Shown piece after piece: positions 1 through 64,000 of a stretch of 64,000 nt of DNA. This DNA comes from Candidatus Sphingobacterium stercorigallinarum. Lineage in GTDB: Bacteria > Bacteroidota > Bacteroidia > Sphingobacteriales > Sphingobacteriaceae. The translations under genes and the position numbers were made by a program. Every line of letters begins with the position of its first letter. The first letter of the stretch is position 1. The notes under the pieces were generated by a model that searched no databases, was not told the DNA's origin, and was given only the letters and a program-made list of their open reading frames with translations. Where the stretch lies: positions 900 through 64,899 of the forward strand of contig DXCW01000163.1 in the NCBI GenBank assembly GCA_019115805.1. The letters run 5' to 3'.

Positions 1-1314
1 CTGGACCGGCCTGCATCGCTTGCCGGACGTTCCTATGTGCATGTGATCGGTGATGAGGTCAAGTATTTTCCGGAACACAAAATTGCCAACCTATTAAAAT
101 CAGTGCGTGGTTACGCGGTCAAATACGGAAAATCGGTATTCTATCGTGGCCACACATTCACAACGGATATGCCAAATACCAAAAATATCGGTGAGCATGA
201 CTGGATTTTAAAGCAGGTCAACAAGATGAAAAAGACAGCCGTTCTTCGGATACTTCGCGCGGCATTTGTATTGAACGAATGTATCCAAGAAAGGATTTAT
301 TTCCAGCAAAAAAACGATCGGGAAGAGGCAGTAAAAAAACTTAGAACCGAAGAAAGATGGCGGCAAAGATGGGTTGAAACTCGTATGCATAAAGATGGTC
401 AAACGTTATTTTTTATTGCATCTTCATTGGTGAATATAGATATCCTGACTCCAGAGTGGTTTACGGATGCGATCCAAACCGACCTTGGTGACGTGGATAC
501 CGCGGTGTTGTCGCTTAAACCTACCCTTGAATCCGGAGAAAGATTTTACGCGAATATTGCAGAAGCACATTTTTACGCAGACGGGAAAGATCCGAGATGG
601 ACGGATCATTTTGGCATTTCTGAATCGGAAGACTGCAGGATCCTTCGATACCTCAACAGAAAGAAAGTGATCGAAGTCGGACTTGATTTTGGAAACATGA
701 TATCCATGACAATTGGTCAGCCCAAACCGAACCGGGAATATCGGATACTTAAATTCATGTATACCCTTTCTCCGAATTGGATCCCTAAGCTTGCTGCTGA
801 ATTTATAGAATACTTCGATCCACAGGAAGAAAAAGTGATCCACGCCTATTATGACCGTGCCGCAAACAATTATAAAGATGCGAAAGTAGATCTAGCGTTA
901 GCGTTTAAAAATGCGATAGAGTTTAAAGAGGATGGGCGAACGAGAACCGGTTGGCGCGTGGTGCTGATGTCGCGTAACCAGGGAAATATTGGGCAAGCTG
1001 AAGAATACGTGTTTATGCAAGACCTTTTCTCTGGATCAAACCCGAAGCTCCCTAAGGTGCTTATCGATATATACGAGTCGAAATACCTTAAGGCATCGTT
1101 GGAGGGAGCGAAAACGAAGATTGTTCCGAACAAAGCTCGTGCGTCTGTCACCACTAAAGACAAGTCTTCCGAGAAATTACCTATTCACCGGCTGCCTTTG
1201 GAATCAACAAACGCTTCAGATAGCTTTAAATACTTGATGATGCGTAGAGAGTGGCGGATATTGGTTCGTAAAAAGTCTACTCAGAATATTTCGGATTCTT
1301 CAGTCGTGGGTTGA
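1..1314 (+). CDS. terL: Terminase large subunit (5' partial, open to window edge)
   Basis: Frame 1 has no stop upstream of the GTG at 37. Motifs seen: Walker-B-like HVIGDEV, and nuclease-domain-like GLDFG, YYDRAAN and C-terminal TNASDSFKYL. Located upstream of the portal-like gene. Confidence 0.72.
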   Translation: MDRPASLAGRSYVHVIGDEVKYFPEHKIANLLKSVRGYAVKYGKSVFYRGHTFTTDMPNTKNIGEHDWILKQVNKMKKTAVLRILRAAFVLNECIQERIYFQQKNDREEAVKKLRTEERWRQRWVETRMHKDGQTLFFIASSLVNIDILTPEWFTDAIQTDLGDVDTAVLSLKPTLESGERFYANIAEAHFYADGKDPRWTDHFGISESEDCRILRYLNRKKVIEVGLDFGNMISMTIGQPKPNREYRILKFMYTLSPNWIPKLAAEFIEYFDPQEEKVIHAYYDRAANNYKDAKVDLALAFKNAIEFKEDGRTRTGWRVVLMSRNQGNIGQAEEYVFMQDLFSGSNPKLPKVLIDIYESKYLKASLEGAKTKIVPNKARASVTTKDKSSEKLPIHRLPLESTNASDSFKYLMMRREWRILVRKKSTQNISDSSVVG

Positions 1315-1318
1315 TAGG

Positions 1319-2458
1319 TTACATCTTTAAGTATTCATTAAATGGCATTAAGACTTCCCGTAGCTTGACTTTATCTCTGAAGTTCCTAGCGATATTATAG
1401 GCAGTTTTCGTATAAGACGACATACCATCGTAATTATAAACATGGATCTTTTTACAGTATTTATTTTCAAACAGCATATTTAGGAGGGTTCGATCAGTGA
1501 TACTGCATGAATGTCCCATTACATATATTTCATAAGGTCCGAGTGCTGTGAACCCAAGCAAATCTTGATAGGACTGGTTGCGGAAATAGTGAAAAGATTT
1601 CATACATTTTAGCCACTCATCAGAGTACTTACTTTCTATTATTGAATAGAATTCATTTTGCTCGTCACCAATGCCAAAAACCACGTCATTATAGTTGTCT
1701 ATTGTTCCGTGTATTGGAATTATTTCTAATGAAGATAGCTTATCTCTATATCTCGACATTAGCAGATTTCGAAGATTCCATTGAAACGTTGTATAGTTAA
1801 AGTTGAGGAAAATTGCTGCTGGTCTGGAATCACCTTTATCTTTCAAATCCAATCGATCGAATGGGAAGTTAAACCAATTTGAAGTGCGTTCAATATCGGG
1901 CTGATTTTGTGTCTTCAAATAATTCACCAAATTTATTTTAAGACAATCGACTGATTGGTTAATCTGTTTTATTACGTCGGTTTGTTCTTGAAAAAGTCTA
2001 GAGCTTCGTATGTCGGGACCGTTTGTATTAGTTTTAACCTCGTGATGCGCCCTTTCAATCGATGAATAGATTTCGTGCTCTATTCCGTTCCATTCCGCAT
2101 CAATACACTCCGTTAAAATTTTATTGATAAATAGATTTTTTGCCTTTATGGCGATGTTGAATCCACTATAATGGGGATCAGGTAACTTTTTAACTATCAC
2201 TTCTGACAAAGTTCCTTTTTCAAAATCTGAATTTAGTGATTTAAAAGCTTCGGAATGTCGTCCCGGTGGGGAAAAGTATCTTGCAACCAACATCTCGATA
2301 CAGTTGTCCTCAAATTGATTTTTGCCGGATTCCAATGCCTGTTTTAAGCTTTCGTTGAGATACCATATAATAAAACTTCCATAGTCAGTCTTCAATTTAT
2401 GACCTAAATCGAAACCATTTCCGATAAGGAAGATCTTATTCCTACTTTCCTGTTCCAT
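1319..2458 (-). CDS. AbiH-family abortive infection protein
   Basis: N-terminus NKIFLIGNGFDLGHKLKTDYGSFI matches the hallmark AbiH (PF14253) start (IIGNGFDLahGLkTsY). C-terminal IYVMGHSCSITDRTLL resembles the second conserved AbiH block. Opposite strand to the phage late genes and visibly AT-rich (about 32% GC in a sampled 60-mer). Confidence 0.8.
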   Translation of the reverse strand: MEQESRNKIFLIGNGFDLGHKLKTDYGSFIIWYLNESLKQALESGKNQFEDNCIEMLVARYFSPPGRHSEAFKSLNSDFEKGTLSEVIVKKLPDPHYSGFNIAIKAKNLFINKILTECIDAEWNGIEHEIYSSIERAHHEVKTNTNGPDIRSSRLFQEQTDVIKQINQSVDCLKINLVNYLKTQNQPDIERTSNWFNFPFDRLDLKDKGDSRPAAIFLNFNYTTFQWNLRNLLMSRYRDKLSSLEIIPIHGTIDNYNDVVFGIGDEQNEFYSIIESKYSDEWLKCMKSFHYFRNQSYQDLLGFTALGPYEIYVMGHSCSITDRTLLNMLFENKYCKKIHVYNYDGMSSYTKTAYNIARNFRDKVKLREVLMPFNEYLKM

Positions 2459-2568
2459 AATAAATTAGTTTGTATACCACAATATAATGATTATAGCATC
2501 TGACACAAACCTTGTCCTTTAAAATCGAAGCTAGATGGTAGAGTTTTGATAGTACAAATGAGATTTAA

Positions 2569-2847
2569 ATGACCGTATACGAGGCGATATCAGAAATGCG
2601 AAAACTGTCCAAAGAGGGTAAATCGTTCAGTTTTACTTTCGTTTCCTATTCCCATTCTCGAGGTGAAAGCCATGGAATTGTGGAAGTTCCGGCCGCTAGA
2701 CTTCGTAAACGTGGTAAAACGGCACACAACCGATATGCCGAGCTTCAGGAAGAATATGTAAACGTCAATACGGGGGAAGCCAGGAGATTTTGGCACTGCT
2801 GCCTATTGAGCTTTAATGGTCAATCATTAAAATTTGCTGCTGAATGA
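2569..2847 (+). CDS. Small phage protein, unknown function
   Basis: 92-aa ORF whose stop overlaps the portal start (ATGA). No motif recognised. Confidence 0.4.
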   Translation: MTVYEAISEMRKLSKEGKSFSFTFVSYSHSRGESHGIVEVPAARLRKRGKTAHNRYAELQEEYVNVNTGEARRFWHCCLLSFNGQSLKFAAE

Positions 2848-4214
2848 AAACTAAAGAAATAACCGAAAATGCGAGAGCCGTCCACTTATCCGATGGATCG
2901 GTATATACGATTTCGATGAGTCATCAATTAGATGATCGGTGGTCAACACAGTTGTTTTCCTTCTCCAATTCTTGGGAATCAGATCCAGCCATTGTAATGG
3001 GCAAGCGAATAGTGCCTTATGGACACAATAACGACTTACCATCTGTGATCCGACGAATTATGGACAACTCGAATATCGGCCCCGGAATATTGCAAAGGAA
3101 AATCGGCTTGCAGTATGGAGAAGGCCCCTTCCTATATCGCGATCATTTTGATAGGGAAACGGGAAAAATTATACGTGTGCCGGTCCAACACGGGGAAATC
3201 AAGGCCTGGCTACAAACTTGGGACTTTGATCGGTATATTGAAATTGCCACAACGGAGTTTATGCATACCCAAGGCTTTTATACCCGATGGTACCGGAATA
3301 AAGGCCCGAGGATCGGTGGGAAAGGTAAAGTTGTCAAATTGGAACCTGTACTTAATACCTGGGCGCGTCTGGGTTGGCCGGATCACCCTGAGAAGCGATT
3401 GGAAAACGTCAAGAAAATCTATGTGGGTGATTTTGAGAACAATTGTCTGCACTCAGGAATATCAACTTACCATGCGTTTGATAAACGAGATCCGTTTCGC
3501 AACCCGGTATCCATGAGCTATCACAATCTATATAGTTTTGCAAGGGCATTCTATCCTGTTCCATCTTTTTTTGGAACATTGAAATGGTTGGCAACAGCTT
3601 CGGAGATTCCGGATATCATCAAGTACCTAACCGACAATGGAATCTCCGCGGCATTCCATATTCACTCTCCGCAAGGGTATTGGGATGACAAACGAGAAAA
3701 GTTGCTGCAACGGTTTCCGGAAGAAACTGAAGCGCAAATCGATAAGCGGGTGAGTGAGATTAAGGAACAGTTGTTTCGTTCCATTGCTAACGCGCTTGCA
3801 GGAAAGGAAAACGCGGGTAAGTTTATTGAGACAGTCGATTTCTACGATATTGATGGGAATTTATGCGAGTGGAAAATTGAGCCTATCGATCAGAAAATAA
3901 AAGACTTCATCGAAGCGCAGGTGAAGGTCTCAGAAAAGGCCGATTCTGCGGCCACTTCTGGGATGGGTTTGAACCCAGCACTCGCCAATTTAATCACCAA
4001 CAATTCGTTTTCTGGCGGATCGCAGCAATTATATGCTGCAAAGTTCCATGTGCTCACCGATGTTAACATTCCGGAACGCATCATATTTGAAGCAGTCAAC
4101 CAGGCCATTTCCATCAATTGGCCAGAAGAAAATGTGAAAATGGGATTCTATCGAAAGATTATTATGAAAGAAGAAGACGTGTCACCTGCAAATCGAGTTG
4201 CAGCTCAAGCCTAA
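2844..4214 (+). CDS. Phage portal protein (probable)
   Basis: 456 aa, follows the terminase. Size and the C-terminal Gly/Ser-rich segment (SGMGLNPALANLITNNSFSGGSQQLY) are typical of portals. Assigned from position and general resemblance only. Confidence 0.55.
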   Translation: MKTKEITENARAVHLSDGSVYTISMSHQLDDRWSTQLFSFSNSWESDPAIVMGKRIVPYGHNNDLPSVIRRIMDNSNIGPGILQRKIGLQYGEGPFLYRDHFDRETGKIIRVPVQHGEIKAWLQTWDFDRYIEIATTEFMHTQGFYTRWYRNKGPRIGGKGKVVKLEPVLNTWARLGWPDHPEKRLENVKKIYVGDFENNCLHSGISTYHAFDKRDPFRNPVSMSYHNLYSFARAFYPVPSFFGTLKWLATASEIPDIIKYLTDNGISAAFHIHSPQGYWDDKREKLLQRFPEETEAQIDKRVSEIKEQLFRSIANALAGKENAGKFIETVDFYDIDGNLCEWKIEPIDQKIKDFIEAQVKVSEKADSAATSGMGLNPALANLITNNSFSGGSQQLYAAKFHVLTDVNIPERIIFEAVNQAISINWPEENVKMGFYRKIIMKEEDVSPANRVAAQA

Positions 4215-4218
4215 TACT

Positions 4219-5160
4219 ATGTTGATAAAAGACAGCGAAACTTTACGAAGACTTACCGGATCATTTTACGCTTCAAATGATTTCGAGCGTATTGAGCAGG
4301 ATATCATACTGGAAACTGAAGATCTTGCGAAGATTGTTGGCGATACTATCATTGAAAAAGCGGAACGGATTGCTGATGAGGAAGCTCCCACAGAAACGGA
4401 CGCTTCATTTTTAAAGCATGTCCAGCTACCGATCGCCTTGATGGCAGTCTACCGGCATTTCCAATCTAACATTGTTTCCCACGATCAGTCAACACGTAAA
4501 ATCAAGGTGGATAATGACAACGAAAAGCTACCCTGGGAATGGATGTTGGACCGAGATGATGCTGCCCACCTTTCCAAAGCGCAGCGGGCTATCGATCGGC
4601 TAATTTTGTTCCTGGATAAAAGTAATTATTCCGAGTGGACTGATTCTCCGCAAAAAAAGGCGACAAAACGATTATTTGTCAATAACACGGATGTGTTCGG
4701 AGAGTATTATCCCATAGATAATTCCGCGCGCTTCTATTATCTGGCTATTCCACTGCTTCAGGAAATTCAAGTTGTGAAACTACGCGAAGTCTTGGCCGGC
4801 GATTATTCAGATTTATTAAGTGGATTTCAGTCCGGAGGTTTGAATGAGTATCAAATAGAGCTGTTGGACCTCACACGACGGGCTCAGGTGCTAGGAGCTA
4901 TCGCGCTTGCTGTTCGCCGTCTCAATACCCAAGTGTTACCGGAGGGGATTGTTAAAGCGCTAAAATCGGAAGGCCAAACTGTAAACGCAACTAGGCCCGC
5001 CAGCGTCGACGAAATTGCATACTTCAGTAAAAGAATAGAAATAGACGCCTACGATTATATGGATAAAATCAAGCGTAAGCGCTTCGAGAATAGTCCGGAA
5101 TACTTGGAGTATAAAATGCTTCCGACAAACGATCCAAACGATAAATTTGCCAGCACTTAG
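4219..5160 (+). CDS. Phage head-module protein, unknown function
   Basis: Long ORF in the late operon. I prefer the ATG at 4219 just after the portal stop over the TTG at 4198. Acidic, no recognisable motif. Confidence 0.4.
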   Translation: MLIKDSETLRRLTGSFYASNDFERIEQDIILETEDLAKIVGDTIIEKAERIADEEAPTETDASFLKHVQLPIALMAVYRHFQSNIVSHDQSTRKIKVDNDNEKLPWEWMLDRDDAAHLSKAQRAIDRLILFLDKSNYSEWTDSPQKKATKRLFVNNTDVFGEYYPIDNSARFYYLAIPLLQEIQVVKLREVLAGDYSDLLSGFQSGGLNEYQIELLDLTRRAQVLGAIALAVRRLNTQVLPEGIVKALKSEGQTVNATRPASVDEIAYFSKRIEIDAYDYMDKIKRKRFENSPEYLEYKMLPTNDPNDKFAST

Positions 5161-5162
5161 TC

Positions 5163-6023
5163 ATGCATACTATTGAAATACCGCAAAAGGATCTCATAGT
5201 AGAGATTCCATCTGAATGGGACGAATGCACCTCTGAGCAGGTTCATTTTATTTTGGGTAAGGCGTTTCAAGTGATCAATGGAACATTATCTCTGGCCGAA
5301 TTTCGAATCCAAATTTTCGTGTTGTTTACGGGTTTGAAGTTCGGCCCAGGTTATCATATAAAACAACGTCTGGGCTACAATGCAGAAATAAATGAACGGA
5401 TATACCTTTTGTCAGAACAACTGTGCGGATGGATCTTCGAGAAAAATGAACAAGATGGTTTTGAATTATCCTATCAGACAATAACCAATTTCTTTCCCGT
5501 TTTATTGAATAAGTATCACGGTCCCGATGATTTACTGGCAGATATCACATTGGCGGAGTTTAAGCAAGCGATCGCCATGCTTAACGATTATTTCGAAACG
5601 AAAGAGGATCCAGATAGAGCTGATCTCTTTCTGAATTATTTCATAGCAACACTATACCGGCCGAAAGATAAAAGTGGAATCAAAGTGCCTTTCCATAGCT
5701 ATGTAGTAGAACCGACCTTGTTTGAGCGGGTTGAACCGTGGCGAAAGCAAGCAATTGCAATTTGGTTTTCTTACTGCATAAAATGCCTTCAGGAGGAAGA
5801 CCTGGTTATACAGGGTATTGATGTTAATTTCTCTGCACTATTCCCTTCAGGAAAGGCAAATCCAACTACACATAAAAGGGTGAACCTGGGATGGGCTGGT
5901 GTAGTCTTGGATATAGCTGAATCGGGTGTGTTTGGTGACGCTTCGAAAACCAGCCAAACCTTGTTGTACGATATATTGATTTTCCTTCTGAAAAAACATA
6001 ACGATCAATCTAAACAGAAATGA
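5163..6023 (+). CDS. Phage head-module protein, unknown function
   Basis: 286-aa ORF starting 3 nt after the previous stop. Same strand, tight packing. Confidence 0.4.
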   Translation: MHTIEIPQKDLIVEIPSEWDECTSEQVHFILGKAFQVINGTLSLAEFRIQIFVLFTGLKFGPGYHIKQRLGYNAEINERIYLLSEQLCGWIFEKNEQDGFELSYQTITNFFPVLLNKYHGPDDLLADITLAEFKQAIAMLNDYFETKEDPDRADLFLNYFIATLYRPKDKSGIKVPFHSYVVEPTLFERVEPWRKQAIAIWFSYCIKCLQEEDLVIQGIDVNFSALFPSGKANPTTHKRVNLGWAGVVLDIAESGVFGDASKTSQTLLYDILIFLLKKHNDQSKQK

Positions 6024-6454
6024 TAGGTATTAAAGAGTTTAACGAAATTTGTCAAGATATTGTCGAGCAAATAGGCATTAAAGGCCATGTAATATGCAGC
6101 ACAGAAGAGCAGGGCGCAAAGAAATTGAAGGATAAAGGGGATATCTGGCTTGTCGCTGTTTATCCGAATTACTCTTTCGATGGAGATCCAGATTCGTATC
6201 AAGATCGACACGAACTGATGTTCTTGGTGGTCACTCGGCAAATTGAGGGAAAAAGTGATGAGTTCGAATTGGAACAGTATTACAACACCCAACAAGCTAT
6301 GGTGAAGCTCAAACAATATTTATTTGGAGAGGGAGATCAGGTTGATGAGTTATGTAAGCTATTCCCTAATCTTAAAGTAAATTCTGTCGCCATTGAACCG
6401 GAGTACAATATCTTCGGCGGATATCTTGGCTGGTCCATGATCCTCGACGTCTGA
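6020..6454 (+). CDS. Phage head/neck-module protein, unknown function
   Basis: 144-aa ORF with an ATGA overlap with the upstream gene. Confidence 0.4.
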   Translation: MIGIKEFNEICQDIVEQIGIKGHVICSTEEQGAKKLKDKGDIWLVAVYPNYSFDGDPDSYQDRHELMFLVVTRQIEGKSDEFELEQYYNTQQAMVKLKQYLFGEGDQVDELCKLFPNLKVNSVAIEPEYNIFGGYLGWSMILDV

Positions 6455-6597
6455 AATTGTCCTACAATAATCTAAAAGCGTTGGCTAGCAAAGTGGAGGT
6501 TCAAGACAAAAGCTTCTTATTTAGAAATAGCGGTTCGAAATAGCACACGGTATTGAAATCTACTAACCAATTTAGGTTTTGATCCTGGGAGTATTGA

Positions 6598-6618
6598 AAA
6601 AATAATTTAAAATTATTT
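6598..6618. promoter_or_regulatory. 10-bp inverted repeat (aaaataattt a aaattatttt) in AT-rich leader upstream of the Panacea-like gene; possible operator next to a TTTG ... TATATTGT promoter-like pair
   Basis: Arms 6598-6607 and 6609-6618 are exact reverse complements. TTTG at 6633-6636 and TATATTGT at 6651-6658 loosely resemble the Bacteroidetes -33/-7 elements, with shorter spacing than consensus. AT-only sequence, so chance is plausible. Confidence 0.3.
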
Positions 6619-6754
6619 TAAAAATTTACAACTTTTGCAAAAATATGTGGTTATATTGTCAGACCTAGGTAGTGGACTTCATCGATTGGGGTAACATTTA
6701 TTATAGTGCTCAATCGCCTTTATCATATGAAATTCATATAGAAATACTGCATCT

Positions 6755-7282
6755 ATGTCAAAGATTGAAAGTTTTGAATATTTCTTAAAAGGGCTTGTTG
6801 GTTGGTTCTGTGATTTTTATACGATAGACAACGCCGATTTCAATGACCATCCTCAGAATAATCTAAGTAAGTTGAAGGTAATTAAGCTACATTTTTTTGC
6901 CTCAAGTACTTCAACGGATATGCTAGATTTATTTGATGACTTCCATGCGATGCCATATGGCCATGTGGAAAGCGAGATTTATCGATCTCTCTCAAAATTG
7001 CAGTTTGCCGAAGTGACGAACACCAAACTCGTAATTACCGATATCAAATCGTTTAATGAAGTTTCTGTCGGACAAAGTGAAGTTGTCGACAACTCTATAA
7101 GTACTTTGAAAGAACTCAATTCCCAGTTGATTTCGTTCTCACCATTTGATTTAGTGGAGCTTAGCCACAAATGGTTCTCATGGAGATATAACTTCGAAAT
7201 AGCCAAAAAGGATGGATCATTTTCCAGGCCAATCAGTAAAGAACTTATAAAAAAAGAAGAAAAATATTATAGCTTGTTTTAA
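6755..7282 (+). CDS. Panacea (DUF4065/SocA/GepA-like) domain protein, putative antitoxin
   Basis: LSKLKVIKLHFFASS ... FHAMPYGHVESEIY ... DLVELSHKWFSW parallels the Panacea domain pattern (LKLQKLLYy ... f.AwkyGPVvpevY ... tH...pW). 175 aa, AT-rich. Stop overlaps the start of the next gene (TAATG). Confidence 0.7.
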   Translation: MSKIESFEYFLKGLVGWFCDFYTIDNADFNDHPQNNLSKLKVIKLHFFASSTSTDMLDLFDDFHAMPYGHVESEIYRSLSKLQFAEVTNTKLVITDIKSFNEVSVGQSEVVDNSISTLKELNSQLISFSPFDLVELSHKWFSWRYNFEIAKKDGSFSRPISKELIKKEEKYYSLF

Positions 7283-9192
7283 TGAGTTCTCAATTTCATT
7301 TTAGTTCGAACACTTTAATCGAACTTTTAGAAGGCCAGCATTTCCAATCGACATGGCTGAAGAATAGTAAAGGAGAAGTTCCTAATCAATCAGACTCGGG
7401 ATTAGTAGCCAACACAATTATAGGGGCAGGTACGGAGATTGCCAAATTTTTTCAATTGTTGTTTTTGAGTGGGGAGTATTTGAATTTGTTAGATCACGAA
7501 GAAGAATCTTATTTTGACGAAATCGAAAAATACTTAAATGAGCATGGAAATAGTATAGAAGAGCTAGAAGAAGGCCCAGAAAAATATAAAATACAAGAGA
7601 TCTTTCGTGGAAATATTATTCTTCCATTTACGAATCTAATCCGACCCTTATCTACGTATTTATTAAGGGACGTTCGATCCCAGTTAAATCTAGAATACAC
7701 GACTGATATATTTCGTGGAGAGCGTTCCTGGTACGACAGTACAAAAGTGGACGATGTGTTGCACCACCATTTTATTTCGTTTCAAATAGTAATTCGTATC
7801 ATTCGTTCAGAGCACTTCGGCTACTCGTTAACTAATGACTTGATTAGGAATCTGGTTATTTATTATGGGGAATCTCGAGCTATTTCTATTGATACAGTCC
7901 TTAAGGAGGCAATATCGGTAAAAGTTGATTTTCTCCTTAAAAAGCTTCTTTATCGGGCAGAAAATGATCCGCAAGATTCGTTGGAACCTCGAATGATTTA
8001 TTCATTCGATCGACAGGAGGACAAAACAGTTGATTTGGAGTCAATTGTAATTCACGAATCTTTGTCAGAATGGGAGCGTTTGATTAAAGTTCATTACGGC
8101 TTGTTAAAGAATTTCAAATCGGAACAGCGAAAGCGAAGGAAAGTTATCGAGAAGAAATCAAAAGAAGATTATGTGACATTAGATTTCCATGGCTTAATCA
8201 AGATATATAAGGACGATTCAAAAAATTTCCAGCTTGCGAATGAACTCTATCAATCATTTTCTGCCCGACAGTCCAATGGTTCGACATTCAATAAATATAG
8301 TAATGAAGTGTCTGGTTCTTATCTGTTCAATAATATAGTTTCGCTTGAGTGTGAAATCGGTGACTTTACTGTCGATAAAGCTAAAGAGCTTTTCAGCAAA
8401 ATAAAGAATAAACAGAATGAGGATGAGATTAGGAACTATTTTCCATGGGAGAAATTAGCTACGAAATTGAACGATATTCTAAGTGGGCTTTCGCGCGAAC
8501 TGGTCGAAAATGATAAACTCAAAAGTTTCAATGGTTTTCTAGATGTTTTTGCAGCAACGCTTAAAAAACTCGAAGAGGCATATCGATGGAGTCAGAATAA
8601 AAAGCTAGTACCTATTCAACCTAATTTTGCGGAGTGCCAATCTCCATACATTATCAAACTAGATAACTACCCGGATATTAAGTTATTTTTCTTTTCGTCG
8701 TTTATGCTGCCACTGGACTATAAAAGAGTTAGTTCAAATATCACTGAACTGGAAGAGAAATATAAAAGTTTCACTTCTTTGAAGACTGTATACAGTAGGT
8801 TAATATCAGTTGTGTCGGAGATGAAGGATGTAACCGAGAAAATGCGAAAACAAGAGCGAAGGTCAATTGAAATATTAGCCATCTTCTCAGCGGTAGCATT
8901 GTTTTCGGTTGGAAGTATACAAATATTCGGTGTTGAAAGTATTCAGGGTGATCCTCATGTCTACTATCGATTTATATTAGCTTATGGGTATTCATTAGCA
9001 TTATTCGTATTGCTGATTTGGATTATAACCCGGGAAAATTTGAGAAAGGTATTTTGGTTTCATTGGACAATCGTAATTTTAGTTTTCCTAGGTACTTTAA
9101 TCGCGGTTGGATATGCTAATGGAGCATCGATTTTCAAATTCATCAAAGATGATATACTGACGCTTTTCAATTCATCAATCAATCACAAATAA
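7282..9192 (+). CDS. 636-aa protein of unknown family: large soluble N-terminal region, coiled coil, three C-terminal TM helices; candidate toxin/effector partner of the Panacea protein
   Basis: Uninterrupted ORF coupled to the upstream gene. Hydrophobic segments are IEILAIFSAVALFSVGSIQIF, YYRFILAYGYSLALFVLLIWII and VFWFHWTIVILVFLGTLIAVGYA (about aa 529-612, nt 8866-9117). They are preceded by the charged helix EEKYKSF...MKDVTEKMRKQERR. No catalytic motif recognised. About 30-40% GC in sampled 60-mers. Confidence 0.6.
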   Translation: MSSQFHFSSNTLIELLEGQHFQSTWLKNSKGEVPNQSDSGLVANTIIGAGTEIAKFFQLLFLSGEYLNLLDHEEESYFDEIEKYLNEHGNSIEELEEGPEKYKIQEIFRGNIILPFTNLIRPLSTYLLRDVRSQLNLEYTTDIFRGERSWYDSTKVDDVLHHHFISFQIVIRIIRSEHFGYSLTNDLIRNLVIYYGESRAISIDTVLKEAISVKVDFLLKKLLYRAENDPQDSLEPRMIYSFDRQEDKTVDLESIVIHESLSEWERLIKVHYGLLKNFKSEQRKRRKVIEKKSKEDYVTLDFHGLIKIYKDDSKNFQLANELYQSFSARQSNGSTFNKYSNEVSGSYLFNNIVSLECEIGDFTVDKAKELFSKIKNKQNEDEIRNYFPWEKLATKLNDILSGLSRELVENDKLKSFNGFLDVFAATLKKLEEAYRWSQNKKLVPIQPNFAECQSPYIIKLDNYPDIKLFFFSSFMLPLDYKRVSSNITELEEKYKSFTSLKTVYSRLISVVSEMKDVTEKMRKQERRSIEILAIFSAVALFSVGSIQIFGVESIQGDPHVYYRFILAYGYSLALFVLLIWIITRENLRKVFWFHWTIVILVFLGTLIAVGYANGASIFKFIKDDILTLFNSSINHK

Positions 9193-9398
9193 GTCAGCAA
9201 ACGTCAACTTAATTTAATTAATCACTGAATTTTCATAATAGTCAAAATGAAATATTTAGTAACTATCTGACTGGTAGGGTAATAGTGCGTGAATGGTATT
9301 TGTTCAATATTTTTGATCATTGGGTTCACCGGCCCGCCCTGTTCCTTTTTTGCAATTGCACCCCGGCGCCGGCCCCCAGAAATATGACATGCCACTGT

Positions 9399-9434
9399 AA
9401 AAACAGCCTTAAATCACGTTTAAAGGCTGTTTTT
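9399..9434 (+). terminator. Rho-independent terminator closing the two-gene insert
   Basis: aaaaacagccttaaa / tttaaaggctgttttt hairpin with one bulge and loop tcacg. Followed by a T-run. Confidence 0.55.
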
Positions 9435-9571
9435 GATTATGGATCAGACTACCTATGCCTATCCCATTCGGCCTCAACTAGCCACTGCTGAAATTTCCTG
9501 TATCCCTGCCGAATATCGTGTCCTTTAACAGGCTTTGATCTACTATTAGATTCGTCCAATAACTCTGAATC

Positions 9572-9964
9572 ATGGACGCTATTAAAGGAAAATTCATTGA
9601 GCATACACTGCGGGAAGAGGGCAAACGATTCATACGGAACCAAGGTGCTGCTATTAAAACTGAACTTAGAAACCGGACAGGTAATCTCCTAAATAACCGA
9701 AAATTCAAAATAATCGGAAGTGGCGCGCAAGCTACACTGCATATTGACGTGCCCGATTACAATAGATTCTTAGACATTCGAAGTAAGTTTCGAAGGCACA
9801 AGCGAGGTCAGAGCAAGCGCTCCAGTGGTAAAGGTCTGCGGATTTACAATCGGTTTGTGATGGGACATTACCAGGGCATTGCTGAACGTCTGATGTATGG
9901 ATATACCCAATCCACCATCGATATGATTCGTGAAAAGTGGAAAGGAGGTTTCGATGGCCAGTAA
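9572..9964 (+). CDS. Basic phage protein, unknown function (immediately upstream of tape measure)
   Basis: 130-aa ORF rich in K/R. Its 3' end overlaps the likely tape measure ATG (9954) by 11 nt. Confidence 0.4.
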   Translation: MDAIKGKFIEHTLREEGKRFIRNQGAAIKTELRNRTGNLLNNRKFKIIGSGAQATLHIDVPDYNRFLDIRSKFRRHKRGQSKRSSGKGLRIYNRFVMGHYQGIAERLMYGYTQSTIDMIREKWKGGFDGQ

Positions 9965-12900
9965 ACTGAAAGCCGAAACGTTGTCACTCGATGTGGTGGT
10001 TAATTCAAACGAGGCACAGAAGCGATTTAATGATCTTGGTCGAGAAATCACTGATACTTCAGCACGTGTCAAGGAATTAAAAGCTGAACAAGCATTGCTC
10101 GCTAAAGAAGGAGGGAAGAACACTGTAGAGTATAAAGCGCTGTCTAAGGAGATCCGCGAAAACCAAACTCGAGTCAAGGCATTAAAAAACGAACAGGGTG
10201 AGCTTATTAAAAGCTTAGACCTTGAACAGAAAACAATGTCTCAGCTGAAGCGGGAGCTTAGGGATCTGGCAAGACTGAGGGATAATAGTATTCCTGGTTC
10301 GGAACAGTACAACGAATACGCGAAACAAGTAGAAAAAGTATCCGGAAGATTAAGAGAGTTGCGTATTGGTGCCGATAATACAGGTAGTTCGATTGAACGA
10401 CTAGGTGGCAAGTTTCGAGGATATGTCACAACGGTTACGGCTATAGCGGCATCGTTAACAGGTCTGACTCTTGGCGTGCGAAAGGCAATCACCGAATTCA
10501 CACAATTTGATGATTTGCTAGCCGACGTGATGAAGACAACAAACCTTAGCAGAGAATCTGTTGCAGAGCTTAATGAGGAGCTGCGAAAGATTGAAACTCG
10601 TACATCTCAGGAAGATCTCCTGGGGCTATCGCGAATCGCTGGTAAACTCGGGTATACTGAGATATCGGACATCACTGAATTTGTAAGAGCGAATAACCAG
10701 ATTGTCGTCGCGCTTAATGAAGACCTGGGAGGGAATGTCGAAGAGACCGTAAATAAGATCGGTAAACTGGTGGATGTGTTTAATCTTCGAGACTTGTATT
10801 CTACTGAAGATGCATTTCTCAAAGTCGGATCCGCCCTGAATGAATTGGGGATGGCGTCGACAGCCAACGAAGGCTACATGGTAGAATTCACCAGAAGAAT
10901 GGCGGGTGTCGCTCCTCTAGCGGGTATTAGCATTGACCAAATATTGGGCTTAGGTGCAGCGTTGGATCAGCTAGGCCAGACAGAGGAAGTATCGTCCACT
11001 GCCCTCAGCAAACTGTTCTTGCAAATGGCTAAGGATGCGGAAACGTATAGCAAATATGCTGGAATGCAAGTGACCGAGTTTAAAGACTTGCTTGAGAAAG
11101 ATTTCATGACAGCTTTCACCCGTGTATTAGAAGGTGTACAGAGTAGCTCGAATGGAATCAATGAACTTGCTGCAACACTTGGCGACCTCGGCCAGGATGG
11201 GGGACGTGTCATAGGCGTTATTGGCTCGTTAGCGGGCAACGTTGATGTACTTAAATCGTCAATGGATCTAGCGAATCAATCGATGATTGAGGGGGTATCG
11301 ATAACAGAAGAATACGAAATTAAAAATGAGACGGCTGCCGCGAAACTTGAGATCGCCAAGAAACAACTTAAGGAGTTGTGGATCCAATTAGGCGAGCAAC
11401 TTTGGCCAGTAATGACAACAGGGCTTGGGTTATTTAGCCAATTTATTACAGCCATCAGTAAGACCATTGCATTTATCTCCGAAAATCGAAAAGTTATAAC
11501 GGTATTGGTCGTTGCGATTACATCGTACACCGTGGCCGTAAATTTGGCAACTGCAGCAACTTTTGTGTTAACTCGAGCAAAAGCTGCTGCCACAGTAGCA
11601 CAAAATCTTTGGAACATTGCACTTCGAGCCAATCCTCTCGGATTAGTTATTGGCTTAGTAAGCTCTCTAGCAGCGGGATTATACGTATTACGGGATCGGA
11701 CTGATTCGGCAACGACTGCACAGAACCATCTGAATGAAGCAATCGATAAGTCTAAACTCGAATATGAGAAGGAACGCTATGCTATTGAACAAAGCATGGA
11801 AGCTGCGTTGGATAAAACGAGGGCGGATGATCAGAGACTGGCTGCTGTTAATAGACTGCGAGAGGTAATGCCGGACGTTCTCAAGGGATACTCAGATGAG
11901 CAAATTATGGCAGGGCAAGCAACAGCAGCGATTAAGGAGCAAATCAAGCAAATTATTCGACTCTCTACTGTAAAGGCGTATAGCAACAAACTTGACGAAC
12001 TGAGTGCACGTCGTGCGGATCTCCAAGATCAACTAGAGCGGGGCTATTCTGGGTCCACGATATCCGAGAGATTGACTTTAACGCCGGATGTTTTTTTCAA
12101 AGGGGATTGGGCACAAGCATATGAGGACGCAGTCCAAAAGCAAATCGATGGGATAGAGGCTGCACGGGAATTGGTCGGTAATAAAATGCTTGAAGAACAA
12201 GTAAAGCTCAATAAAGCAATTCTTGGCGCTGGAAAGAATGGTGATGATGATGAAAATCCGGATCCAGTGACCGTTACTCCCGGGGGCGGATCAACAAATA
12301 ACGCTTTTCGGAAGGAACTGGATGCTGCCGAGAAGCATTACCAGGATCTTCTTCAGCAGAAGGGTTTGTTTCGCCGAGATCTTTCTGAACTAGATAAGAA
12401 GCAGCTGGAGGAACTATCGATGTATGAATCCCAGTATCAATCAAAAGTTGATGGCGTTCACCGTAAACATGGGGAAACCTTAAAAACTATAAATCAAACC
12501 GCGAGTCAGGAACTAAAACGCCGGGAAAAATCAGAAGCGAGTGCTGTTGATTCCATTTTGAGAAAAAAGCAATCGGAAGCTGAAGGGGAGCGCGCTGCTT
12601 TCGAGGACCGTTTGAAGAATGCCGGATTGTTTGGTGTAAAGCGAGAAGGATTAACGGAGAGGCAACTATCTGCTTTGGTGGCATTGGAGCGAGAGCATCA
12701 AGAACGACTTGATCAAATTGATGCAGATGCATTAACTAAGGAGATCGACCGCAGGTTAAGCGAGAATAAGGATGCATTAACGGACCTCCAGTTAAAACAC
12801 CAGCAAGAACTTGCTGAGATAGAGACATTTGATCAGGCGAGGATAGTTTTGTCTGAGAACCTGTCAACTCGAGAGCTGTCCAAGATCAAAACATTGTCGG

Positions 12901-14126
12901 ATGCGAAGAAAGAGATCCAGCGTCAGCAGCAGAAGGTAGAACAAGACATGCTTCGAAATCAGCTTGAAGATATGATGGGGATTCTTGAACATGCAATGGG
13001 CACTGGTGAATTCGAAGGAATTGTACTGGCCGATGATATTTTCTCTGAAAAGGAAATGGAAGTTTTGAAAGGGCAGTTTAGGAAAATCAGAGAATTGCTA
13101 TTAAAGATCAATCCAGAGGAAGAAGAGGACAGTAAACGCGATCGGGAGCGAAAGCGGGTGGATGTTTTAGGAATGTCAGTCGAGGATTGGGACATGCTCT
13201 TTGATCAGCTTGCCACGACTGAGCAACGCGTACAAAGTGTGATGGGGGCACTAAATGCAGCCACGCAGCTTTGGGGGCAATACAACAAGATGGTTGCAAA
13301 CCGGGAGAATGCGCAGCTTCAGAAGGATCAAGCTGCGAATGACAAGAAAAAAGAGAATCTCCAGCGGAGACTGGATTCCGGAATCATTTCCCAGGAGAAT
13401 TACAACGCGCAGGTTGAAAAGATGGATCGTGAGATGGACCGACAGAAAGCCAAAGTAGCAAGAGATCAAGCTATTCGGGATCGGAACGTATCTCTCATGT
13501 CAGCTATTGTCAATACGGCTAAAGCTGTAACTGGAGTCTTACCTAATTTTGTGTTGGCTGCCATAGTAGGGGCAATGGGAGCACTCCAGATTGGAACAAT
13601 CCGAGCGACGCCGCTCCCGGAGATACCAGGGGCGGAATCGGGAGGTCAACTTCTTGAGGTGATTCGAAGCCAGGACAACAAGAAATTCAATGCCAAGGCG
13701 GATCCCAGAAAAAGAGGATATGTAGATTCGCCAACTGTTTTGGTCGGAGAGAGCGGTCGGGAATGGGTAGCGAGCAATGATGCAGTCGGTAATCCCCAGG
13801 TTCGACCGATTCTTGACGTACTGGATACCGCTCAAAAGAATGGCTCTATAAGCACGCTAACCCTATCAGACATCATTTCCAATACACTCGGGTCGCGCAT
13901 GCCGGGACGGCAATCGGGCGGTACTTTATCGGGAACCGGTCGCATTACTGATTCAACGAATGACGGATTGTTACTGGAAGTTTTTCTAAAGCGAAACATT
14001 GAAGCTATCAGCAGTTTGGAATCGAAGCTTACCAATCTAAAGGCAGAAGTAACGCTGTTAGGTAAAAACGGATTCCTGGAGAAGAAAAAAGAACTAGACC
14101 AACAACAGAGTAACGGTAATTTATAA
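9954..14126 (+). CDS. Tail tape measure protein
   Basis: About 1390 aa with long coiled-coil stretches and a central hydrophobic/TM cluster (TVLVVAITSYTVAVNLATAATFVL, PLGLVIGLVSSLAAGLYVL). TP901-type tape-measure-like block around FTQFDDLLADVMKTTNLS. The ATG at 9954 is preceded by aaaggagg. Confidence 0.85.
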   Translation: MASKLKAETLSLDVVVNSNEAQKRFNDLGREITDTSARVKELKAEQALLAKEGGKNTVEYKALSKEIRENQTRVKALKNEQGELIKSLDLEQKTMSQLKRELRDLARLRDNSIPGSEQYNEYAKQVEKVSGRLRELRIGADNTGSSIERLGGKFRGYVTTVTAIAASLTGLTLGVRKAITEFTQFDDLLADVMKTTNLSRESVAELNEELRKIETRTSQEDLLGLSRIAGKLGYTEISDITEFVRANNQIVVALNEDLGGNVEETVNKIGKLVDVFNLRDLYSTEDAFLKVGSALNELGMASTANEGYMVEFTRRMAGVAPLAGISIDQILGLGAALDQLGQTEEVSSTALSKLFLQMAKDAETYSKYAGMQVTEFKDLLEKDFMTAFTRVLEGVQSSSNGINELAATLGDLGQDGGRVIGVIGSLAGNVDVLKSSMDLANQSMIEGVSITEEYEIKNETAAAKLEIAKKQLKELWIQLGEQLWPVMTTGLGLFSQFITAISKTIAFISENRKVITVLVVAITSYTVAVNLATAATFVLTRAKAAATVAQNLWNIALRANPLGLVIGLVSSLAAGLYVLRDRTDSATTAQNHLNEAIDKSKLEYEKERYAIEQSMEAALDKTRADDQRLAAVNRLREVMPDVLKGYSDEQIMAGQATAAIKEQIKQIIRLSTVKAYSNKLDELSARRADLQDQLERGYSGSTISERLTLTPDVFFKGDWAQAYEDAVQKQIDGIEAARELVGNKMLEEQVKLNKAILGAGKNGDDDENPDPVTVTPGGGSTNNAFRKELDAAEKHYQDLLQQKGLFRRDLSELDKKQLEELSMYESQYQSKVDGVHRKHGETLKTINQTASQELKRREKSEASAVDSILRKKQSEAEGERAAFEDRLKNAGLFGVKREGLTERQLSALVALEREHQERLDQIDADALTKEIDRRLSENKDALTDLQLKHQQELAEIETFDQARIVLSENLSTRELSKIKTLSDAKKEIQRQQQKVEQDMLRNQLEDMMGILEHAMGTGEFEGIVLADDIFSEKEMEVLKGQFRKIRELLLKINPEEEEDSKRDRERKRVDVLGMSVEDWDMLFDQLATTEQRVQSVMGALNAATQLWGQYNKMVANRENAQLQKDQAANDKKKENLQRRLDSGIISQENYNAQVEKMDREMDRQKAKVARDQAIRDRNVSLMSAIVNTAKAVTGVLPNFVLAAIVGAMGALQIGTIRATPLPEIPGAESGGQLLEVIRSQDNKKFNAKADPRKRGYVDSPTVLVGESGREWVASNDAVGNPQVRPILDVLDTAQKNGSISTLTLSDIISNTLGSRMPGRQSGGTLSGTGRITDSTNDGLLLEVFLKRNIEAISSLESKLTNLKAEVTLLGKNGFLEKKKELDQQQSNGNL

Positions 14127-16111
14127 TGCTAGAAATCTTTGTCAATGGAATGCCAGTGGATCTAAGCCCGGACATTCAAATCGCTCTAACGATTGAAAAC
14201 CCTTTTATGTTGGAGGATCGTATTCCGCTACCTTATTCTATAGCGTTTGATCTTCCACCTACAGCCTCGAATCTGAAACTTTTTAATTACCCCAATAGGA
14301 TCGGAGCATATTGTACCGACAATCTGAAACGATCTTTTCCATGTGAAATTCGCTTTGCGAGCGTAAACGTTGCTAAGGGGCAATTGAAGCTGACGTCCTA
14401 TCTCGATACGATTAAAGTGCAGTTCGTCGGTGCCGATGTAAACGAAGATTTACGGAAGAAGATGTATGAATTCGATTTTGGAAGATTGGAATTTCAGGGG
14501 GAGTACGATGAGTTTGATTTTATGGATCCGGATAACTTTGCCTATCGGTACAAGAATTGGGCGAGTGACGCCGCACAGGGTATGAACGAAAAACTCGTCG
14601 TTGCACCGCTAGCCATCAAGAATACGAAGGAGCCCGAGTCAAATACTACGGTACTGGATTATGGTAATAGTACCTTCCCATTCCACTACATGATCATAGA
14701 ATATTGGAGGAACCCTGCGCGTAAACCAGGTGGCTACCGCGTACCATTTATTCATCAAGATGACGCGTACATCAATATGTACAATCCATCGAACGCCAGT
14801 TTTGCGGTAACAGGCTCTCCAGGAACAGAGGTGACCTATGCCCACGCAAACATATATCCATTATATCGTGTGGGATGGCTGATCGAAAAGTTGTTTGATT
14901 CGCAATTGATCAATAATCCGTTTCTAACGGAAGGTCTTGAAAACCTGGTGATCCCGACACATTATTTCCCCACCTGGTTCAGACGGGTCGCGCAACTCTA
15001 TAAACACAGCCCAGAACAAGTTACCGCCCCGATGGTGAGTAATATGAGTTGGGAGCGCCTGGAGACCGAAGATCCCGGACGCCCGAGATATGAATGGCAA
15101 GCTATTTATGACGGCCAGCCCTATATTGATTATGCGGATTTTATGCCCAGTATTTATGTCAATGAGTTATTGAAGGAGCTTCTGAAGCTGTTTTCGTTTC
15201 ATCTTGTCACCATCAAGGGGAAGTTCTCCATCAAAACCAGTAATGAGATTGTGGAAGCACCCGTTCGAAAGGAATGGTCCACCAAACTTATTGACCGTCC
15301 GGAAATTGACAGATATGAAGCAAAAGAATATGAATACGGGTATAGTGAACGAGACTATGTGAATTACGACGATGCTGATTTGTACGGGACACTGGAAACG
15401 ATCGCTGGCTTGGGGAATATCGATATGGAGCCCGGGATCGACGAAGATGACATTCGGATATACTATGTCACGGAAACCAATTCGTATTATAAGATCACCT
15501 CAAGTTTAGTGGAAGCGACGCCACCGGGAATAGATCCCGAGGAACAAGATCCTGAAGAAGTGTTGACCATCGAATATCTCGGAATGAAAGAGCCGAGTGA
15601 GTCCAGCGCGACAGATACTCGATACAATTCGGAAGTTACGTTGATATCGCCACCTATTGTGCCAGCGCCTTTTTTCGTGACACTTGATCGGGAGCTCCCA
15701 GGGTATCCGGACACCTATTTCTATAACGTTCCGATGATTTCACTAAATCGAACGGTCCGACCAGAATCTGTTTCCATTTTGTACTTCGACGGCCAGAAGC
15801 CTATCAATACACCGATCGGGGCGACCACACCGAATTATCCTTCCGTCGTTACGGAAACAGATGACTTCTCTTTGGATTGGGAAGGAGAGAATGGATTGAT
15901 AGCGAAGTACCACGAAGGATTTAAAAAATGGATTGAAAAAGATAAAGTGAAGATCAGTGCAGGATTTCTGCTGACTCCGATTGATCTCCATCAACTTGAC
16001 ATTACTGAAAAAATCCATGTCGATGGGCGCAATTTTTTTATTGAAAAAATACAGGTAACCCTCTCAAGAACGAAGATCGATCCGGCATGGATTGAACTCA
16101 TTGAAGTATAG
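14126..16111 (+). CDS. Tail/baseplate protein (distal tail-like by position)
   Basis: 661-aa ORF with a TAATG overlap with the tape measure stop. Assigned by position only. Confidence 0.45.
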   Translation: MLEIFVNGMPVDLSPDIQIALTIENPFMLEDRIPLPYSIAFDLPPTASNLKLFNYPNRIGAYCTDNLKRSFPCEIRFASVNVAKGQLKLTSYLDTIKVQFVGADVNEDLRKKMYEFDFGRLEFQGEYDEFDFMDPDNFAYRYKNWASDAAQGMNEKLVVAPLAIKNTKEPESNTTVLDYGNSTFPFHYMIIEYWRNPARKPGGYRVPFIHQDDAYINMYNPSNASFAVTGSPGTEVTYAHANIYPLYRVGWLIEKLFDSQLINNPFLTEGLENLVIPTHYFPTWFRRVAQLYKHSPEQVTAPMVSNMSWERLETEDPGRPRYEWQAIYDGQPYIDYADFMPSIYVNELLKELLKLFSFHLVTIKGKFSIKTSNEIVEAPVRKEWSTKLIDRPEIDRYEAKEYEYGYSERDYVNYDDADLYGTLETIAGLGNIDMEPGIDEDDIRIYYVTETNSYYKITSSLVEATPPGIDPEEQDPEEVLTIEYLGMKEPSESSATDTRYNSEVTLISPPIVPAPFFVTLDRELPGYPDTYFYNVPMISLNRTVRPESVSILYFDGQKPINTPIGATTPNYPSVVTETDDFSLDWEGENGLIAKYHEGFKKWIEKDKVKISAGFLLTPIDLHQLDITEKIHVDGRNFFIEKIQVTLSRTKIDPAWIELIEV

Positions 16112-16155
16112 GCCCTGTCCTTTATTTAAACCAGCCAGAAACCGAATTTTACACC

Positions 16156-16485
16156 ATGCCACTGAAGCTGTTCGAAACCATATTCACCGCCCTAAACCAA
16201 AATGCCAAGAACGCAGGGCTGGCGATATTGTTGGTAGTGTTAATCAGTTGGGGGGCGCTTGGTTGGAGTACCGCGTCGAAAGCACAAGATGAGTGCGATG
16301 AAGAACGGCGGGAGGACCGAAAAACCATCCTCCGCATGAACAGTGCACTGGCGGCGAAAGACGATGAACTTAAAGACGTGCGGACAAGGCTGTTTAATTA
16401 CTTTATGAGAGAGCGAGAAACGCAGGCAAATGATTCATTGATCCGTAAAACGACGAATAGAGACATCAATAAGGTATTGCCATGA
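16156..16485 (+). CDS. Small single-pass membrane protein with coiled coil
   Basis: 109 aa. TM segment is AGLAILLVVLISWGALGW, followed by a charged helical region. Confidence 0.4.
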   Translation: MPLKLFETIFTALNQNAKNAGLAILLVVLISWGALGWSTASKAQDECDEERREDRKTILRMNSALAAKDDELKDVRTRLFNYFMRERETQANDSLIRKTTNRDINKVLP

Positions 16486-17183
16486 AAAAGACGAATATCA
16501 TACTAGCCATTACATTAATCGTAATGTTGGTCATAGGTACCTGGGGTTATGTGCAGCTGGGGAACGAACGAGCGGAAAAACGTAATTATCAGCAATTATA
16601 TCAAGAAGCTTTGGAGAAAGGCAAGGCTGAACCGCTGACTATCCGCGATACCATCGTTGACACCGTAGCCGGTACAATTTCCTATGTGTATAATCCCGTC
16701 CAAACAACGGACAACGTAGAGGGATACGTTAGCAAAGGATTGGCCGACACACTTGCCTTGGCGTTAAAAGTAGCAACAAAAACGATTACCCGATTGGAAT
16801 CCATGGTGGCTACAATATCTGCAGCCGAAAAGGCCGATCGAGTCAAAGATTCGGTTACACAAAACGAATGGTTGGTGATGAGAAAAGATCCGGTGTTTGA
16901 TGTCAAAGTAAATCTGGAGACAGATTCTATTTTTACCAAAGCAAGGATCGGTCTTGCTAAAGCGAATGCGCCCTATCGTAAAAATATTTTTTCAAGGTAT
17001 GAGTATCGATCAGTTATCATGGCACGCGATCCTCGTGTCGAAATAACAGAAGTTTTTGAAGTTAATAAGGTGCCAAAATCCCCGCGCTGGAGCATCGGGG
17101 TTACGGCGGGACCATTGGTCTCTCCTCAGGGATTGTCTTGGGGAGCTAGTTTGGGTTTGACATACGATTTAATTCAATTCTAG
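16482..17183 (+). CDS. N-terminally membrane-anchored phage protein
   Basis: 233 aa with ATGA overlap to the upstream gene. N-terminal TM is IILAITLIVMLVIGTWGYV. Gly-rich C-terminal end (GVTAGPLVSPQGLSWGASLGLTYDL). Confidence 0.45.
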   Translation: MKKTNIILAITLIVMLVIGTWGYVQLGNERAEKRNYQQLYQEALEKGKAEPLTIRDTIVDTVAGTISYVYNPVQTTDNVEGYVSKGLADTLALALKVATKTITRLESMVATISAAEKADRVKDSVTQNEWLVMRKDPVFDVKVNLETDSIFTKARIGLAKANAPYRKNIFSRYEYRSVIMARDPRVEITEVFEVNKVPKSPRWSIGVTAGPLVSPQGLSWGASLGLTYDLIQF

Positions 17184-18248
17184 ATGATTGCGATTCACCA
17201 GCAACCACAAGCGATTAACTATTCACAAAACATTCCGGATATTAGGTTAACCACTGACCAGGCAAGTATCCGAATGGATGTAATGGAAGGAGAGGCAGTG
17301 ATTGTAGAGGAAGAGTACGGCGCACCCCCGCAGGGAACCGAGCTGGTGATCAAGCTATGTGATCTGCTAGAAAACTTCATGGAATTTTCAATGCCGGTTT
17401 ATAGCCAGGCTATAACAACTCATGATCGCGCAATCAAGGAATTTCAGATCAAATTAACCGATGCGGATGAAGAGCCGCTTCAAATATCATTCAAGGTGCT
17501 TCAAGGCTTTTTAAGATTTCAACCCACGGATATTCAGTCTTACCATCGGGACTACTGGCTTAACTTGACCCCGTTCCATTCGGAAGTTTACTTTCATCAG
17601 CCGCTTTATTTAACAGCGGTTCCACCCGTAGCGGTACAGGTCAAATTAAAAGCAACGATGATCAGTGGAAGCGAACAGATCATCACACTTGGATCCATGA
17701 CAGCAGGAACGATGCAGTCGGTAAATCTGAATCCTGGAAAACTTATTCATCTGTTAGGAGCCGAATACTATTATGTTGAGGTGTACACTGAGAATTCCCG
17801 AGGAGAAATGGTGACGGGATTGAAGCGATTGTATTATAGGGGAGATTATGCCTATCAGTCCGATGTGTTTTTTTATCAAAATAGACTAGGAGGGTGGGAT
17901 ACCTTGGTTCTAAATGGAGATCGAATTAATCGGCATAAAAGCGCTGCCTTTACGGCGTTGATACAAGATATCGAATACGAATATCATAATGACCTCGATT
18001 TAGAAATTGAAAAGAACTCGGGCTATATGGCTACTGAGGAAGACTATCGTCAATATATCGATTTTCTTTTCAGCAAAAGGAAGTATTTCCTTTATCAGGG
18101 TGCGCTGATCCCGATTGTCACTTCGGAGAATAAGTCAGATCACACTCGAGGTAGACTCAATAGTTATTCATTTATTTTCAGGACAGCAAATACCAAAGAA
18201 CGTCACCCGGAGATAGGCGCTGTGCCACCACATTTAATCATTACCTAG
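17184..18248 (+). CDS. Tail/baseplate protein, unknown function
   Basis: 354-aa ORF starting directly after the previous stop codon. Confidence 0.4.
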   Translation: MIAIHQQPQAINYSQNIPDIRLTTDQASIRMDVMEGEAVIVEEEYGAPPQGTELVIKLCDLLENFMEFSMPVYSQAITTHDRAIKEFQIKLTDADEEPLQISFKVLQGFLRFQPTDIQSYHRDYWLNLTPFHSEVYFHQPLYLTAVPPVAVQVKLKATMISGSEQIITLGSMTAGTMQSVNLNPGKLIHLLGAEYYYVEVYTENSRGEMVTGLKRLYYRGDYAYQSDVFFYQNRLGGWDTLVLNGDRINRHKSAAFTALIQDIEYEYHNDLDLEIEKNSGYMATEEDYRQYIDFLFSKRKYFLYQGALIPIVTSENKSDHTRGRLNSYSFIFRTANTKERHPEIGAVPPHLIIT

Positions 18249-18264
18249 ACCAAAATATTTGAAA

Positions 18265-20277
18265 ATGGAAGCAAAAATTAATCAGTTAGCACCTGTAGAG
18301 AATTTCGATAAAGCGTATATTATTGCTCAGTATGTTCACGAACAAGGTTTTCGAGGGGCAACGTTTCCGGATCTTTTATCCTGGATGCAAACAAGGCTTG
18401 ACTTAACGGGTACCGATCTAATCGATCCAACTCCGCCTGGAACAGAAGCTAACCCAGCTGTAATAGCTCCGGGTCCTGAGGGCAAGAAAGGTAAGTTCGA
18501 GCCGTCACCAGGATTTTATCAAGGGTTTCCAGAAATAACAGCCGACAAGCGATGGTATTTCTATTGGGACGGTTCTACCTGGACCTTAGTAGACATGGGG
18601 GAGTTGCCGGACAACGCTGCTAAAGCGAAAGACTGGCAAGCGGAAGAAGAATATGACAGGAATACTATTGTCACCCACAATGGCCTCCAATGGATTGCGT
18701 TAGTCGATACCGATGAAGAACCTAGCCACGATAGTGATGATTGGGACGTGATAGGAGGAGTTGAAAAGACTAACTTAATCATAGAGGAGTCTGGAAAAGC
18801 TGTCACCGAAAAAGCTGTATTTAATTATTCGTTACCTATATTCTCTGATAAAGCATTGCCCTTTGGATATTCTCTTTTTGAAATTGATCGACCTGATTTT
18901 CCAGAGAAGAGATTTCCAATTGTTATGAATGAACTGGGGCAGGTAGTTCAGGACTTAAATAAGAGATTCTATCTTTTAGACGATTTTGATAGGCCGGACC
19001 TAGCGGGATTCAATGTTTACATAGACATAAATAGGCGGCTTATCAAGATGGATAGGGTATCAAGTATGTCGGGTGGGGGTGGTTCTATAGATGTAAGCGC
19101 AACAGATGTATATTACAATCCATCTACACAAGAGGCTTATAGCATAGGTAGTTCGGGGACCGAGTGGGTAGACGCTAATGTCTATCACGAAAGATGGGAG
19201 CCTTTGTTGAACGATGACAAATATGTATCAAGGCAATTATTAGGAACAAGCACCGAGGATGGCTTACCTATCTACAAATATGAATTTAAACCTGATAACC
19301 CATCTAGAAAGGCAATTCTATTTGGGGGAACTCACGGTAGTGAAAAAATGAGCCCTGTTATTTTATACAGATTCTTTAATAATTTAGTGGAGAATTACAG
19401 TAGTGCCAATGCTTTGCAATGGGCAAGGAAAAATGTTCATTTCATAGTAGTACCCCTATTGTCGCCTGATAGCTATGAGCGCAGGACAAGGAGGGTAAAG
19501 GAAACAGCTCCATTTAATGCAAGTTGGACTAAATCGGGTAATGTGGTTACGATTTCTTTCGATCAAGCAGATTTCCCGAACACAAACCCCAACGTACATG
19601 CAAACGACTACTTTTCAAATCCGGGAATTGTAGGTAAAACAATGCTGTCGGTTATAGACAGCAGTGATCAAGAATCCTTGCCTGATAACGGTTATGTGAT
19701 ACAATCAGCGATTAATGGGCGAACGATAACTGTAAACGCTACAGCTGGCGGTGCAAGTTCGGGTACATGTAAGATTTTCGTAAGCGCTGACCCTAACAGA
19801 AGTTTTGATATGCCATCAAACCCTTGGTTAGATTTTACTCCGACAGGCTCTATGACAAAGTACAACGAACCGGTATCGGTAAGGAATGACAATAAAGGAA
19901 CCAAGCCTTATTCGTTGAAAGAGAGTGTTTACGCTAAAGCTGTTATGGATGATAATCCTGATGCTACGTTTCTAATCGACTTCCATAATGGGGCGGGTGA
20001 TTACGATTTCCGATGGAACGCTAACGTTGACTTTGACAGGTCTGGCGCTGACATTATTAACGAATTACACAAGCTATACACGTCTGACTTTGCGGTCGGT
20101 CCGACGAACAATAACGTGCTTTCGGGATACGCGAGTCAAGTTTTGAATATGAACGGAACGACAGTAGAATGGGGGCAGCACAGCCCTATTACTGACAAAA
20201 TAGCGACCGACAGCCAGCGTTGGTTTGGTAACCTGATATTAATTGGTTCATGGTATTACAAAAATAAATTACAATAA
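18265..20277 (+). CDS. Tail-associated protein with CBM5/12-like module and M14 zinc-carboxypeptidase-like domain (putative virion-associated peptidoglycan peptidase)
   Basis: M14-like motifs are present. GGTHGSEKMSP gives the HxxE zinc ligands. VVPLLSPDSYE resembles ivP.lNPDGye. FLIDFHNGAG holds the third His. AKDWQAEEEYDRNTIVTHNGLQWIALVDTDEEPSHDSDDWDVI resembles a chitin-binding type 3 (CBM5/12) module. Confidence 0.6.
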   Translation: MEAKINQLAPVENFDKAYIIAQYVHEQGFRGATFPDLLSWMQTRLDLTGTDLIDPTPPGTEANPAVIAPGPEGKKGKFEPSPGFYQGFPEITADKRWYFYWDGSTWTLVDMGELPDNAAKAKDWQAEEEYDRNTIVTHNGLQWIALVDTDEEPSHDSDDWDVIGGVEKTNLIIEESGKAVTEKAVFNYSLPIFSDKALPFGYSLFEIDRPDFPEKRFPIVMNELGQVVQDLNKRFYLLDDFDRPDLAGFNVYIDINRRLIKMDRVSSMSGGGGSIDVSATDVYYNPSTQEAYSIGSSGTEWVDANVYHERWEPLLNDDKYVSRQLLGTSTEDGLPIYKYEFKPDNPSRKAILFGGTHGSEKMSPVILYRFFNNLVENYSSANALQWARKNVHFIVVPLLSPDSYERRTRRVKETAPFNASWTKSGNVVTISFDQADFPNTNPNVHANDYFSNPGIVGKTMLSVIDSSDQESLPDNGYVIQSAINGRTITVNATAGGASSGTCKIFVSADPNRSFDMPSNPWLDFTPTGSMTKYNEPVSVRNDNKGTKPYSLKESVYAKAVMDDNPDATFLIDFHNGAGDYDFRWNANVDFDRSGADIINELHKLYTSDFAVGPTNNNVLSGYASQVLNMNGTTVEWGQHSPITDKIATDSQRWFGNLILIGSWYYKNKLQ

Positions 20278-20278
20278 A

Positions 20279-21133
20279 ATGGCTTTAGGATTTCAAACAT
20301 TAGAGAACAGCGCTCCAGAGGGAGCGGAGGTTATACACGGTGACGCGATGGTTTCTGACGGCACCTTGTTAGCTTTAGACTTTAGCAACAAAGGTTGCTT
20401 ATACGGGTATTCTTTAAAAAATGGATACCCAGTTAGGGATTTGGCTAAGTTTGCAAATGATCCCCTAGGTATAGATAATTCATCAAGGTTAATCCATAAT
20501 GGCGAAGGCGATTTGACGTTAACCCCTGGGTTGGGATTGCCGATGCATCTTTGGGGGCTCAATCCTGGGGGAGCATACGTTTGGGGCATGAACCTTGGAA
20601 AGGACCTGTTAGAATACATGTCCGCCAACAACGACCACGAATTTATATTTACTTTCTGGGTCAGGAGAAACATGTCTATTCCAGTAGAATCCGGTGCTTT
20701 CGTTACTTCTACGCAAAGCGTGGATGGAAATAATGTGAATGCTGTTAGAATAAACACATCGGCCAATGGAAATATGACTCCGTCATTCGCTGGTGTGGCT
20801 GCAGAGACAGGGATAGTTTTTGACGATGATTCTCTTTATCAGGTTTCTATACACTACAAAGGCGCAGGCGAAACGCTTGGAATATATATAAACGGAGTAT
20901 ATAGCCGGGAAAGCAACGGAAATGCACTTGGTTTTGGATCTGAATTCTCTGACCTAGTTATAGGTAAAACAGCAACGAGTAACCCATGTTCCATTCTATA
21001 CAGGATACTCATTGATGATTTGACAGCTAGCGGTAGAACAGCTATTGAGTTCGCATCAAAAGATTATCAATTGTGTACCGGAACTGGGCAATATAATTAT
21101 ATTGAAGAAAGACCGTTTATATCTGTCGATTAA
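20279..21133 (+). CDS. Tail fibre/receptor-binding-like protein (possible LamG/concanavalin-like fold)
   Basis: The ATG at 20279 follows the upstream stop at 20277. The pattern ...SLYQVSIHYKGAGETLGIYINGVY... is reminiscent of LamG-type jelly rolls. Weak call. Confidence 0.35.
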   Translation: MALGFQTLENSAPEGAEVIHGDAMVSDGTLLALDFSNKGCLYGYSLKNGYPVRDLAKFANDPLGIDNSSRLIHNGEGDLTLTPGLGLPMHLWGLNPGGAYVWGMNLGKDLLEYMSANNDHEFIFTFWVRRNMSIPVESGAFVTSTQSVDGNNVNAVRINTSANGNMTPSFAGVAAETGIVFDDDSLYQVSIHYKGAGETLGIYINGVYSRESNGNALGFGSEFSDLVIGKTATSNPCSILYRILIDDLTASGRTAIEFASKDYQLCTGTGQYNYIEERPFISVD

Positions 21134-21213
21134 TGAAAACCTCACAAAAAGGCATTGACCTTATAAAAAGCTTCGAGGGGTGGTACGCCGCCCCTCGCAA
21201 GAGTTCGGTGTAA
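21133..21213 (+). pseudogene. Endolysin (GH24-type lysozyme) N-terminal stub, 26 codons
   Basis: Translates MKTSQKGIDLIKSFEGWYAAPRKSSV*. GIDLIKSFEG is the characteristic start of phage lysozymes (..Gi.lIk.FEG..l.aY). The frame stops before the catalytic region, and no continuation is seen in other frames. Confidence 0.5.
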
Positions 21214-21351
21214 TTAGAAAGAATAGGATAATTGTATCTACCGGATAAATTTGGAGTGATTGGATGAGTGAATCGATCAAAAGATATAAACGAAATGCCC
21301 GTGGATGCAAGTGGCACATCGTAGATTGACCGGAATAGCCGAGAGATAAAA

Positions 21352-22617
21352 CTAAAACTTTATTTTATAATGAGTCCTGAAGTCTTCTTGAATTTGTAAA
21401 GTTTTAAAATAATTGTCTTCATCATCAACATGTGCATATTTCTCGGTCGTTGCAATTTTAGAATGCCCGAGTAGCTTTTTAAGTAGATAAATATCCCCCA
21501 CATATTTCATGATCAAGTAACCAAAGGTGTGCCGCGCAACATGGGAGGTGATTGTTTTTCCGATACTGGCCATTCTACTCAGGTCTTTCAGGCTTCTGTT
21601 GTATTCTTGGCTTGTGGGCAAATCGAACAGTTTCCCGCGCGTTTCATTGACGAAAAGTTTCGCTAATGGTATTAATGGGATAGTGATCGTTTTTGGCCGC
21701 CGGTCTGAATTTTTACGCATAGTGAACTTCATAAAGTTGTCAGAAAGCATCCAAGAATATTCGGAATTGTAGAGGTCCGATATCCGGATTCCAGTGAAGC
21801 AGCAAAAGAGGAACGCTTTCAGAACATTGAAGTGGGTAGGCGATAAGGCTTTTTGATCCATCTGTTGGATCAGGCGCACAATCTCGTCTTTATTTAAATA
21901 GGTCGATTCGCTCTCCTGGTACGGATTAGGAAAATCAATGACGGATTGTGGCACGTAAACCTGTATTTCCTCACTGGCCACCCGAAAAAACGATTTGAGA
22001 TCCTTAAGCCTTGTCCATACTGTATTATGAGCCAATGGCTTCCCCGATGTGTTCTTTTGCTTTTTCAGCCAGGCTCTGAACTTCTGCATAAACTTTACGT
22101 CGACCTGATCCCATCGAAGGCCGGGTTCAAACTTTTCTAAGGCAATAATTGTGGAGCCATAATTCTTCCATGTTTGTTCAGAGATGGCTCTCAATTTGAA
22201 TAATTCTTTTCGTCGCTTTTTGAAGTAACCGATAACCGATTTGGCCGGATCGAAGTAGAAAAGCTCACGTTTAACGATATCAATACTTAGATATCGACCG
22301 GAAAGCCTATACAATTTTGCAATTTCATTCAGTTTCGCCCGTTCTGACATGATCATCATGTTGAAATCACTAGCGTCGGGATCTTTTTTTTGACGAGGCA
22401 ACAGTATGCTCTCCTCAAGATCGATTAAATCTGCGGGCCATTCTAGATTTAAAGGGATATAAGTCCTTGAGCTGTTTCCAGGAGTTGAGATGTAGACCTG
22501 AAGATACAACGCTTGATGGCCATTTTTTTTCAAGCGATTCTTATGGACGTGAAGCTTAGTCGAAAATTTAAACATGGCGTTTCCAATACTATTTATTTGA
22601 TTCGTCCGTAAAATCAT
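21352..22617 (-). CDS. int: Tyrosine recombinase / phage integrase (Bacteroidetes type)
   Basis: 421 aa. C-terminal catalytic block is HVARHTFGYLIMKYVGDIYLLKKLLGHSKIATTEKYAHV (H-x-x-R ... H ... Y), with upstream FTGIRISDL. N-terminal arm-binding-like region. Adjacent to the tRNA. Confidence 0.9.
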   Translation of the reverse strand: MILRTNQINSIGNAMFKFSTKLHVHKNRLKKNGHQALYLQVYISTPGNSSRTYIPLNLEWPADLIDLEESILLPRQKKDPDASDFNMMIMSERAKLNEIAKLYRLSGRYLSIDIVKRELFYFDPAKSVIGYFKKRRKELFKLRAISEQTWKNYGSTIIALEKFEPGLRWDQVDVKFMQKFRAWLKKQKNTSGKPLAHNTVWTRLKDLKSFFRVASEEIQVYVPQSVIDFPNPYQESESTYLNKDEIVRLIQQMDQKALSPTHFNVLKAFLFCCFTGIRISDLYNSEYSWMLSDNFMKFTMRKNSDRRPKTITIPLIPLAKLFVNETRGKLFDLPTSQEYNRSLKDLSRMASIGKTITSHVARHTFGYLIMKYVGDIYLLKKLLGHSKIATTEKYAHVDDEDNYFKTLQIQEDFRTHYKIKF

Positions 22618-22703
22618 GTTAGCAAAATGTTAACAAAACCCTCGGATTGAGTATTAAAATAGCCTGTGTTTAGAGTGTGTGTATTGCTGTTAAACAGCGT
22701 TTT

Positions 22704-22742
22704 TGAGCAAAAATAGCGAGCTTTTAACAAGCCCGCTATTTT
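22704..22742 (-). terminator. Hairpin + U-run immediately 3' of tRNA-Leu
   Basis: On the minus strand: AATAGCGGGC-TTGTTAAAA-GCTCGCTATT (10 bp, one G-U), then TTTTTGCTC. Confidence 0.5.
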
Positions 22743-22747
22743 CAAAG

Positions 22748-22829
22748 TACCCAGGGCCGGGATCGAACCGGCACGAATTGCTTCATTGGTGTTTGAGACC
22801 AACGCGTCTACCAATTCCGCCACCTGGGC
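22748..22829 (-). tRNA. tRNA-Leu (anticodon CAA)
   Basis: Reverse complement GCCCAGGTGGCGGAATTGGTAGACGCGTTGGTCTCAAACACCAATGAAGCAATTCGTGCCGGTTCGATCCCGGCCCTGGGTA. It shows a 7-bp acceptor stem (one G-U), a D-arm typical of tRNA-Leu, anticodon loop CU-CAA-AC, a long variable arm and T-loop GGTTCGATCC. No encoded CCA. Confidence 0.9.
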
Positions 22830-23145
22830 GTTTCCTAATTGGAACGATGCAAATATAGTGCTTCTACATTATTTTCCAAAAATAAAATTCATCGGTACCC
22901 TGAATATGTTGATTTTTAGTTCATTTAATTTTATCCGAATGGAATCGCCCTCGATTCTCACGCGATATATTTTAATAAGCCGTCTGTCTAGCTACGGTTC
23001 TTGAGCATCGCGAGCCAAATGTTGCTATAAGGCGGTTTAACAAACTTTTAACAACCTGGCATTAAACGTTGATGCAGTGTATCCACTCCAACTCATAAGA
23101 AACAACAGACAGTACAATTAGGAAGACTTATAAAAACGATTGCAT

Positions 23146-23667
23146 ATGAAAAAGCTATTTACATTATCTGCATTACTTGTTGGCCTAGGGTGGTCAGCTA
23201 CTGCACAGGAAAATACGAAGGAGCAAAAGTCGGAAGTTCGTCAGGATATTGAACGTGTAGGGCCGGTGCGTACCCACCAGGCCAAAGATCCGGTGGTCAA
23301 ATCGCCAGAAGAGCGGGCCCAAATGTGGACCAACCGCGTTGACAAGAGCTTAGAGCTTACTGATGGACAGAAAGAAGAGCTGTATGCATTTCATTTAGCG
23401 AAGGCTGAGAAGCAAATGGAGCGTAGAGAAGAGCAGCGAGCGTTGCGTGAAATAAGAAAGCAAGAGATGAAAGAGGAACGGCAAGCTTTCGAACGGATTT
23501 TGACGCCAGAGCAGAAAGAGAAACTCAGCGAATTAGCAGCGGCAAAAAAGGATAAATTCAAGCGGAAAGGTCGCCACGTCAAGCATCATGGTTCGCGCAA
23601 AAAAGCCGTTCGGACGGTCCAACCGACCGACAATAAGGAGATCGTTGATTCCCAAAGAGATCAATAG
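23146..23667 (+). CDS. Secreted Lys/Glu-rich protein with LTXXQ-type motifs (Spy/CpxP-like)
   Basis: Signal peptide MKKLFTLSALLVGLGWSATAQ. LELTDGQKEEL and ILTPEQKEKL motifs. Confidence 0.5.
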   Translation: MKKLFTLSALLVGLGWSATAQENTKEQKSEVRQDIERVGPVRTHQAKDPVVKSPEERAQMWTNRVDKSLELTDGQKEELYAFHLAKAEKQMERREEQRALREIRKQEMKEERQAFERILTPEQKEKLSELAAAKKDKFKRKGRHVKHHGSRKKAVRTVQPTDNKEIVDSQRDQ

Positions 23668-23719
23668 TTAGAATAGTTTTAGTTTTCTATTAGTTAGTGG
23701 TTATATGTTTAATTGGCGG

Positions 23720-23753
23720 AGGTCTTGCAGTGATGCAGGGCCTTCGTTTTTTT
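23720..23753 (+). terminator. Rho-independent terminator
   Basis: aggtcttgca-gtga-tgcagggcct (10 bp, two G-U), then tcgttttttt. Confidence 0.55.
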
Positions 23754-23849
23754 GTCGTCCAAACAGCTACAAAAAATAGAAAATGCGTGTTCAATATGTC
23801 TGGATTCTGGCAGAATAGTCGTATTTTAAAGTCGATAAACCATAATATT

Positions 23850-24353
23850 ATGATACGAACTCAAATGATTATTTGGGTGATGGTGTTTTCCTCTTTGGAA
23901 ATATGCGCTCAAGTACTAGATCTACAGACCATTCGAAATGATTTTAATAAGGGCGTCAAGGATGAGGCGCTTTGTAAAAATCATCTTGCTGTTTTAGATG
24001 AACAAGCAGACTCTCCTTTGGAGCGGGCCTATGCGGCGGCGTTTCACATGTTTATGGCCAAACATACGGGTAATCCATTTAAAAAAATGCGCTATTTCCG
24101 AGAAGGTAGAGATCGATTAGAGGACGAACTTGCTTTGAAACCGAATGATGTTGAAATACGTTTTATACGGTTAAGTATACAGTATCATATTCCCGAATAC
24201 TTGGGGTATAATGATGATATAGAGTCTGATAAGGTGTTTGTAATGAATAATCTGTATAAGTTGTCGGATCCACAGGTTAAGGCCATTATCTACAAATATC
24301 TTGAGGGTGCGAATATGTATACGGATACAGAATTAGCACTATTAGGGCGATAA
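23850..24353 (+). CDS. Secreted hypothetical protein
   Basis: I prefer the internal ATG at 23850 (MIRTQMIIWVMVFSSLEICAQ signal peptide) because the longer ORF would run through the upstream terminator. Confidence 0.4.
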   Translation: MIRTQMIIWVMVFSSLEICAQVLDLQTIRNDFNKGVKDEALCKNHLAVLDEQADSPLERAYAAAFHMFMAKHTGNPFKKMRYFREGRDRLEDELALKPNDVEIRFIRLSIQYHIPEYLGYNDDIESDKVFVMNNLYKLSDPQVKAIIYKYLEGANMYTDTELALLGR

Positions 24354-24369
24354 ATACTACCTTAGTATA

Positions 24370-25050
24370 ATGAAACAGAAAGTATTTGGAATTCTAGCCG
24401 TGTTGCTGATTTATAGTCAGCTGTCCGTTATAGGGCAAATTACCCAACCTGTGGAGCAGCTTTCGGCTCTGCAAGTCACTGATCGCTTATTGGTGAGTGT
24501 AATTCTAGGAGATCGTAATGAAATGATCATCGAGGGCGAAGAAGCAGAGCACGTTCAAGCCGTGTTTAAGGACGGTGATCTACGTTTGAAAATGGCACCA
24601 GGACACAATTTGCAAGGACAGGAGACGATGGTCACGTTATACACCTCTAGTTTATCCAAAATAACGGTCAGGAAAGGGGCGGTGGTGAATGTAGAACAAC
24701 ACGCGTTGAAAACCGATGCGTTGTCTTTAACTGCCAGAGAAGGAGGTAAGATACGAGCGTTAATTGAAGCTGTAGGTGTAGATGCTTCCGCTAATACCGG
24801 AGCGATTATAGATGTACTGGGAACCGCAAAAAAGGTGAATGTATCCAGCGGTACGGGAGCGGCTTTTTATGGAAAAGATCTGCAATCTGAGATTGCCTAT
24901 GCAAGGGCGAGCGGTGGAGGAAAAGTAGAGATCAGCGCAACGACATCTGCCGATGTGGTCGCTCGATTGGGCGGGGTGATCGATGTGTACGGGGATCCAG
25001 ATCAAAAACATGATAAAACAATTCTTGGAGGCGAAATTCGGTTTCAATAA
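24370..25050 (+). CDS. DUF2807 / GIN (adhesin-head-like) domain protein
   Basis: Signal peptide plus repetitive beta-helix-like G-x-G segments (GGKIRALIEAVGVDASANTGAIIDVLGTAKKVNVSSGTGAAF). Confidence 0.5.
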   Translation: MKQKVFGILAVLLIYSQLSVIGQITQPVEQLSALQVTDRLLVSVILGDRNEMIIEGEEAEHVQAVFKDGDLRLKMAPGHNLQGQETMVTLYTSSLSKITVRKGAVVNVEQHALKTDALSLTAREGGKIRALIEAVGVDASANTGAIIDVLGTAKKVNVSSGTGAAFYGKDLQSEIAYARASGGGKVEISATTSADVVARLGGVIDVYGDPDQKHDKTILGGEIRFQ

Positions 25051-25159
25051 GGCGTTGAAGTCCATAGGGTCTAGGGATCTGTCGGGTGGAAACAGGACAT
25101 GCTCAATTTGTTTGATTTTTTCCACTGAAAAATCGCTCGTGAAATCGTAACTTTGCGCC

Positions 25160-26710
25160 ATGTCAGAAAAAATCATCATTCTCGATTTTGGTTCGCAATA
25201 TACTCAGTTGATTGCTAGAAGAGTACGCGAACTTAACGTATACTGTGAGATTCACCCCTTTAACAATTTGCCGGAATTTGACCATACCGTCAAAGGCGTC
25301 ATCTTTTCCGGAAGTCCACATTCGGTCCGTCAGCAAGACGCTCCGCATATAGACTATGAGCAGATCCAAAGTCGCTTTCCGTTATTAGCGGTGTGTTATG
25401 GAGCACAGTATATCGCCCAGCAATTGGGAGGAGAGGTGACTCCGTCGGAAATTCGGGAATACGGTCGTGCAAACCTTCAGTTTGTAGATCAGCAAAATGC
25501 ATTATTGAAAGACATGCCGGTGCAGTCTCAAGTATGGATGTCGCATGGCGATACCATTCGAGAGGTGCCTGACCATATTCAAGTGATCGCTAGTACCGAT
25601 AAAGTCCGTGTGGCGGCTTATCAATTGGTAGGTACGCAAACCTACGGCATACAGTTCCATCCGGAAGTTACACACAGTACGGACGGACAAATATTGTTAA
25701 AGAATTTTGTTGTTGACATTTGCGGGTGTAGTCAAGATTGGACGGCCGATGCATTTGCCGAGACAACAATTGCTGAATTGAAATCAGAATTAGGTAGTGA
25801 CCATGTCATTATGGCTCTTTCTGGTGGCGTCGACTCCACTGTTGCGGCGGTGTTGTTGCATCATGCTATCGGGGAGCGATTACATTGCTTTTTCGTCGAT
25901 CACGGTTTGCTACGGAAAGGTGAATATGAGCAGGTGTTAGCCTCCTATAAAGACATGGGGCTAAATATTAAAGGGGTAAACGCCAAAGATCTGTTTTATT
26001 CTCGATTGGCAGGCGTAACAGAACCAGAAAAGAAAAGAAAGGTTATCGGAGCGTCATTTATCGATGTGTTTGATGAGGCCGCTAAGGAGATTCAGCGTGA
26101 GCTTCCAGCCGGAGTAGAAGCGAAATGGTTGGGGCAAGGCACAATTTATCCGGATATCATCGAATCGATTTCCGTCAAAGGCCCCTCTGCTACGATTAAA
26201 TCACATCACAATGTGGGCGGGTTGCCTGATTATATGAAATTAAAGGTTGTTGAACCTTTAAAGACGCTTTTCAAAGACGAGGTTCGGCGCGTGGGTAAGA
26301 CGCTAGAGGTGGATCCAACTATATTAGGCCGTCATCCTTTCCCTGGGCCTGGACTTGCAATTCGTATACTGGGAGACATTACGGAAGAAAAGGTACGGAT
26401 TTTGCAAGAAGCTGATGACATTTATATTCGTAATTTGAAAGAATCGGGATGGTATGATAAAGTGTGGCAGGCCGGGACCATATTCTTGCCGGTTCAGTCT
26501 GTCGGCGTGATGGGAGACGAGCGTACATACGAGCACGTGGTCGCTTTACGTGCAGTGGGATCGCTAGACGGTATGACAGCGGATTGGATTCACTTGCCTT
26601 ACGACCTACTTGCAAAAATTTCGAATGAAATTATTAATCATGTCAAAGGAATCAACAGAGTCGTGTATGATATCAGTTCAAAACCACCAGCAACCATTGA
26701 GTGGGAATAA
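25160..26710 (+). CDS. guaA: GMP synthase (glutamine-hydrolysing)
   Basis: [27 protein letters not shown] (GATase), [10 protein letters not shown] (ATP-PPase P-loop) and conserved C-terminal PPATIEWE. Confidence 0.97.
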
Positions 26711-26726
26711 AAAGATAAAGAATTTG

Positions 26727-27962
26727 ATGCGGAATACGGCGTCCGTTCTTGTGCTAATCACGCTTTTAGTCATCAGTTCTTGTTCTCCAAAAACTCGGGG
26801 TGTGCTTCGCAGTCCGGATGTTTACGGCGGTAAAGCCGATAGAGACAGCGTAGAGAAACCGCATGATGAAGGGAAGGTAGAGGAGGAAAAACCGGGAAAA
26901 TCTGATCTTCAATCTAAACGGATTGCGTTATTGTTGCCGTTTCAGCTGCAGATGATTTCCGGACAAGATTTGGATGAGGAAGATGTCAAGCGTTCAGCGC
27001 TTGCATTAGATTTTTATCAGGGTTTTCAGCTGGGAGTAGAGGAGGAATCGAAAAAATCAGGAGAATTCTCGATTCAAGTGATGGATACGCAAGATGATGA
27101 GTTACGCGCGGTATCGCTGGCGGCAACTCCAGAGGTGGAGCAGGCTCATTTGATTGTAGGACCGATTTATCCAAGAGAGATCAGTTCCTTTGGTAGAGGA
27201 AATAATAATAAACGGGTACTGCAAGTCAATCCTCTGGCTGCATCGATGCCTACAGAATTCAATATTCCCAATCTGGTTTCCATTACACCGCCCATTCGTA
27301 TTCACCTGCAAACTATTGTCGAGCGAATCGCAGAGGAGTATCGTGATGGGGATGCGATTATTGTGTTCGATGGTCGGGACAATACCCATAGACAATTTAT
27401 TGAGGGGTTCGATAGTGAAATCCAACAATATATGGATTCAACAGTCGATGTTATTCACGTCAGCTCCTTATCTGAACTAGACGAGCATTTACAAGATCTG
27501 GGAACGAGTTTGATTGTGACGGGCATGACCGATCGCAGCCAGCTCCGAAGCCTAATAACAGGTTTGGATAGCAAAGTCGCCGACGGACACCAGATTCGTT
27601 TATACGGTCACCCGTTGTGGGAACGATACGATTTCTCACCGTATAAAAACTTTTCACGGATGAATCCAACCATCACCTCCGAAAGCCGTTTGAAAGAGTG
27701 GGGATCGGCATTGCAATCATTTCAGCGGGAATACAAGGCTGCTTTTGAGGTCAGCCCATCCGATTTTTCCTATAAGGGATACGATGCAGGTAGGTATTTC
27801 GTGAAGTTGTTGGATAAATATGGTACGGATTACACCGATAAGTTGACCGAGGAAGAGTATGAAGGGCTTTTTAGTAACTATCGCTTTCGCTTCAATCCGG
27901 AATGGGGTTATGTAAATGAAGGTGTCATGGTGAAAATATACCGTAACGGATCATTTCAATAA
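26727..27962 (+). CDS. Lipoprotein, type-1 periplasmic-binding-fold-like
   Basis: The ATG at 26727 gives lipoprotein signal MRNTASVLVLITLLVISSC. The longer ORF would overlap guaA by 100 nt. LLLPFQL...ALDFYQGFQLG resembles Leu/Ile/Val-binding-type proteins. Confidence 0.4.
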   Translation: MRNTASVLVLITLLVISSCSPKTRGVLRSPDVYGGKADRDSVEKPHDEGKVEEEKPGKSDLQSKRIALLLPFQLQMISGQDLDEEDVKRSALALDFYQGFQLGVEEESKKSGEFSIQVMDTQDDELRAVSLAATPEVEQAHLIVGPIYPREISSFGRGNNNKRVLQVNPLAASMPTEFNIPNLVSITPPIRIHLQTIVERIAEEYRDGDAIIVFDGRDNTHRQFIEGFDSEIQQYMDSTVDVIHVSSLSELDEHLQDLGTSLIVTGMTDRSQLRSLITGLDSKVADGHQIRLYGHPLWERYDFSPYKNFSRMNPTITSESRLKEWGSALQSFQREYKAAFEVSPSDFSYKGYDAGRYFVKLLDKYGTDYTDKLTEEEYEGLFSNYRFRFNPEWGYVNEGVMVKIYRNGSFQ

Positions 27963-27963
27963 C

Positions 27964-29148
27964 GTGCTGGAATCGGAAATCAAAAATAGGCGAATAGCCA
28001 ATCATTTCAGGAACTTTGAGCGTACCATAGCAGCTTATCGACCGGTAGAACCGTTTTCGAGATTTCTGACTAAATTTTACAAACAGAATCGGCAAATGGG
28101 TTCTTCCGATAGAAGAATGAATAGCCGTTATTGTTATAATTTTTTTCGTCTGGGTCATGGATTAGAGAACTTGAAACCTTTGGAAAGACTGTGTGTGGCC
28201 GAATTTCTTTGCGAGACCGACAGTCTTTTGATAGAAGATCTTAAGCCAGAATGGGCGGGACGTATTGCTGAAGATCTTTCTGCAAAACTGGTATTTATCG
28301 AATCCCTGTATGGTCCCTTTGCAGATCAGGTATTTCCTTCTTCGGTTGCACTATCCGTAGGCATCAATCGGCTCTCCTTTATTTCTTCTCATTTTATTCA
28401 GCCGGATCTTTTTATTCGAGTAAAACGCGGTCATGAGGCGAGCGTAGAGCAGGCGTTAGCTGTAATTAATTTATCTTTTCGGAAAGACGATAACCAAACC
28501 CTTGCACTACCAAATGGCAGCAAGTTACAAGAGCTGCAACACGTAGCCGGATCGTTCGAAGTGCAAGATCGCTCTTCACAACGCTCATTAGATGGATTAC
28601 ACGTGCCTGTTGGACAGTCTTGGTGGGACTGTTGTGCAGCGTCTGGCGGCAAATCACTGCTGCTATTGGACGAATATCCGGTAAGCGAATTATTGGTGTC
28701 AGACTCGCGTTTGAGTATCCTTAGAAATTTGGATGCACGATTTGAACAGGCAAAAGTCAGTCTGCCGTATCGGAAAAAGATATTGGATTTAAGTCAACCC
28801 ATTGCACACCTCATGCAAAATGATGCATTTGACGGAATTATTTTGGATGCGCCTTGTACGGGTTCGGGGACCTGGGGACGGACGCCGGAAATGTTAACGC
28901 AATTCAACCCCAGTATCTTGACCTCGTTTAATACCTTACAACGAGATATTGCGCGTCACGTGGTTCCATATTTGAAAAGCGGTGGAACGCTGGTGTATAT
29001 TACCTGTTCGGTATTCCTAGAGGAAAATGAAGCAGTCGCCGATTTTATAGAAAAAGAACTCGGCTTGATACCGTTACAGCAGCAGGTCATCGCGGGCTAC
29101 GCACAGCGAGCGGATACCATGTTTGTTGCCCAATTTAAAAAACCTTAA
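27964..29148 (+). CDS. RsmB/NOP2/Sun-family SAM-dependent RNA m5C methyltransferase
   Basis: DAPCTGSGTWGRTPE and YITCSV motifs (the two catalytic Cys motifs of the family). WWDCCAASGGKS is the SAM pocket. Confidence 0.75.
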   Translation: MLESEIKNRRIANHFRNFERTIAAYRPVEPFSRFLTKFYKQNRQMGSSDRRMNSRYCYNFFRLGHGLENLKPLERLCVAEFLCETDSLLIEDLKPEWAGRIAEDLSAKLVFIESLYGPFADQVFPSSVALSVGINRLSFISSHFIQPDLFIRVKRGHEASVEQALAVINLSFRKDDNQTLALPNGSKLQELQHVAGSFEVQDRSSQRSLDGLHVPVGQSWWDCCAASGGKSLLLLDEYPVSELLVSDSRLSILRNLDARFEQAKVSLPYRKKILDLSQPIAHLMQNDAFDGIILDAPCTGSGTWGRTPEMLTQFNPSILTSFNTLQRDIARHVVPYLKSGGTLVYITCSVFLEENEAVADFIEKELGLIPLQQQVIAGYAQRADTMFVAQFKKP

Positions 29149-29612
29149 TCGCAATTTAAAGGGATGACCAGTACGGGGCAAGTGGCTTTGCGAATCAGTG
29201 CCTCTGAAACACTTCCGGATAAGAAATGATCAAATCCCGTTCTTCCATTGGTACCCACTAGGATCAAATCCGCTGTCCATTCTTTCGCGACCTCTAGGAT
29301 TTCATCCCGTACATCACCCACTCGGCTAAACGTAAATATTTCGCTTGCCCCTTGAAACTCTTCTGCGAGTGCGTTGAGGAAGTCCTGCGATGCCTGATGT
29401 TGGATTTCAGGTACTTCGGGTACAATAATAGGTTGCTGGCCTAAGAGCGGGTCCACACCATACGAGGTAGGAGAGGTCGGGGGAACGACGGTGACTAACG
29501 CTAAGGCGGGTTGCCGTTCTTGAACAATTTCCTTGGCGTAATCGATCGCGCGTCGCGAACATGGTGTTTCGTCAATAGCGACGAGTATGCGGGAAAATCT
29601 TTTGGTATCCAT
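29145..29612 (-). CDS. Universal stress protein family
   Basis: 155 aa. RILVAIDETPCS ... DLILVGTNGRTGFDHFLSGSVSEALIRKATCPVLVIP is the typical UspA ATP-binding pattern. Confidence 0.8.
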   Translation of the reverse strand: MDTKRFSRILVAIDETPCSRRAIDYAKEIVQERQPALALVTVVPPTSPTSYGVDPLLGQQPIIVPEVPEIQHQASQDFLNALAEEFQGASEIFTFSRVGDVRDEILEVAKEWTADLILVGTNGRTGFDHFLSGSVSEALIRKATCPVLVIPLNCD

Positions 29613-29686
29613 GGCTATTTAGATATTTCTATTCCTAATTTACTAAAAACAATTAAATTCGCGGTATTGTTTTTTAACAACGTATT

Positions 29687-30451
29687 ATGAATTTGGCAAT
29701 TTGCACTCTTAGTTCCGTTTCGGTTCTTAAATCACCTGATTTGGATGCACCTCGGGTTTATGAATTACTTTTTGGCGAAACATTAGCGATAATTGATGTC
29801 CGAGCAGGTTGGTGTCAGGTACAGCTTCCCGATTTGGAGCAGTGTGGATGGATGATGGAGGGACAGTATCAACAGGTTACAGCGCCTATTGAAACTACAC
29901 AGATTGTCGATGAGAGCGGTGGCTACGCCGTTGCAGGCGAAGATACCACCATTGAATTGTTTTACGGTAGCCCGTTTCCAGAGCAGGGGGTATTGAAGAC
30001 CGATGCAGCGAACTATCGAATATTGGCGAGTCCTAAGTCGACCGATGGGTCCTTCGATGCTGAACGCGATCGGCAATTGTTGGAAGATTTTGTGGTGACC
30101 TATCTGCACGCGCCCTTTGCGTTTCGGGGGCGAACCAAACACGGGCTTGACGATATAGGACTATGTGATTTATTTTACCGACAGTTTGGGATAACTGTTT
30201 CCAACAATATGGAAACTATTTTATCGCTTGGTCAGCCAGTTGATTTCTTCTCGGAAATTCAGGATGGTGATCTTGCCTTTTTTGAGGATAAAGAGGGACG
30301 AATTGATCATCTAGGTATTGTGATTTCCGAACGCGAGGTCTTGCACGTCGTGGAGAAAGTGCGAATCGACTCACTGGACGATGAGGGAATTTTTAATCAA
30401 GAGAAAAAAATGTCCACGCACAAATTGCGTATTGTTAAACGGTTGTTTTAA
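29687..30451 (+). CDS. SH3b + NlpC/P60-like protein
   Basis: C-terminal YLHAPFAFRGRTKHGLDDIGLCDLFYRQFGI ... DGDLAFFEDKEGRIDHLGIV parallels YLG.PY.WGG....G.DCSGf...vy...Gi ... GDL.FF......HVGi. Confidence 0.6.
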   Translation: MNLAICTLSSVSVLKSPDLDAPRVYELLFGETLAIIDVRAGWCQVQLPDLEQCGWMMEGQYQQVTAPIETTQIVDESGGYAVAGEDTTIELFYGSPFPEQGVLKTDAANYRILASPKSTDGSFDAERDRQLLEDFVVTYLHAPFAFRGRTKHGLDDIGLCDLFYRQFGITVSNNMETILSLGQPVDFFSEIQDGDLAFFEDKEGRIDHLGIVISEREVLHVVEKVRIDSLDDEGIFNQEKKMSTHKLRIVKRLF

Positions 30452-30465
30452 GGAGCTGTCCATGT

Positions 30466-30502
30466 AAAAAACGGAGCTGGATAATCATCCAGCTCCGTTT
30501 TC
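30466..30502. terminator. Bidirectional terminator between convergent genes
   Basis: Perfect 11-bp stem cggagctggat / atccagctccg with loop aatc. Flanked by an A-run upstream and a T-run downstream. Confidence 0.7.
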
Positions 30503-30531
30503 TATTTATTGTACCTGATTGTATGCGTTGG

Positions 30532-31632
30532 TTACACGTTGAAGCGGAAATGCATGATGTCTCCATCGTCTACGACGTAGGTTTTTCCTTCTATCGACAG
30601 TTTGCCGGCTTCTTTGACAGCCGCCTCGGATCCATATTCTATAAAATCTTCATATTTGATGACCTCAGCTCGAATAAATCCTTTTTCAAAGTCGGTGTGG
30701 ATGACTCCAGCCGCCTGCGGGGCTGTATAGCCTCGTTCTATCGTCCACGCGCGTACTTCCTGGACACCCGCTGTAAAATAAGTAGAGAGATCCAAAAGAG
30801 AATAAGCGGCTCGAATGAGTTTGTTTACCCCGGATTCGTCTAAACCTAGATCATCCAAAAATAATTTTCGTTCCTCATAATCTTCCAACTGCGCAATCTC
30901 GGACTCGATTTGCGCCGAGATGACCAAGACTTTAGCATCTTCATCCGCGACAGCGGCTTTTACCTGATCGACATACGCGTTTCCGGATCCGACTGACTGC
31001 TCATCGACATTACAAACGTATAAAACGGGTTTAATGGTCAGGAGGGTCAAATCTTCAATAAATTCAAAATCGTCTTTTTCGATCGGTGCGGTGCGAGCCG
31101 ATTTTCCGGATTCCAAATGAGACTTGACTTTGGAGAGGATATCGAAGGTGCGTTTGGCGTCTTTATCGCCAGCCGTTTTTGCAATTTTTTCGACTTTTTG
31201 CAGTCTTTTTATAACCGTATCTAAGTCTTTTAATTGCAATTCAGTATCAATGATCTCTTTATCACGAATCGGATCCACTGATCCGTCGACGTGCACCACA
31301 TTGCCGTCGTCAAAACAGCGCAATACATGAATGATGGCATTGGTCGTCCGGATATTCCCTAAGAATTGATTGCCCAATCCTTCACCTTTTGAAGCGCCCT
31401 TTACTAGACCGGCTATATCCACTATTTCGATGGTGTTTGGGACAATCCGTTGGGGTTGTACGAGTTCTGCTAATTTAGTTAATCGCTCATCCGGTACCGT
31501 AATTACGCCAACGTTTGGCTCAATCGTACAAAACGGAAAATTTGCGGCTTGCGCCTTTGCGTTTGATAAACAATTGAATAAGGTCGATTTGCCCACATTC
31601 GGTAGGCCCACGATCCCACACTGTAATGCCAT
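30532..31632 (-). CDS. ychF: Ribosome-binding ATPase YchF
   Basis: MALQCGIVGLPNVGKSTLFN (G1), a TGS-like C-terminus and conserved ...DGDIMHFRFNV ending. Confidence 0.95.
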   Translation of the reverse strand: MALQCGIVGLPNVGKSTLFNCLSNAKAQAANFPFCTIEPNVGVITVPDERLTKLAELVQPQRIVPNTIEIVDIAGLVKGASKGEGLGNQFLGNIRTTNAIIHVLRCFDDGNVVHVDGSVDPIRDKEIIDTELQLKDLDTVIKRLQKVEKIAKTAGDKDAKRTFDILSKVKSHLESGKSARTAPIEKDDFEFIEDLTLLTIKPVLYVCNVDEQSVGSGNAYVDQVKAAVADEDAKVLVISAQIESEIAQLEDYEERKLFLDDLGLDESGVNKLIRAAYSLLDLSTYFTAGVQEVRAWTIERGYTAPQAAGVIHTDFEKGFIRAEVIKYEDFIEYGSEAAVKEAGKLSIEGKTYVVDDGDIMHFRFNV

Positions 31633-31896
31633 ATTTCTCTATAATTTAAACTCCAGCAAAGGTAATGGAAGTTTTGGAAAGTTTATACCTAGAAAGGAAA
31701 TTAGGCGATCCACCGAATTCGGTACCGCATTTTTTGAAGCATCTAGCCACCGAAGCGAGTTCCGGCTATACGATGTTAAAATTAAGGTGTTGGGAGCGAG
31801 TGCTGTAGCGATTCTTTTACAATAATTAACATTTATAAATTAATCCAGTTCGCCGAGTCAGAGTCAGACTCAGTAAGAACAGATTTTAAACCAAAC

Positions 31897-32391
31897 ATGG
31901 AGGTCATGATGAAAAAGTTATTTTGTGCCGCTGCAATTGTACTGGGGCTATTTGTTGCGCAGCGTGTCGATGCGCAGGTCAATGTAAACATTAATGTAGG
32001 CCTTCAACCCTCATGGGGCCCTTCAGGTTATAATTATGCTCGGTATTATTACCTGCCGGAGATGGATATCTACTACGATGTTGGGAATCGACATTACACT
32101 TACTACGATGGGCGTAGGTGGATTTCTCATCGCAATTTGCCTAAACGTTATCGCCACGTGAACTTACACCGCACCCATAAAGTGGTTATCAATGAATCCA
32201 GGCCTTGGCGAAATCATAAGATCTATCACAAAAAGTATGGCAAGCCCGCCATGCATCAGTCCAATAGACGATACCAGAAGGAAACTAAGAAATTCCATAA
32301 AGCGGTTCATAAACAACACAAAAAGGCCCAAAAAGCCAGAGCTAAACACGCAAAGAAGATGCATAAGCATTACGGTAAAGGACGTCGGTAA
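31897..32391 (+). CDS. Secreted basic (His/Lys-rich) protein, unknown function
   Basis: Signal peptide MMKKLFCAAAIVLGLFVAQRVDAQ (start may be 31906/31909). C-terminal K/H-rich tail. Confidence 0.4.
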   Translation: MEVMMKKLFCAAAIVLGLFVAQRVDAQVNVNINVGLQPSWGPSGYNYARYYYLPEMDIYYDVGNRHYTYYDGRRWISHRNLPKRYRHVNLHRTHKVVINESRPWRNHKIYHKKYGKPAMHQSNRRYQKETKKFHKAVHKQHKKAQKARAKHAKKMHKHYGKGRR

Positions 32392-32609
32392 AAAAGCGGC
32401 TACGATTACGGTAGCATTAAGACGAATGCAATGAGGGGGTGAACGGGGATTCATCCCCTCATCGCATTCTGTACTCCAGACAAGTCCTTTGAATAGAGCA
32501 AGATGATCGACGTCTTTAAGCCTGATCGGAATTTATCAGAAACAGCATCTAGCGACGATTTTATCATTAAATATGCTTATTTTTGAAAAAAAATAAGATC
32601 CAATATTCC

Positions 32610-33563
32610 ATGCCAAAAATTAGTCCCTTTTCCATTGTGGTTTATTTAAGCTGCGTACTCTCGGTATGTGCTTGTCAACCGACGGGATTCTCCGTAGCTG
32701 CTCATGAAACGGAGGAGGAGATAGCGATAGTAGAAGCAGAAGAGATCGAGGTGGTTAAGGATTCGATTTCATTGACCGCGCTTTGGGACTCCTTACAAAG
32801 GGGACAAATGGTCTTTGCCGTTGATTCTGTTGATCGGCTGAGCCCGAAAGAAGCGAAACAGCGGTTGAGAGATTCCATTATAACGGAATTGAATAAGCAT
32901 AAGAAGCATATTTATTTAACGTTTGACGACGGTCCACTCATCGGAAGTGCGTATATAGACTCCATTGTCACGGCTAAGGGTGTGAAAATGAGTGCTTTTT
33001 TAGTGGGTAAACACGCCCAGATGAGTAAGAAACTGAATCGGGATTTTCAACGCTATATGGACAACCCGTTAGTAGCCTGTTATAATCACAGTTATTCTCA
33101 CGCGGGGAATCGTTTCGATGCGTTTTATAGTAATCCGGATCTAGCTGTAGCGGATTTTGAAAAATGTGAACAGGACTTAGGCTTGAGCGAGAAAATTGCC
33201 CGTCTGCCTGGCAGAAATATTTGGTTATTCGATGAGGTGCGGCGCGTTGATTTGGCATCCGGTACACAAGCGGCCGATCTGCTGGCCGTCAATGGGTTTC
33301 GCATCTATGGTTGGGATGTCGAGTGGCGGATTAATGGATTGACTGGGGAGCCCGTACAAACGGTGGATGAAGTGTATACTCGAATTAACAACCGGCTGGG
33401 CAATAAATCTACCTTAATTCCCAATAACTTGGTGCTGCTGATGCATGACGATATGTTTCAAAGCCATCGAGGACAACAACAATTAATCGAATTGATCGAC
33501 TTGTTGCAGCGGCATGACGATTACGCATTTGAATTCATTGGCGATTACCCCTTCCGCTATTAG
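32610..33563 (+). CDS. Polysaccharide deacetylase (NodB homology) family lipoprotein
   Basis: HIYLTFDDGP motif and later H-containing blocks. The ATG at 32610 gives a lipoprotein-like signal ending VCAC. Confidence 0.7.
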   Translation: MPKISPFSIVVYLSCVLSVCACQPTGFSVAAHETEEEIAIVEAEEIEVVKDSISLTALWDSLQRGQMVFAVDSVDRLSPKEAKQRLRDSIITELNKHKKHIYLTFDDGPLIGSAYIDSIVTAKGVKMSAFLVGKHAQMSKKLNRDFQRYMDNPLVACYNHSYSHAGNRFDAFYSNPDLAVADFEKCEQDLGLSEKIARLPGRNIWLFDEVRRVDLASGTQAADLLAVNGFRIYGWDVEWRINGLTGEPVQTVDEVYTRINNRLGNKSTLIPNNLVLLMHDDMFQSHRGQQQLIELIDLLQRHDDYAFEFIGDYPFRY

Positions 33564-33618
33564 TTAGAGGAGTGATGAAGTGCAATAAACATTTTTTAAT
33601 AACAGTCGTTTATTTCAT

Positions 33619-35412
33619 ATGACCATAGCCGAGTTATTTAAGAAGGTACTCCCCTTTACCAAACCCTACTCCAAATTGATTTACTACACGTTACTGTTAA
33701 CGGTTGTGGGATCATTTGCCGCTCAGGTCAATGCTTTTATTTTAAAATATACCGTAGATCGTATCAGTGACCTTTTAATTAGTGGTCGGCCACTGGAAAC
33801 GGGCCTTTACTTATTGGGCATCATTACGGCCGTCTTATTGGGCAAGGAGATTATCTATTCTATTGTACAGTTCGGACAGAAATTTTATGGTGAAAAACTG
33901 CGCATCATGATCGCAAGAGATTTTTCCCAAGCCATCGTTGATCGTATATTAACCTACCGTATGGCTTTTTATACCTCTGCCAGTAATGAATCGGGTAAAC
34001 TGCAAACCCGAATTGATGCCGGTATCTCGTCGCTCACCAGACTCGTACAAAACTTTTTTATCGATATCCTTCCATTATTTGCCAACGCAATCGTCGCGCT
34101 GGTTTGTATGTTTTTAGCCAATTTCTACGTGGGGCTAATCGGCTTGTTAATTATACCGGTTTATTTTTATGTTTCGCAATTGCAAGCCCAGCGGCTTTCT
34201 GGGTTCCGCCGTAATATGCGTCGATATCGTGAGAATAAGAACAACCAACTGATCAATTTAATCGATTCGATTACGGTCATCAAATCGTTCGTTCGAGAAC
34301 GAACCGAGGCCAGCAGACACCGGCAGATACAGTATGATATGACCGAAAATCAGATGTCTACCCGTCGGACGTCTTTTCTTTTCGATAGCGTGAAGAATTT
34401 CATTGAGCAAATCGGGGTGGTATTCGTTATTATTCTGACGGCTTATTTCGTGCTCAGTGGCAATATGTCCATTGGGGCGATCATGTTTCATATCATGTTA
34501 TTTAACAACGTCTCGGCGCCTATACGGCAATTGCATAGAATCTATGACGAGGTGAACGATGCCCTGATTTACTCGGAAAGCTTTTTCGATATATTAGAGG
34601 CTGAAGATCAGCGCGAGCCCTCGGGGGACTACAAGCCCAACACCATACAGGGTAAGATTGAAATCAGAAACGTCAGTTTTAATTACCCAAATGGTCATGA
34701 AGCTTTAAAGAATATCAATCTTGTGATTCGGCCCAGTGAGCATACCGCATTGGTCGGTTTATCCGGCGCTGGAAAAAGCACCATCATTAATTTATTGGAT
34801 AAGCTGTACGAGCCTACAACAGGAGAGATTTTTTTGGACGGAGTGAACTTACAGGAATACCATACCGAGTTTTTGCGTGATCATATTGGTTTAGTGCTGC
34901 AAAAGAATCATATTTTCAAAGGAACTATTGCCGATAATATCCGTTACGGAAAAACCGGAGCGACCGACGAAGAGGTGATCCAAGCTGCGCAGAAAGCATA
35001 TATACACGAACAGATTATGGATTTAGAACGCGGCTATGAATCGGAAGCCCATTTGTTGTCGGGCGGACAGCAACAACGCATTGCGATCGCACGTATGTTT
35101 TTGAAGAATCCTCCAATTATTTTTCTTGATGAGCCCACTGCGAATTTGGACGCTATAGCAGCAGAACAGATCAAGGCAAGTTTGGATGCCATTAAGCTTG
35201 GGAGAACGGTTATTACGGTCTCGCATAGTATTTCACAAATTATCGATGCCGAGCATATTATAGTGATGGAAAAAGGACAGGTGGTGGAGGATGGTACGCA
35301 TGAAGATCTGTATCAGCAGCATGGAACTTACCACAAGATTTTTACAGCGATGGCCAGTAGTTTGAATTTGCAAAAAATTTCTGAATCGCTAAAAGAAAAC
35401 GAAAATCAATAA
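33619..35412 (+). CDS. ABC exporter, fused permease/ATPase (MsbA-like)
   Basis: N-terminal six-TM region. Walker A GLSGAGKST, signature LSGGQQQRIAIAR and Walker B IIFLDEPT. Confidence 0.9.
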   Translation: MTIAELFKKVLPFTKPYSKLIYYTLLLTVVGSFAAQVNAFILKYTVDRISDLLISGRPLETGLYLLGIITAVLLGKEIIYSIVQFGQKFYGEKLRIMIARDFSQAIVDRILTYRMAFYTSASNESGKLQTRIDAGISSLTRLVQNFFIDILPLFANAIVALVCMFLANFYVGLIGLLIIPVYFYVSQLQAQRLSGFRRNMRRYRENKNNQLINLIDSITVIKSFVRERTEASRHRQIQYDMTENQMSTRRTSFLFDSVKNFIEQIGVVFVIILTAYFVLSGNMSIGAIMFHIMLFNNVSAPIRQLHRIYDEVNDALIYSESFFDILEAEDQREPSGDYKPNTIQGKIEIRNVSFNYPNGHEALKNINLVIRPSEHTALVGLSGAGKSTIINLLDKLYEPTTGEIFLDGVNLQEYHTEFLRDHIGLVLQKNHIFKGTIADNIRYGKTGATDEEVIQAAQKAYIHEQIMDLERGYESEAHLLSGGQQQRIAIARMFLKNPPIIFLDEPTANLDAIAAEQIKASLDAIKLGRTVITVSHSISQIIDAEHIIVMEKGQVVEDGTHEDLYQQHGTYHKIFTAMASSLNLQKISESLKENENQ

Positions 35413-35470
35413 ATTAGGCGTGTTTTTTGCGTGGTTCTTCTCGTTTTATTAAGTCAAGATTTCCCGTATT

Positions 35471-36472
35471 ATGCTATACACCTTGTTAAGGGCTTTAATT
35501 AGAATGGGGCTAATTTGGTATGTTCCCGATAGACAGTTCACCCACATCACAAAGTCGAGGCCTAACGAGCCGACACTGATCGTATGTAATCATCCCAATT
35601 CATTTTTTGATGCGCTAGTCTTGGTGGCCTATCACCCTGGTGAAATGTGCTTTCTTACTCGCGGAGATTTATTTCGACGCCCGTTTTTAAACTGGCTGCT
35701 ACGAGCGCTGAATATGGTGCCTATCTATAAGCGATCAGATATAGATGAGGCGGACATTCGAAACGCATTTACTTATGACGAATGCGTAAGACATTTGAAA
35801 GAAGGGCGGCAGATCTTGATTTTTCCTGAAGGTGTATCTAGAAATCATAAAGGCCTACGCCCCTTGATGCCACGAGGTACTCGTGCACTGATTGATCGCG
35901 CTGTGGACTTTGATATACCGCTTCAAATTCAACCCTATGTGATCGGATACAGTTCCTTCGATTACGTTCCCAAAGGTATATATTTAGAGCGCCTGGAGAA
36001 AATAGATTGTACGGACTTTTTGGAGAACGGAACGGTTCGGACCCACACCATACTTCAGACCCTGAAGGCGCGCATGGAAGGGGCTATACCTCAAGAGTCG
36101 ATCACGCCGAGCACGCGTGCCACCGAAACGAAATCTTGGACAAAAAAATTTGCGAAAGCAGGGGAGTTTACCCACCGCTGGCTTTATCAGTTATTGCGCA
36201 ATACGATTGGTAAGAAAACAGAAGGGACGATCTTTTACGACTCGGTTATGTTCACGGCACTGATCTTTATATACCCCATGCTCGTTACGCTTCTCAGCAT
36301 CTTAATTTGGATACTTGTTGGATTCTGGTATGCGGTAATCGTTTTCACAATCCTACCGTTTTTGGCCTACTGTTGGATCAACAGTCGAGAAATAAAGATT
36401 CAGCACGACGATCTGCCTGACCGGTTGAACCATTTCCAGCCCGAAAATCAGCTAGAGAAAAAAGGCGGATAA
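35471..36472 (+). CDS. Lysophospholipid/glycerol-3-phosphate acyltransferase family (PlsC-like) with C-terminal TM segments
   Basis: HX4D motif CNHPNSFFDA, and an FPEG motif (IFPEGVSRN). Confidence 0.7.
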   Translation: MLYTLLRALIRMGLIWYVPDRQFTHITKSRPNEPTLIVCNHPNSFFDALVLVAYHPGEMCFLTRGDLFRRPFLNWLLRALNMVPIYKRSDIDEADIRNAFTYDECVRHLKEGRQILIFPEGVSRNHKGLRPLMPRGTRALIDRAVDFDIPLQIQPYVIGYSSFDYVPKGIYLERLEKIDCTDFLENGTVRTHTILQTLKARMEGAIPQESITPSTRATETKSWTKKFAKAGEFTHRWLYQLLRNTIGKKTEGTIFYDSVMFTALIFIYPMLVTLLSILIWILVGFWYAVIVFTILPFLAYCWINSREIKIQHDDLPDRLNHFQPENQLEKKGG

Positions 36473-36475
36473 ACC

Positions 36476-38398
36476 TTAGCCTTGTTCTTCCAGTTTCAAG
36501 ATTTCCTCAGCGAGCATTTCCCATTCTTCCTGAAGGTGGTTCAGGTCGGCTTTCTCACTGTTGTAATTGCGGGTATATTCTTGAAGTTTAAGCGCGTCTG
36601 AGAATACGGCCTCTGTCGCTAAGGCGGCTTCCAAAGCTTGGACTTGCTCGTCTTTCAAACTGATTTTTTCTTCTAATTGCGTGAGCGCTTTGGATTTTTG
36701 GCGGAGCAGTCGCAAGCGGTCCTCATTCGGTTTTTCTACGGGAGCAGCTGCGATCGTTGTTTCTTTGATCTTCTTGTTTTTCTTCTCGGGATTCGGTACT
36801 GTCCTTTTTGAACTCCATTCCTCATACTCCCGGTAATCGCCTGGATATTCTTTGATCGCTTTATCTTCGATGAACCAAATCTTGTTGGCTACCTGGTCCA
36901 GGAAATATCGATCGTGAGACACGACGATAAACGTTCCTTCATATTGTTGTAAGGCCTGGATTAATACGTTGACAGAGGCCATGTCTAAGTGATTCGTAGG
37001 CTCGTCGAGTACAAGGAAATTCGCATCTGCCGTCAATGCTTTAGCGAGCGCGACGCGTGACTTTTCCCCACCCGACAATACTTTTATCTTTTTAAAGACA
37101 TCGTCACCTGAAAATAGAAAACAACCTAAAATTGATCGAAGTTCGGTTTCGGTGTGTTGCGGTGCGAAGGCGATTAATTCCTGTATGATTGTGTTTTCAA
37201 GGTGTAAGGCTTCCAATTGGTGCTGGGCGAAGAAGGTCTGGGATACGTTATGCCCCTTTTTACAATCTCCACTAAAGTCCTTGTCGGCTTCTGCAACAAT
37301 ACGTAGGAGCGTCGACTTTCCTTTTCCATTGGCTCCGATCAGCGCAATTTTGTCGCCTTTTTCGATTAATCCATCCGTTTGTTCTAGGATTGATATGTTG
37401 GGGTATGCTTTCGATATATTTTCCAGCGTGACCACATGTCGGCCCGAGGGTTTGGAAAATTTGAAACTAAAATTGACTTGCGGATTATCGTCGTCTACAT
37501 CGTCGACCTTCTCCATTCGATCGAGTGCTTTGACACGAGATTGTACCATCTTCGCTTTGCTGGCTTTGGCACGGAATCGCTCGATCAATTTTTCTTCCTG
37601 TTTTATTTTAGCTTGCTGGTTCTTAAATTGGTTGCCTTGTATTTCTTCACGTAACGCTTTTTCTTCCAGATAAAAGCTATAGTTTCCACTGTACAAGGTG
37701 AGTTTGCCCTTACGGGATTCTACCGTTTTGTTGATGATGCGGTCAAGAAAATAGCGGTCATGGGACACAATTACAATAGCACCTTCAAACGACTGTAGGT
37801 AATTTTCTAACCATTTAATGGAGGGTAAGTCAAGGTGGTTGGTCGGCTCATCGAGCAGTAAAATATCGGGAGCCTGTAATAAGATGCGCGCCAGCATAAC
37901 GCGCATTCTCCATCCCCCTGAGAAGGTGGCAAGCGGGCGTTGTTGCTCGTCTTCTGAAAAGCCCAGACCGGCTAAAATTTCGTGAGCGCGAAATTCGATG
38001 TTGTACCCATCCAGCGCTTCAAACTCCATTTGTTTGTCGCTTAATTTATTGAGTATATCATCGGAATAATCGGTTTCCAGCTTCTTCAGCAAGACGTTGA
38101 TCTCTTCGTGTAACTGATTTTGTCGCTCAAAGGCTTCCATAGCGACATGCAGTATCGATTTATCTGAATGATACGACAGTAGGTCTTGATTTAAATAGCC
38201 AATCTTTAAATCCTTAGCCATCGAAATCGTACCACTGGTGGGAGAGTAGTCACCTACAATAAGCTTCAGTAATGTAGATTTACCTGTCCCGTTCGCGCCA
38301 ATCAAGCCGATTTTATCGCCCGGTTTAATGTGCCAATTTGCGTCGTCGTAAAGGGCGCGGGCCCCGATCTCGAAAGTTAAGTTGTTTATAGATATCAT
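36476..38398 (-). CDS. ABC-F family ATPase (two ABC domains, no TM)
   Basis: Two Walker A sites ([18 protein letters not shown]), two signatures ([18 protein letters not shown]) and a charged C-terminal coiled coil. I prefer the start at MISINNLTF (38398). Confidence 0.9.
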
Positions 38399-38451
38399 AT
38401 TCGGGTGCAAAAGTAATGAATATTTCTGCATCTTTGGGTAAATTTGCGCTC

Positions 38452-39495
38452 ATGTATAAGCTCGTTAAACCATTTTTCTTTTCGATGGGACCGGAAAAGG
38501 CCCATCATACCGTTACCTCTGGGCTTCGGTTTTTTAATAAACTATGGGGATCCAAGGCGCTCTTGAAGAGCTGTTTCGTGCTGGAGGACGCTATATTGGA
38601 AACCGAAGTGTTTGGATTAAAGTTTAAAAATCCAGTGGGGCTGGCGGCCGGATTCGATAAGAATGCGGAATATGTGGATGACATGGCCAGACTGGGCTTC
38701 GGATTTATCGAGATTGGTACGGTTACCCCCAAACCTCAACCCGGGAATGATAAACCTAGGATGTTCCGTTTGGTTGAAGATGAAGCCGTCATTAATCGAA
38801 TGGGGTTTAACAATCAAGGCGCTGATGTTGCTGCAGGACGGCTAAAGTTTTTTAAAGAACGTCATGGACTCATTATCGGTGGAAATATCGGTAAGAACAA
38901 GACCACTGCAAATGAACGTGCGGTAGATGACTACCGTTACTGTTTTTTGGCGCTTTTTGATCACGTGGATTATTTTGTGGTGAATGTCAGCTCGCCCAAT
39001 ACGCCAGGATTACGTGATCTACAAGAAAAGGAACCGCTTACCGAACTATTGAATAGTTTACAAATTTTAAATCAAGAAAAGGATAAGCCAAAACCCATTT
39101 TGTTAAAAATTGCTCCCGATCTGGAATGGTCCCAGTTGGATGATATCGTTGATATCGTCAAGGAAACTGGAATTGACGGAGTGATTGCCACGAACACCAC
39201 CATTTCCCGTGATGGATTGAAAAGTAATGCAGACTTGGTTCAACAGGCGGGTGGAGTGAGTGGAAAACCACTAACTGACCGGTCAACCGAGGTTATCCGT
39301 TATTTGTCCACCAAGTCAGGAGGCGCGTTCCCTATCATCGGAGTCGGGGGAATTCATTCTCCTCAGGATGCGCTAGACAAGCTTAATGCGGGAGCTAGTC
39401 TCTTGCAGCTCTATACCGGATTTATATATGAGGGACCGGCACTGATTTCGAAAATTTGTAAGGCGGTGATTAAACAGCGCCGCCAGCTCACCTAA
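38452..39495 (+). CDS. pyrD: Dihydroorotate dehydrogenase (quinone), class 2
   Basis: [32 protein letters not shown] and GVGGI motifs. N-terminal membrane-association helix. Confidence 0.93.
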
Positions 39496-39556
39496 ATAAA
39501 GAAGGCTACTTGTTGATGTTTGCTCAGCAAGTAGCCTTCGAAAATGAAGGGAATTT

Positions 39557-40024
39557 CTACAGTTGCTTTTTTTGTAATGTGTAGTGGTCTGCCAATTCTC
39601 CTTCAATTGGATTTCCCTCTTGGTCTAACATAAACAACCTGTTTTCACCTACTTTGAGTTTCATGTTGATCTCTTTTCCGACCAGATGGATCGTCGAACC
39701 GTTATCGTGCCACATGAATTTGCCATTATCCTCCACGATCAGGTCTCTATCCATGTATTCGCCTGTGTAGGTAAACGTTTCATCGGCGTTGATGACCAGG
39801 GTCGTTTGGATGCCAGGGCAATCTGCACAAGGTACGGTTCCTGAGTAGGTACCATCCCAATCTACTGCATTCTGTGAAGTATGTGCCCCGTCATATACAG
39901 TAGGATCGGCCGAATCCTCCATTGAATCGGGCTCTTGGCTGCTGGCTTTTTGACTTTCATTCGATGTACAGGCTTGGCATGCAAACACAGCAGCTGCTGT
40001 TATCATTACTATATACTTTTTCAT
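39557..40024 (-). CDS. NlpE N-terminal-domain-like lipoprotein
   Basis: Lipoprotein signal (AAAVFACQAC) and the YSGTVPCADCPGIQTTLVI motif typical of NlpE/CutF. Confidence 0.6.
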   Translation of the reverse strand: MKKYIVMITAAAVFACQACTSNESQKASSQEPDSMEDSADPTVYDGAHTSQNAVDWDGTYSGTVPCADCPGIQTTLVINADETFTYTGEYMDRDLIVEDNGKFMWHDNGSTIHLVGKEINMKLKVGENRLFMLDQEGNPIEGELADHYTLQKKQL

Positions 40025-40072
40025 AATTTATAGAGTTTGTTCTCTTGATATAACCAAAAATTGAGCCAAGGC

Positions 40073-40750
40073 TTACGGGATTACATCCTCCTCCACGGGC
40101 CAGCGATACATGCGGAATGCCGCATCCCAGAACATATACTCTAGACGGCTAGCCGTTTGAAAAGCGGTGAGCATTTCTTTTCGTAATTCCGGGGTGGTTT
40201 GCTCGGCCAGTTGTTCGCAATAGGCTTTTGCCTTACGAACGCCCTGCGCGAAATCCTCTCCGGCGTAGGTGTCAATCCAGGATTGATACGGATTATTTTG
40301 ATGTTGTGCTTGACTGTAGATCAGGTCACCTACCTCCTTATAAATCCAGAAGCACGGCAGCACAGCGGCTACGGCAACCTCGATAGGCTGAAACGCGGCG
40401 CAACTTTTTAGGTAATGAACATAATGATGGCAAACCGGTTCTAAACGATGCGTTTCGCTGGAACTCAGCCCGAACTTATCGAAGTAGCTTTCGTGCAGGG
40501 CACTTTCTACCACAAGGGCATGCTTTCCAAATTCAAAAAAATCTAATGCCATTTCATTGCTACTGGCTCGCGCTCCTAAGGCAGCGAGCGCACGGCCATA
40601 GTCGGCCAGGTACATGGCATCTTGTTGCATGTAAAACTGAAACTTTTCTTTGGGTAAGGTGCCGTTGCTCAGTTGTTCGATAAAAGGCATGTCGATGATT
40701 TGCTGGTAGATCGAATCGATACTCTCCCAGGCTTGTGTAGTCCATTTCAT
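40073..40750 (-). CDS. tenA: Thiaminase II / aminopyrimidine aminohydrolase (TenA family)
   Basis: PFIEQLSNGTLPKEKFQFYMQQDAMYL and C-terminal EYMFWD are TenA hallmarks. Sits in the thi operon. Confidence 0.85.
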   Translation of the reverse strand: MKWTTQAWESIDSIYQQIIDMPFIEQLSNGTLPKEKFQFYMQQDAMYLADYGRALAALGARASSNEMALDFFEFGKHALVVESALHESYFDKFGLSSSETHRLEPVCHHYVHYLKSCAAFQPIEVAVAAVLPCFWIYKEVGDLIYSQAQHQNNPYQSWIDTYAGEDFAQGVRKAKAYCEQLAEQTTPELRKEMLTAFQTASRLEYMFWDAAFRMYRWPVEEDVIP

Positions 40751-40821
40751 AATAAAAGGCGAAGAAACCCGTCGATGTTAATGCCGGGGGGAACAACGCC
40801 AGCGTTCCTGTTTTAATGAAG

Positions 40822-41667
40822 CTAATTATTAATGTGTTTTTTGGTTTTTAGTTTTTGAGGATTAAAGAAATGATTCAAAGGACCATTTCCTTTGCCGATT
40901 TCTAAATCTTTCCCCGCACTTATCGCTCCATGAACATAATCCAGAGCTTGCTGAGTCGCCTCTTTAATCGAGAACCCGAACGCCAGATAGGTCGCAATTG
41001 CAGAGGAAAGCGTGCAACCTGACCCATGGGTATTGCGTGTTGCGACGCGTGGATGTGTGAAATAGCTCGAGGGCTGATCGGTTTGCGCAAGAATGCTGGT
41101 CAGTTCCGGCCCTTTCAGATGTCCCCCTTTTAGTAAAGCGGCCTTTACGCCCAGGTCCAATATCGGCTGAATGGCCTGTTCCATGTCGTAGAGTGTCTTC
41201 ATATCTCTATTCAAAAGCACTGATATTTCGTCCAGATTAGGGGTAATGATGTCGGCCAATGGAAATAATTTGTCAACAATCGCCTGCGTGGTATCTGTAT
41301 CGATCAGACGATGCCCACTGGTAGATACCATTACCGGATCGAACACCACTCGCCCCCGGTAATCTTTCAGAAAGTTCGCAATCGTTTCGACCAATTGTCC
41401 GTGATGAATCATCCCAATTTTGATTGTATCGGGATTGGTGTCTGCGAACAGACAAGTCAATTGTTCCTCTACGGCTTTGACAGGAATGGGATAGATATTT
41501 TGCACCCCCATTGTATTTTGAATGGGCAAGGCGGTTAAGACATTCATTGCATAACCTCCGAGAGCAGAAATGGTTTTGGTATCGGCCTGTATACCGGCCC
41601 CACCGCTGCCATCAAACCCGGCAATGCTTAATACCGTAGGAACTTGTATAGAAGGATGTGTTTTCAT
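40822..41667 (-). CDS. thiD: Hydroxymethylpyrimidine/phosphomethylpyrimidine kinase
   Basis: VLSIAGFDGSGGAGIQADTKT, DPVMVSTSG and THGSGCTLSSAIA motifs. Confidence 0.93.
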   Translation of the reverse strand: MKTHPSIQVPTVLSIAGFDGSGGAGIQADTKTISALGGYAMNVLTALPIQNTMGVQNIYPIPVKAVEEQLTCLFADTNPDTIKIGMIHHGQLVETIANFLKDYRGRVVFDPVMVSTSGHRLIDTDTTQAIVDKLFPLADIITPNLDEISVLLNRDMKTLYDMEQAIQPILDLGVKAALLKGGHLKGPELTSILAQTDQPSSYFTHPRVATRNTHGSGCTLSSAIATYLAFGFSIKEATQQALDYVHGAISAGKDLEIGKGNGPLNHFFNPQKLKTKKHINN

Positions 41668-41688
41668 TTTAAAATAGTATAACCAAGG

Positions 41689-42342
41689 TCAGTTTGATTT
41701 TTTATCGTGTTGTACCCAGCAGTTCTTAAGCCGCTCTGCTGCTTTTTTAGGGTTCAGACTGCCGCAAATTTCCGATACTACGGCAACGCTATCCGCTCCA
41801 TTTTCAAATACCGATTGTACATGTTCCACGTGCAGCCCCCCAATCGCAATCAACGGACGATCGGTCGCTGCTCGAAGCTGTTTAAGTCCGTGCAGCCCCC
41901 ATGCCCCGCTGGTATCGGTTTTCGTTGGCGTGTGGTATATCGGACTTACACCGAGATGGTGGACAACAGATATTTCTGAGCTGACCAGCTGATCCATGTT
42001 TTCAAGTGACCAACCAATCTTGGGTGGCGAGGCGTATTGACGGGCGATCCGGCTAGGCGAGGTATCGTTTTGTCCGACATGCACGCCCCATGCATCAATG
42101 TGGGCGGCTATGTCCGGAAAATCGTTAATCACCAAAGGAATGTTGTAGGTGTCCGTTAAGCTTTTTAATTGTATAGCCCGTTTTAAAAGTTCATCGACGG
42201 ACAATTCCTTCTCGCGAAGTTGAACGATATCGACACCTCCTAGAATGGCTTGTTCCGCTACTTCGAGCCAATGGTGATAGCGACAAGCGCTTTCAGTGAT
42301 GACCAAGTAAATGGGGTAGGGGAATTCAGGATGCAGGGCCAT
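41689..42342 (-). CDS. thiE: Thiamine-phosphate synthase
   Basis: GGVDIVQLREKE, LVINDF, HVGQND and IAIGG motifs. Overlaps the thiM stop. Confidence 0.85.
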   Translation of the reverse strand: MALHPEFPYPIYLVITESACRYHHWLEVAEQAILGGVDIVQLREKELSVDELLKRAIQLKSLTDTYNIPLVINDFPDIAAHIDAWGVHVGQNDTSPSRIARQYASPPKIGWSLENMDQLVSSEISVVHHLGVSPIYHTPTKTDTSGAWGLHGLKQLRAATDRPLIAIGGLHVEHVQSVFENGADSVAVVSEICGSLNPKKAAERLKNCWVQHDKKSN

Positions 42343-43135
42343 TGATCTCTATCTTCAAGTGTCTGTGTACGGTTTGTGGATCCAGTTTATATAAGCAGTC
42401 ATAAAAATGTAACTGGAGCGTGCCAGGTCCCTCAGCGAGTCTCGCAGCCTGTTCACCGGCGATACTGGTGATCGCCATGCCGCTTATCGTTTCTTGAAAA
42501 ACATCCGTCTTCAATGCAGTGAATGCAGCGATTAATGCAGACGCCGTGCACCCCAGCCCCGTGACTTTTTGCATCAGTTGATGACCGTTATGAATGGCCG
42601 CGGTGTGCGTATCGGATACCACATAGTCTATTTTTCCCGATACACATACCGTTGAACCGTAGCGCTGATTGAGATCTTTTGCCGCGTGCAGCGCTTGATC
42701 ACTGGTTTCCGTGCTATCGACGCCTTTACCGCCAGCGGTTCCCACCTGATGCATCGCCAGAATTTCTGAGGCATTTCCTCGGATGACGGTAGGATTTCTA
42801 TTCAGAAGTTGAAAAAGGGTGTCGTTTCGCAGGGTGGAAATCCCAGCACCTACCGGGTCCAGCACCCAGGGGATTTGGAGTTCATTGGCTCGATCGGCGG
42901 CTCGTAGCATACTGCGGGCCCAGTCGGGGCTCAGTGTTCCGATGTTAATCACTAATGCCCCCGCTAGGGATACGACCTGGTCGATCTCCTCTATAGCGTG
43001 TGCCATTACCGGTGAGGCACCGACAGCCAACAAGGCATTGGCCGTATTGTTCATCACCACGAAGTTGGTGATGTTGTGCACCAAAGGTACGGCTGTTCGA
43101 AGCGCCCGAAGATGTGATGAAATGTTGATATCCAT
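42326..43135 (-). CDS. thiM: Hydroxyethylthiazole kinase
   Basis: PLVHNITNFVVMNNTANALLAVGASPVMA is the ThiM signature. I prefer the start at MDINISS (43135); the ORF extends to 43165. Confidence 0.9.
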   Translation of the reverse strand: MDINISSHLRALRTAVPLVHNITNFVVMNNTANALLAVGASPVMAHAIEEIDQVVSLAGALVINIGTLSPDWARSMLRAADRANELQIPWVLDPVGAGISTLRNDTLFQLLNRNPTVIRGNASEILAMHQVGTAGGKGVDSTETSDQALHAAKDLNQRYGSTVCVSGKIDYVVSDTHTAAIHNGHQLMQKVTGLGCTASALIAAFTALKTDVFQETISGMAITSIAGEQAARLAEGPGTLQLHFYDCLYKLDPQTVHRHLKIEINGPAS

Positions 43136-43199
43136 GGTTTTACTCTTTTTTAAGTACTCACACATGGCTATAGGGGAAATAGACGAACGGTCTATCGAA

Positions 43200-43290
43200 A
43201 AGTTGAATGCTTTTCCCTACGTCGGTATAAACCGAATCAGGTTCAAAGGGTTTGTCTCAATTCTTATTCAGAATACCCCTAAAGCCAACT
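43200..43290 (-). promoter_or_regulatory. TPP (THI-box) riboswitch upstream of thiM-thiE-thiD-tenA
   Basis: The minus strand reads AGGGGTATTCTGAATAAGAATTGAGACAAACCCTTTGAACCTGATTCGGTTTATACCGACGTAGGGAA. It carries the conserved GGGG...UGAGA...ACCCUUUGAACCUGAU...CGUAGGGAA core. Confidence 0.9.
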
Positions 43291-43396
43291 CAAAGATAGC
43301 CTTAATCTTTTAAAAACCAAAAATAGCGGTCTATCATAGAAAAGCCAGTAGACGCATCCGTCCACTGGCTTACTGAAGAATTTATCTGGACTTCTT

Positions 43397-43921
43397 TTAG
43401 CTTACTGTAAATTGTACCTCGGCGTTGAACTTAACTTCCTCACTAACCATCACACCACCCGTTTCTAGGGCCGCATTCCAAGTCAAACCAAAGTCTGCGC
43501 GATTGATTTTACCAACCACGGTATATCCGGCTTTCTGGTTTCCCCATGGGTCTTTGCCAATGCCACCAAATTCTGCTTTTAGCGTCACAGGTTTGGTCAC
43601 GTCTTTAACGGTCAGATCACCGGTAATATCGTATTCGTCATCTGACGTTTTATTAATCTGCGTAGAGACAAAGGTGATTTTTGGGAAATTGTCCGTCGCG
43701 AAAAAGTCATCGCTTTTTAAGTGTTGATCCCGCTGTTCACTTTTTGTGTTGATGGATGCCGTATCAATTGAAACGGATACTTTCGCGTTTTGAAGATCAT
43801 CGCCTTGGTTTTCAACTTGAACATCAAACTGCTCAAATTGTCCTTTTACCGAGGAGATCATCATGTGTTTTACTTTAAATTCGATTTCACTGTGCGCCGT
43901 GTCTAAATTCCAATTTGCCAT
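43397..43921 (-). CDS. YceI-family polyisoprenoid-binding protein
   Basis: WNLDTAHSEIEFKVKHMMISSVKGQFEQF and DLTVKDVTKPVTL are the YceI pattern. Confidence 0.85.
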   Translation of the reverse strand: MANWNLDTAHSEIEFKVKHMMISSVKGQFEQFDVQVENQGDDLQNAKVSVSIDTASINTKSEQRDQHLKSDDFFATDNFPKITFVSTQINKTSDDEYDITGDLTVKDVTKPVTLKAEFGGIGKDPWGNQKAGYTVVGKINRADFGLTWNAALETGGVMVSEEVKFNAEVQFTVS

Positions 43922-44195
43922 AGTTGTAATTTTTTAAGTTTATTTAATATGCTGTTTCTGATTGTATTACAAAGGTCCGTATTCTTTTTTAGCTACACAT
44001 TGATGTATGTTAAGTTCTGTAAAAGGCGTGGTAAAACTCGGAATTGCAGGTTGCATGGGACCACAGTGCCGCATTAATTTAGGTATACTCAATATTTCAG
44101 TTACGATGTGAAAACGTCTCCAACTAATAACGACAATCGGTCAGATCATCTTCGCGCCGTATCCACCGCGGTACAAGCTAGACATGTGGCATCAC

Positions 44196-46397
44196 TTAGC
44201 TGCTGAAGTCAATCCATCCGCGCATTCTTTTCTCTTTTTTCTTGTTTCTTTTGTTTAGCTCCGCTTCCGTCGGTATCACTTCTTCCCCACGCGTGTTGAT
44301 GTAGTATTCCCGACCCTGCTTTTTGACCTTAGCCAATCCATTGGCGAAGTTTTCTACGTCATCGAATTGAAAAGGAATGACCAGTTGAAATTTTTCATTG
44401 ATGTATCCGCCTTTACCGTCCTGAGCTACCCATGCCAATCCATCGTAAAATGATCCTCTAGCATCCAAGGTGGCATCGTGTAGGATATTGAAATCGTAAT
44501 CCATAAAACCCAGTTTGCCGTTCTGCCGGAAGGATACGTAATTCGTTCGTCCGAAAAATCCGATGTATTCCAGATCTGTCGCGCGTACCAGTTGACCATG
44601 TCTGCTGTATATATCGATTCCATCGTCTTTTTCTGCATAAATGCGGTTATTCGCTTCGTCAAATAAAATTTCGGAATAACGCGGGGGAATGACTTCAAAT
44701 CCATCGGGGTCAATGATGCCCTTTTTCTCGTCTTGTGTAACTTCTGTCAATCGGGAATCCCTGAAATCCGTTCCATCGGTATAAACGGTAGGAATGCGTA
44801 TACGGAATTGCTCGTCGGTATAGCCCCAGCGTCCGTTCTTTTTTACTTTCATTCTACCGTTCTGCAAGGGGCTTATCCACTCGTAGTTTATCGGGAGCAA
44901 TTCGCTTAGTTCGGTATCGATAACTCCTTGCTTTCCATCTTGGCGCGCGATGGCCAAATCCGTCCGCTCACCGCCGAAAGGCTGGATGGATTGATAGGGG
45001 AAGTTATCGATGGGTTTTCCCGTTTTCACAGAAATGAAATCCCCATAACTGTTAAATAACAGGGGGCCGAAGCGCTCTAGGCTGGAATAACGCTGTTCGT
45101 CAACCAACGCGCCATCATGTATATTGTACAAATACTGTCTGACGATCCCGTGAGCCTGCTTACCGACAACAGCGATGCCGTATGGGGTGACGGCCCCAGC
45201 ACCGCCTTGGAATTGAGGAGGAACGACTTCATTACCAAGGCGGTCTACATAACCGTATCGGTTTCCGTAGTATTCGCTGGTATCGGGCGTGCGAACTACG
45301 GCATAGCCGTTTGAAAAGGCATAGACCTTATTGTATGTGCCAAATCGTTTGATTTCCTTAAACTGATCGTCCAGTAGGATGTAGTCGCTATCTTTTTCCC
45401 CCCATATCCGCCCAGCAGTGGCGTCAGCCAATGATCGATAATGAAAAGGAAGTAGCACGTTTCCAAGCGTATCCAGAGCCCCCCATTGGTCGTCTTGTTC
45501 CGCCAGCATATAGCGGCCGGCACTAAGCCTGCCCAAGTAGGTGTATTCCAGCGGGACGATCAGCTGCCCTTTTCGATCGAAAAGTCCATAATAATCGTCT
45601 CTTTTTACACGAATGTATTGATCTTCCTGAAGATCGATATGTGAATACAGCGTATCCAATAGCTGTATCCCATATGCGTCGGCTAAGCCAAAGCGACGCG
45701 ACCCTGCATCAGGGGAACGCACAGTTAAGCGATAGAAATCAGATTGCCAAGGTTCAATCTCCTCATAGGTGATCGGAAGCACCACGTTGCCTAAGGTGTC
45801 GATCATGCCAAATTGGAAGTCTTTCCTTACAATGGCAAGACCATTTTTAAAAGGGGATGCATCTTGGAAAATGGCCGGTATGATCAGTTCTCCATTTTTG
45901 TCGATATAGCCTGTTCTTTGCCCGATGGAAACCTCAGCTCGATTTTCACGGAAGGGCATCGCCCAGTCAAACTGAGGTTTGATGACCGTTTTCCCCTTGC
46001 GATTGATATAGCCCCATTTGCCGTCTATCTGTATCGCAGCTAGCCCTTCCGAAAAAGAATGGGCATGCAGCGCAATCACCCGGCGCAAAAGCTGCCCTTG
46101 CTTGTTGATATACCCGTAGCCACGCGCATCTCGGACTAACGCCATCTCGTCGGTAAAGTCCGTCGACCAAGAAAATAAGGGAGGGATCACCTGTTTCCCG
46201 TCCTCAGAAATATAACCCCACAAACTGTCTTGTCGCACCAATTTCCAGCCGTTTTTTGCATCTCCTACAAAATCGTACGTCGGCTTCTGCTCTTGTTTGG
46301 TAACCAGATTTTTAGGACCTAAACAGGACATTGTGATGCTACTTAACAGAAGGACAACGGTGATGAAAGGATAAAAAAAGATCTGTTTTTGTTTCAT
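44196..46397 (-). CDS. WG-repeat (KWG) containing lipoprotein
   Basis: Many repeats of the form (K)WGYI(N/D)xxGxxVIPPxF(D). Lipoprotein-like signal ending SSITMSC. Confidence 0.75.
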   Translation of the reverse strand: MKQKQIFFYPFITVVLLLSSITMSCLGPKNLVTKQEQKPTYDFVGDAKNGWKLVRQDSLWGYISEDGKQVIPPLFSWSTDFTDEMALVRDARGYGYINKQGQLLRRVIALHAHSFSEGLAAIQIDGKWGYINRKGKTVIKPQFDWAMPFRENRAEVSIGQRTGYIDKNGELIIPAIFQDASPFKNGLAIVRKDFQFGMIDTLGNVVLPITYEEIEPWQSDFYRLTVRSPDAGSRRFGLADAYGIQLLDTLYSHIDLQEDQYIRVKRDDYYGLFDRKGQLIVPLEYTYLGRLSAGRYMLAEQDDQWGALDTLGNVLLPFHYRSLADATAGRIWGEKDSDYILLDDQFKEIKRFGTYNKVYAFSNGYAVVRTPDTSEYYGNRYGYVDRLGNEVVPPQFQGGAGAVTPYGIAVVGKQAHGIVRQYLYNIHDGALVDEQRYSSLERFGPLLFNSYGDFISVKTGKPIDNFPYQSIQPFGGERTDLAIARQDGKQGVIDTELSELLPINYEWISPLQNGRMKVKKNGRWGYTDEQFRIRIPTVYTDGTDFRDSRLTEVTQDEKKGIIDPDGFEVIPPRYSEILFDEANNRIYAEKDDGIDIYSRHGQLVRATDLEYIGFFGRTNYVSFRQNGKLGFMDYDFNILHDATLDARGSFYDGLAWVAQDGKGGYINEKFQLVIPFQFDDVENFANGLAKVKKQGREYYINTRGEEVIPTEAELNKRNKKKEKRMRGWIDFSS

Positions 46398-46474
46398 GAT
46401 TATTTGATTAAGGCCAAGTAAATTCTACCATCTGCTGTTGCGGACCGATCGGAACGTCTACGTCGAGATTATCG

Positions 46475-47095
46475 TTACCGATTTCCCTCAAAACTCGGCG
46501 GTAAATACTTTAAAGGGATATCATCGGGAGCATAGTGTTTTCTAAAATTAATTTTTCTACTAAACAGGAGTAGAAAAAGGAACGCCGTGCTAAAAGCGAA
46601 GCTCCTCCAGTAGAGCCCCATTTTCCAGGTAACAGGTATCCAGAGGAGTAGCGCGAATAGAAATAACCAGATCAAGACTTTTTTCCAAGGATTACCGTGC
46701 GTAAATCGGACGCGTGTGGCAAGCGGATCAGTGGACAGGCGCTCGTGTAGTCCGATCACAAATGCTCGGTAGGCGCGTTGATTCTCCTTGATGATTGCCT
46801 GATCTGGCTGGTTTGCTTTTGGTCGCTCGAGCTGACGCTGGTCTCTTTCGATAAAGAATGTGACACTCTTTAGGTGAATATGCGTTTTATCCCGAAAATA
46901 AATGTCCATCGTATGCCAGGATATGTCGGGCAAAGCCAAGTGCACTTTCTCGATATCGGCGTACTGAAATGTATAGTGTTTTGCTAGACCGTTTTTTTCT
47001 AGCACCTGACATGATATGGTCTTTGCATATAAGGAACAGATGAGCTGCTTTTTATTGCGAGCGATATAGTGATACGTTCTGGTGGGTGGGTTCAT
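46475..47095 (-). CDS. Membrane protein, unknown function
   Basis: 206 aa with two C-terminal TM segments (VLIWLFLFALLLWIPV, FAFSTAFLFLLLF). Confidence 0.4.
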   Translation of the reverse strand: MNPPTRTYHYIARNKKQLICSLYAKTISCQVLEKNGLAKHYTFQYADIEKVHLALPDISWHTMDIYFRDKTHIHLKSVTFFIERDQRQLERPKANQPDQAIIKENQRAYRAFVIGLHERLSTDPLATRVRFTHGNPWKKVLIWLFLFALLLWIPVTWKMGLYWRSFAFSTAFLFLLLFSRKINFRKHYAPDDIPLKYLPPSFEGNR

Positions 47096-47154
47096 AACAG
47101 AAAAATTGTCGATGTTATATTTTATAAAGCATATTGACCTCGAGCGTTTTGTTT

Positions 47155-48681
47155 TTAAAAGTCCTTAGCATCGGAGTTTTTTTCCCTGAACGCTTTTCCT
47201 GTGGGTGGATGCACGTAAAAGGTGATGTCCTCGCCGTTTTCCTTTAAACGGACCCAGCCATCCGAAGAAAGGTGATGATAGGTCGGTTTCCTGATTGATT
47301 TGCCATTTGCATCGAGGATGCCCCATAATTCGCCTCGTTGCTTTTGATATCGCCACTGTGGCGTCTTGTTCATCGCATAAATTTGATCGTATTCGGGGTG
47401 AATCAACCAGTGTTTTTTCTCCGCATTCCAAATGCCCTGTCGTACCGTCTGATCCTGTCGTAAGCCAATGCGATACAAATCGTGATCGGCGAGTGCGCTG
47501 ATGCGGTCGATTTCCCAGTTTTCGGGAATCCGATTCTTTGGAAGATAGGCCTCTTGTGCTGGCCAGAGTATATCGCCAGAAGGGCGGACCACCGTAAAGG
47601 AAATGCTGGGAGGCAGATTCCGATGCCAATTCCCTTGACGGTCGAGAAAACGGTAATATTGCTTCCCATTGAGATTGCTGATGCACACAAAGTAATCCGA
47701 CCTCGGAACCGAAGCCAGTAGCCACAGTCCCTGAATGAGCGCTTTCGCTGAAGGGTCTTCTGGACGAGGATTCTCATTGATGAGTAGAGGGAATGCTTTA
47801 GAGAAATCGGGATAGATGAAGATACGACCTTCGTCGTTCTGGTAGGTAGTGGCGATAGGGCGAGAGCTGGCTCGGGCAAGCGGTGTCATCAATAAATCCG
47901 CCCCGAGTCGCATAGGGATAGCGTCTATGGTTCGATAGCGCCGTCCTTTGAGCCGTTTCCCTTTTCGATTGATCAGATAGAGTCGCTGGTTTTTATGCTG
48001 GGCCAACGTCTGCGAGCTCAGTAGTTCTTTAACACCAGCGGCGAGAAAATGGGCACCATTTGCCCGGATTTGGTACAACCGATCATCGATCAATATCTGG
48101 TTTCCGTCCAGTATGCGGAGCTTAAAGTAGTTGTTTTTAAGCCCATTGTCGGTGAGGCACTCGCGGCGTACTTTCTTCGGTCGATCCCGGAGGATAAGTA
48201 CCGTTCGCTTTAACCGTTTTACCTTTGTATCGAATAGGCGGTTATCGCCACGGGTACCTAGGAAGCTGAATCCCGGAAGGAATTGCCATTCCCAGAATCG
48301 CCATCTGACATCATACCAGTGGTACGTTTCCACTAAAGTGAAATCCTCCGTTTCAGATAAGTGAATCTGATCGTAAAGAGCGGGTATGATTTTGGTGTTG
48401 TTAGTGTCTATAACTCCTTTTCGGCCCAAGCTGTCGGTTATTATCGCAAATCCTTGCGGGGTAAAAAGACCGGCCGTGTGGTATTGCGGTTGAATGTGAA
48501 TCCGTAGCCTTTCATCGGCATATCCAAACTTTCCAGATTTATCCCGATAGGGATATAAGGGGCCGTGGGGGAGCTTAACAGCGGAGAGATTATGCTGTCC
48601 ACTGTCATTACTGGTAAACAGACCACCTAATAAAATCATAAATTTGGTTACTGGCTCAACTAGCCGATGCTGGCGTATCAT
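47155..48681 (-). CDS. WG-repeat-like protein
   Basis: Degenerate repeats (KFGYADERLRIHIQPQY, RKGVIDTNNTKIIPALY, LWGILDANGKSIRKPTY). Confidence 0.6.
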   Translation of the reverse strand: MIRQHRLVEPVTKFMILLGGLFTSNDSGQHNLSAVKLPHGPLYPYRDKSGKFGYADERLRIHIQPQYHTAGLFTPQGFAIITDSLGRKGVIDTNNTKIIPALYDQIHLSETEDFTLVETYHWYDVRWRFWEWQFLPGFSFLGTRGDNRLFDTKVKRLKRTVLILRDRPKKVRRECLTDNGLKNNYFKLRILDGNQILIDDRLYQIRANGAHFLAAGVKELLSSQTLAQHKNQRLYLINRKGKRLKGRRYRTIDAIPMRLGADLLMTPLARASSRPIATTYQNDEGRIFIYPDFSKAFPLLINENPRPEDPSAKALIQGLWLLASVPRSDYFVCISNLNGKQYYRFLDRQGNWHRNLPPSISFTVVRPSGDILWPAQEAYLPKNRIPENWEIDRISALADHDLYRIGLRQDQTVRQGIWNAEKKHWLIHPEYDQIYAMNKTPQWRYQKQRGELWGILDANGKSIRKPTYHHLSSDGWVRLKENGEDITFYVHPPTGKAFREKNSDAKDF

Positions 48682-48718
48682 GTTGATACAAATTTCTGGA
48701 AAGTCCCGGACTCTGCCT

Positions 48719-48739
48719 ATCCATGAAAACCACTATTTT
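48719..48739. repeat. Copy A of 21-nt intergenic motif atccatgaaaaccRctatttt
   Basis: Read directly. Differs at one position from the copy at 49804-49824. Both lie upstream of minus-strand genes. Confidence 0.6.
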
Positions 48740-48848
48740 CTAGTTCCCAATTCGGGACCAATCCGCTGGGATGCCTTCTGGAGCACTGCGATCTTGTATT
48801 TACGCGTCGTAAGTGGAAGGGATTTTACTCCTCGGTTGAGGACATCAA

Positions 48849-49598
48849 TTAGCAACCGAAGCTCAAGGTTTCTTCATATTTGGTATACCCATTATGGCCG
48901 GATAGCCAAATGACGATATGGTGCTCTTCATAGTGGCGGGGACTTGATATCATAAAATCCGGCTGGTCGTCGTCGTTTAAGTCGAGAATCCTGAGTACCT
49001 CTGTTTTTGAATCGTTATAATCGGATTGGTCGATAAGCCGTTGGACGAATGCCCCGTTCTGGAAAAAATCAAGGTAAAAACTGCCGGTCCGACCTTGATC
49101 AATATCCCTGAAATCGGTACCCGATGCTTCTAATCTATAGGCATCATCCGTCCCAAAAACGACGCGATCGCCGACCATCAGTACCCCCTTTTCTAATGGA
49201 TAGTCTTTCACACTTCCGGTAAAGAGTCCGGGAAGATTTAAGAAAAGTAAAGTGTGTTCTCCGAATCCCCCTATGAGTTTTTCGGTCGGTAGCCCGGAGC
49301 AGGAATCTTCAGCTTCATTTTCTACACGGAAACCCGCTGGATTCAGAACGAAAAAATCGATACTTCCTGATCGGTCTAATTCATACCAATTCTCATCGAT
49401 AATCGCCGATACCCGTTCCGCTTCCGATGCGACTCGGTAAGGTATGCCTGCGAACAAAATGTTTCTCTCCTTAACCGTGTCGAGCTGCCGAAGCGATTCG
49501 TTTGCTGTCATTTGGTTGGGTGTATCCCCTTGGGATTCCGCCACCCCGTATCCTGATAGGAGTACTAACCATATGGCTATCCGTAATGTATTCCTCAT
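48849..49598 (-). CDS. Secreted hypothetical protein
   Basis: Signal peptide MRNTLRIAIWLVLLSGYGVAES. No recognised motif. Confidence 0.4.
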   Translation of the reverse strand: MRNTLRIAIWLVLLSGYGVAESQGDTPNQMTANESLRQLDTVKERNILFAGIPYRVASEAERVSAIIDENWYELDRSGSIDFFVLNPAGFRVENEAEDSCSGLPTEKLIGGFGEHTLLFLNLPGLFTGSVKDYPLEKGVLMVGDRVVFGTDDAYRLEASGTDFRDIDQGRTGSFYLDFFQNGAFVQRLIDQSDYNDSKTEVLRILDLNDDDQPDFMISSPRHYEEHHIVIWLSGHNGYTKYEETLSFGC

Positions 49599-49803
49599 TA
49601 TTTTTCATTCATCATGCCGCAGACCTTTCCAAAGCACCCTAAGGTCGCCAGTGTACACCGGTCGGGGAATACAGGCTATTTAACGGTGCGATTGCAATAG
49701 GGAATAGGGAACATCGCGTTGGACCAAAATTGAATTCCAGCTCCGCCACTCCGTGGGCAAGTACGTTCTGAGACAAAAATCTCAAAAATCAGGAAAATCA
49801 CCA

Positions 49804-49824
49804 ATCCATGAAAACCGCTATTTT
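49804..49824. repeat. Copy B of 21-nt intergenic motif atccatgaaaaccRctatttt
   Basis: Read directly. Pairs with 48719-48739. Both copies are followed about 100-120 nt later by gggattttac. Confidence 0.6.
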
Positions 49825-49892
49825 TTTTGGCGCTTATAAGGCTACGCTGGAGTCCTATCGTATGCAGCTGGATACTGGACCGATACTCGTCA

Positions 49893-49933
49893 GATAAAAA
49901 GAAAATCCCGAGGCGGGGAGCCTACGGGATTTT
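49893..49933 (-). terminator. Hairpin + U-run about 157 nt downstream of susD-like gene
   Basis: Minus strand: AAAATCCCG - 14-nt loop - CGGGATTTT, followed by CTTTTTAT. Confidence 0.45.
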
Positions 49934-50089
49934 ACCAAACCAATTATTAACCTAAATTATGAAATTATTTACTCTACTTATTGTTTCTTTTACACTACCT
50001 AAACGCAGCGATTGTCTCTTTCGTATCTTTAGGCTAAAACGTTAACACTTTTTAACAATTTAGGATTCGCGCCGTGCCAATCCAGAAAA

Positions 50090-51589
50090 TTAGGGATTCT
50101 GATCCGCTTCGCTAATTGTCGGGTTGGCATCGATTTCTTTTTTAGGGATACGCATCAACCACCTCACATCGTCCGGTTCAATAGTAACCAAATGCGAATG
50201 ATTTCCGGTACGCGTAAATGTTTTTTGTAGACGTTTGTAGTCGAAATACACTCCGCCGTTTTCGCCATACAGTTCCCGCCTCCTCTCCTTGATGACTTCA
50301 TCTATCAAGGCAGCGCGTGATAGCGATCCAGACAGTTTCTCTGCTTCGGGATCACGAAGTTTTTGCAGTTGATGGATCTTATCGATACCCGCCTGTACCT
50401 CTCCTTTTTGAATATAGGCTTCTGCCTCAATGAGTAGAAGTTGCGCGGAGCGGATCAACACAATATCTCCTTCCATCAAGCCCGGTGTTCTGGAACGGAA
50501 TTTATTCGTATAGTTTTGATACCTTGGGTATTCCGGGCCATATCCAGGATTGACCAGTAAATCGCGCCTAATGTCCCTCTCGGAATATAAGTCGAACAAT
50601 TCGGAGGTGGCGTATAAGTTTTTATAATACCCGTTCTCTTGATCTAAAAAGGAGTAGATCGAGTAATAGGTGAGTGATTGATCGCTGGGAACAGGGAGAC
50701 CCCATATCCACTCTTGATTGTCAATGGAATTGAAGCCAGCAAGATATTCCGCATTGCTCATCAACGGATAGCCTTGCGTGGCATCCTGTGCATTTTTTAT
50801 CACCGTGTCCCATAGCGAGGCATCTTGCATAGCCAATTCCTGATAGATCATTGCGGCAAAGGCCGAGACGACGTGCTTGTTGACGACGTATTTGCCTTCA
50901 CGATGCTCGGAAATATGCGCCAAGGCGAAATCGATGTCTGCTGTGATGAGTTGATAGACGTCTTTCAAGCTGGATCGTGGATTACCGTAGGTTTCTTTAT
51001 CGGCCGATTGCGTGTAAATCGGAACCGCTGGCGCTTCTGGGTTAATGGCATAGGATTTTTGATACACGCGCGCAAGCCAGAAATAACTGTAAGCGCGCAG
51101 TACCCGGGCTTCCGCAATAAAAGCGTTCTTTTCTTCATCTGAAGCATCGGGCAATTCCTGCACTTGCTGAATGATGGCATTAGCGTTGTTGATGACGGCA
51201 TAAAACATGTCCCATATTTGCGGCGAACGGCTTCCGTTGGCATCCCGGTTATAATGACCTTCAATCCAGGTGGATTCGTTTCCCCACCAGTAAGCCCCAT
51301 CGTAAATATCCAAGATATTGTTTCCTTTCATGACAAAATGAAACATGGTGGTTTGTAAGCCTCGGTTTGTTAAAGCGGAACCGCCTCCGCCATATCCGTT
51401 TAGATCCTCGCTGCGTAAAATCCAGTAAATTCCGGTTAATGCGCTTCGAGCTCCCGCTTTATTTGAAAAAATAAGATGATCCGTCAGTTCACCATTTTGT
51501 GGTGTGGGATCGTCCAAAAAGCTTTTACTACATGAAAAGGTAAGTAGTGACAATCCGATCAGAAGTATTGATGTTATTTTCGTTTTCAT
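50090..51589 (-). CDS. susD: RagB/SusD-family nutrient-binding outer-membrane lipoprotein
   Basis: Lipoprotein signal (LLTFSCS). Typical SusD N-terminal (FLDDPTPQN) and TPR-like blocks (RVLRAYSYFWLARVY, RRRELYGENG). Confidence 0.9.
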   Translation of the reverse strand: MKTKITSILLIGLSLLTFSCSKSFLDDPTPQNGELTDHLIFSNKAGARSALTGIYWILRSEDLNGYGGGGSALTNRGLQTTMFHFVMKGNNILDIYDGAYWWGNESTWIEGHYNRDANGSRSPQIWDMFYAVINNANAIIQQVQELPDASDEEKNAFIAEARVLRAYSYFWLARVYQKSYAINPEAPAVPIYTQSADKETYGNPRSSLKDVYQLITADIDFALAHISEHREGKYVVNKHVVSAFAAMIYQELAMQDASLWDTVIKNAQDATQGYPLMSNAEYLAGFNSIDNQEWIWGLPVPSDQSLTYYSIYSFLDQENGYYKNLYATSELFDLYSERDIRRDLLVNPGYGPEYPRYQNYTNKFRSRTPGLMEGDIVLIRSAQLLLIEAEAYIQKGEVQAGIDKIHQLQKLRDPEAEKLSGSLSRAALIDEVIKERRRELYGENGGVYFDYKRLQKTFTRTGNHSHLVTIEPDDVRWLMRIPKKEIDANPTISEADQNP

Positions 51590-51600
51590 TGGTGTTAAGT

Positions 51601-52164
51601 TTAAATCCCTAGGTTGAGTCCAAAAGAAATGAACCGATTGGTCGTTGTGTTGTTGTTTATCGCTCTGGCATCGATTCCCGAGTCCGGATCAGCTCCAGTT
51701 GGTGCATTCGGGAAAAACGTAAATGGATTTTGAACATTGAAGTAAATCCGCGCGCTTCTCAGTTTGATGCGTTCGAGCTGAGTAGGGGCGAAAGTATATC
51801 CCAGGGTGATGTTGCGAACACGTAAAAAGGTATGGTCATATAGAAACCGTGTAGAGGTTTGCGAACCGTAATTGAGTTGAGTCCTCAGAATGGGCGTGTG
51901 GCCATCCCCGGCGTCCGCCGTACTTCTCCAGCTGTTGAGCAGGTCTACAGAGGCATTATTACCCGTTGCCCTAATTCCGCCCATAAGCGCTTGGTAATTG
52001 CCATCATAGAAGTCTCCGCCGATTCCAAAAGAGGCTAACACCGAAAAATCAAACCGCTTGTAACGGAGATCAGACCGCAGTCCACCGGTGTAGTCTTGTA
52101 AACCCTCATGAATTTTGTAAAATGCAGTATCTGGTCGCCCCTTTTTGTAGTGTCTGTCAAGAAA
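51601..52164 (-). pseudogene. susC: SusC/RagA TonB-dependent transporter, C-terminal fragment only (about 185 of about 1000 codons)
   Basis: The frame reads ...GRPDTAFYKIHEGLQDYTGGLRSDLRYKRFDFSVLASFGIGGDFYDGNY...RVRNITLGYTF...ARIYFNVQNPFTF...FGLNLGI, which is the final barrel strands of SusC. Going upstream, the frame is closed by an in-frame TGA at 52165-52167. No plug or N-terminal barrel is found anywhere nearby. Confidence 0.8.
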
Positions 52165-53021
52165 TCATCGTGGAAACCGTACACCAAAAGTCGAATCCCA
52201 TTCTTGCGCTTTACCCGAAAAATCAAAAACCTTTAGTTGCCGATAGTGTATCGCGCTTTGCGGCCACATTGATTAAACCGAGTCCAAATACCCTGTCGGT
52301 AAAATGGTTGTTAAATGGAGAGCAGATAGCCGAACAAGTGGATTCTATTTACATCCAGCCCGTACAGTTTGATGTAGGAGAAAATATCGTGAAGTTGGTC
52401 GTCGAGGATACGACCAATTTAGTGCGAAACCCAACACATAGCGATCATGTTTACGAACAGGAATGGATTGTTTCATCGACTGATAAAAAGGAGTTATCAG
52501 CACCGATCACTACTTGGGGCGATTCTCTGGAAACGTGTTTCAATGGGTATCAAGCCATTAGTATCAAAAATCCGGTAGCTGGTTTTACCTACCGTTGGTA
52601 TGATCAAGAAAAAGGGGGACAAGCGCTTGCAGAAACGACAAACTTTCAGACACCGCGTCTGCTGGAGAACAAGACCTATTATGTGGAAGCGATATATAGA
52701 GGGAATCGCTCACCGCGTACGGCAATCCATGTTCATCTTTTGGACGAAATCGCTATGCCGGTACTGAAAACAATAGAGAAGACCGAAGAAAATCGCTGGT
52801 ATGTCACCGTTGAGCAAGAAACGGAAGACTACTATTTCCGGTGGGTAGACGCCGATGGCGAACTATTGCCTGGAACGAAAGCCTCTTCCATGACGCCGGG
52901 TGATCGAAGTCATGAATTGTTGTTGGATGAAGCGGTGCAATTAGAACGTGTTTTTGTTCAAAAGGTACACAGAAACTCGACCTGTTACAGTGATGTATTA
53001 GAAATCCCGTTGCAGCGCTAG
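52122..53021 (+). CDS. ORF encoding Ig-like/beta-sandwich repeats without signal peptide; probably the 3' part of a 5'-truncated gene
   Basis: SVKWLLNGEQIA...VKLVVEDTT and CFNGYQAISIKNPVAGFTYRWYD...KTYYVEAIY...RTAIHV resemble Ig-like modules of secreted Bacteroidetes proteins. The ORF begins abruptly (MQYLVAPFCSVCQEII), overlapping the SusC remnant. Confidence 0.35.
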   Translation: MQYLVAPFCSVCQEIIVETVHQKSNPILALYPKNQKPLVADSVSRFAATLIKPSPNTLSVKWLLNGEQIAEQVDSIYIQPVQFDVGENIVKLVVEDTTNLVRNPTHSDHVYEQEWIVSSTDKKELSAPITTWGDSLETCFNGYQAISIKNPVAGFTYRWYDQEKGGQALAETTNFQTPRLLENKTYYVEAIYRGNRSPRTAIHVHLLDEIAMPVLKTIEKTEENRWYVTVEQETEDYYFRWVDADGELLPGTKASSMTPGDRSHELLLDEAVQLERVFVQKVHRNSTCYSDVLEIPLQR

Positions 53022-53167
53022 AAAGCGTGCTCCATCGGGCTGGGCTGAGGCACATTCGGGATTCATTCTACATCTAGCACTCGAACGAGGGCGACGCCTT
53101 CTCTAGTGCGTGTTTATCGAATCTTGGCATCGGTAGCCTAAAATCATGTGATAGCAAGTGGTGGCAA

Positions 53168-54436
53168 TCAGGTGATCGGCACTGTGGACGCTCTTTGCTC
53201 ACCCGTAGGTTGCTCCATTAGCATCTCCCCGGCTTGATCAATCCAGCTTCGATCGTTCGATAGGTGCTTATCAGGAATAACACCAATGCCTTCATAAGGG
53301 AGGAATTTTTTCCACTGATCTTTAAGATCCGTGAACGCGATTTTAAAAACGCCGGATGGCGAAACCAATTTTGGGGGATAATTTATCCCGTAGGTAAGCG
53401 TACCACGGGTTCTATCTCCCGCGATAAGAACGTGTTTAAGTCGTTTGGCCCTCAAGGTGAACTGCTCGGCAGCACTGACGGTAGCGTAATTCGTCAGAAT
53501 AATGGTGTTCAGTCTATATCTTTTCATTAATTGCAGCAGCAGGTTTGCATTTTTACGGTTTCCGCCATAATTATTTCTGAGATCGATGATGAGGTTTTTA
53601 GCCAAGCCTGTTTTTTGCAACTTATCATAAAATGCCTCTGCAGTTTTCAGTTGAGACAACTGAAATGAGCCCACCCTCAGGTAATCGATTTGCGGGCCTA
53701 TTTTCTGATGATCATACAAGGGGAGATGCGGTTCGGGATAATAGTGAACGGATCTACTGGGGGTTTTCAGCCACATCATCCCTAGAAAACTGCCTTCACG
53801 ATGATAATCGCTGGTTTGGCTAATTTGTTTACTTAACGTGCCAGAGATGATGCGAAAGTGGTTATCCCCCTTGGGAATGATATATGCGATTACCTCCCCC
53901 GGAGTCCATGTAGCTACGTCGGATTCTAATACAATGCCTACATATTGATCCTCCTGCTTATCGATGCCAATTTTGAGGCCGTGTTGCCCCCAGTAGATTC
54001 CTTCAACAGCATCGGCTGAACTATTCGATAATTTAAGGCGTAAACGATCAAGATCCACGGTTGAAAAGGGGAAGAAGCCCTTGGTCTGCGCTAAAACCGC
54101 TTCTGCATTTAATGAATCCTTTAAATCGTTAAAACTAAAGGCAGCGTTACTGGAAAAAACGGCATTATGAAAATCAAGAACCACATCTACTAAGCGGTGT
54201 AATGCTCGGCACGCATCCAAGGTGTAGTAGGAATCAGACGCATTTTCTTTGAGCTCCTGATATGTTGACTCGACTTGTTTATGCTTGTTTTTTTGCGTGC
54301 GATAGGAGACCGATTCCTTCAGGTGTTGATAGACGAATTCAAGATCCCCTAAGAAGTCCGCCTTCGACAAGCGTTGGCCAAACAGGTCTGAAGTACTCAG
54401 AAATAGGATAGTGACCGTGACGAGAAGCGTTTTCAT
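53168..54436 (-). CDS. S41-family (tail-specific protease-like) peptidase
   Basis: LIIDLRNNYGGN and TNYATVSAAEQF motifs. The signal peptide MKTLLVTVTILFLSTSDLFGQ makes 54436 the likely start. Confidence 0.75.
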   Translation of the reverse strand: MKTLLVTVTILFLSTSDLFGQRLSKADFLGDLEFVYQHLKESVSYRTQKNKHKQVESTYQELKENASDSYYTLDACRALHRLVDVVLDFHNAVFSSNAAFSFNDLKDSLNAEAVLAQTKGFFPFSTVDLDRLRLKLSNSSADAVEGIYWGQHGLKIGIDKQEDQYVGIVLESDVATWTPGEVIAYIIPKGDNHFRIISGTLSKQISQTSDYHREGSFLGMMWLKTPSRSVHYYPEPHLPLYDHQKIGPQIDYLRVGSFQLSQLKTAEAFYDKLQKTGLAKNLIIDLRNNYGGNRKNANLLLQLMKRYRLNTIILTNYATVSAAEQFTLRAKRLKHVLIAGDRTRGTLTYGINYPPKLVSPSGVFKIAFTDLKDQWKKFLPYEGIGVIPDKHLSNDRSWIDQAGEMLMEQPTGEQRASTVPIT

Positions 54437-54635
54437 TTTAGATTGATAATTCAAGGCGAATTGAAGATAAACCAAATTTTGCAAAAAATCGGAGAGGACG
54501 AAGAATTTTTCTTGCCAGATCGCGACGAGCGGGTGCTTAACGTCACACAATCCGTAGGGCCTAGCGTATCTGCGTAAGGAGATATCATCATGTTTCTCTT
54601 CAGCAAATAAAATTGCAAAACTATTTTTATAGTTT

Positions 54636-54657
54636 TATAACTAATTAATTAGTTATA
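54636..54657. promoter_or_regulatory. Perfect 22-bp palindrome tataactaattaattagttata in divergent intergenic region
   Basis: Checked base by base with the centre between 54646 and 54647. Lies between the S41 peptidase start (54436, minus) and the OM barrel gene start (54718, plus). Confidence 0.45.
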
Positions 54658-54717
54658 TATTCGTTTTTGATAAACTTATACCGCCTGCTCTTGGAGTTTA
54701 AGGAAAACCAGTAACGG

Positions 54718-57378
54718 ATGAAAAAAGCAATAATCACAATGTGGGTCGGCCTATTTGCCTCGGTTCAAGCCCAACAAATAACCGGACGAGTGGAGGGCGA
54801 AGGGGGTGTTGCGCTGGAAGGTGCAATAGTGAACGTCTTGCAAGGTAGCGACTCTGTATTTTATGCCTTTACCAGAACCGATGAAACCGGTAAGTTCTCT
54901 CTACTTTCTCCAGCAGATACGGGCCAGTATATCCTGGTGTTTATGTATCCAAAACATACGGATGTGGGGGTGTTTCTAGCGGTTGATGCGGGATTTACGG
55001 ACACCGATGTGGGGACAATCAAGTTGCCGTTAAATGCGGTGTTTATCGAAGAAGTTGTGGTCACTGCAAGAAGTTTGAAGAACATGAAGGGAGATACGCT
55101 GGAGTATGACCTGAGCGGTCTCAACTTAACACCGAATTCTCGCGTGGAGGATGTTATTGATCAATTACCCGGAATGCAAATCACCAAAGGGGGGCAAATT
55201 TTTTCACACGGGAAGAGGATTGAAAGGGTTCTTGTGGATGGAGAGCCTTTCTTCGGAAATGATCCTTCATTGGTAACGAAAAATATCCGTTCTGATATTG
55301 TTGACAAGATCCAGATTTATGATGATGTCAGTGAGGAAGAGAAAATTACTGGAATTAAGGACAACAACAAAAGGAAAACAATCGATATTAAACTTAAAGA
55401 GGATAAAAATAAAGGGATGTTTGGTATGGCTCAGGTAGGATACATGAATAGATATTATAACAATATGATCATGTTGAATAGGTTTAACGGCAAGGAGAAA
55501 ATCTTCGGGTATGGTGTCCTGAGCAATACCGGTGAACTAGGAATCGGGTACAAAAATATGAGTGATGGTGGAGGAGGGCTGGGTAATGAATTTGATGATT
55601 ATACAGGGAATTTCACAGGACAAGGAAAGCCGAAAGTCTACAGTAGCGGCCTGAGTTATTCGAACGACTGGGAAAAGCATAAGCTGAATACCCATGTCAG
55701 CGTCAAAGGTATGACCGTCGAAGGTGACAGGGAAGTGTATCAGGTTATTGATTCCGAAATCCGACCACTAGAAAACACAAGTACAACGGACTTTAAGAGG
55801 ACGACGCATGCGCAAAATCTTGACCTCAATTATGAGATGAATGGCAGTTCAAGGCTTATTGTTTCACTCCATGGCGGTCATGAGCGGGCTTTTGAAGTGT
55901 ATCAAAAGGACTCGCGAGTGGAATATATTGGAGAGAATGGTGCAATCAGTAGTTTACAGCAGAATAATGATTCCAAGGAGGATATTTTTCGAACGAAGTT
56001 GAATGTGAACTGGTCAACAGAATTAAACGAAGAAGGCAGAAGGATATCTATAGGCTTTCAACCCAGCCTAATGCGTGTCTCCGGTGATGGTTATATCAAA
56101 ATGAACAACGATGGCCTGGACCAGCCGATGACGACTGAACTGAAAGCGGAAGGCAATAGGCATGAAAATAACCTGGATTTTAGTCTTACCTATAGTGAAC
56201 CGATTTTCCACGGGGCACTTGTAAGCAGTTTTGAGAACATAAATTACCTCAGTGGCAATCGCTCTAACATAAGGAGTCAGCAAGAGCGCTATTTACGCAT
56301 GTTCGGAGGTGATTTTCGATACAATTATAGGATGAATAGGGTTAGATCCGTATATCGAAGAACGATTAAAGGCCTCACGGCCGAATTTGGAACCGCTTTA
56401 TCAATGGAAAGCTCCAATCTGGAAGATATCGGTGGGAGTGACACCATTCGTCATCGTTATGTTTTCCTGCAACCTGCTGTTTATCTAGAGTATAAATGGA
56501 GCCAGAATCATATCATAAAGGGAGAATATAGTAAAATCGATATCGCTCCGACCTCTTTTTTTGTTCAGCCTTTCGGAGACGCCAGTGATCTACTGAACGT
56601 CTATTCCGGTAATACAGCATTGAGACCACGATCGGTTAATAGGTTCTTCTTAAATTACTATAACTTCAAGCTCCAAAAGTTGAGGGCTATCAACGCCTCG
56701 TTTGAATACAATCTAAAACAAAATGATATCGCTTATGCTATCCGGATTGGAGAAGAATATAATACCATTCGTCCAGTCAATACTGATAAACAGACTTATG
56801 ACTATACCTTTAGTACATCATACGGGAAGGAGGTGACCGGTAAACGAGATTATTTATGGTTACAGCTTGATGGTCGGCAATCTGTCGGATATCATTACGT
56901 AGACGGCACGGAAAATAAGCTGAATAGCACTTTTGTCAAGTTTCAGCCAAGTCTAGCATTCAAGGAACGAGCAGGCTTTCGGTTCAATTTAATAGCAGGG
57001 CCAGTTTTCGAAAGCTTGGATTATTCTCAAAACGATAATCTGAATTTTAAGGGCGTCGGTTTCGAAGGAAGTGGTGGGCTCGATATGAGTTTCCTCTTAA
57101 ATTTTCGATTGGAACAACGTTTCCATTACGTATATAAGCCGAAAAATGCATTATTAGGTACATCGTTGAACCAGTTGCTTTGGGATGCATCGCTGATCAA
57201 AACCTTTGGAAAAGAAAATATATTCACGGCAGAACTGTCGGTAAACGATCTGTTGAACCAGAACTCGGGGCTTCAAAGGGTTTATGGCAATACCGGTTTT
57301 ACGGAGAGCCGGTATTCGACTATCCATAGGTATTTCTTACTGTCCTTTAAGTGGGATATAAACAGAATGGGGGATTAA
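54718..57378 (+). CDS. Outer-membrane beta-barrel / TonB-dependent-receptor-like protein with CarboxypepD_reg N-terminal domain
   Basis: Signal peptide. ITGRVEGEGGVALEGAIVNV...TDETGKFSL (carboxypeptidase-regulatory-like). Plug-like GDTLEYDLSGL...VEDVIDQLPGMQI. Aromatic C-terminal barrel end. Confidence 0.75.
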   Translation: MKKAIITMWVGLFASVQAQQITGRVEGEGGVALEGAIVNVLQGSDSVFYAFTRTDETGKFSLLSPADTGQYILVFMYPKHTDVGVFLAVDAGFTDTDVGTIKLPLNAVFIEEVVVTARSLKNMKGDTLEYDLSGLNLTPNSRVEDVIDQLPGMQITKGGQIFSHGKRIERVLVDGEPFFGNDPSLVTKNIRSDIVDKIQIYDDVSEEEKITGIKDNNKRKTIDIKLKEDKNKGMFGMAQVGYMNRYYNNMIMLNRFNGKEKIFGYGVLSNTGELGIGYKNMSDGGGGLGNEFDDYTGNFTGQGKPKVYSSGLSYSNDWEKHKLNTHVSVKGMTVEGDREVYQVIDSEIRPLENTSTTDFKRTTHAQNLDLNYEMNGSSRLIVSLHGGHERAFEVYQKDSRVEYIGENGAISSLQQNNDSKEDIFRTKLNVNWSTELNEEGRRISIGFQPSLMRVSGDGYIKMNNDGLDQPMTTELKAEGNRHENNLDFSLTYSEPIFHGALVSSFENINYLSGNRSNIRSQQERYLRMFGGDFRYNYRMNRVRSVYRRTIKGLTAEFGTALSMESSNLEDIGGSDTIRHRYVFLQPAVYLEYKWSQNHIIKGEYSKIDIAPTSFFVQPFGDASDLLNVYSGNTALRPRSVNRFFLNYYNFKLQKLRAINASFEYNLKQNDIAYAIRIGEEYNTIRPVNTDKQTYDYTFSTSYGKEVTGKRDYLWLQLDGRQSVGYHYVDGTENKLNSTFVKFQPSLAFKERAGFRFNLIAGPVFESLDYSQNDNLNFKGVGFEGSGGLDMSFLLNFRLEQRFHYVYKPKNALLGTSLNQLLWDASLIKTFGKENIFTAELSVNDLLNQNSGLQRVYGNTGFTESRYSTIHRYFLLSFKWDINRMGD

Positions 57379-58155
57379 ATGATACGACCTTATATAATTT
57401 CTTTTGTTTTATTCATGGTGCTATTCTTTGATTCGGAAGCGCAGTATCAGCATATAGCGCATCAAGGGAAAATCGAATATGAAGTGAAAATCAATAGGTT
57501 TGAGCGAGCGAGAAAGCTTTTGGATGCCCAAGCTAGTTCAACCAAATATCGTGATTATGTCTTATCACTCCAGAATAATCGTTTTCTAATGAGGAACTAT
57601 GAAATGGACTTTGATAGAAAACGCAGCTTATATGCGTTGACGGACGAAAATCAATCGCAGGATTTTATCGACCTATTGATCGGCATCCCAACGACGGCAG
57701 TTTTTCGGGATATGGAAACGGATTCGATTCTTGTCAAGAAACAGTTCGGTGAAGAGGAATTTCTAATTATCGATAAACCGGAGCGTATCAAATGGAAATA
57801 CACCGATGAACGCATGGAAATTCAGGGGTATGAATGCCGGCGGGCGAATGGATTGTATATGGATTCGATTTATGTTGTGGCCTTTTATTGTCCAGAGATT
57901 GATGTGGCAGGCGGACCTGCTGTTTTTTTTGGCCTTCCGGGAATGATTTTAGGACTGTCGGTACCAGAGGAGCATATACATATATTTGCTACGGAGGTTG
58001 ATCTCAATTTTACGGTCAAATCAAAAACATCAAGTTTGCCTATAGGTCCGAATCGGATGACGTTTTCGTCTTTCCAAGCGTACTTGAAGTCTTTACTTGG
58101 AGATCGATTCGCCGAAGATAAATGGGAGATCACCAAAAGAGGCATCGGTTTTTGA
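57379..58155 (+). CDS. GLPGLI-family protein
   Basis: GPAVFFGLPGMILGL motif. Immediately follows the barrel gene, the usual pairing. Confidence 0.8.
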   Translation: MIRPYIISFVLFMVLFFDSEAQYQHIAHQGKIEYEVKINRFERARKLLDAQASSTKYRDYVLSLQNNRFLMRNYEMDFDRKRSLYALTDENQSQDFIDLLIGIPTTAVFRDMETDSILVKKQFGEEEFLIIDKPERIKWKYTDERMEIQGYECRRANGLYMDSIYVVAFYCPEIDVAGGPAVFFGLPGMILGLSVPEEHIHIFATEVDLNFTVKSKTSSLPIGPNRMTFSSFQAYLKSLLGDRFAEDKWEITKRGIGF

Positions 58156-58262
58156 ACCAAATGTATGGACAATTAGATTAATAAAGCCCGGTCACTCGAC
58201 TGATCCAACCGGTAGCGGCATCCTATTGTCTATGAAGCACATTCCAGCAGATCAATAAAATT

Positions 58263-58652
58263 ATGTACCTTTGGGCAATGCCTAAGGGACTGAAAAATAG
58301 CATTTGTTTTAAACACATCGCTTTGGTGTGGTTGATCCTGTTTTCACTGAGTCCGTGTCCGGTTAAAGAAACGTGGTTCTTGTCGCTAGGAACCGATTAC
58401 GCTCAGCAAGGGAACAAAACAAAAACGACCAGTTCCACTACAAACTGCTTATATCTACAGTTTAAATCCCAGGGTGCCTCTTCTATATATAAAGCGCAAC
58501 CAAGTAGTGGACAGAACGAAGATTATTTTCTCCATACCCATCTTCTTTCTTCACAATCTGTAGCATGTAATCTGCCGGATTTAAATATCGCTTTAGGAAG
58601 CAGTCCACCAAAATATATTTTATATAAACGCTGGAAAATGGATATCGTATAA
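58263..58652 (+). CDS. Hypothetical small membrane/secreted protein
   Basis: 129-aa ORF with the hydrophobic N-terminal segment IALVWLILFSLSPC. Coding status uncertain. Confidence 0.3.
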   Translation: MYLWAMPKGLKNSICFKHIALVWLILFSLSPCPVKETWFLSLGTDYAQQGNKTKTTSSTTNCLYLQFKSQGASSIYKAQPSSGQNEDYFLHTHLLSSQSVACNLPDLNIALGSSPPKYILYKRWKMDIV

Positions 58653-58702
58653 CCGTACACTCGATCCGTTACTTTTTTACGTTTAATAAAATATAGAAAT
58701 CA

Positions 58703-59725
58703 ATGAAACAACATATCGATCGTGCAGTCGACAAGGCTGGACTTTATACCTTATCCCTACGTTGGGTTATCGGCTGGACTTATTTTTCAGCATTTTGGCG
58801 CCGTTTAATTTTAGACAATAAACTCATCCCCGAAGAGGCGGGTTACATCGGTGAAAAATTCAATCATTTTCTACCTAATGCGCTTGGCATCAAGCCGGTT
58901 ATCGAATATTTAGTTTCCAATCCGGAGGCTTTACAAATTGCCATGGTGGCGTTCACCATTGTGGAAGCGATTGTAGGCTTGTTTATGATCTTGGGACTGT
59001 TTACTCGAGCCATGAGTATCGGTGTATTTTTCCTAGCGATGGGCATCTTGTTGGGCTCAGGCTGGCTAGGGACCACTTGCTTAGATGAGTGGCAGATTGG
59101 TGTATTGGGGGTGGCGAGCGGCTTTGTTTTATTCTTAACGGGAAGCAATGCCTATTCTCTAGATGATTGGCTGATGAGAAAGAACTACAGTTTTACCCGA
59201 CAGAAGTGGTTTGCGTTTCTTGGATCAGGAACACTTCAAGTAAAAAACTTAGCGCCAAAAGTGCTCACAATGTCGCTGTTTATTTTCGGCTTGACCTTGT
59301 TTACCAATCAATATTTTCACGGTGGTGTGTTTGGCACGTTGCATAATAAATCAGTGAAACCGAAGGTCGAAATATCAAACATCCAATACAGTGACTCTCA
59401 GCTCATTTTTGAACTCTTTAGGGTGGAAGGGGCTGACGTATATGGATCCTTTTTGATTGGCATAGAGGTGTTAGATGACCGTGGTCAGGTGATTAAATCC
59501 ATCGATCAAGATGCTTTAGCCAATTTTCCTACGGAAAAAATCAATAACCATTATGTCGCCAAAATTAAACCCGGAGCACATTCTTTGATTATGCCCCTGG
59601 GGGCAAAAGCGGATCTGACTATTGATCTGGACGGCGTTAAGATAAAGGAAAACTATGCCTTGAAGTTAATCGATATCAGCGGAGCGGAATGGCGTGCTGA
59701 AATAGAAAATCCATCGTTTCGATAA
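58703..59725 (+). CDS. DoxD/DoxX-like membrane protein with soluble C-terminal domain
   Basis: N-terminal LSLRWVIGWTYFSAFWRRL and several TM helices typical of the DoxD-like family. C-terminal beta-rich extension. Confidence 0.5.
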   Translation: MKQHIDRAVDKAGLYTLSLRWVIGWTYFSAFWRRLILDNKLIPEEAGYIGEKFNHFLPNALGIKPVIEYLVSNPEALQIAMVAFTIVEAIVGLFMILGLFTRAMSIGVFFLAMGILLGSGWLGTTCLDEWQIGVLGVASGFVLFLTGSNAYSLDDWLMRKNYSFTRQKWFAFLGSGTLQVKNLAPKVLTMSLFIFGLTLFTNQYFHGGVFGTLHNKSVKPKVEISNIQYSDSQLIFELFRVEGADVYGSFLIGIEVLDDRGQVIKSIDQDALANFPTEKINNHYVAKIKPGAHSLIMPLGAKADLTIDLDGVKIKENYALKLIDISGAEWRAEIENPSFR

Positions 59726-59813
59726 ATCACATGCTCCAGCAAACGTGCTCTCAGGAAGACAGATGCTTTCTGGGAGCATTTTTATAAAAAATAAGAAAAT
59801 AGGGTGTTGAATT

Positions 59814-60878
59814 TTACACACCGGTGTATGTATGACAAGCTCTTGATGCCGTTCGCTTTGTAAACGATAAGTACAGCTGTACGCGTGGCATTTCGGTGGA
59901 TGGAATATTGCTTTCGTGGTCAATAAAGGTCATACCGTAAATTCGTCCTTTACTATTACGTCTTACAACGGTATTAATTCCTTGTTCGGTCAATTGCTTT
60001 CTAAAATCCGTTTCATTGTTTGTGGTATGTATGGCAAGCTCCACCGTATTTTTAAGAACAGACCTCGCAGGATTGGTTTTCATTTTCTCTTTTGACTGTT
60101 CAAAGTGCTTTTGCAGTTGTGCAACTCCTGCATCTTTCCCGAATAGCGATGCTTTAAATGGATTGCTTGTCTTGTTTCCGTTTTCGTCCAAAGCAACATA
60201 AACCAATCCATTTACAGGTTGACCATTACGCTCGCCCTTTACTTCTTCCGCTGTAATGTTGAACAGCGACAGCAAAGCATTGTAGCTTCCCATTGTCGTA
60301 AAGCTGTAATATTTCGGCAAATGCCGTACTACAGAAGCGATCTGACTTTTTATATCACCTTTGTGGTAATCCACAGGTTTGAAAACTTTATTGCCCTGCT
60401 TTTGCGCCTGCTCAGTAGCTTTGTGCAAATTGTATTTCTGTTCCAAGTCCCGACAGATAGCCATTGAACGTGGATGGTCGTAATCATCGGGAATTTTCTT
60501 TCCGTCAATACAAACACAGGTCGAAACGATATGAATGTGCGTTCTATCAATATCCGTATGTTTGAAAACAATATAAGGCTGATTGCCGTAGCCCATACGC
60601 TCCATATACTCCTGTGCCATTTCCGTAAACTGTTCATCGCTTACCTTGTCTTTCGGGTCTGGGTTCAATGAAATATGCCGTACGGTCTTTTCCGTTTTGA
60701 TATTTGCCGACAAATACGGCTCAAAGCACTTATTGAAATACGCTACGGAATACCTTCCGTTCATTGTATCGGGTATCTTGTTCAGCAATAAAACCGCTCC
60801 GTTTTCCCTGTCCACTTTCTGCTGATTGTACAAAATCGCTCCGTACATATTGCTTCCTTTTCCGATTTTTGCAATCAT
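59814..60878 (-). CDS. mobB: Relaxase/mobilization nuclease (Bacteroidetes MobB type), with non-homologous 3' tail
   Basis: MIAKIGKGSNMYGAILYNQQK...RHISLNPDP...YIVFKHTDIDRTHIHIVS (HxH relaxase motif). The family-typical ...GMTFIDHES is followed by an unrelated 26-aa tail. Confidence 0.85.
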   Translation of the reverse strand: MIAKIGKGSNMYGAILYNQQKVDRENGAVLLLNKIPDTMNGRYSVAYFNKCFEPYLSANIKTEKTVRHISLNPDPKDKVSDEQFTEMAQEYMERMGYGNQPYIVFKHTDIDRTHIHIVSTCVCIDGKKIPDDYDHPRSMAICRDLEQKYNLHKATEQAQKQGNKVFKPVDYHKGDIKSQIASVVRHLPKYYSFTTMGSYNALLSLFNITAEEVKGERNGQPVNGLVYVALDENGNKTSNPFKASLFGKDAGVAQLQKHFEQSKEKMKTNPARSVLKNTVELAIHTTNNETDFRKQLTEQGINTVVRRNSKGRIYGMTFIDHESNIPSTEMPRVQLYLSFTKRTASRACHTYTGV

Positions 60879-60970
60879 AACTTTACTCCTTTATTTTGGG
60901 TTTCTTTCATATTCAGTATTCAATAAATTGTTTTTGTAACTTTGTTCTCCCTAACAGACAATTACAAAAA

Positions 60971-61435
60971 ATGATTAGATTAATTGCCAAAGAAGATATA
61001 CAACGTGTGAATGAGCTGTATTTTGCATTATTCAAATTAACTGCTGAAACAGAACCGTATTATCATAAACCAACCTATCAGAATGAGGATTTTTTAAAAA
61101 GCGTAATTGAACAACAAAACGGTTTTATAGGTTATGTCTATGAAAAGGATGATTTAATTATCGGATTTGTAATTGCCCAATTACAGACTTCTCCACCTTA
61201 TGATTGTTTTAAACAATTAAATTCTGTCTACTTAATGGATATTGTTGTTGATGAACATTACAGAGGACACGGTGTCGGTGCTAAACTGATTAACAAAATA
61301 AAAGATTGGGGGCATGAACACCAAGTAGATTATCTCGAATTATCAGTATTGGCTAAAAACGAAAAAGCATATCAACTGTATTTAAGAGAGGGTTTTGTTC
61401 CTTATAATATCTCTATGCGAAGTAAACTGAAATAA
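60971..61435 (+). CDS. GNAT-family N-acetyltransferase
   Basis: Acetyl-CoA motif VVDEHYRGHGVGAKLINKIKDW and downstream AYQLYLREGF. I prefer the ATG at 60971. Confidence 0.8.
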   Translation: MIRLIAKEDIQRVNELYFALFKLTAETEPYYHKPTYQNEDFLKSVIEQQNGFIGYVYEKDDLIIGFVIAQLQTSPPYDCFKQLNSVYLMDIVVDEHYRGHGVGAKLINKIKDWGHEHQVDYLELSVLAKNEKAYQLYLREGFVPYNISMRSKLK

Positions 61436-61449
61436 ATTACAATTATTTC

Positions 61450-61884
61450 TTACTCTTTATTCAGATGTTTCTTCTCAAATTCGGCGGTTAGCGTTGCGAT
61501 TTCTTTGCATATCTGCACCATTTCAATGGTCTGTTTTTCCAATTTGTAGAGGTATGCCAATGCTTTTTTATCCGAAAAATTGGCGTTTAATAACTTCACA
61601 ATCTGATTGTAATTGGTAGCTATTCCCCGAAACTGACCAAAAAATTTGGTCAATCTTTCGTGGTATTCAACGGCATTCATATCAATTTTTACGGTCTTTA
61701 CTGTCTTCTGAAAGATGCAGGCTGTAATGAAATGTGCCTTTGCGTTCATTCCCGATAGGTCAAACAGGGCAAGGAACTTGGCGTTTTCCTCTGCGTTCAG
61801 GTTAATGGAATACCGATGTACGGCAGGGTCGCTCTTCGGTTTCCTCCCTGTTTTCCTAATCTGTTTACTGTTCTTTTCTTCCAT
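61450..61884 (-). CDS. mobA: Mobilization relaxosome accessory protein (MobA/MobC-like)
   Basis: GRKPKSDPAVHRYSINLNAEE...FRGIATNYNQIVKLLN pattern of MobC-family proteins. I prefer the start at MEEKNSK (61884). Confidence 0.75.
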   Translation of the reverse strand: MEEKNSKQIRKTGRKPKSDPAVHRYSINLNAEENAKFLALFDLSGMNAKAHFITACIFQKTVKTVKIDMNAVEYHERLTKFFGQFRGIATNYNQIVKLLNANFSDKKALAYLYKLEKQTIEMVQICKEIATLTAEFEKKHLNKE

Positions 61885-62003
61885 AATAAATCCATTTCTA
61901 ATGTTAAACAAAACTGCGACTTCGGAGCGGTTTTCAGCTCCCTGCAAGGGCAAGTGCTTTTGAGTGCCGAAATTCATTTCGAGTACCTCAAAAGATAACT
62001 TGC

Positions 62004-62044
62004 TCTGAACAGGGGTTCAGAAAAATCCGTTTTCAAAACGGATT
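62004..62044. other. Candidate oriT: two adjacent perfect hairpins upstream of mobA
   Basis: tctgaac-aggg-gttcaga (62004-62021) and aatccgtttt-c-aaaacggatt (62024-62044). A further imperfect repeat, gaacgccaaata ... tatttggattggcgtt, lies downstream. Confidence 0.35.
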
Positions 62045-62360
62045 CGGTTTAGCTGGAAAAAATCAGTCGCCTCCATTACAAATTTCGGCAAGAGTATTTG
62101 AATAACAGCTATTTACAATCAAGCCAATGAACGCCAAATAGTACCTTTAAGTGCCACGTTTATTTGGATTGGCGTTGCTTTTATTTCCTTTGTTGTGGTT
62201 CGTTGGCTGATTGGCTACGGAGTTAATCAATGGGTTAAAGTGATTGCAAGCAAAGTCGTTGGCTTTTTAGCTAATTGAAAATATGCAGGTGCAATGATAT
62301 ATACAACTGACTGTTCAGCTAACCATATAGCTAATTTGAAATAACATAAAATTTAATGAT

Positions 62361-62813
62361 ATGATACACGAAGATGACAAAAAACAGCAACCCAAAGCAC
62401 AGGATTTTTCTTTGGAAAATTTTATTGGCTATGAAAAGAAACAACCTGTACAGGAACAACATCGGGACGACCTTATCGCACCCGAAACGGACGAAAAAAC
62501 TGTGATAACAGAAACCGAACATACAAGACCGTCAGCAAGCAACGCTAAAAAAACGACCTCTAAACCAAAGAAGCTGACCAAAGAGGATTACTGTGGACAG
62601 TTCTTTAAAATCCCGAACACTACGGCAAGCAAGGGCAAATCCGTCTATGTACGGCAGGAACACCACGATATGTTCAACAGGCTTACCAACATTATGGGAA
62701 TTGACAAACTGACGATTTATGCGTATCTGGACAACATTATCGAATACCACTTTCAGGAGTTCGGAGAGTTGATTAAGAAAATCTATGACGAGAAGCACAA
62801 GCCGTTGTTTTGA
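62361..62813 (+). CDS. DUF3408-family conjugative-element protein
   Basis: C-terminal KSVYVRQEHHDMFNRLTNIMGIDKLTIYAYLDNIIEYHF resembles the DUF3408 proteins encoded next to oriT in CTnDOT-like elements. Confidence 0.7.
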   Translation: MIHEDDKKQQPKAQDFSLENFIGYEKKQPVQEQHRDDLIAPETDEKTVITETEHTRPSASNAKKTTSKPKKLTKEDYCGQFFKIPNTTASKGKSVYVRQEHHDMFNRLTNIMGIDKLTIYAYLDNIIEYHFQEFGELIKKIYDEKHKPLF

Positions 62814-63090
62814 TAACGGTGTGTTGGCGGGTGGTGCGTTCCTCCCTCTTAAAATTATTTTCCAAAACAAAAAAACAGAAAAAAAAGAAAGCCATTTTAA
62901 CAAGGCGGACAGGCTGAAAAACCAAAAGGAAACGGAATAAGTCCCGAAGGGTGGCAGGACAACACAAACAACTTGACGAAGCCACCTTTTCTGCCCTGCC
63001 ATTATGCCGTAGTCTTTTGGTTGGGCGGTGCGGTGGCTGTCCGCCTTACCTTTGCTACCTTTTTGTTCTTTTTTGGGTACAAGAATACAA

Positions 63091-63136
63091 AATAACAAAT
63101 CAAGCCCCGATTTTTTTCGGGGCTTGATTTGTTATT
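63091..63136. terminator. Perfect 20-bp stem, 6-nt loop hairpin downstream of the YciI-like gene
   Basis: aataacaaatcaagccccga (63091-63110) and tcggggcttgatttgttatt (63117-63136) are exact reverse complements. Loop is tttttt. Confidence 0.6.
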
Positions 63137-63146
63137 TTGTTAAATG

Positions 63147-63491
63147 CTAATCTCTTTTCAAAACTTCCCTTATTTCAATATTTCCGCCTACTTGGTCAAA
63201 AATCGGATTAGCTTTTGCGATTTCGACCGCTTCATCAATGGTCTCGGATTTTACCACAACATAACCGCTAACAAATTCTTTGTTTTCGGTGTAAACTCCG
63301 TCTGTTACCTCGTTGTTAGGTTTTACGGTTTTTGCACTTCCTGCAAATGGCAAAAGCGTGTTGCCTTTGTCCACCAATTTGCTTTGTGAAGCAATTCCTG
63401 CTAACCAATTCATACGTTCCTGCATTTGTTCGGGTGTTGGTCTGAAATCGGAAATGTCTTTTAATCTGAAAATCAATACAAATTCTTTCAT
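63147..63491 (-). CDS. YciI (YCII/DGPF)-like family protein
   Basis: 114 aa. FVLIFR...VTDGVYTENKEFVSGYVVVKSETIDEAVEIAKANP...IEIREV matches the YciI-like pattern. Confidence 0.7.
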   Translation of the reverse strand: MKEFVLIFRLKDISDFRPTPEQMQERMNWLAGIASQSKLVDKGNTLLPFAGSAKTVKPNNEVTDGVYTENKEFVSGYVVVKSETIDEAVEIAKANPIFDQVGGNIEIREVLKRD

Positions 63492-63563
63492 TGTCTATAA
63501 AATTTAATTATTTCTTGTAAGACAATTTCAAATTTCGGAACGTGACAGAAAGTAGAGAAGTTT

Positions 63564-64000
63564 TTAAATTTTCATCAATTTCTCGGGGTCAACGACAGAA
63601 AAAATACTTGTGATTTTTCCGTATGGGTTTAGCTCAAATATCTGACAGTTTATCAAGGTTGTACCTCTGTAAAACAGTAATGCAGATTGATGATTGATTT
63701 CTTCGATTTTGATTTCAAGGTCTTTTTGATGATTTTCATAAACGTAGGTCATCAGTTTAATGGTGTTGTCAATTCCCGAAGTCAGTTCTGCAATGACCTG
63801 TAATTTATTTCCTGCATCTGCCAAAACCTGCACTTCATCAGATAGCATTTGCTCCAACGTTTTTACATCGCCTTTACGGATTGCGGACACATATTTTTCT
63901 AAATATTTTCGGTCTTTTGCAGACGAAGTTGCGATTTCGGGTTTCCGCAATTTCAGTTTCTTTTTGGCTCTTGTGAGGATTTGTCGGGAATTTTCTACCG
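63564..64000 (-). CDS. ECF sigma factor with SnoaL-like C-terminal extension (ECF41/SigJ-like), 5' partial
   Basis: The frame stays open upstream of the listed TTG to the window edge, reading VENSRQILTRAKKKLK (sigma region 4.2 HTH). Downstream ...YVSAIRKGDVKTLEQMLSDEVQVLADAG... resembles the SigJ-type C-terminal domain. Confidence 0.65.
   Translation of the reverse strand, partial: VENSRQILTRAKKKLKLRKPEIATSSAKDRKYLEKYVSAIRKGDVKTLEQMLSDEVQVLADAGNKLQVIAELTSGIDNTIKLMTYVYENHQKDLEIKIEEINHQSALLFYRGTTLINCQIFELNPYGKITSIFSVVDPEKLMKI

Follow-up and report, generated by a model that had tools for sequence, protein, structure and literature searches.

What function is served by two genes that lie together in the late operon of a prophage, between the head genes and the tail genes, and that resemble neither? 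The window in which they were found is a 64,000-nt stretch of contig DXCW01000163.1 of Candidatus Sphingobacterium stercorigallinarum, and all coordinates below refer to it. A first-pass annotation of the sequence had read gene 1 as a Panacea-domain antitoxin and gene 2 as a new toxin or phage-defence effector, both carried by the prophage as a moron. Pairing with a Panacea protein is an established means by which toxic effectors are safely carried in bacteria and phages.

Organization of the cassette

All the genes are encoded on the forward strand. The left boundary is the last conserved phage late gene (6020..6454; 144 aa, GC 0.41), a homologue of Flavobacterium phage 6H gp09 (tblastn match to L060 15224-15517, E = 4e-5; weak match to phrog_23945). 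At the right boundary the conserved phage late genes resume with one of 130 aa (9572..9964), a homologue of 6H gp07 (tblastn match to L060 15802-16131, E = 2e-8; phrog_25557, E = 8e-7), and the tape-measure gene comes next (9930-14126; PF10145, E = 2.8e-15).

The cassette starts with an AT-rich non-coding leader of 300 nt (6455..6754, forward strand; GC 0.313), which has no ORF of at least 40 aa, no Rfam match and no sequence conservation among cassettes from other genomes. The -7 promoter consensus of Bacteroidetes is TAnnTTTG. The octamer AACTTTTG (6630..6637, forward strand), which precedes the ATG of gene 1 by 118 nt, agrees with it at 7/8 positions, and exact boxes lie 94-160 nt upstream of the PanA gene in five related cassettes. 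Judged from its sequence, this octamer is a possible Bacteroidetes-type promoter box of the cassette. The leader is followed by gene 1 (6755..7282), which encodes a standalone Panacea/DUF4065 (PanA-type) protein of 175 aa, and gene 2 (7282..9192), which encodes a membrane-anchored protein of 636 aa, a putative PanT of cluster T15. The junction is TTTTAATGAG (TAATG), in which the TAA stop and the ATG start share one base.

The gene 2 stop is separated by a non-coding spacer, delimited from the sequence (9193..9398), from a hairpin (9399..9434, forward strand; inverted repeat I3). A GC-rich patch of the spacer (9359-9379) occurs once within the window and has no significant fold (z = -0.5). The arms of the hairpin, 9399-9413 and 9420-9434, contain an A-run and a U-run, are 15 nt each and 93% complementary, and enclose a 6-nt loop; the region folds with a dG of -18.9 kcal/mol (z = -3.6 vs shuffles). 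The consensus terminator scanner makes no call here because the U-run sits within the stem. The hairpin is likely to be an intrinsic terminator (bidirectional) that closes the cassette. The GC content of the cassette (6455-9436) is 35.4%, against 42.8-44.3% in the prophage structural genes and 44.0% on the host side. The layout described in the first-pass annotation, with two ORFs joined by TAATG, an AT-rich leader, low GC content, a hairpin and flanking late-region genes followed by the tape-measure gene, is correct in each of these points.

Insertion into the prophage

The prophage is integrated at a tRNA-Leu. In phage 6H about 250 bp separate the homologues of the two flanking genes, vs 3.1 kb here. 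The cassette is thus a moron of the late operon, self-contained and acquired horizontally, as had been proposed; its foreign GC content agrees. It is found at the syntenic position neither in 6H nor in Bacteroides phage BT-TP2. The terminase, the portal, two genes after the portal and the tape-measure gene are common to both of these phages, and the immediate flanking genes have detectable homologues in 6H only, not in BT-TP2. An AbiH gene is a second low-GC insert, also a moron, of the same prophage. The prophage copy is a natural setting for tests: the insertion is clean, the cassette brings regulatory signals of its own, and the prophage has a further Abi gene.

The pair occupies a different place in two other prophages. 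Only five IMG/VR contigs carry a relative of gene 1, and a gene 2 homologue was found on none of these five. The PanA relatives of the phage contigs L062 and L063 are orphan or re-partnered.

The Panacea protein

Gene 1 encodes a divergent Panacea/DUF4065 protein, as first proposed, because the family profile, the fold and the literature agree. Taken alone, the sequence scores 23.5 bits with Pfam SocA_Panacea (PF13274; E = 1.1e-4, model positions 23-112 of 113), a borderline miss of the gathering cutoff of 25.7 bits, which is the threshold of one model and not a definition of homology. Six of nine close relatives also give sub-threshold matches. The best curated sequence match is NCBIfam SocA_antitoxin (E = 1.4e-7, 31.4 bits), whose equivalog cutoff of 190 bits is not reached. 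The profile of the gene 1 family found 492 proteins, and it matches proteins annotated with PF13274 or named SocA/Panacea at about 1e-38 to 1e-55. An identical protein is named 'DUF4065 domain-containing' by NCBI, and a DUF4065-HMM-based survey counts the orthologue WP_090985859.1 among its PanAs.

The structure model of gene 1 (pLDDT 95.3) has one real match in a fold search of the PDB, chains B/D of 7YK3 (prob 1.00, TM 0.55), while a profile search of the PDB sequences was empty. This domain, the DarT-binding C-terminal domain of DarG, was reported to be homologous to DUF4065 proteins (PMC13621843).

The Panacea signature GPV, which is critical for neutralisation (Kurata et al. 2022, PMC8832971), has a probable subfamily version, PYGHVE, at residues 67-72 (6953..6970, forward strand). 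Among 26 sequences P67, G69, V71 and E72 never vary, and conservation at Y68 and H70 is at least 90%. The proline of GPV is thus replaced by histidine in at least 90% of the subfamily, and the glycine and valine are invariant. The orthologue of M. fragile reads PYGPVE and retains GPV. The Panacea-like strings to which the first-pass annotation had pointed are present and are invariant or nearly so in the family.

The membrane protein

The AlphaFold2 model of gene 2 (pLDDT 81.9, pTM 0.74, mostly >85 up to residue 500) predicts a cytoplasmic, all-alpha N-terminal domain (residues 1-530; 7282..8871, forward strand). A long helix, 480-522, leads into the first transmembrane helix (TM1), and seven K/R residues fall within 505-528. 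Hydropathy analysis places the membrane region at 8872..9108 (forward strand) with three C-terminal TM helices, as had been claimed (residues 531-549, 564-582 and 591-609); three C-terminal TM segments also occur in 35 of the 40 family members analysed. In this region the confidence of the model is only moderate (pLDDT about 50-67). The conservation peak is formed by residues 511-540, with E530, F535, A537 and F541 at least 85% conserved in 39 sequences, and the best-conserved stretch, KMRKQERRS-x-EILAIFSAVALFS-x-GSIQIF, is within the membrane region. Phylum-wide conservation falls for the most part on aromatic, aliphatic or structural residues.

The gene 2 family has 470 representatives at 50% identity in an exhaustive profile search. 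In line with the earlier reading that gene 2 has no recognised relatives, it belongs to no Pfam, PHROG, PADLOC or NCBIfam family, its model has no fold match in the PDB or BFVD, and it contains no recognisable toxic or enzymatic motif. It is thus a membrane-anchored protein of about 640 residues with a confident predicted fold that has no match in the libraries searched. A PADLOC check had been proposed for the locus; neither protein has a match in PADLOC-DB v2.0.0 at E up to 1.

Pairing across Bacteroidota

A gene 2 homologue is directly downstream of the gene 1 homologue, on the same strand, in 11/11 precomputed contexts of close relatives and at 45 of the 46 loci of a GTDB-wide scan; the sole unpaired locus stops at a contig edge. 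The arrangement is far beyond chance; the same pair recurs at every assessable locus in other genomes, and the recurrent adjacency that had been proposed as a check is found. The two genes overlap by 1 nt here. Of the other complete pairs, 38 have gaps of -26 to +19 nt, and the L040 pair stands apart with 203 nt. The pair is conserved in at least five classes of Bacteroidota. PanA and its partner co-diverge (Mantel r = 0.74; 0/2000 permutations as high), with a mean pairwise identity of 39% for PanA vs 22% for the partner. The earlier annotation had stressed the promiscuity of Panacea domains, which does not apply to this subfamily: in the cellular genomes sampled it is always with one partner family. 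The pair lies within 100 nt, occurs in at least two species and is not part of a longer conserved operon, which are the criteria for a PanAT locus of Kurata et al. 2022.

No recurrent third gene was seen beside the pair in the neighbourhoods of the other loci. The neighbours differ at every locus, and the distribution is patchy and strain-variable. Strong PADLOC matches account for at least 17 of the 161 nearest neighbours, a count without a matched background control, and include type I and III R-M, PrrC, Tmn, ShosA and several PDC candidates. Integrases and IS elements are other neighbours. Three different prophages also host the pair, and most loci are outside prophages. IS elements have disrupted two partner-gene copies in Segatella copri HDE04 and left PanA intact, which is consistent with a cost of the partner; this is one strain, and the disruption could be neutral. 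Some loci are found amid ordinary metabolic or SusC/SusD genes.

Cluster T15 and other known systems

On sequence grounds gene 2 is a member of the predicted toxin cluster T15, known since 2022, and its description as a 'new' Panacea-associated toxin has to be withdrawn: the family is already cluster pT14/T15 in Dataset S1 of Kurata et al. 2022 (PNAS 119:e2102212119; PMC8832971), where the T15 rows are flagged notest/noTest. Three partners and one PanA from independently found loci match T15 accessions exactly (look-up and dataset rows), and the profile of the close family of gene 2 matches end to end WP_090985861.1 (E = 2.5e-53), WP_054719396.1 (5.4e-48) and WP_055097636.1 (2.6e-24). Published with 13 entries and left undiscussed in the text, the cluster shares with the present pair the protein families, the order of PanA then partner, the short gaps and the phylum. 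None of the 13 entries is a virus record, unlike the copy described here, which is in a prophage late operon. No later experimental report on T15 was found in the literature searched. Beyond what was published, the family turns out to be far more extensive, to be strictly paired and co-diverging, and to have three TM helices and no known fold. The T15 partner is a defence candidate widespread in Bacteroidota, a phylum with understudied defence systems that includes the gut and oral genera Segatella, Phocaeicola, Alistipes and Capnocytophaga.

Validated PanTs are those of E. coli STEC O31, Bartonella apis and Helicobacter sp., and PanT D11 of B. choladocola. Those with TM helices depolarise or permeabilise the membrane (Kurata et al. 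2022; Ernits et al.), and standalone Panacea proteins bind and neutralise them directly, in one case by contacting the helix preceding the TM region. As in these systems, a standalone Panacea protein adjoins a partner with C-terminal TM helices. Many of the predicted toxins that contain TM helices are, however, small peptides (Kurata et al. 2022, PMC8832971), and gene 2 differs from the validated PanTs by an extra cytoplasmic domain of about 510 residues. Gene 2 was not found to be related to the validated membrane PanTs in either sequence or fold.

The SocA antitoxin of the type VI system SocAB of Caulobacter crescentus also has a Panacea domain, but SocA is a ClpXP adaptor and SocB a soluble replication inhibitor (cluster T10 in the numbering of Kurata), unrelated to the three-TM protein of T15. 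In DarTG, the C-terminal domain of DarG (7YK3), which resembles the gene 1 model, is a direct toxin-binding inhibitor; DarG contains a macrodomain as well, and the toxin of the system is a DNA ADP-ribosyltransferase. The lambda RexAB system is a two-gene exclusion system of a prophage, made up of a cytoplasmic protein and a multi-TM protein that collapses the membrane potential upon superinfection. It is a functional analogy only; there is no homology, and the membrane component of Rex is the smaller of its two proteins.

Function of the pair

The explanation that we favour, with some reserve, is that the cassette is a horizontally acquired PanA-PanT module of predicted class T15 whose gene 2 product would be a PanA-neutralised membrane effector of abortive infection or addiction. 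The cassette probably has its own promoter and terminator, which would allow a lysogen to express it. PanA would bind the gene 2 product and hold it inactive. On a trigger such as phage infection PanA would be lost or displaced, and the freed membrane region might then compromise the inner membrane. The resulting arrest of growth would amount to abortive infection or post-segregational killing. The binding, the toxicity of gene 2, its membrane target, the trigger and the role in defence are all inferred here. The best-conserved part of gene 2 is TM1 together with the juxtamembrane helix, which corresponds to the helix contacted by Panacea in one validated PanT.

Several observations count against a toxin. 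In size gene 2 far exceeds the usual type II toxin, PanA is the better conserved of the two proteins, the reverse of the usual antitoxin and toxin, gene 2 has no recognisable toxic motif, and neither protein has a match in PADLOC v2. Furthermore, toxicity in E. coli was not seen for eight of the predicted PanTs (Kurata et al. 2022, PMC8832971). If the pair is toxic and defensive, it would represent a new effector architecture for abortive infection, and a Panacea lineage faithful to one partner family in cellular genomes would stand against the 'hyperpromiscuous' picture; without toxicity, it would show how far guilt-by-association can be trusted for Panacea neighbours.

A more specific version of the favoured explanation is put forward tentatively and at low confidence. 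The T15 partner may be a new-fold, membrane-anchored sensor-effector of a Bacteroidota-specific abortive infection system, in which the variable N-terminal half senses infection, the conserved stalk and the three TM helices collapse the membrane, and PanA is the gatekeeper; the PanAs of L062 and L063 would then be counter-defence 'antitoxin mimics' directed against the T15 effectors of the host.

It is rather unlikely that gene 2 is a non-lethal superinfection-exclusion or signalling protein of the membrane, for example one whose product blocks DNA entry at the inner membrane, with PanA as a cytoplasmic sensor or regulator and no self-toxicity. Prophage carriage, the large cytoplasmic domain joined to the membrane, the better conservation of PanA, the lack of a toxin-like motif and the defence-rich neighbourhoods would all fit such a protein, and Ernits et al. 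proposed that Panacea may be mainly a sensor. However, the standalone Panacea proteins assayed so far neutralise toxic partners directly, the S. copri partner was inactivated by IS elements with PanA retained, and most loci are outside prophages.

An improbable alternative is that the pair is neither toxin nor defence and has a conserved accessory function in the membrane, such as envelope maintenance or transport regulation, that travels on mobile elements. The loci amid metabolic or SusC/SusD genes, the eight non-toxic predicted PanTs and the lack of a recognisable toxic domain speak for it. The patchy, strain-variable distribution with different neighbours at every locus, the foreign GC content, the frequent defence, IS and integrase genes nearby and the ties of Panacea domains elsewhere to TA-like loci speak against it.

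Quite improbable is a type VI mechanism in which PanA, like SocA, would do more than bind and would hand over the product of gene 2 to be degraded continuously by a housekeeping protease such as ClpXP. SocA, a Panacea-domain protein, works in this way (Kurata et al. 2022, PMC8832971), and SocA_antitoxin is the best curated match of gene 1. This match of 31 bits is, however, far under the equivalog cutoff, the partner is unrelated to SocB, a three-TM protein would be an unusual ClpXP substrate, and ClpXP or Lon was dispensable for the PanAs assayed (Kurata et al. 2022, PMC8832971).

That the two genes are structural, assembly or lysis genes of the late operon, e.g. a holin-like or tail-assembly factor, as their same-strand location between the head and the tail genes and the TM helices of gene 2 might indicate, is very improbable and effectively refuted, since the cassette is absent at the syntenic position in 6H and BT-TP2, gene 2 has no PHROG family and no homologue on the five IMG/VR contigs with a gene 1 relative, the GC content is foreign, the hairpin is its own, and the homologues are mostly outside prophages and, in two other prophages, differently placed. 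Gene 2 is an obligate neighbour of PanA and not a virion protein, in agreement with the first-pass annotation.

Organization of the cassette and its place in the prophage

The cassette at window positions 6455-9436 is comprised of two co-directional ORFs, gene 1 (175 aa, 6755-7282) and gene 2 (636 aa, 7282-9192). They meet in a TAATG junction, in which the stop codon of gene 1 overlaps the start codon of gene 2. The GC content of the cassette is 35.4%, and that of its 300-nt leader is 31%, compared with 42.8-44.3% in the flanking prophage genes and 44.0% in the host part of the window. Downstream of gene 2, two 15-nt arms (9399-9413 and 9420-9434) form a hairpin that folds with -18.9 kcal/mol (z = -3.6 relative to shuffled sequences). 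The hairpin is not called by a simple terminator scanner because the U-run forms part of the stem. The ORFs, the junction, the low GC content, the leader and the hairpin had all been described accurately in the first-pass annotation. The gene 2 stop codon and the hairpin are separated by 206 nt (9193-9398), within which a GC-rich patch at 9359-9379 (CACCCCGGCGCCGGCCCCCAG) is atypical for this genome; it occurs once in the window and shows no significant folding. No direct repeats that could represent insertion scars flank the cassette, a search of 6300-9700 against Rfam gave no RNA family, and comparison of ten cassettes revealed no conserved operator or leader sequence. Matches to sigma-70-type promoters, a consensus inapplicable to Bacteroidota, were no more frequent than in shuffled sequences.

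The window starts inside the prophage. A terminase-like gene (37-1314), the portal gene (2844-4214) and further late genes up to 6454 precede the cassette, which is followed by a small late gene (9572-9964), the tape-measure gene (9930-14126) and the tail genes. A tyrosine integrase gene on the minus strand (21352-22617) lies directly beside tRNA-Leu(caa) (22747-22829), and the interval 21352-22829 is likely the right end of the prophage with its attachment site. The gene order is common to the prophage, Flavobacterium phage 6H and Bacteroides phage BT-TP2. The 6H homologues of 6020-6454 and 9572-9964 are gp09 and gp07, which are separated by about 250 bp with one tiny ORF, whereas the same two genes are 3.1 kb apart in the window; the cassette is therefore an insertion. 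The synteny with 6H and BT-TP2, together with the distribution of the pair, makes a virion or lysis function very unlikely.

The gap between the terminase and portal genes holds a second low-GC insert, an AbiH abortive-infection gene (1319-2458, minus strand, opposite to the cassette; 35.4% GC), which matches PF14253 with E = 3.7e-24, above the curated cutoff. The structural module of the prophage thus carries two defence-type morons, that is, extra cargo inserted between phage genes. In 6H and BT-TP2, TA-like cargo (a SymE-type toxin, a 'maintenance system killer' and a DUF4160/DUF2442 pair) occupies the terminase-portal gap and the region ahead of the tape-measure gene, and these two sites look like hot spots for cargo in this phage lineage. 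Two unrelated prophages carry the gene pair at other positions, close to the integrase in one (L006) and at the prophage edge in the other (L068, Pedobacter nototheniae). The P. nototheniae prophage also encodes, at 237-971 of L068, a Lactamase_B protein matching the Anti-Pycsar Apyc1 family, and would thereby combine a putative defence cassette with a putative anti-defence gene.

Gene 1 encodes a Panacea protein

As a single sequence, gene 1 matches Pfam SocA_Panacea with E = 1.1e-4 and 23.5 bits, narrowly below the curated cutoff of 25.7, and NCBIfam SocA_antitoxin with E = 1.4e-7, a score far under the equivalog cutoff. It also matches phrog_1281, a family of unknown function (1e-11). The same Pfam model is matched by six of nine close relatives. 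A profile of the gene 1 family retrieved 492 proteins, among which those carrying PF13274 or named as SocA/Panacea domain-containing score about 1e-38 to 1e-55, and the protein identical to gene 1 is named 'DUF4065 domain-containing' at NCBI. Judged from sequence, the Panacea assignment is secure at the family level.

The AlphaFold2 model of gene 1 is very confident (pLDDT 95.3). Its sole real match in the PDB is to chains B/D of 7YK3, the DarTG complex (prob 1.00, TM 0.55); a profile search of the PDB with gene 1 was empty. Homology has been described between DUF4065 proteins and the C-terminal domain with which DarG binds DarT, as contained in 7YK3 (2026 paper, PMC13621843). The 'GPV' signature of Panacea is reported to be critical for neutralisation (Kurata et al. 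2022, PMC8832971), and the corresponding motif of gene 1 reads P-Y-G-H-V-E, in which P, G, V and E are invariant and Y and H are at least 90% conserved in a 26-sequence subfamily set.

The gene 2 protein

The gene 2 protein had been singled out as unrecognisable, with three C-terminal TM helices, and it remains so after database searches. Pfam, PHROGs, PADLOC and NCBIfam searches with the single sequence yielded no more than TM noise below threshold (LtrA, transporters), a Pfam scan of 39 diverse relatives showed no recurrent family, and a profile search against PDB sequences had no match below E = 0.1. The model built from 12 sequences (pLDDT 81.9, pTM 0.74) has an all-alpha domain of about 510 residues and a 43-residue helix (480-522) that runs into three hydrophobic helices. 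Foldseek searches with it against the PDB and BFVD gave no meaningful match, the best E values being 0.11 and 0.02, with TM scores of 0.24 at most.

Hydropathy places the TM segments at 531-549, 564-582 and 591-609, and three C-terminal TM segments are likewise present in 35 of 40 relatives. A K/R-rich segment ahead of TM1 implies that the N-domain is cytoplasmic. Conservation peaks around the juxtamembrane helix and TM1 (KMRKQERRS-x-EILAIFSA...GSIQIF) and is weakest over the first 300 residues. No set of residues that could plausibly form a catalytic site is conserved in the family across the phylum.

Pairing and spread of the two genes

A word-indexed search returned 12 gene 2 homologues, all from Sphingobacteriaceae. 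This apparently small family was a sensitivity artefact, overturned by neighbourhood analysis and exhaustive search: an exhaustive HMM search gave 470 representatives at 50% identity, nearly all of 590-690 aa, of which 373 have E <= 1e-10. In all eight contexts analysed for the Sphingobacteriaceae homologues, a gene 1 homologue of 172-178 aa lies directly upstream of the gene 2 homologue, and the surroundings differ each time. A scan of GTDB with the gene 1 alignment, one genome per species, yielded 46 loci in Sphingobacteriia, Flavobacteriia, Cytophagia, Chitinophagia, Bacteroidia and Saprospiria. PanA, as the presumed Panacea antitoxin is called, is followed in 38 of these by a complete same-strand ORF of 588-723 aa, typically after a gap of -26 to +19 nt, and these ORFs match the gene 2 profile over most or all of their length (E = 1e-15 to <1e-280). 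The other loci are contig ends, one truncated copy and IS-disrupted copies that still contain the homologue. Adjacency of gene 2 homologues to Panacea genes is thus recurrent, being found in all but one of the 46 loci; the exception is a contig that ends about 350 nt past PanA. Three more contexts of close PanA relatives have the same arrangement. The 161 nearest neighbours include no recurrent third gene.

PanA and its partner have diverged together (Mantel r = 0.74; none of 2000 permutations as high). Mean pairwise identity across 39 pairs, the window copy included, is 39% for PanA and 22% for the partner. The usual pattern of toxin-antitoxin (TA) systems is the reverse, the antitoxin being less conserved than the toxin, and this speaks against a TA function; the higher conservation of PanA may reflect an additional constrained interaction. 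Two loci are binned outside the phylum. In one (L048, Clostridiales, 741-1910) the partner has 389 aa, lacks the TM region and matches the N-terminal part alone of family members, to about residue 390; the other PanA/partner locus (L046) is binned as Bosea. These may be mis-binned Bacteroidota contigs or transfers beyond the phylum.

Relation to cluster T15 and possible mode of action

Gene 2 had been proposed as a new Panacea-associated toxin or phage-defence effector; its novelty does not hold, since the family is already listed. Dataset S1 of Kurata et al. 2022 (PMC8832971) contains a cluster 'pT14/T15' of 13 entries, all from Bacteroidetes, with PanA lacking an N-terminal domain and the order antitoxin to toxin, flagged as not tested. 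Five T15 genomes recur among the loci found here, and in four the intergenic gap is identical as well. Three partners were matched by exact sequence to the T15 accessions WP_090985861.1, WP_054719396.1 and WP_055097636.1, and one PanA to the T15-listed WP_090985859.1. T15 is unmentioned in the main text of that paper (Kurata et al. 2022, PMC8832971), the NetFlax 2023 supplementary files do not contain its accessions, and no experimental follow-up was found in the literature searched. The system was therefore known as a prediction since 2022, and the window copy is a new prophage-borne member of it, not a new system.

The cassette is best read as a Panacea-based moron for TA or abortive infection, an interpretation to which we give somewhat better than an even chance. 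Several points call for caution. Several predicted PanTs, the toxins paired with PanA, are non-toxic in E. coli (Kurata et al. 2022, PMC8832971). The size of the gene 2 protein is unusual, its sequence shows no toxin-like motif, and neither gene is recognised by PADLOC v2.

PanT toxins that contain TM helices act by depolarising or permeabilising the membrane, and PanA forms complexes with toxins without requiring ClpXP or Lon (Kurata et al. 2022, PMC8832971). Standalone Panacea is a direct neutraliser, and in one validated case it contacts a short helix before the TM region of the toxin (Ernits et al.). What lies beyond homology, pairing and topology we infer by analogy with these cases. PanA would keep the three-TM module of the gene 2 protein inactive by binding the stalk and juxtamembrane region, which are conserved; once PanA is lost or displaced, an activity that damages the membrane would be set free. 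The N-terminal half, which is variable, may serve in sensing or regulation. The cassette is a well-delimited natural example of a large putative effector family without a recognisable fold, confined to Bacteroidota among the genomes sampled, and it merits experiment.

Neighbours, phage-borne relatives and disrupted copies

At least 17 of the 161 nearest neighbours are strong PADLOC matches, among them type I and type III R-M, PrrC, Tmn (twice), ShosA, PDC-M11, M30, M41, S05, S10 and S24, and a DRT-type VirE-PriCT2 protein. Pfam adds McrBC, YobI-ATPase, ResIII/DEAD helicases, integrases and DUF3871. Single contexts hold CTD1/MComp1/SMC with nSTAND3, Mrr-CTD12/MC8/DUF2326, SEFIR/TIR, or an SLFN-type helicase with IS21 and three integrases, and some of the remaining loci have plainly metabolic surroundings. 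The enrichment for defence genes is suggestive only, because these are raw counts without a matched background.

Scans of IMG/VR with a neighbouring phage protein and with a close gene 2 alignment, both narrow patterns, found nothing, and only five IMG/VR contigs have a relative of the gene 1 PanA subfamily. Two of these contigs, L062 (146 kb; PanA at 8001-8561) and L063 (43 kb; about 7990-8543), encode PanA relatives of 35-36% identity with no T15 homologue beside them; one is solo, and next to the other lies, downstream, an unrelated non-TM ORF of 182 aa. Both have Q or R in place of H138, a residue that does not vary in the cellular PanA set. Carriage by phages is therefore not typical of the pair, and the bond of the subfamily to a single partner is not absolute, which is a further ground for caution. 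More speculatively, the two orphans could be counter-defence antitoxin mimics or products of partner swapping.

In Segatella copri HDE04 (L058, 6434-12435; L055, 6434-6697) the partner is interrupted at about codon 88 by an IS with a DDE transposase, and L058 has two more DDE-transposase ORFs between the leftover partner fragments. The upstream PanA is intact in both copies, and the sister strain HDD05 (L054) has the whole pair intact, with a partner of 588 aa. An IS-cut partner beside an intact PanA fits a costly gene and is no proof of one. Immediately downstream of the degraded pair in L055 (9319-11605) are an AAA_15/AAA_21 ATPase and a DUF4435 protein, an arrangement which we take to resemble the AriA/AriB architecture of PARIS.

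Follow-up and report, generated by a model that had tools for sequence, protein, structure and literature searches.

Panacea antitoxins pair with dozens of unrelated toxins, and of the membrane-acting ones only small representatives have been tested. Three validated PanT toxins depolarise membranes (Kurata et al. 2022, PMC8832971). The PanT of Helicobacter sp. has a coiled-coil N-terminal region followed by C-terminal transmembrane (TM) helices and depolarises membranes without permeabilising them (PMC8832971). Standalone Panacea antitoxins are also known to contact a membrane PanT at the helix just ahead of its TM region (Ernits et al. 2023, PMC10440598). Here we analysed a pair of genes, panA and panT, in a window of 64,000 nucleotides from Candidatus Sphingobacterium stercorigallinarum (GenBank assembly GCA_019115805.1, contig DXCW01000163.1, positions 900 to 64,899 of the forward strand). 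We consider it somewhat probable that the two genes form a bicistronic, translationally coupled toxin-antitoxin (TA) or abortive-infection cassette of PanA/PanT type, which acts on the membrane and was horizontally acquired as a prophage moron.

Operon layout and the PanA protein

The cassette and its flanking signals comprise the following features.

6633-6660, + strand: possible Bacteroidota-type promoter, TTTG at 6633-6636 and TATATTG at 6654-6660 (read by eye, low confidence)
6755-7282, + strand: panA, encoding a 175-aa standalone Panacea (SocA/DUF4065) domain protein, putative antitoxin (Pfam, NCBIfam, PHROG, orthologues)
7280-7284, + strand: TAATG stop/start overlap of panA and panT, translational coupling (sequence)
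7282-9192, + strand: open reading frame of panT, encoding PanT of 636 aa; 8740-9192 are codons 487-636 plus the stop codon
9398-9435, + strand: terminator-like hairpin with an A-run on one side and a U-run on the other, about 205 nt past the panT stop (RNA fold)

The promoter candidate sits in the 300-nt gap 5′ of panA. A sigma-70 scan, which does not cover Bacteroidota promoters, gave a site count not above that of shuffled sequences. The hairpin downstream of panT (-15.8 kcal/mol, z = -5.3) was matched in stability by none of 200 shuffles and probably serves as a terminator. No Rfam family matched between 6400 and 9650.

The original prediction had placed a Panacea protein beside the 636-aa protein as its partner, and the profile searches bear this out. 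Window PanA was matched by NCBIfam SocA_antitoxin (E = 1.4e-7) and by phrog_1281 (E = 1e-11), six of seven PanA orthologues have a PF13274 match, and relatives at 37-45% identity carry PF13274 together with Panacea/SocA names. Against Pfam SocA_Panacea, the window copy scored 23.5 bits (E = 1.1e-4), just below the cut-off of 25.7, which counts against the PanA/PanT reading. Judged from these sequence comparisons, the Panacea assignment is borderline for the window copy alone and clear for the PanA subfamily. The AF2 model of PanA has a pLDDT of 96.8. The matches of a BFVD fold search with PanA were all unnamed phage proteins about 150 aa long, another point against the PanA/PanT reading, and two PDB profile searches with PanA found nothing.

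Pairing and genomic context

A Panacea protein of 173-188 aa is encoded directly 5′ of PanT, on the same strand and with -1 to +14 nt between the two genes, at all of the 17 distinct loci examined, whose PanT proteins are about 20% to 48% identical to that of the window. The pair occurs in Sphingobacterium, Parapedobacter, Albibacterium, Mucilaginibacter, Pedobacter and Flavobacterium, and an Ignavibacterium-type PanA was found as well. Identities of PanA and PanT rise together (r = 0.94 across 120 locus pairs), a co-evolution that is consistent with a PanA-PanT complex. PanA was always more conserved than PanT (mean identity 43% vs 29%); this is the opposite of the usual TA pattern and counts against the toxin-antitoxin reading.

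In the window, the cassette is a moron of a prophage at tRNA-Leu and lies within the virion-structural gene block, adjoined by AbiH, another defence moron. Its GC content is 0.35-0.36 vs 0.43-0.44 in the prophage backbone. Three syntenic phages are without the cassette, and other cargo fills the same slot. Since the two low-GC morons (AbiH and the PanA/PanT cassette) occupy slots that vary within a conserved structural module, the phage is a good model for the exchange of defence cargo. The cassette was also found on IMG/VR phage contigs, and another copy lies in a prophage near an integrase. Defence-island-like neighbours include the conflict genes CTD1/MComp1/SMC/nSTAND3-Mrr and Mrr-CTD12/MC8/DUF2326. 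Further insertions are within haem and suf operons; the suf copy comes after the suf genes and Rrf2. The distribution is patchy and in single copies, with a different neighbourhood at every locus. The prophage moron, the phage contigs, the defence-island-like regions and the patchy chromosomal insertions together match the behaviour of a mobile TA or defence cassette.

It was considered whether PanA and PanT might not be a conflict system, and instead make up a regulatory or housekeeping complex at the membrane of FCB-group bacteria, in which one subunit happens to have a Panacea fold. We regard this as very improbable, given the patchy single copies with foreign GC, the changing neighbourhoods, and the presence of the cassette on phage contigs together with its absence from syntenic phages. 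In its favour, some copies lie among housekeeping genes or between them (one in the haem operon, one following the suf genes and Rrf2), the conservation of PanA is unusually high, and PanT is missing from defence databases. A non-lethal superinfection-exclusion defence encoded by the prophage is another alternative, in which PanT would stop incoming phages at DNA entry or at another membrane step, and PanA would be a regulator or co-factor rather than an antidote. Such a role would suit a moron in a prophage structural block beside AbiH, and a predicted inner-membrane protein with a large cytoplasmic domain. However, the many non-phage chromosomal sites, including biosynthetic operons, are what would be seen of addictive TA-like cassettes, and a need to neutralise PanT best explains its obligatory coupling to Panacea. 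Superinfection exclusion appears quite unlikely.

Architecture of PanT and its proposed action

PanT was divided into the following parts.

7282-8718, + strand: PanT 1-479, soluble all-alpha cytoplasmic domain (N-domain), no known fold matched (AF2, Foldseek)
8719-8862, + strand: PanT 480-527, charged amphipathic heptad stalk helix with the basic cluster KMRKQERR at its end (AF2, heptad periodicity)
8863-8928, + strand: TM1, PanT 528-549, family motif ExRxIEILxIFxAIVLFxxGSIQxF (hydropathy, conservation)
8959-9033, + strand: TM2, PanT 560-584, motif SLxLFVLLIWxITR (hydropathy, conservation)
9055-9117, + strand: TM3, PanT 592-612, conserved in hydrophobicity but not in sequence (hydropathy)
9118-9192, + strand: variable C-terminal tail, PanT 613-636 and the stop codon, predicted outside the cytoplasm (conservation)

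Kyte-Doolittle hydropathy (19-residue windows, ≥1.6) marked PanT 528-552, 561-584 and 589-618 only, and its maximum across PanT 1-480 was 1.23. The AF2 model, computed with a 143-sequence alignment (mean pLDDT 93.1, pTM 0.84), has helices in the C-terminal part at 480-549, 558-583, 592-612 and 617-635, the first of which joins the stalk and TM1 as a single unbroken helix. The best a/d-phase heptad windows of all PanT begin at 474-480, the heptad score of PanT 490-527 was reached by 87 of 5000 shuffles, and charged residues make up 42% of PanT 490-527 vs 28% of the N-domain. The pLDDT of the stalk in the monomer model (95-98) hints that it may pack on its own N-domain instead of forming a coiled coil between subunits. 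According to the original prediction, a charged heptad helix is followed by three TM helices at the C-terminus, the preceding residues are soluble and without catalytic motif, and the whole is a large soluble cytoplasmic domain joined by a heptad stalk helix to a three-helix membrane module. The peptides it quoted are present, and this layout was upheld throughout by hydropathy and the AF2 model, with the heptad shuffles in agreement for the helix, and an empty motif scan and Pfam search for the preceding residues.

After the equivalent of E530, exactly three hydrophobic segments are present in 140 of 143 full-length homologues. Because of this retention, and because conservation in the family peaks in TM1 and TM2, the C-terminal feature is not a product of chance. 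Conservation per column is 2.89 bits in TM1, 2.31 in TM2, 1.28 in TM3 and 1.3 in the N-domain, and 0.37 in the tail, which has an occupancy of 0.41 and a length of 0-73 aa in the family. Conserved positions are E530 (0.96), F535 (1.00), A537 (0.95) and F541 (0.97) in TM1, and F575 (0.99) and R584 (0.80) in TM2. As judged from the alignment, the conservation of TM1-TM2 with near-invariant E530, F535, A537, F541 and F575 exceeds what a simple anchor needs. By K+R count, the segment ahead of TM1 has 4.2, loop 1 has 1.0, loop 2 has 2.9 and the tail has 1.6, a distribution that predicts an N-in/C-out topology.

The N-domain was modelled mostly at pLDDT 93-98. Its near-invariant residues are G64, K214, K221, K310, Y347, N350, S354, N385, S472 and P477. 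The polar set among them (K214, K221, K310, Y347, N350, S354, N385 and S472) would fit a conserved binding or catalytic site, or an interface with PanA, no less well than a sensor that diversifies. A motif scan found no Walker A, HExxH, GxSxG, HRD or conserved HEPN motif in PanT; a HEPN reading of the R-x4-6-H occurrences was dropped, as the arginines are not conserved. When five segments of the N-domain and the stalk/TM segment were compared with one another by hhalign, no internal repeats emerged. Foldseek gave no acceptable PDB fold match for the full PanT model. Alpha-solenoid matches in the PDB were rejected (best E = 0.087, TM-score <0.22), and the N-terminal part resembled no known housekeeping fold in this structure search, in line with the original prediction. 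A BFVD search with the PanT model returned one probable family member, A0A8S5VY37.

At 50% identity the family falls into at least 470 clusters, almost all of 570-700 aa and without domain swapping. The size, fixed at about 600-680 aa, supports the contrast with small pore-forming TA toxins that had been drawn. Typical type II toxins are several times smaller than the 636-aa protein, which counts against the toxin-antitoxin reading. Pfam, NCBIfam, PADLOC and PHROG searches with PanT gave no match above threshold, and the lack of a PADLOC or PHROGs match counts against the PanA/PanT reading. Sub-threshold matches (LtrA at 16 bits, transporters) were rejected as driven by hydrophobic segments. 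A Pfam scan of 68 diverse members revealed no shared family, and no defence-protein model of PADLOC-DB v2 matched window PanA, window PanT or three distant PanT members. Sequence profile searches of the PDB with the family gave no match either; hits to TM segments of rhodopsin and to designed helical proteins were discarded as noise. A search of genome loci with the family profile found six close loci. By tblastn, three family members (the window protein, the PanT of locus L012, and P0164) had no match in INPHARED phages, and window PanT had none in PLSDB plasmids. Family accessions do not occur in the compared parts of the NetFlax table and of the PanAT table, which in full covers 88 published clusters; cluster T1 of the PanAT paper was rejected as this family, appearing there as an mRNase-like toxin. 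No experimentally tested family member was found in the literature searched.

Toxicity might also reside in the 480-residue N-domain, as an enzyme or binding module at the inner membrane face that targets lipids, lipid-linked precursors or a membrane protein. In that case the TM helices would mainly anchor or orient it, and PanA would still be the antitoxin. The near-invariant polar residues are what an active site or a ligand-binding site would be expected to show; they suggest that the N-domain could be the active part and count against the membrane module in that role. The well-folded state of this module and an architecture kept across about 470 clusters point the same way. However, neither a catalytic motif nor a known enzyme fold was found, and TM1 and TM2 show about twice the per-column conservation of the N-domain, including polar and aromatic positions, which is unusual for a mere anchor. 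We consider toxicity of the N-domain rather unlikely.

If panA and panT are a membrane-acting PanA/PanT-type cassette, PanT would reside in the inner membrane, and PanA would bind it directly and hold the membrane module inactive, in analogy to what is known of standalone Panacea antitoxins. If PanA then goes missing, is displaced or is altered, as might happen upon infection by another phage, the stalks may let several PanT copies assemble. Their conserved TM1-TM2 hairpins could then form an ion-conducting or membrane-perturbing structure, and the resulting depolarisation would halt growth or phage replication, an effect demonstrated for other PanTs that target membranes (PMC8832971). A broader reading, possible but doubtful, is that the PanT family represents a new and widespread class of large effectors embedded in the membrane in the FCB group (Bacteroidota, Ignavibacteriota). 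Its novel all-alpha domain would directly sense a phage cue and gate a homo-oligomeric TM1-TM2 hairpin channel convergent with CorA, and Panacea would serve as a regulated lock. Orphan PanA copies borne by phages (e.g. at locus L030) would, if this were true, be anti-defence decoys.

Comparison with known systems

PanT has a confident model (pLDDT 93) yet no relative in the PDB, Pfam, NCBIfam, PADLOC or PHROGs. If PanT is toxic, it would represent a new membrane effector fold and a tractable case for the control of a large membrane protein by a standalone Panacea domain. Bacteroidota and their phages, for which few defence or addiction modules have been characterised, would then also gain a further one.

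Abortive-infection systems use several membrane effectors, such as RexB, CBASS Cap15 and 2TM/4TM effectors, and Pycsar PycTM, and CorA-like membrane effectors occur in type III CRISPR systems. Cam1 (PMC10808066) and RmrT of RosmerTA (PMC10440598) also belong to the abortive-infection effectors. By analogy, PanT may share their logic, in which a cytoplasmic control module is combined with a few TM helices whose activation collapses the membrane potential and stops phage replication. Gating of those effectors depends on a nucleotide signal or on a sensor protein of its own, whereas the only partner of PanT is the Panacea antitoxin, and PADLOC showed no sequence or profile similarity between PanT and abortive-infection membrane effectors.

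The likeness to CorA that was part of the original prediction stands only as architecture, namely a stalk helix running unbroken into TM1, and fails as homology. The family profile aligned to E. coli CorA with an hhalign probability of 0.16%, Pfam CorA (PF01544) matched neither window PanT nor the 68 family members, and the GMN motif is absent from PanT. PanT has three TM helices and an all-alpha N-domain, whereas CorA has two TM helices and an alpha/beta N-domain. In common with CorA/MIT proteins, PanT has a large cytoplasmic N-domain, the long stalk helix, a basic residue after TM2, and a motif conserved towards the outer end of TM1 (GSIQxF in PanT vs GMN in CorA).

PanAT systems offer the nearest parallel. 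Their validated membrane toxins are small peptides or coiled-coil proteins, whereas PanT of the present family has 600-680 aa with a folded all-alpha domain of 480 residues and is without a sequence match to anything annotated. The arrangement is otherwise that of PanAT, with a standalone Panacea partner 5′ of the toxin candidate, a tight two-gene operon with the antitoxin first, and a mobile cassette found in several species and phages. The closest case is the PanT of Helicobacter sp., in which the C-terminal TM helices come after a coiled-coil N-terminal region, as those of the present PanT come after the heptad helix.

The prophage and its cargo genes

The left 22.8 kb of the window are a prophage, whose right end is marked by a tyrosine integrase gene and tRNA-Leu(CAA) and whose left end lies outside the window.

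Features of the prophage and adjoining host DNA
37..1314, 425-aa gene
1319..2458 (-), AbiH-family gene
2844..4214, portal-like gene (phrog_22277, E 5e-79)
6020..6454, 144-aa gene, left flank of the panA/panT pair
6755..7282 (+), panA, 175 aa
7282..9192 (+), panT, 636 aa
9572..9964, 130-aa gene, right flank of the pair, just ahead of the tape measure
9930..14126, tape-measure gene (PhageMin_Tail)
21352..22617 (-), tyrosine integrase gene, adjoining the tRNA gene
22747..22829 (-), tRNA-Leu(CAA)
25160..26710, guaA, host gene beyond the prophage
27964..29148, RsmB-like gene, host gene beyond the prophage

The panA and panT ORFs share one base, in TAATG, and positions 8740-9192 encode PanT residues 487-636 with the stop codon. 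A possible Bacteroidota-type promoter was seen by eye in the 300-nt gap upstream of the two-gene cassette (panAT), and a stable hairpin (-15.8 kcal/mol, z = -5.3) lies downstream of the operon. The 380-nt non-coding gap after panT also contains a G+C-rich stretch at 9330-9385 (cggcccgccc...ccccggcgccggccccc) with no Rfam match. Two related phages (L027 and L028) carry a conserved stretch at the matching position, upstream of their homologue of the 130-aa gene, and the spurious minus-strand ORFs at these stretches are alike.

The G+C content of the cassette is 35-36%, lower than the 43-44% of the prophage backbone and the host. Three syntenic phages (L026-L028; portal identity 53-77%) keep the flanking genes and lack the cassette; their slot (L026 13610-15004, L027 13719-14734, L028 13725-14641) holds other unannotated cargo encoding proteins of 344, 234 and 213 aa. 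The slot thus looks like a hypervariable cargo hotspot within the tail-gene block. The 344-aa and 234-aa proteins have N-terminal hydrophobic segments, and a conserved gene of about 105 aa, missing from the window, lies in the slot of these phages as well. Between the 425-aa gene and the portal gene, the prophage encodes an AbiH-family protein (Pfam PF14253, E 4e-24; PADLOC AbiH, E 2e-6). Its gene has a G+C fraction of 0.354, compared with about 0.43 for the backbone, and is missing from L026-L028, which makes it a second defence moron of the same prophage.

The Panacea partner and the settings of the pair

PanA scored 23.5 bits against Pfam SocA_Panacea, below the cut-off of 25.7, and matched NCBIfam SocA_antitoxin (E 1.4e-7) and phrog_1281 (E 1e-11). 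Its subfamily comprises 770 proteins at E ≤ 1e-5, many of which (37-45% identity) have precomputed PF13274 matches and names that refer to a Panacea or SocA domain. The structure model of PanA is well defined (pLDDT 96.8); a fold search against BFVD returned unnamed matches only, and a sequence search found no relative in the PDB. In all 17 distinct loci read, a PanA homologue is encoded directly upstream of PanT on the same strand, with a gap of -1 to +14 nt, while PanT identity to the window protein ranges from about 20% to 48%. Identities of the two proteins are correlated (r = 0.94 over 120 locus pairs), and PanA is the more conserved in every case (means 43% vs 29%).

Two contigs share a 1.1-kb segment that is 99.7% identical (L030 2326-3426 and L029 4481-5582) and consists of an Rrf2-like gene, panA and the first 36 nt of panT. 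One contig is chromosomal-looking and encodes a full PanT of 614 aa; the other is phage-like (NinG, many small ORFs), lacks PanT, and is either a phage that carries an orphan antitoxin, perhaps for anti-defence, or an assembly chimera.

Elsewhere, panAT was found where the late and replication modules meet in IMG/VR phage contigs, close to the integrase of another prophage, adjoining a Fic gene, and beside conflict genes (CTD1/MComp1/SMC/nSTAND3-Mrr at one locus, Mrr-CTD12/MC8/DUF2326 at another). It also occurs as an isolated insertion among housekeeping genes, for instance within a haem operon or after a suf operon. Two-gene modules that are mobile, selfish or defensive behave in this way; that the pair forms a complex without relation to conflict is highly improbable. 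In Albibacterium bauzanense (L004), the CTD1/MComp1/SMC-like ATPase/nSTAND3-Mrr set lies at 11979-17926, about 2 kb downstream of panAT. The set makes up an NTP-dependent conflict system of several genes, and the region therefore appears to be a defence island. In the haem-biosynthesis gene rows (L021 5443-7857 and L022 3050-5464), a coproporphyrinogen oxidase gene lies on one side of panAT and, in L022, an ALAD gene on the other; the partner encoded at these loci matches PF13274 clearly.

Architecture and conservation of PanT

The original prediction described a soluble region of about 490 residues followed by a charged heptad-like helix and three TM helices, and this layout was borne out. 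Hydropathy windows of at least 1.6 formed three blocks only (528-552, 561-584 and 589-618), and the maximum over residues 1-480 was 1.23. The AlphaFold2 model, built with 143 homologues, is all-alpha (mean pLDDT 93.1, pTM 0.84); the stalk and TM1 form a single unbroken helix (480-549), followed by helices 558-583, 592-612 and 617-635. Residues 474-525 give the strongest a/d heptad signal of the whole protein; the score of 490-527, where 42% of residues are charged, was reached by 87 of 5000 shuffles. The very high pLDDT of the stalk suggests that, at least in the monomer model, it packs on PanT's own N-domain (residues 1-479). Averaged over the family, the K+R count is 4.2 ahead of TM1, 1.0 for loop 1, 2.9 for loop 2 and 1.6 for the tail, a distribution that predicts an N-in/C-out topology.

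The word-indexed search yielded only 11 relatives of PanT (35-48% identity), the named ones from Sphingobacteriales (Sphingobacterium, Parapedobacter, Albibacterium). When 1.84 billion representatives were searched exhaustively with an HMM, 470 clusters had E ≤ 1e-3; for 373 the value was ≤ 1e-10, and for 124 it was ≤ 1e-30. Almost all are 570-700 aa long and align end to end. Other named members come from Flavobacterium collinsii and Sphingobacterium kitahiroshimense, and a pair whose PanA is labelled Ignavibacterium album by NCBI widens the range. One member (P0099; 892 aa, on a 4.3-kb metagenome contig) has an additional domain of about 260 residues following TM3; if the predicted topology holds, this domain would be outside the cytoplasm.

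Family proteins are "hypothetical" in every source. Pfam matched neither the window PanT nor any of 68 diverse members, and NCBIfam, PADLOC, PHROGs and a PDB sequence search gave no family match. A Foldseek search of the PDB returned generic alpha-solenoids only (best E 0.087, TM-scores < 0.22). The single BFVD match, a 634-aa phage-metagenome protein, is probably a family member. Neither simple motif scans nor Pfam detected the signature of an NTPase, a nuclease, a protease or a kinase, as had been claimed, and the N-domain has no internal repeats.

Conservation in the 143-sequence alignment (mean bits times occupancy per column; pairwise identity about 20%)
TM1, 2.89
TM2, 2.31
Stalk, 1.35
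N-domain, 1.31
TM3, 1.28
Tail, 0.37

Near-invariant residues of the membrane module are E530 (0.96), F535 (1.00), A537 (0.95), F541 (0.97), F575 (0.99) and R584 (0.80), within the motifs ExRxIEILxIFxAIVLFxxGSIQxF and SLxLFVLLIWxITR, and past the E530 equivalent the number of hydrophobic segments is exactly three in 140 of 143 members. Since a plain anchor would keep hydrophobicity and not sequence, TM1 and TM2 look, from the alignment, functional in their own right, as the interface of an oligomer or the lining of a pore. The same conservation argues against the N-domain being the active toxin with the TM helices as its anchor, which we consider unlikely, although fixed polar residues in the N-domain (K214, K221, K310, Y347, N350, S354, N385 and S472) would permit it; these may form a putative binding site, active site or PanA interface.

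Proposed mechanism and comparison with known systems

The data show how PanT is built, which topology its charges signal, that its TM hairpin is conserved, that its co-evolving Panacea partner is obligate, and that the pair has a mobile and defence-type context. A PanA/PanT module with a membrane-acting toxin is the best-supported reading, and we hold it with slightly better than even confidence; a non-lethal, exclusion-type membrane defence is unlikely, slightly more so than an N-domain toxin. In such a module, the stalk would drive oligomerisation of PanT. PanA may neutralise PanT directly, by analogy with a standalone Panacea that touches the helix ahead of the TM region in a membrane PanT (PMC10440598). 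The effect of PanT may be membrane depolarisation, as for three validated membrane PanTs, one of them a toxin of Helicobacter that has TM helices at its C-terminus as well as a coiled-coil region (PMC8832971).

The claimed likeness to CorA stood for the architecture, a stalk running into TM1, which is all that the two proteins have in common; homology failed every test (hhalign probability 0.16%, no Pfam match, no GMN motif, three TM helices). Family accessions were found neither in the accessible part of the table of PMC8832971, a paper with 88 PanT clusters, nor in the NetFlax supplements. The original interpretation, a membrane effector with a Panacea partner, is reasonable but only partly supported; judged from sequence, the pair is a putative Panacea-controlled module with an uncharacterised, large, three-TM partner family. 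The appeal of this family lies in its size, novel predicted fold and conserved membrane hairpin. The pair has the genomic features by which PanAT systems are defined. Its PanT is set apart from the characterised membrane PanTs by its size and by a large N-domain with a novel fold.
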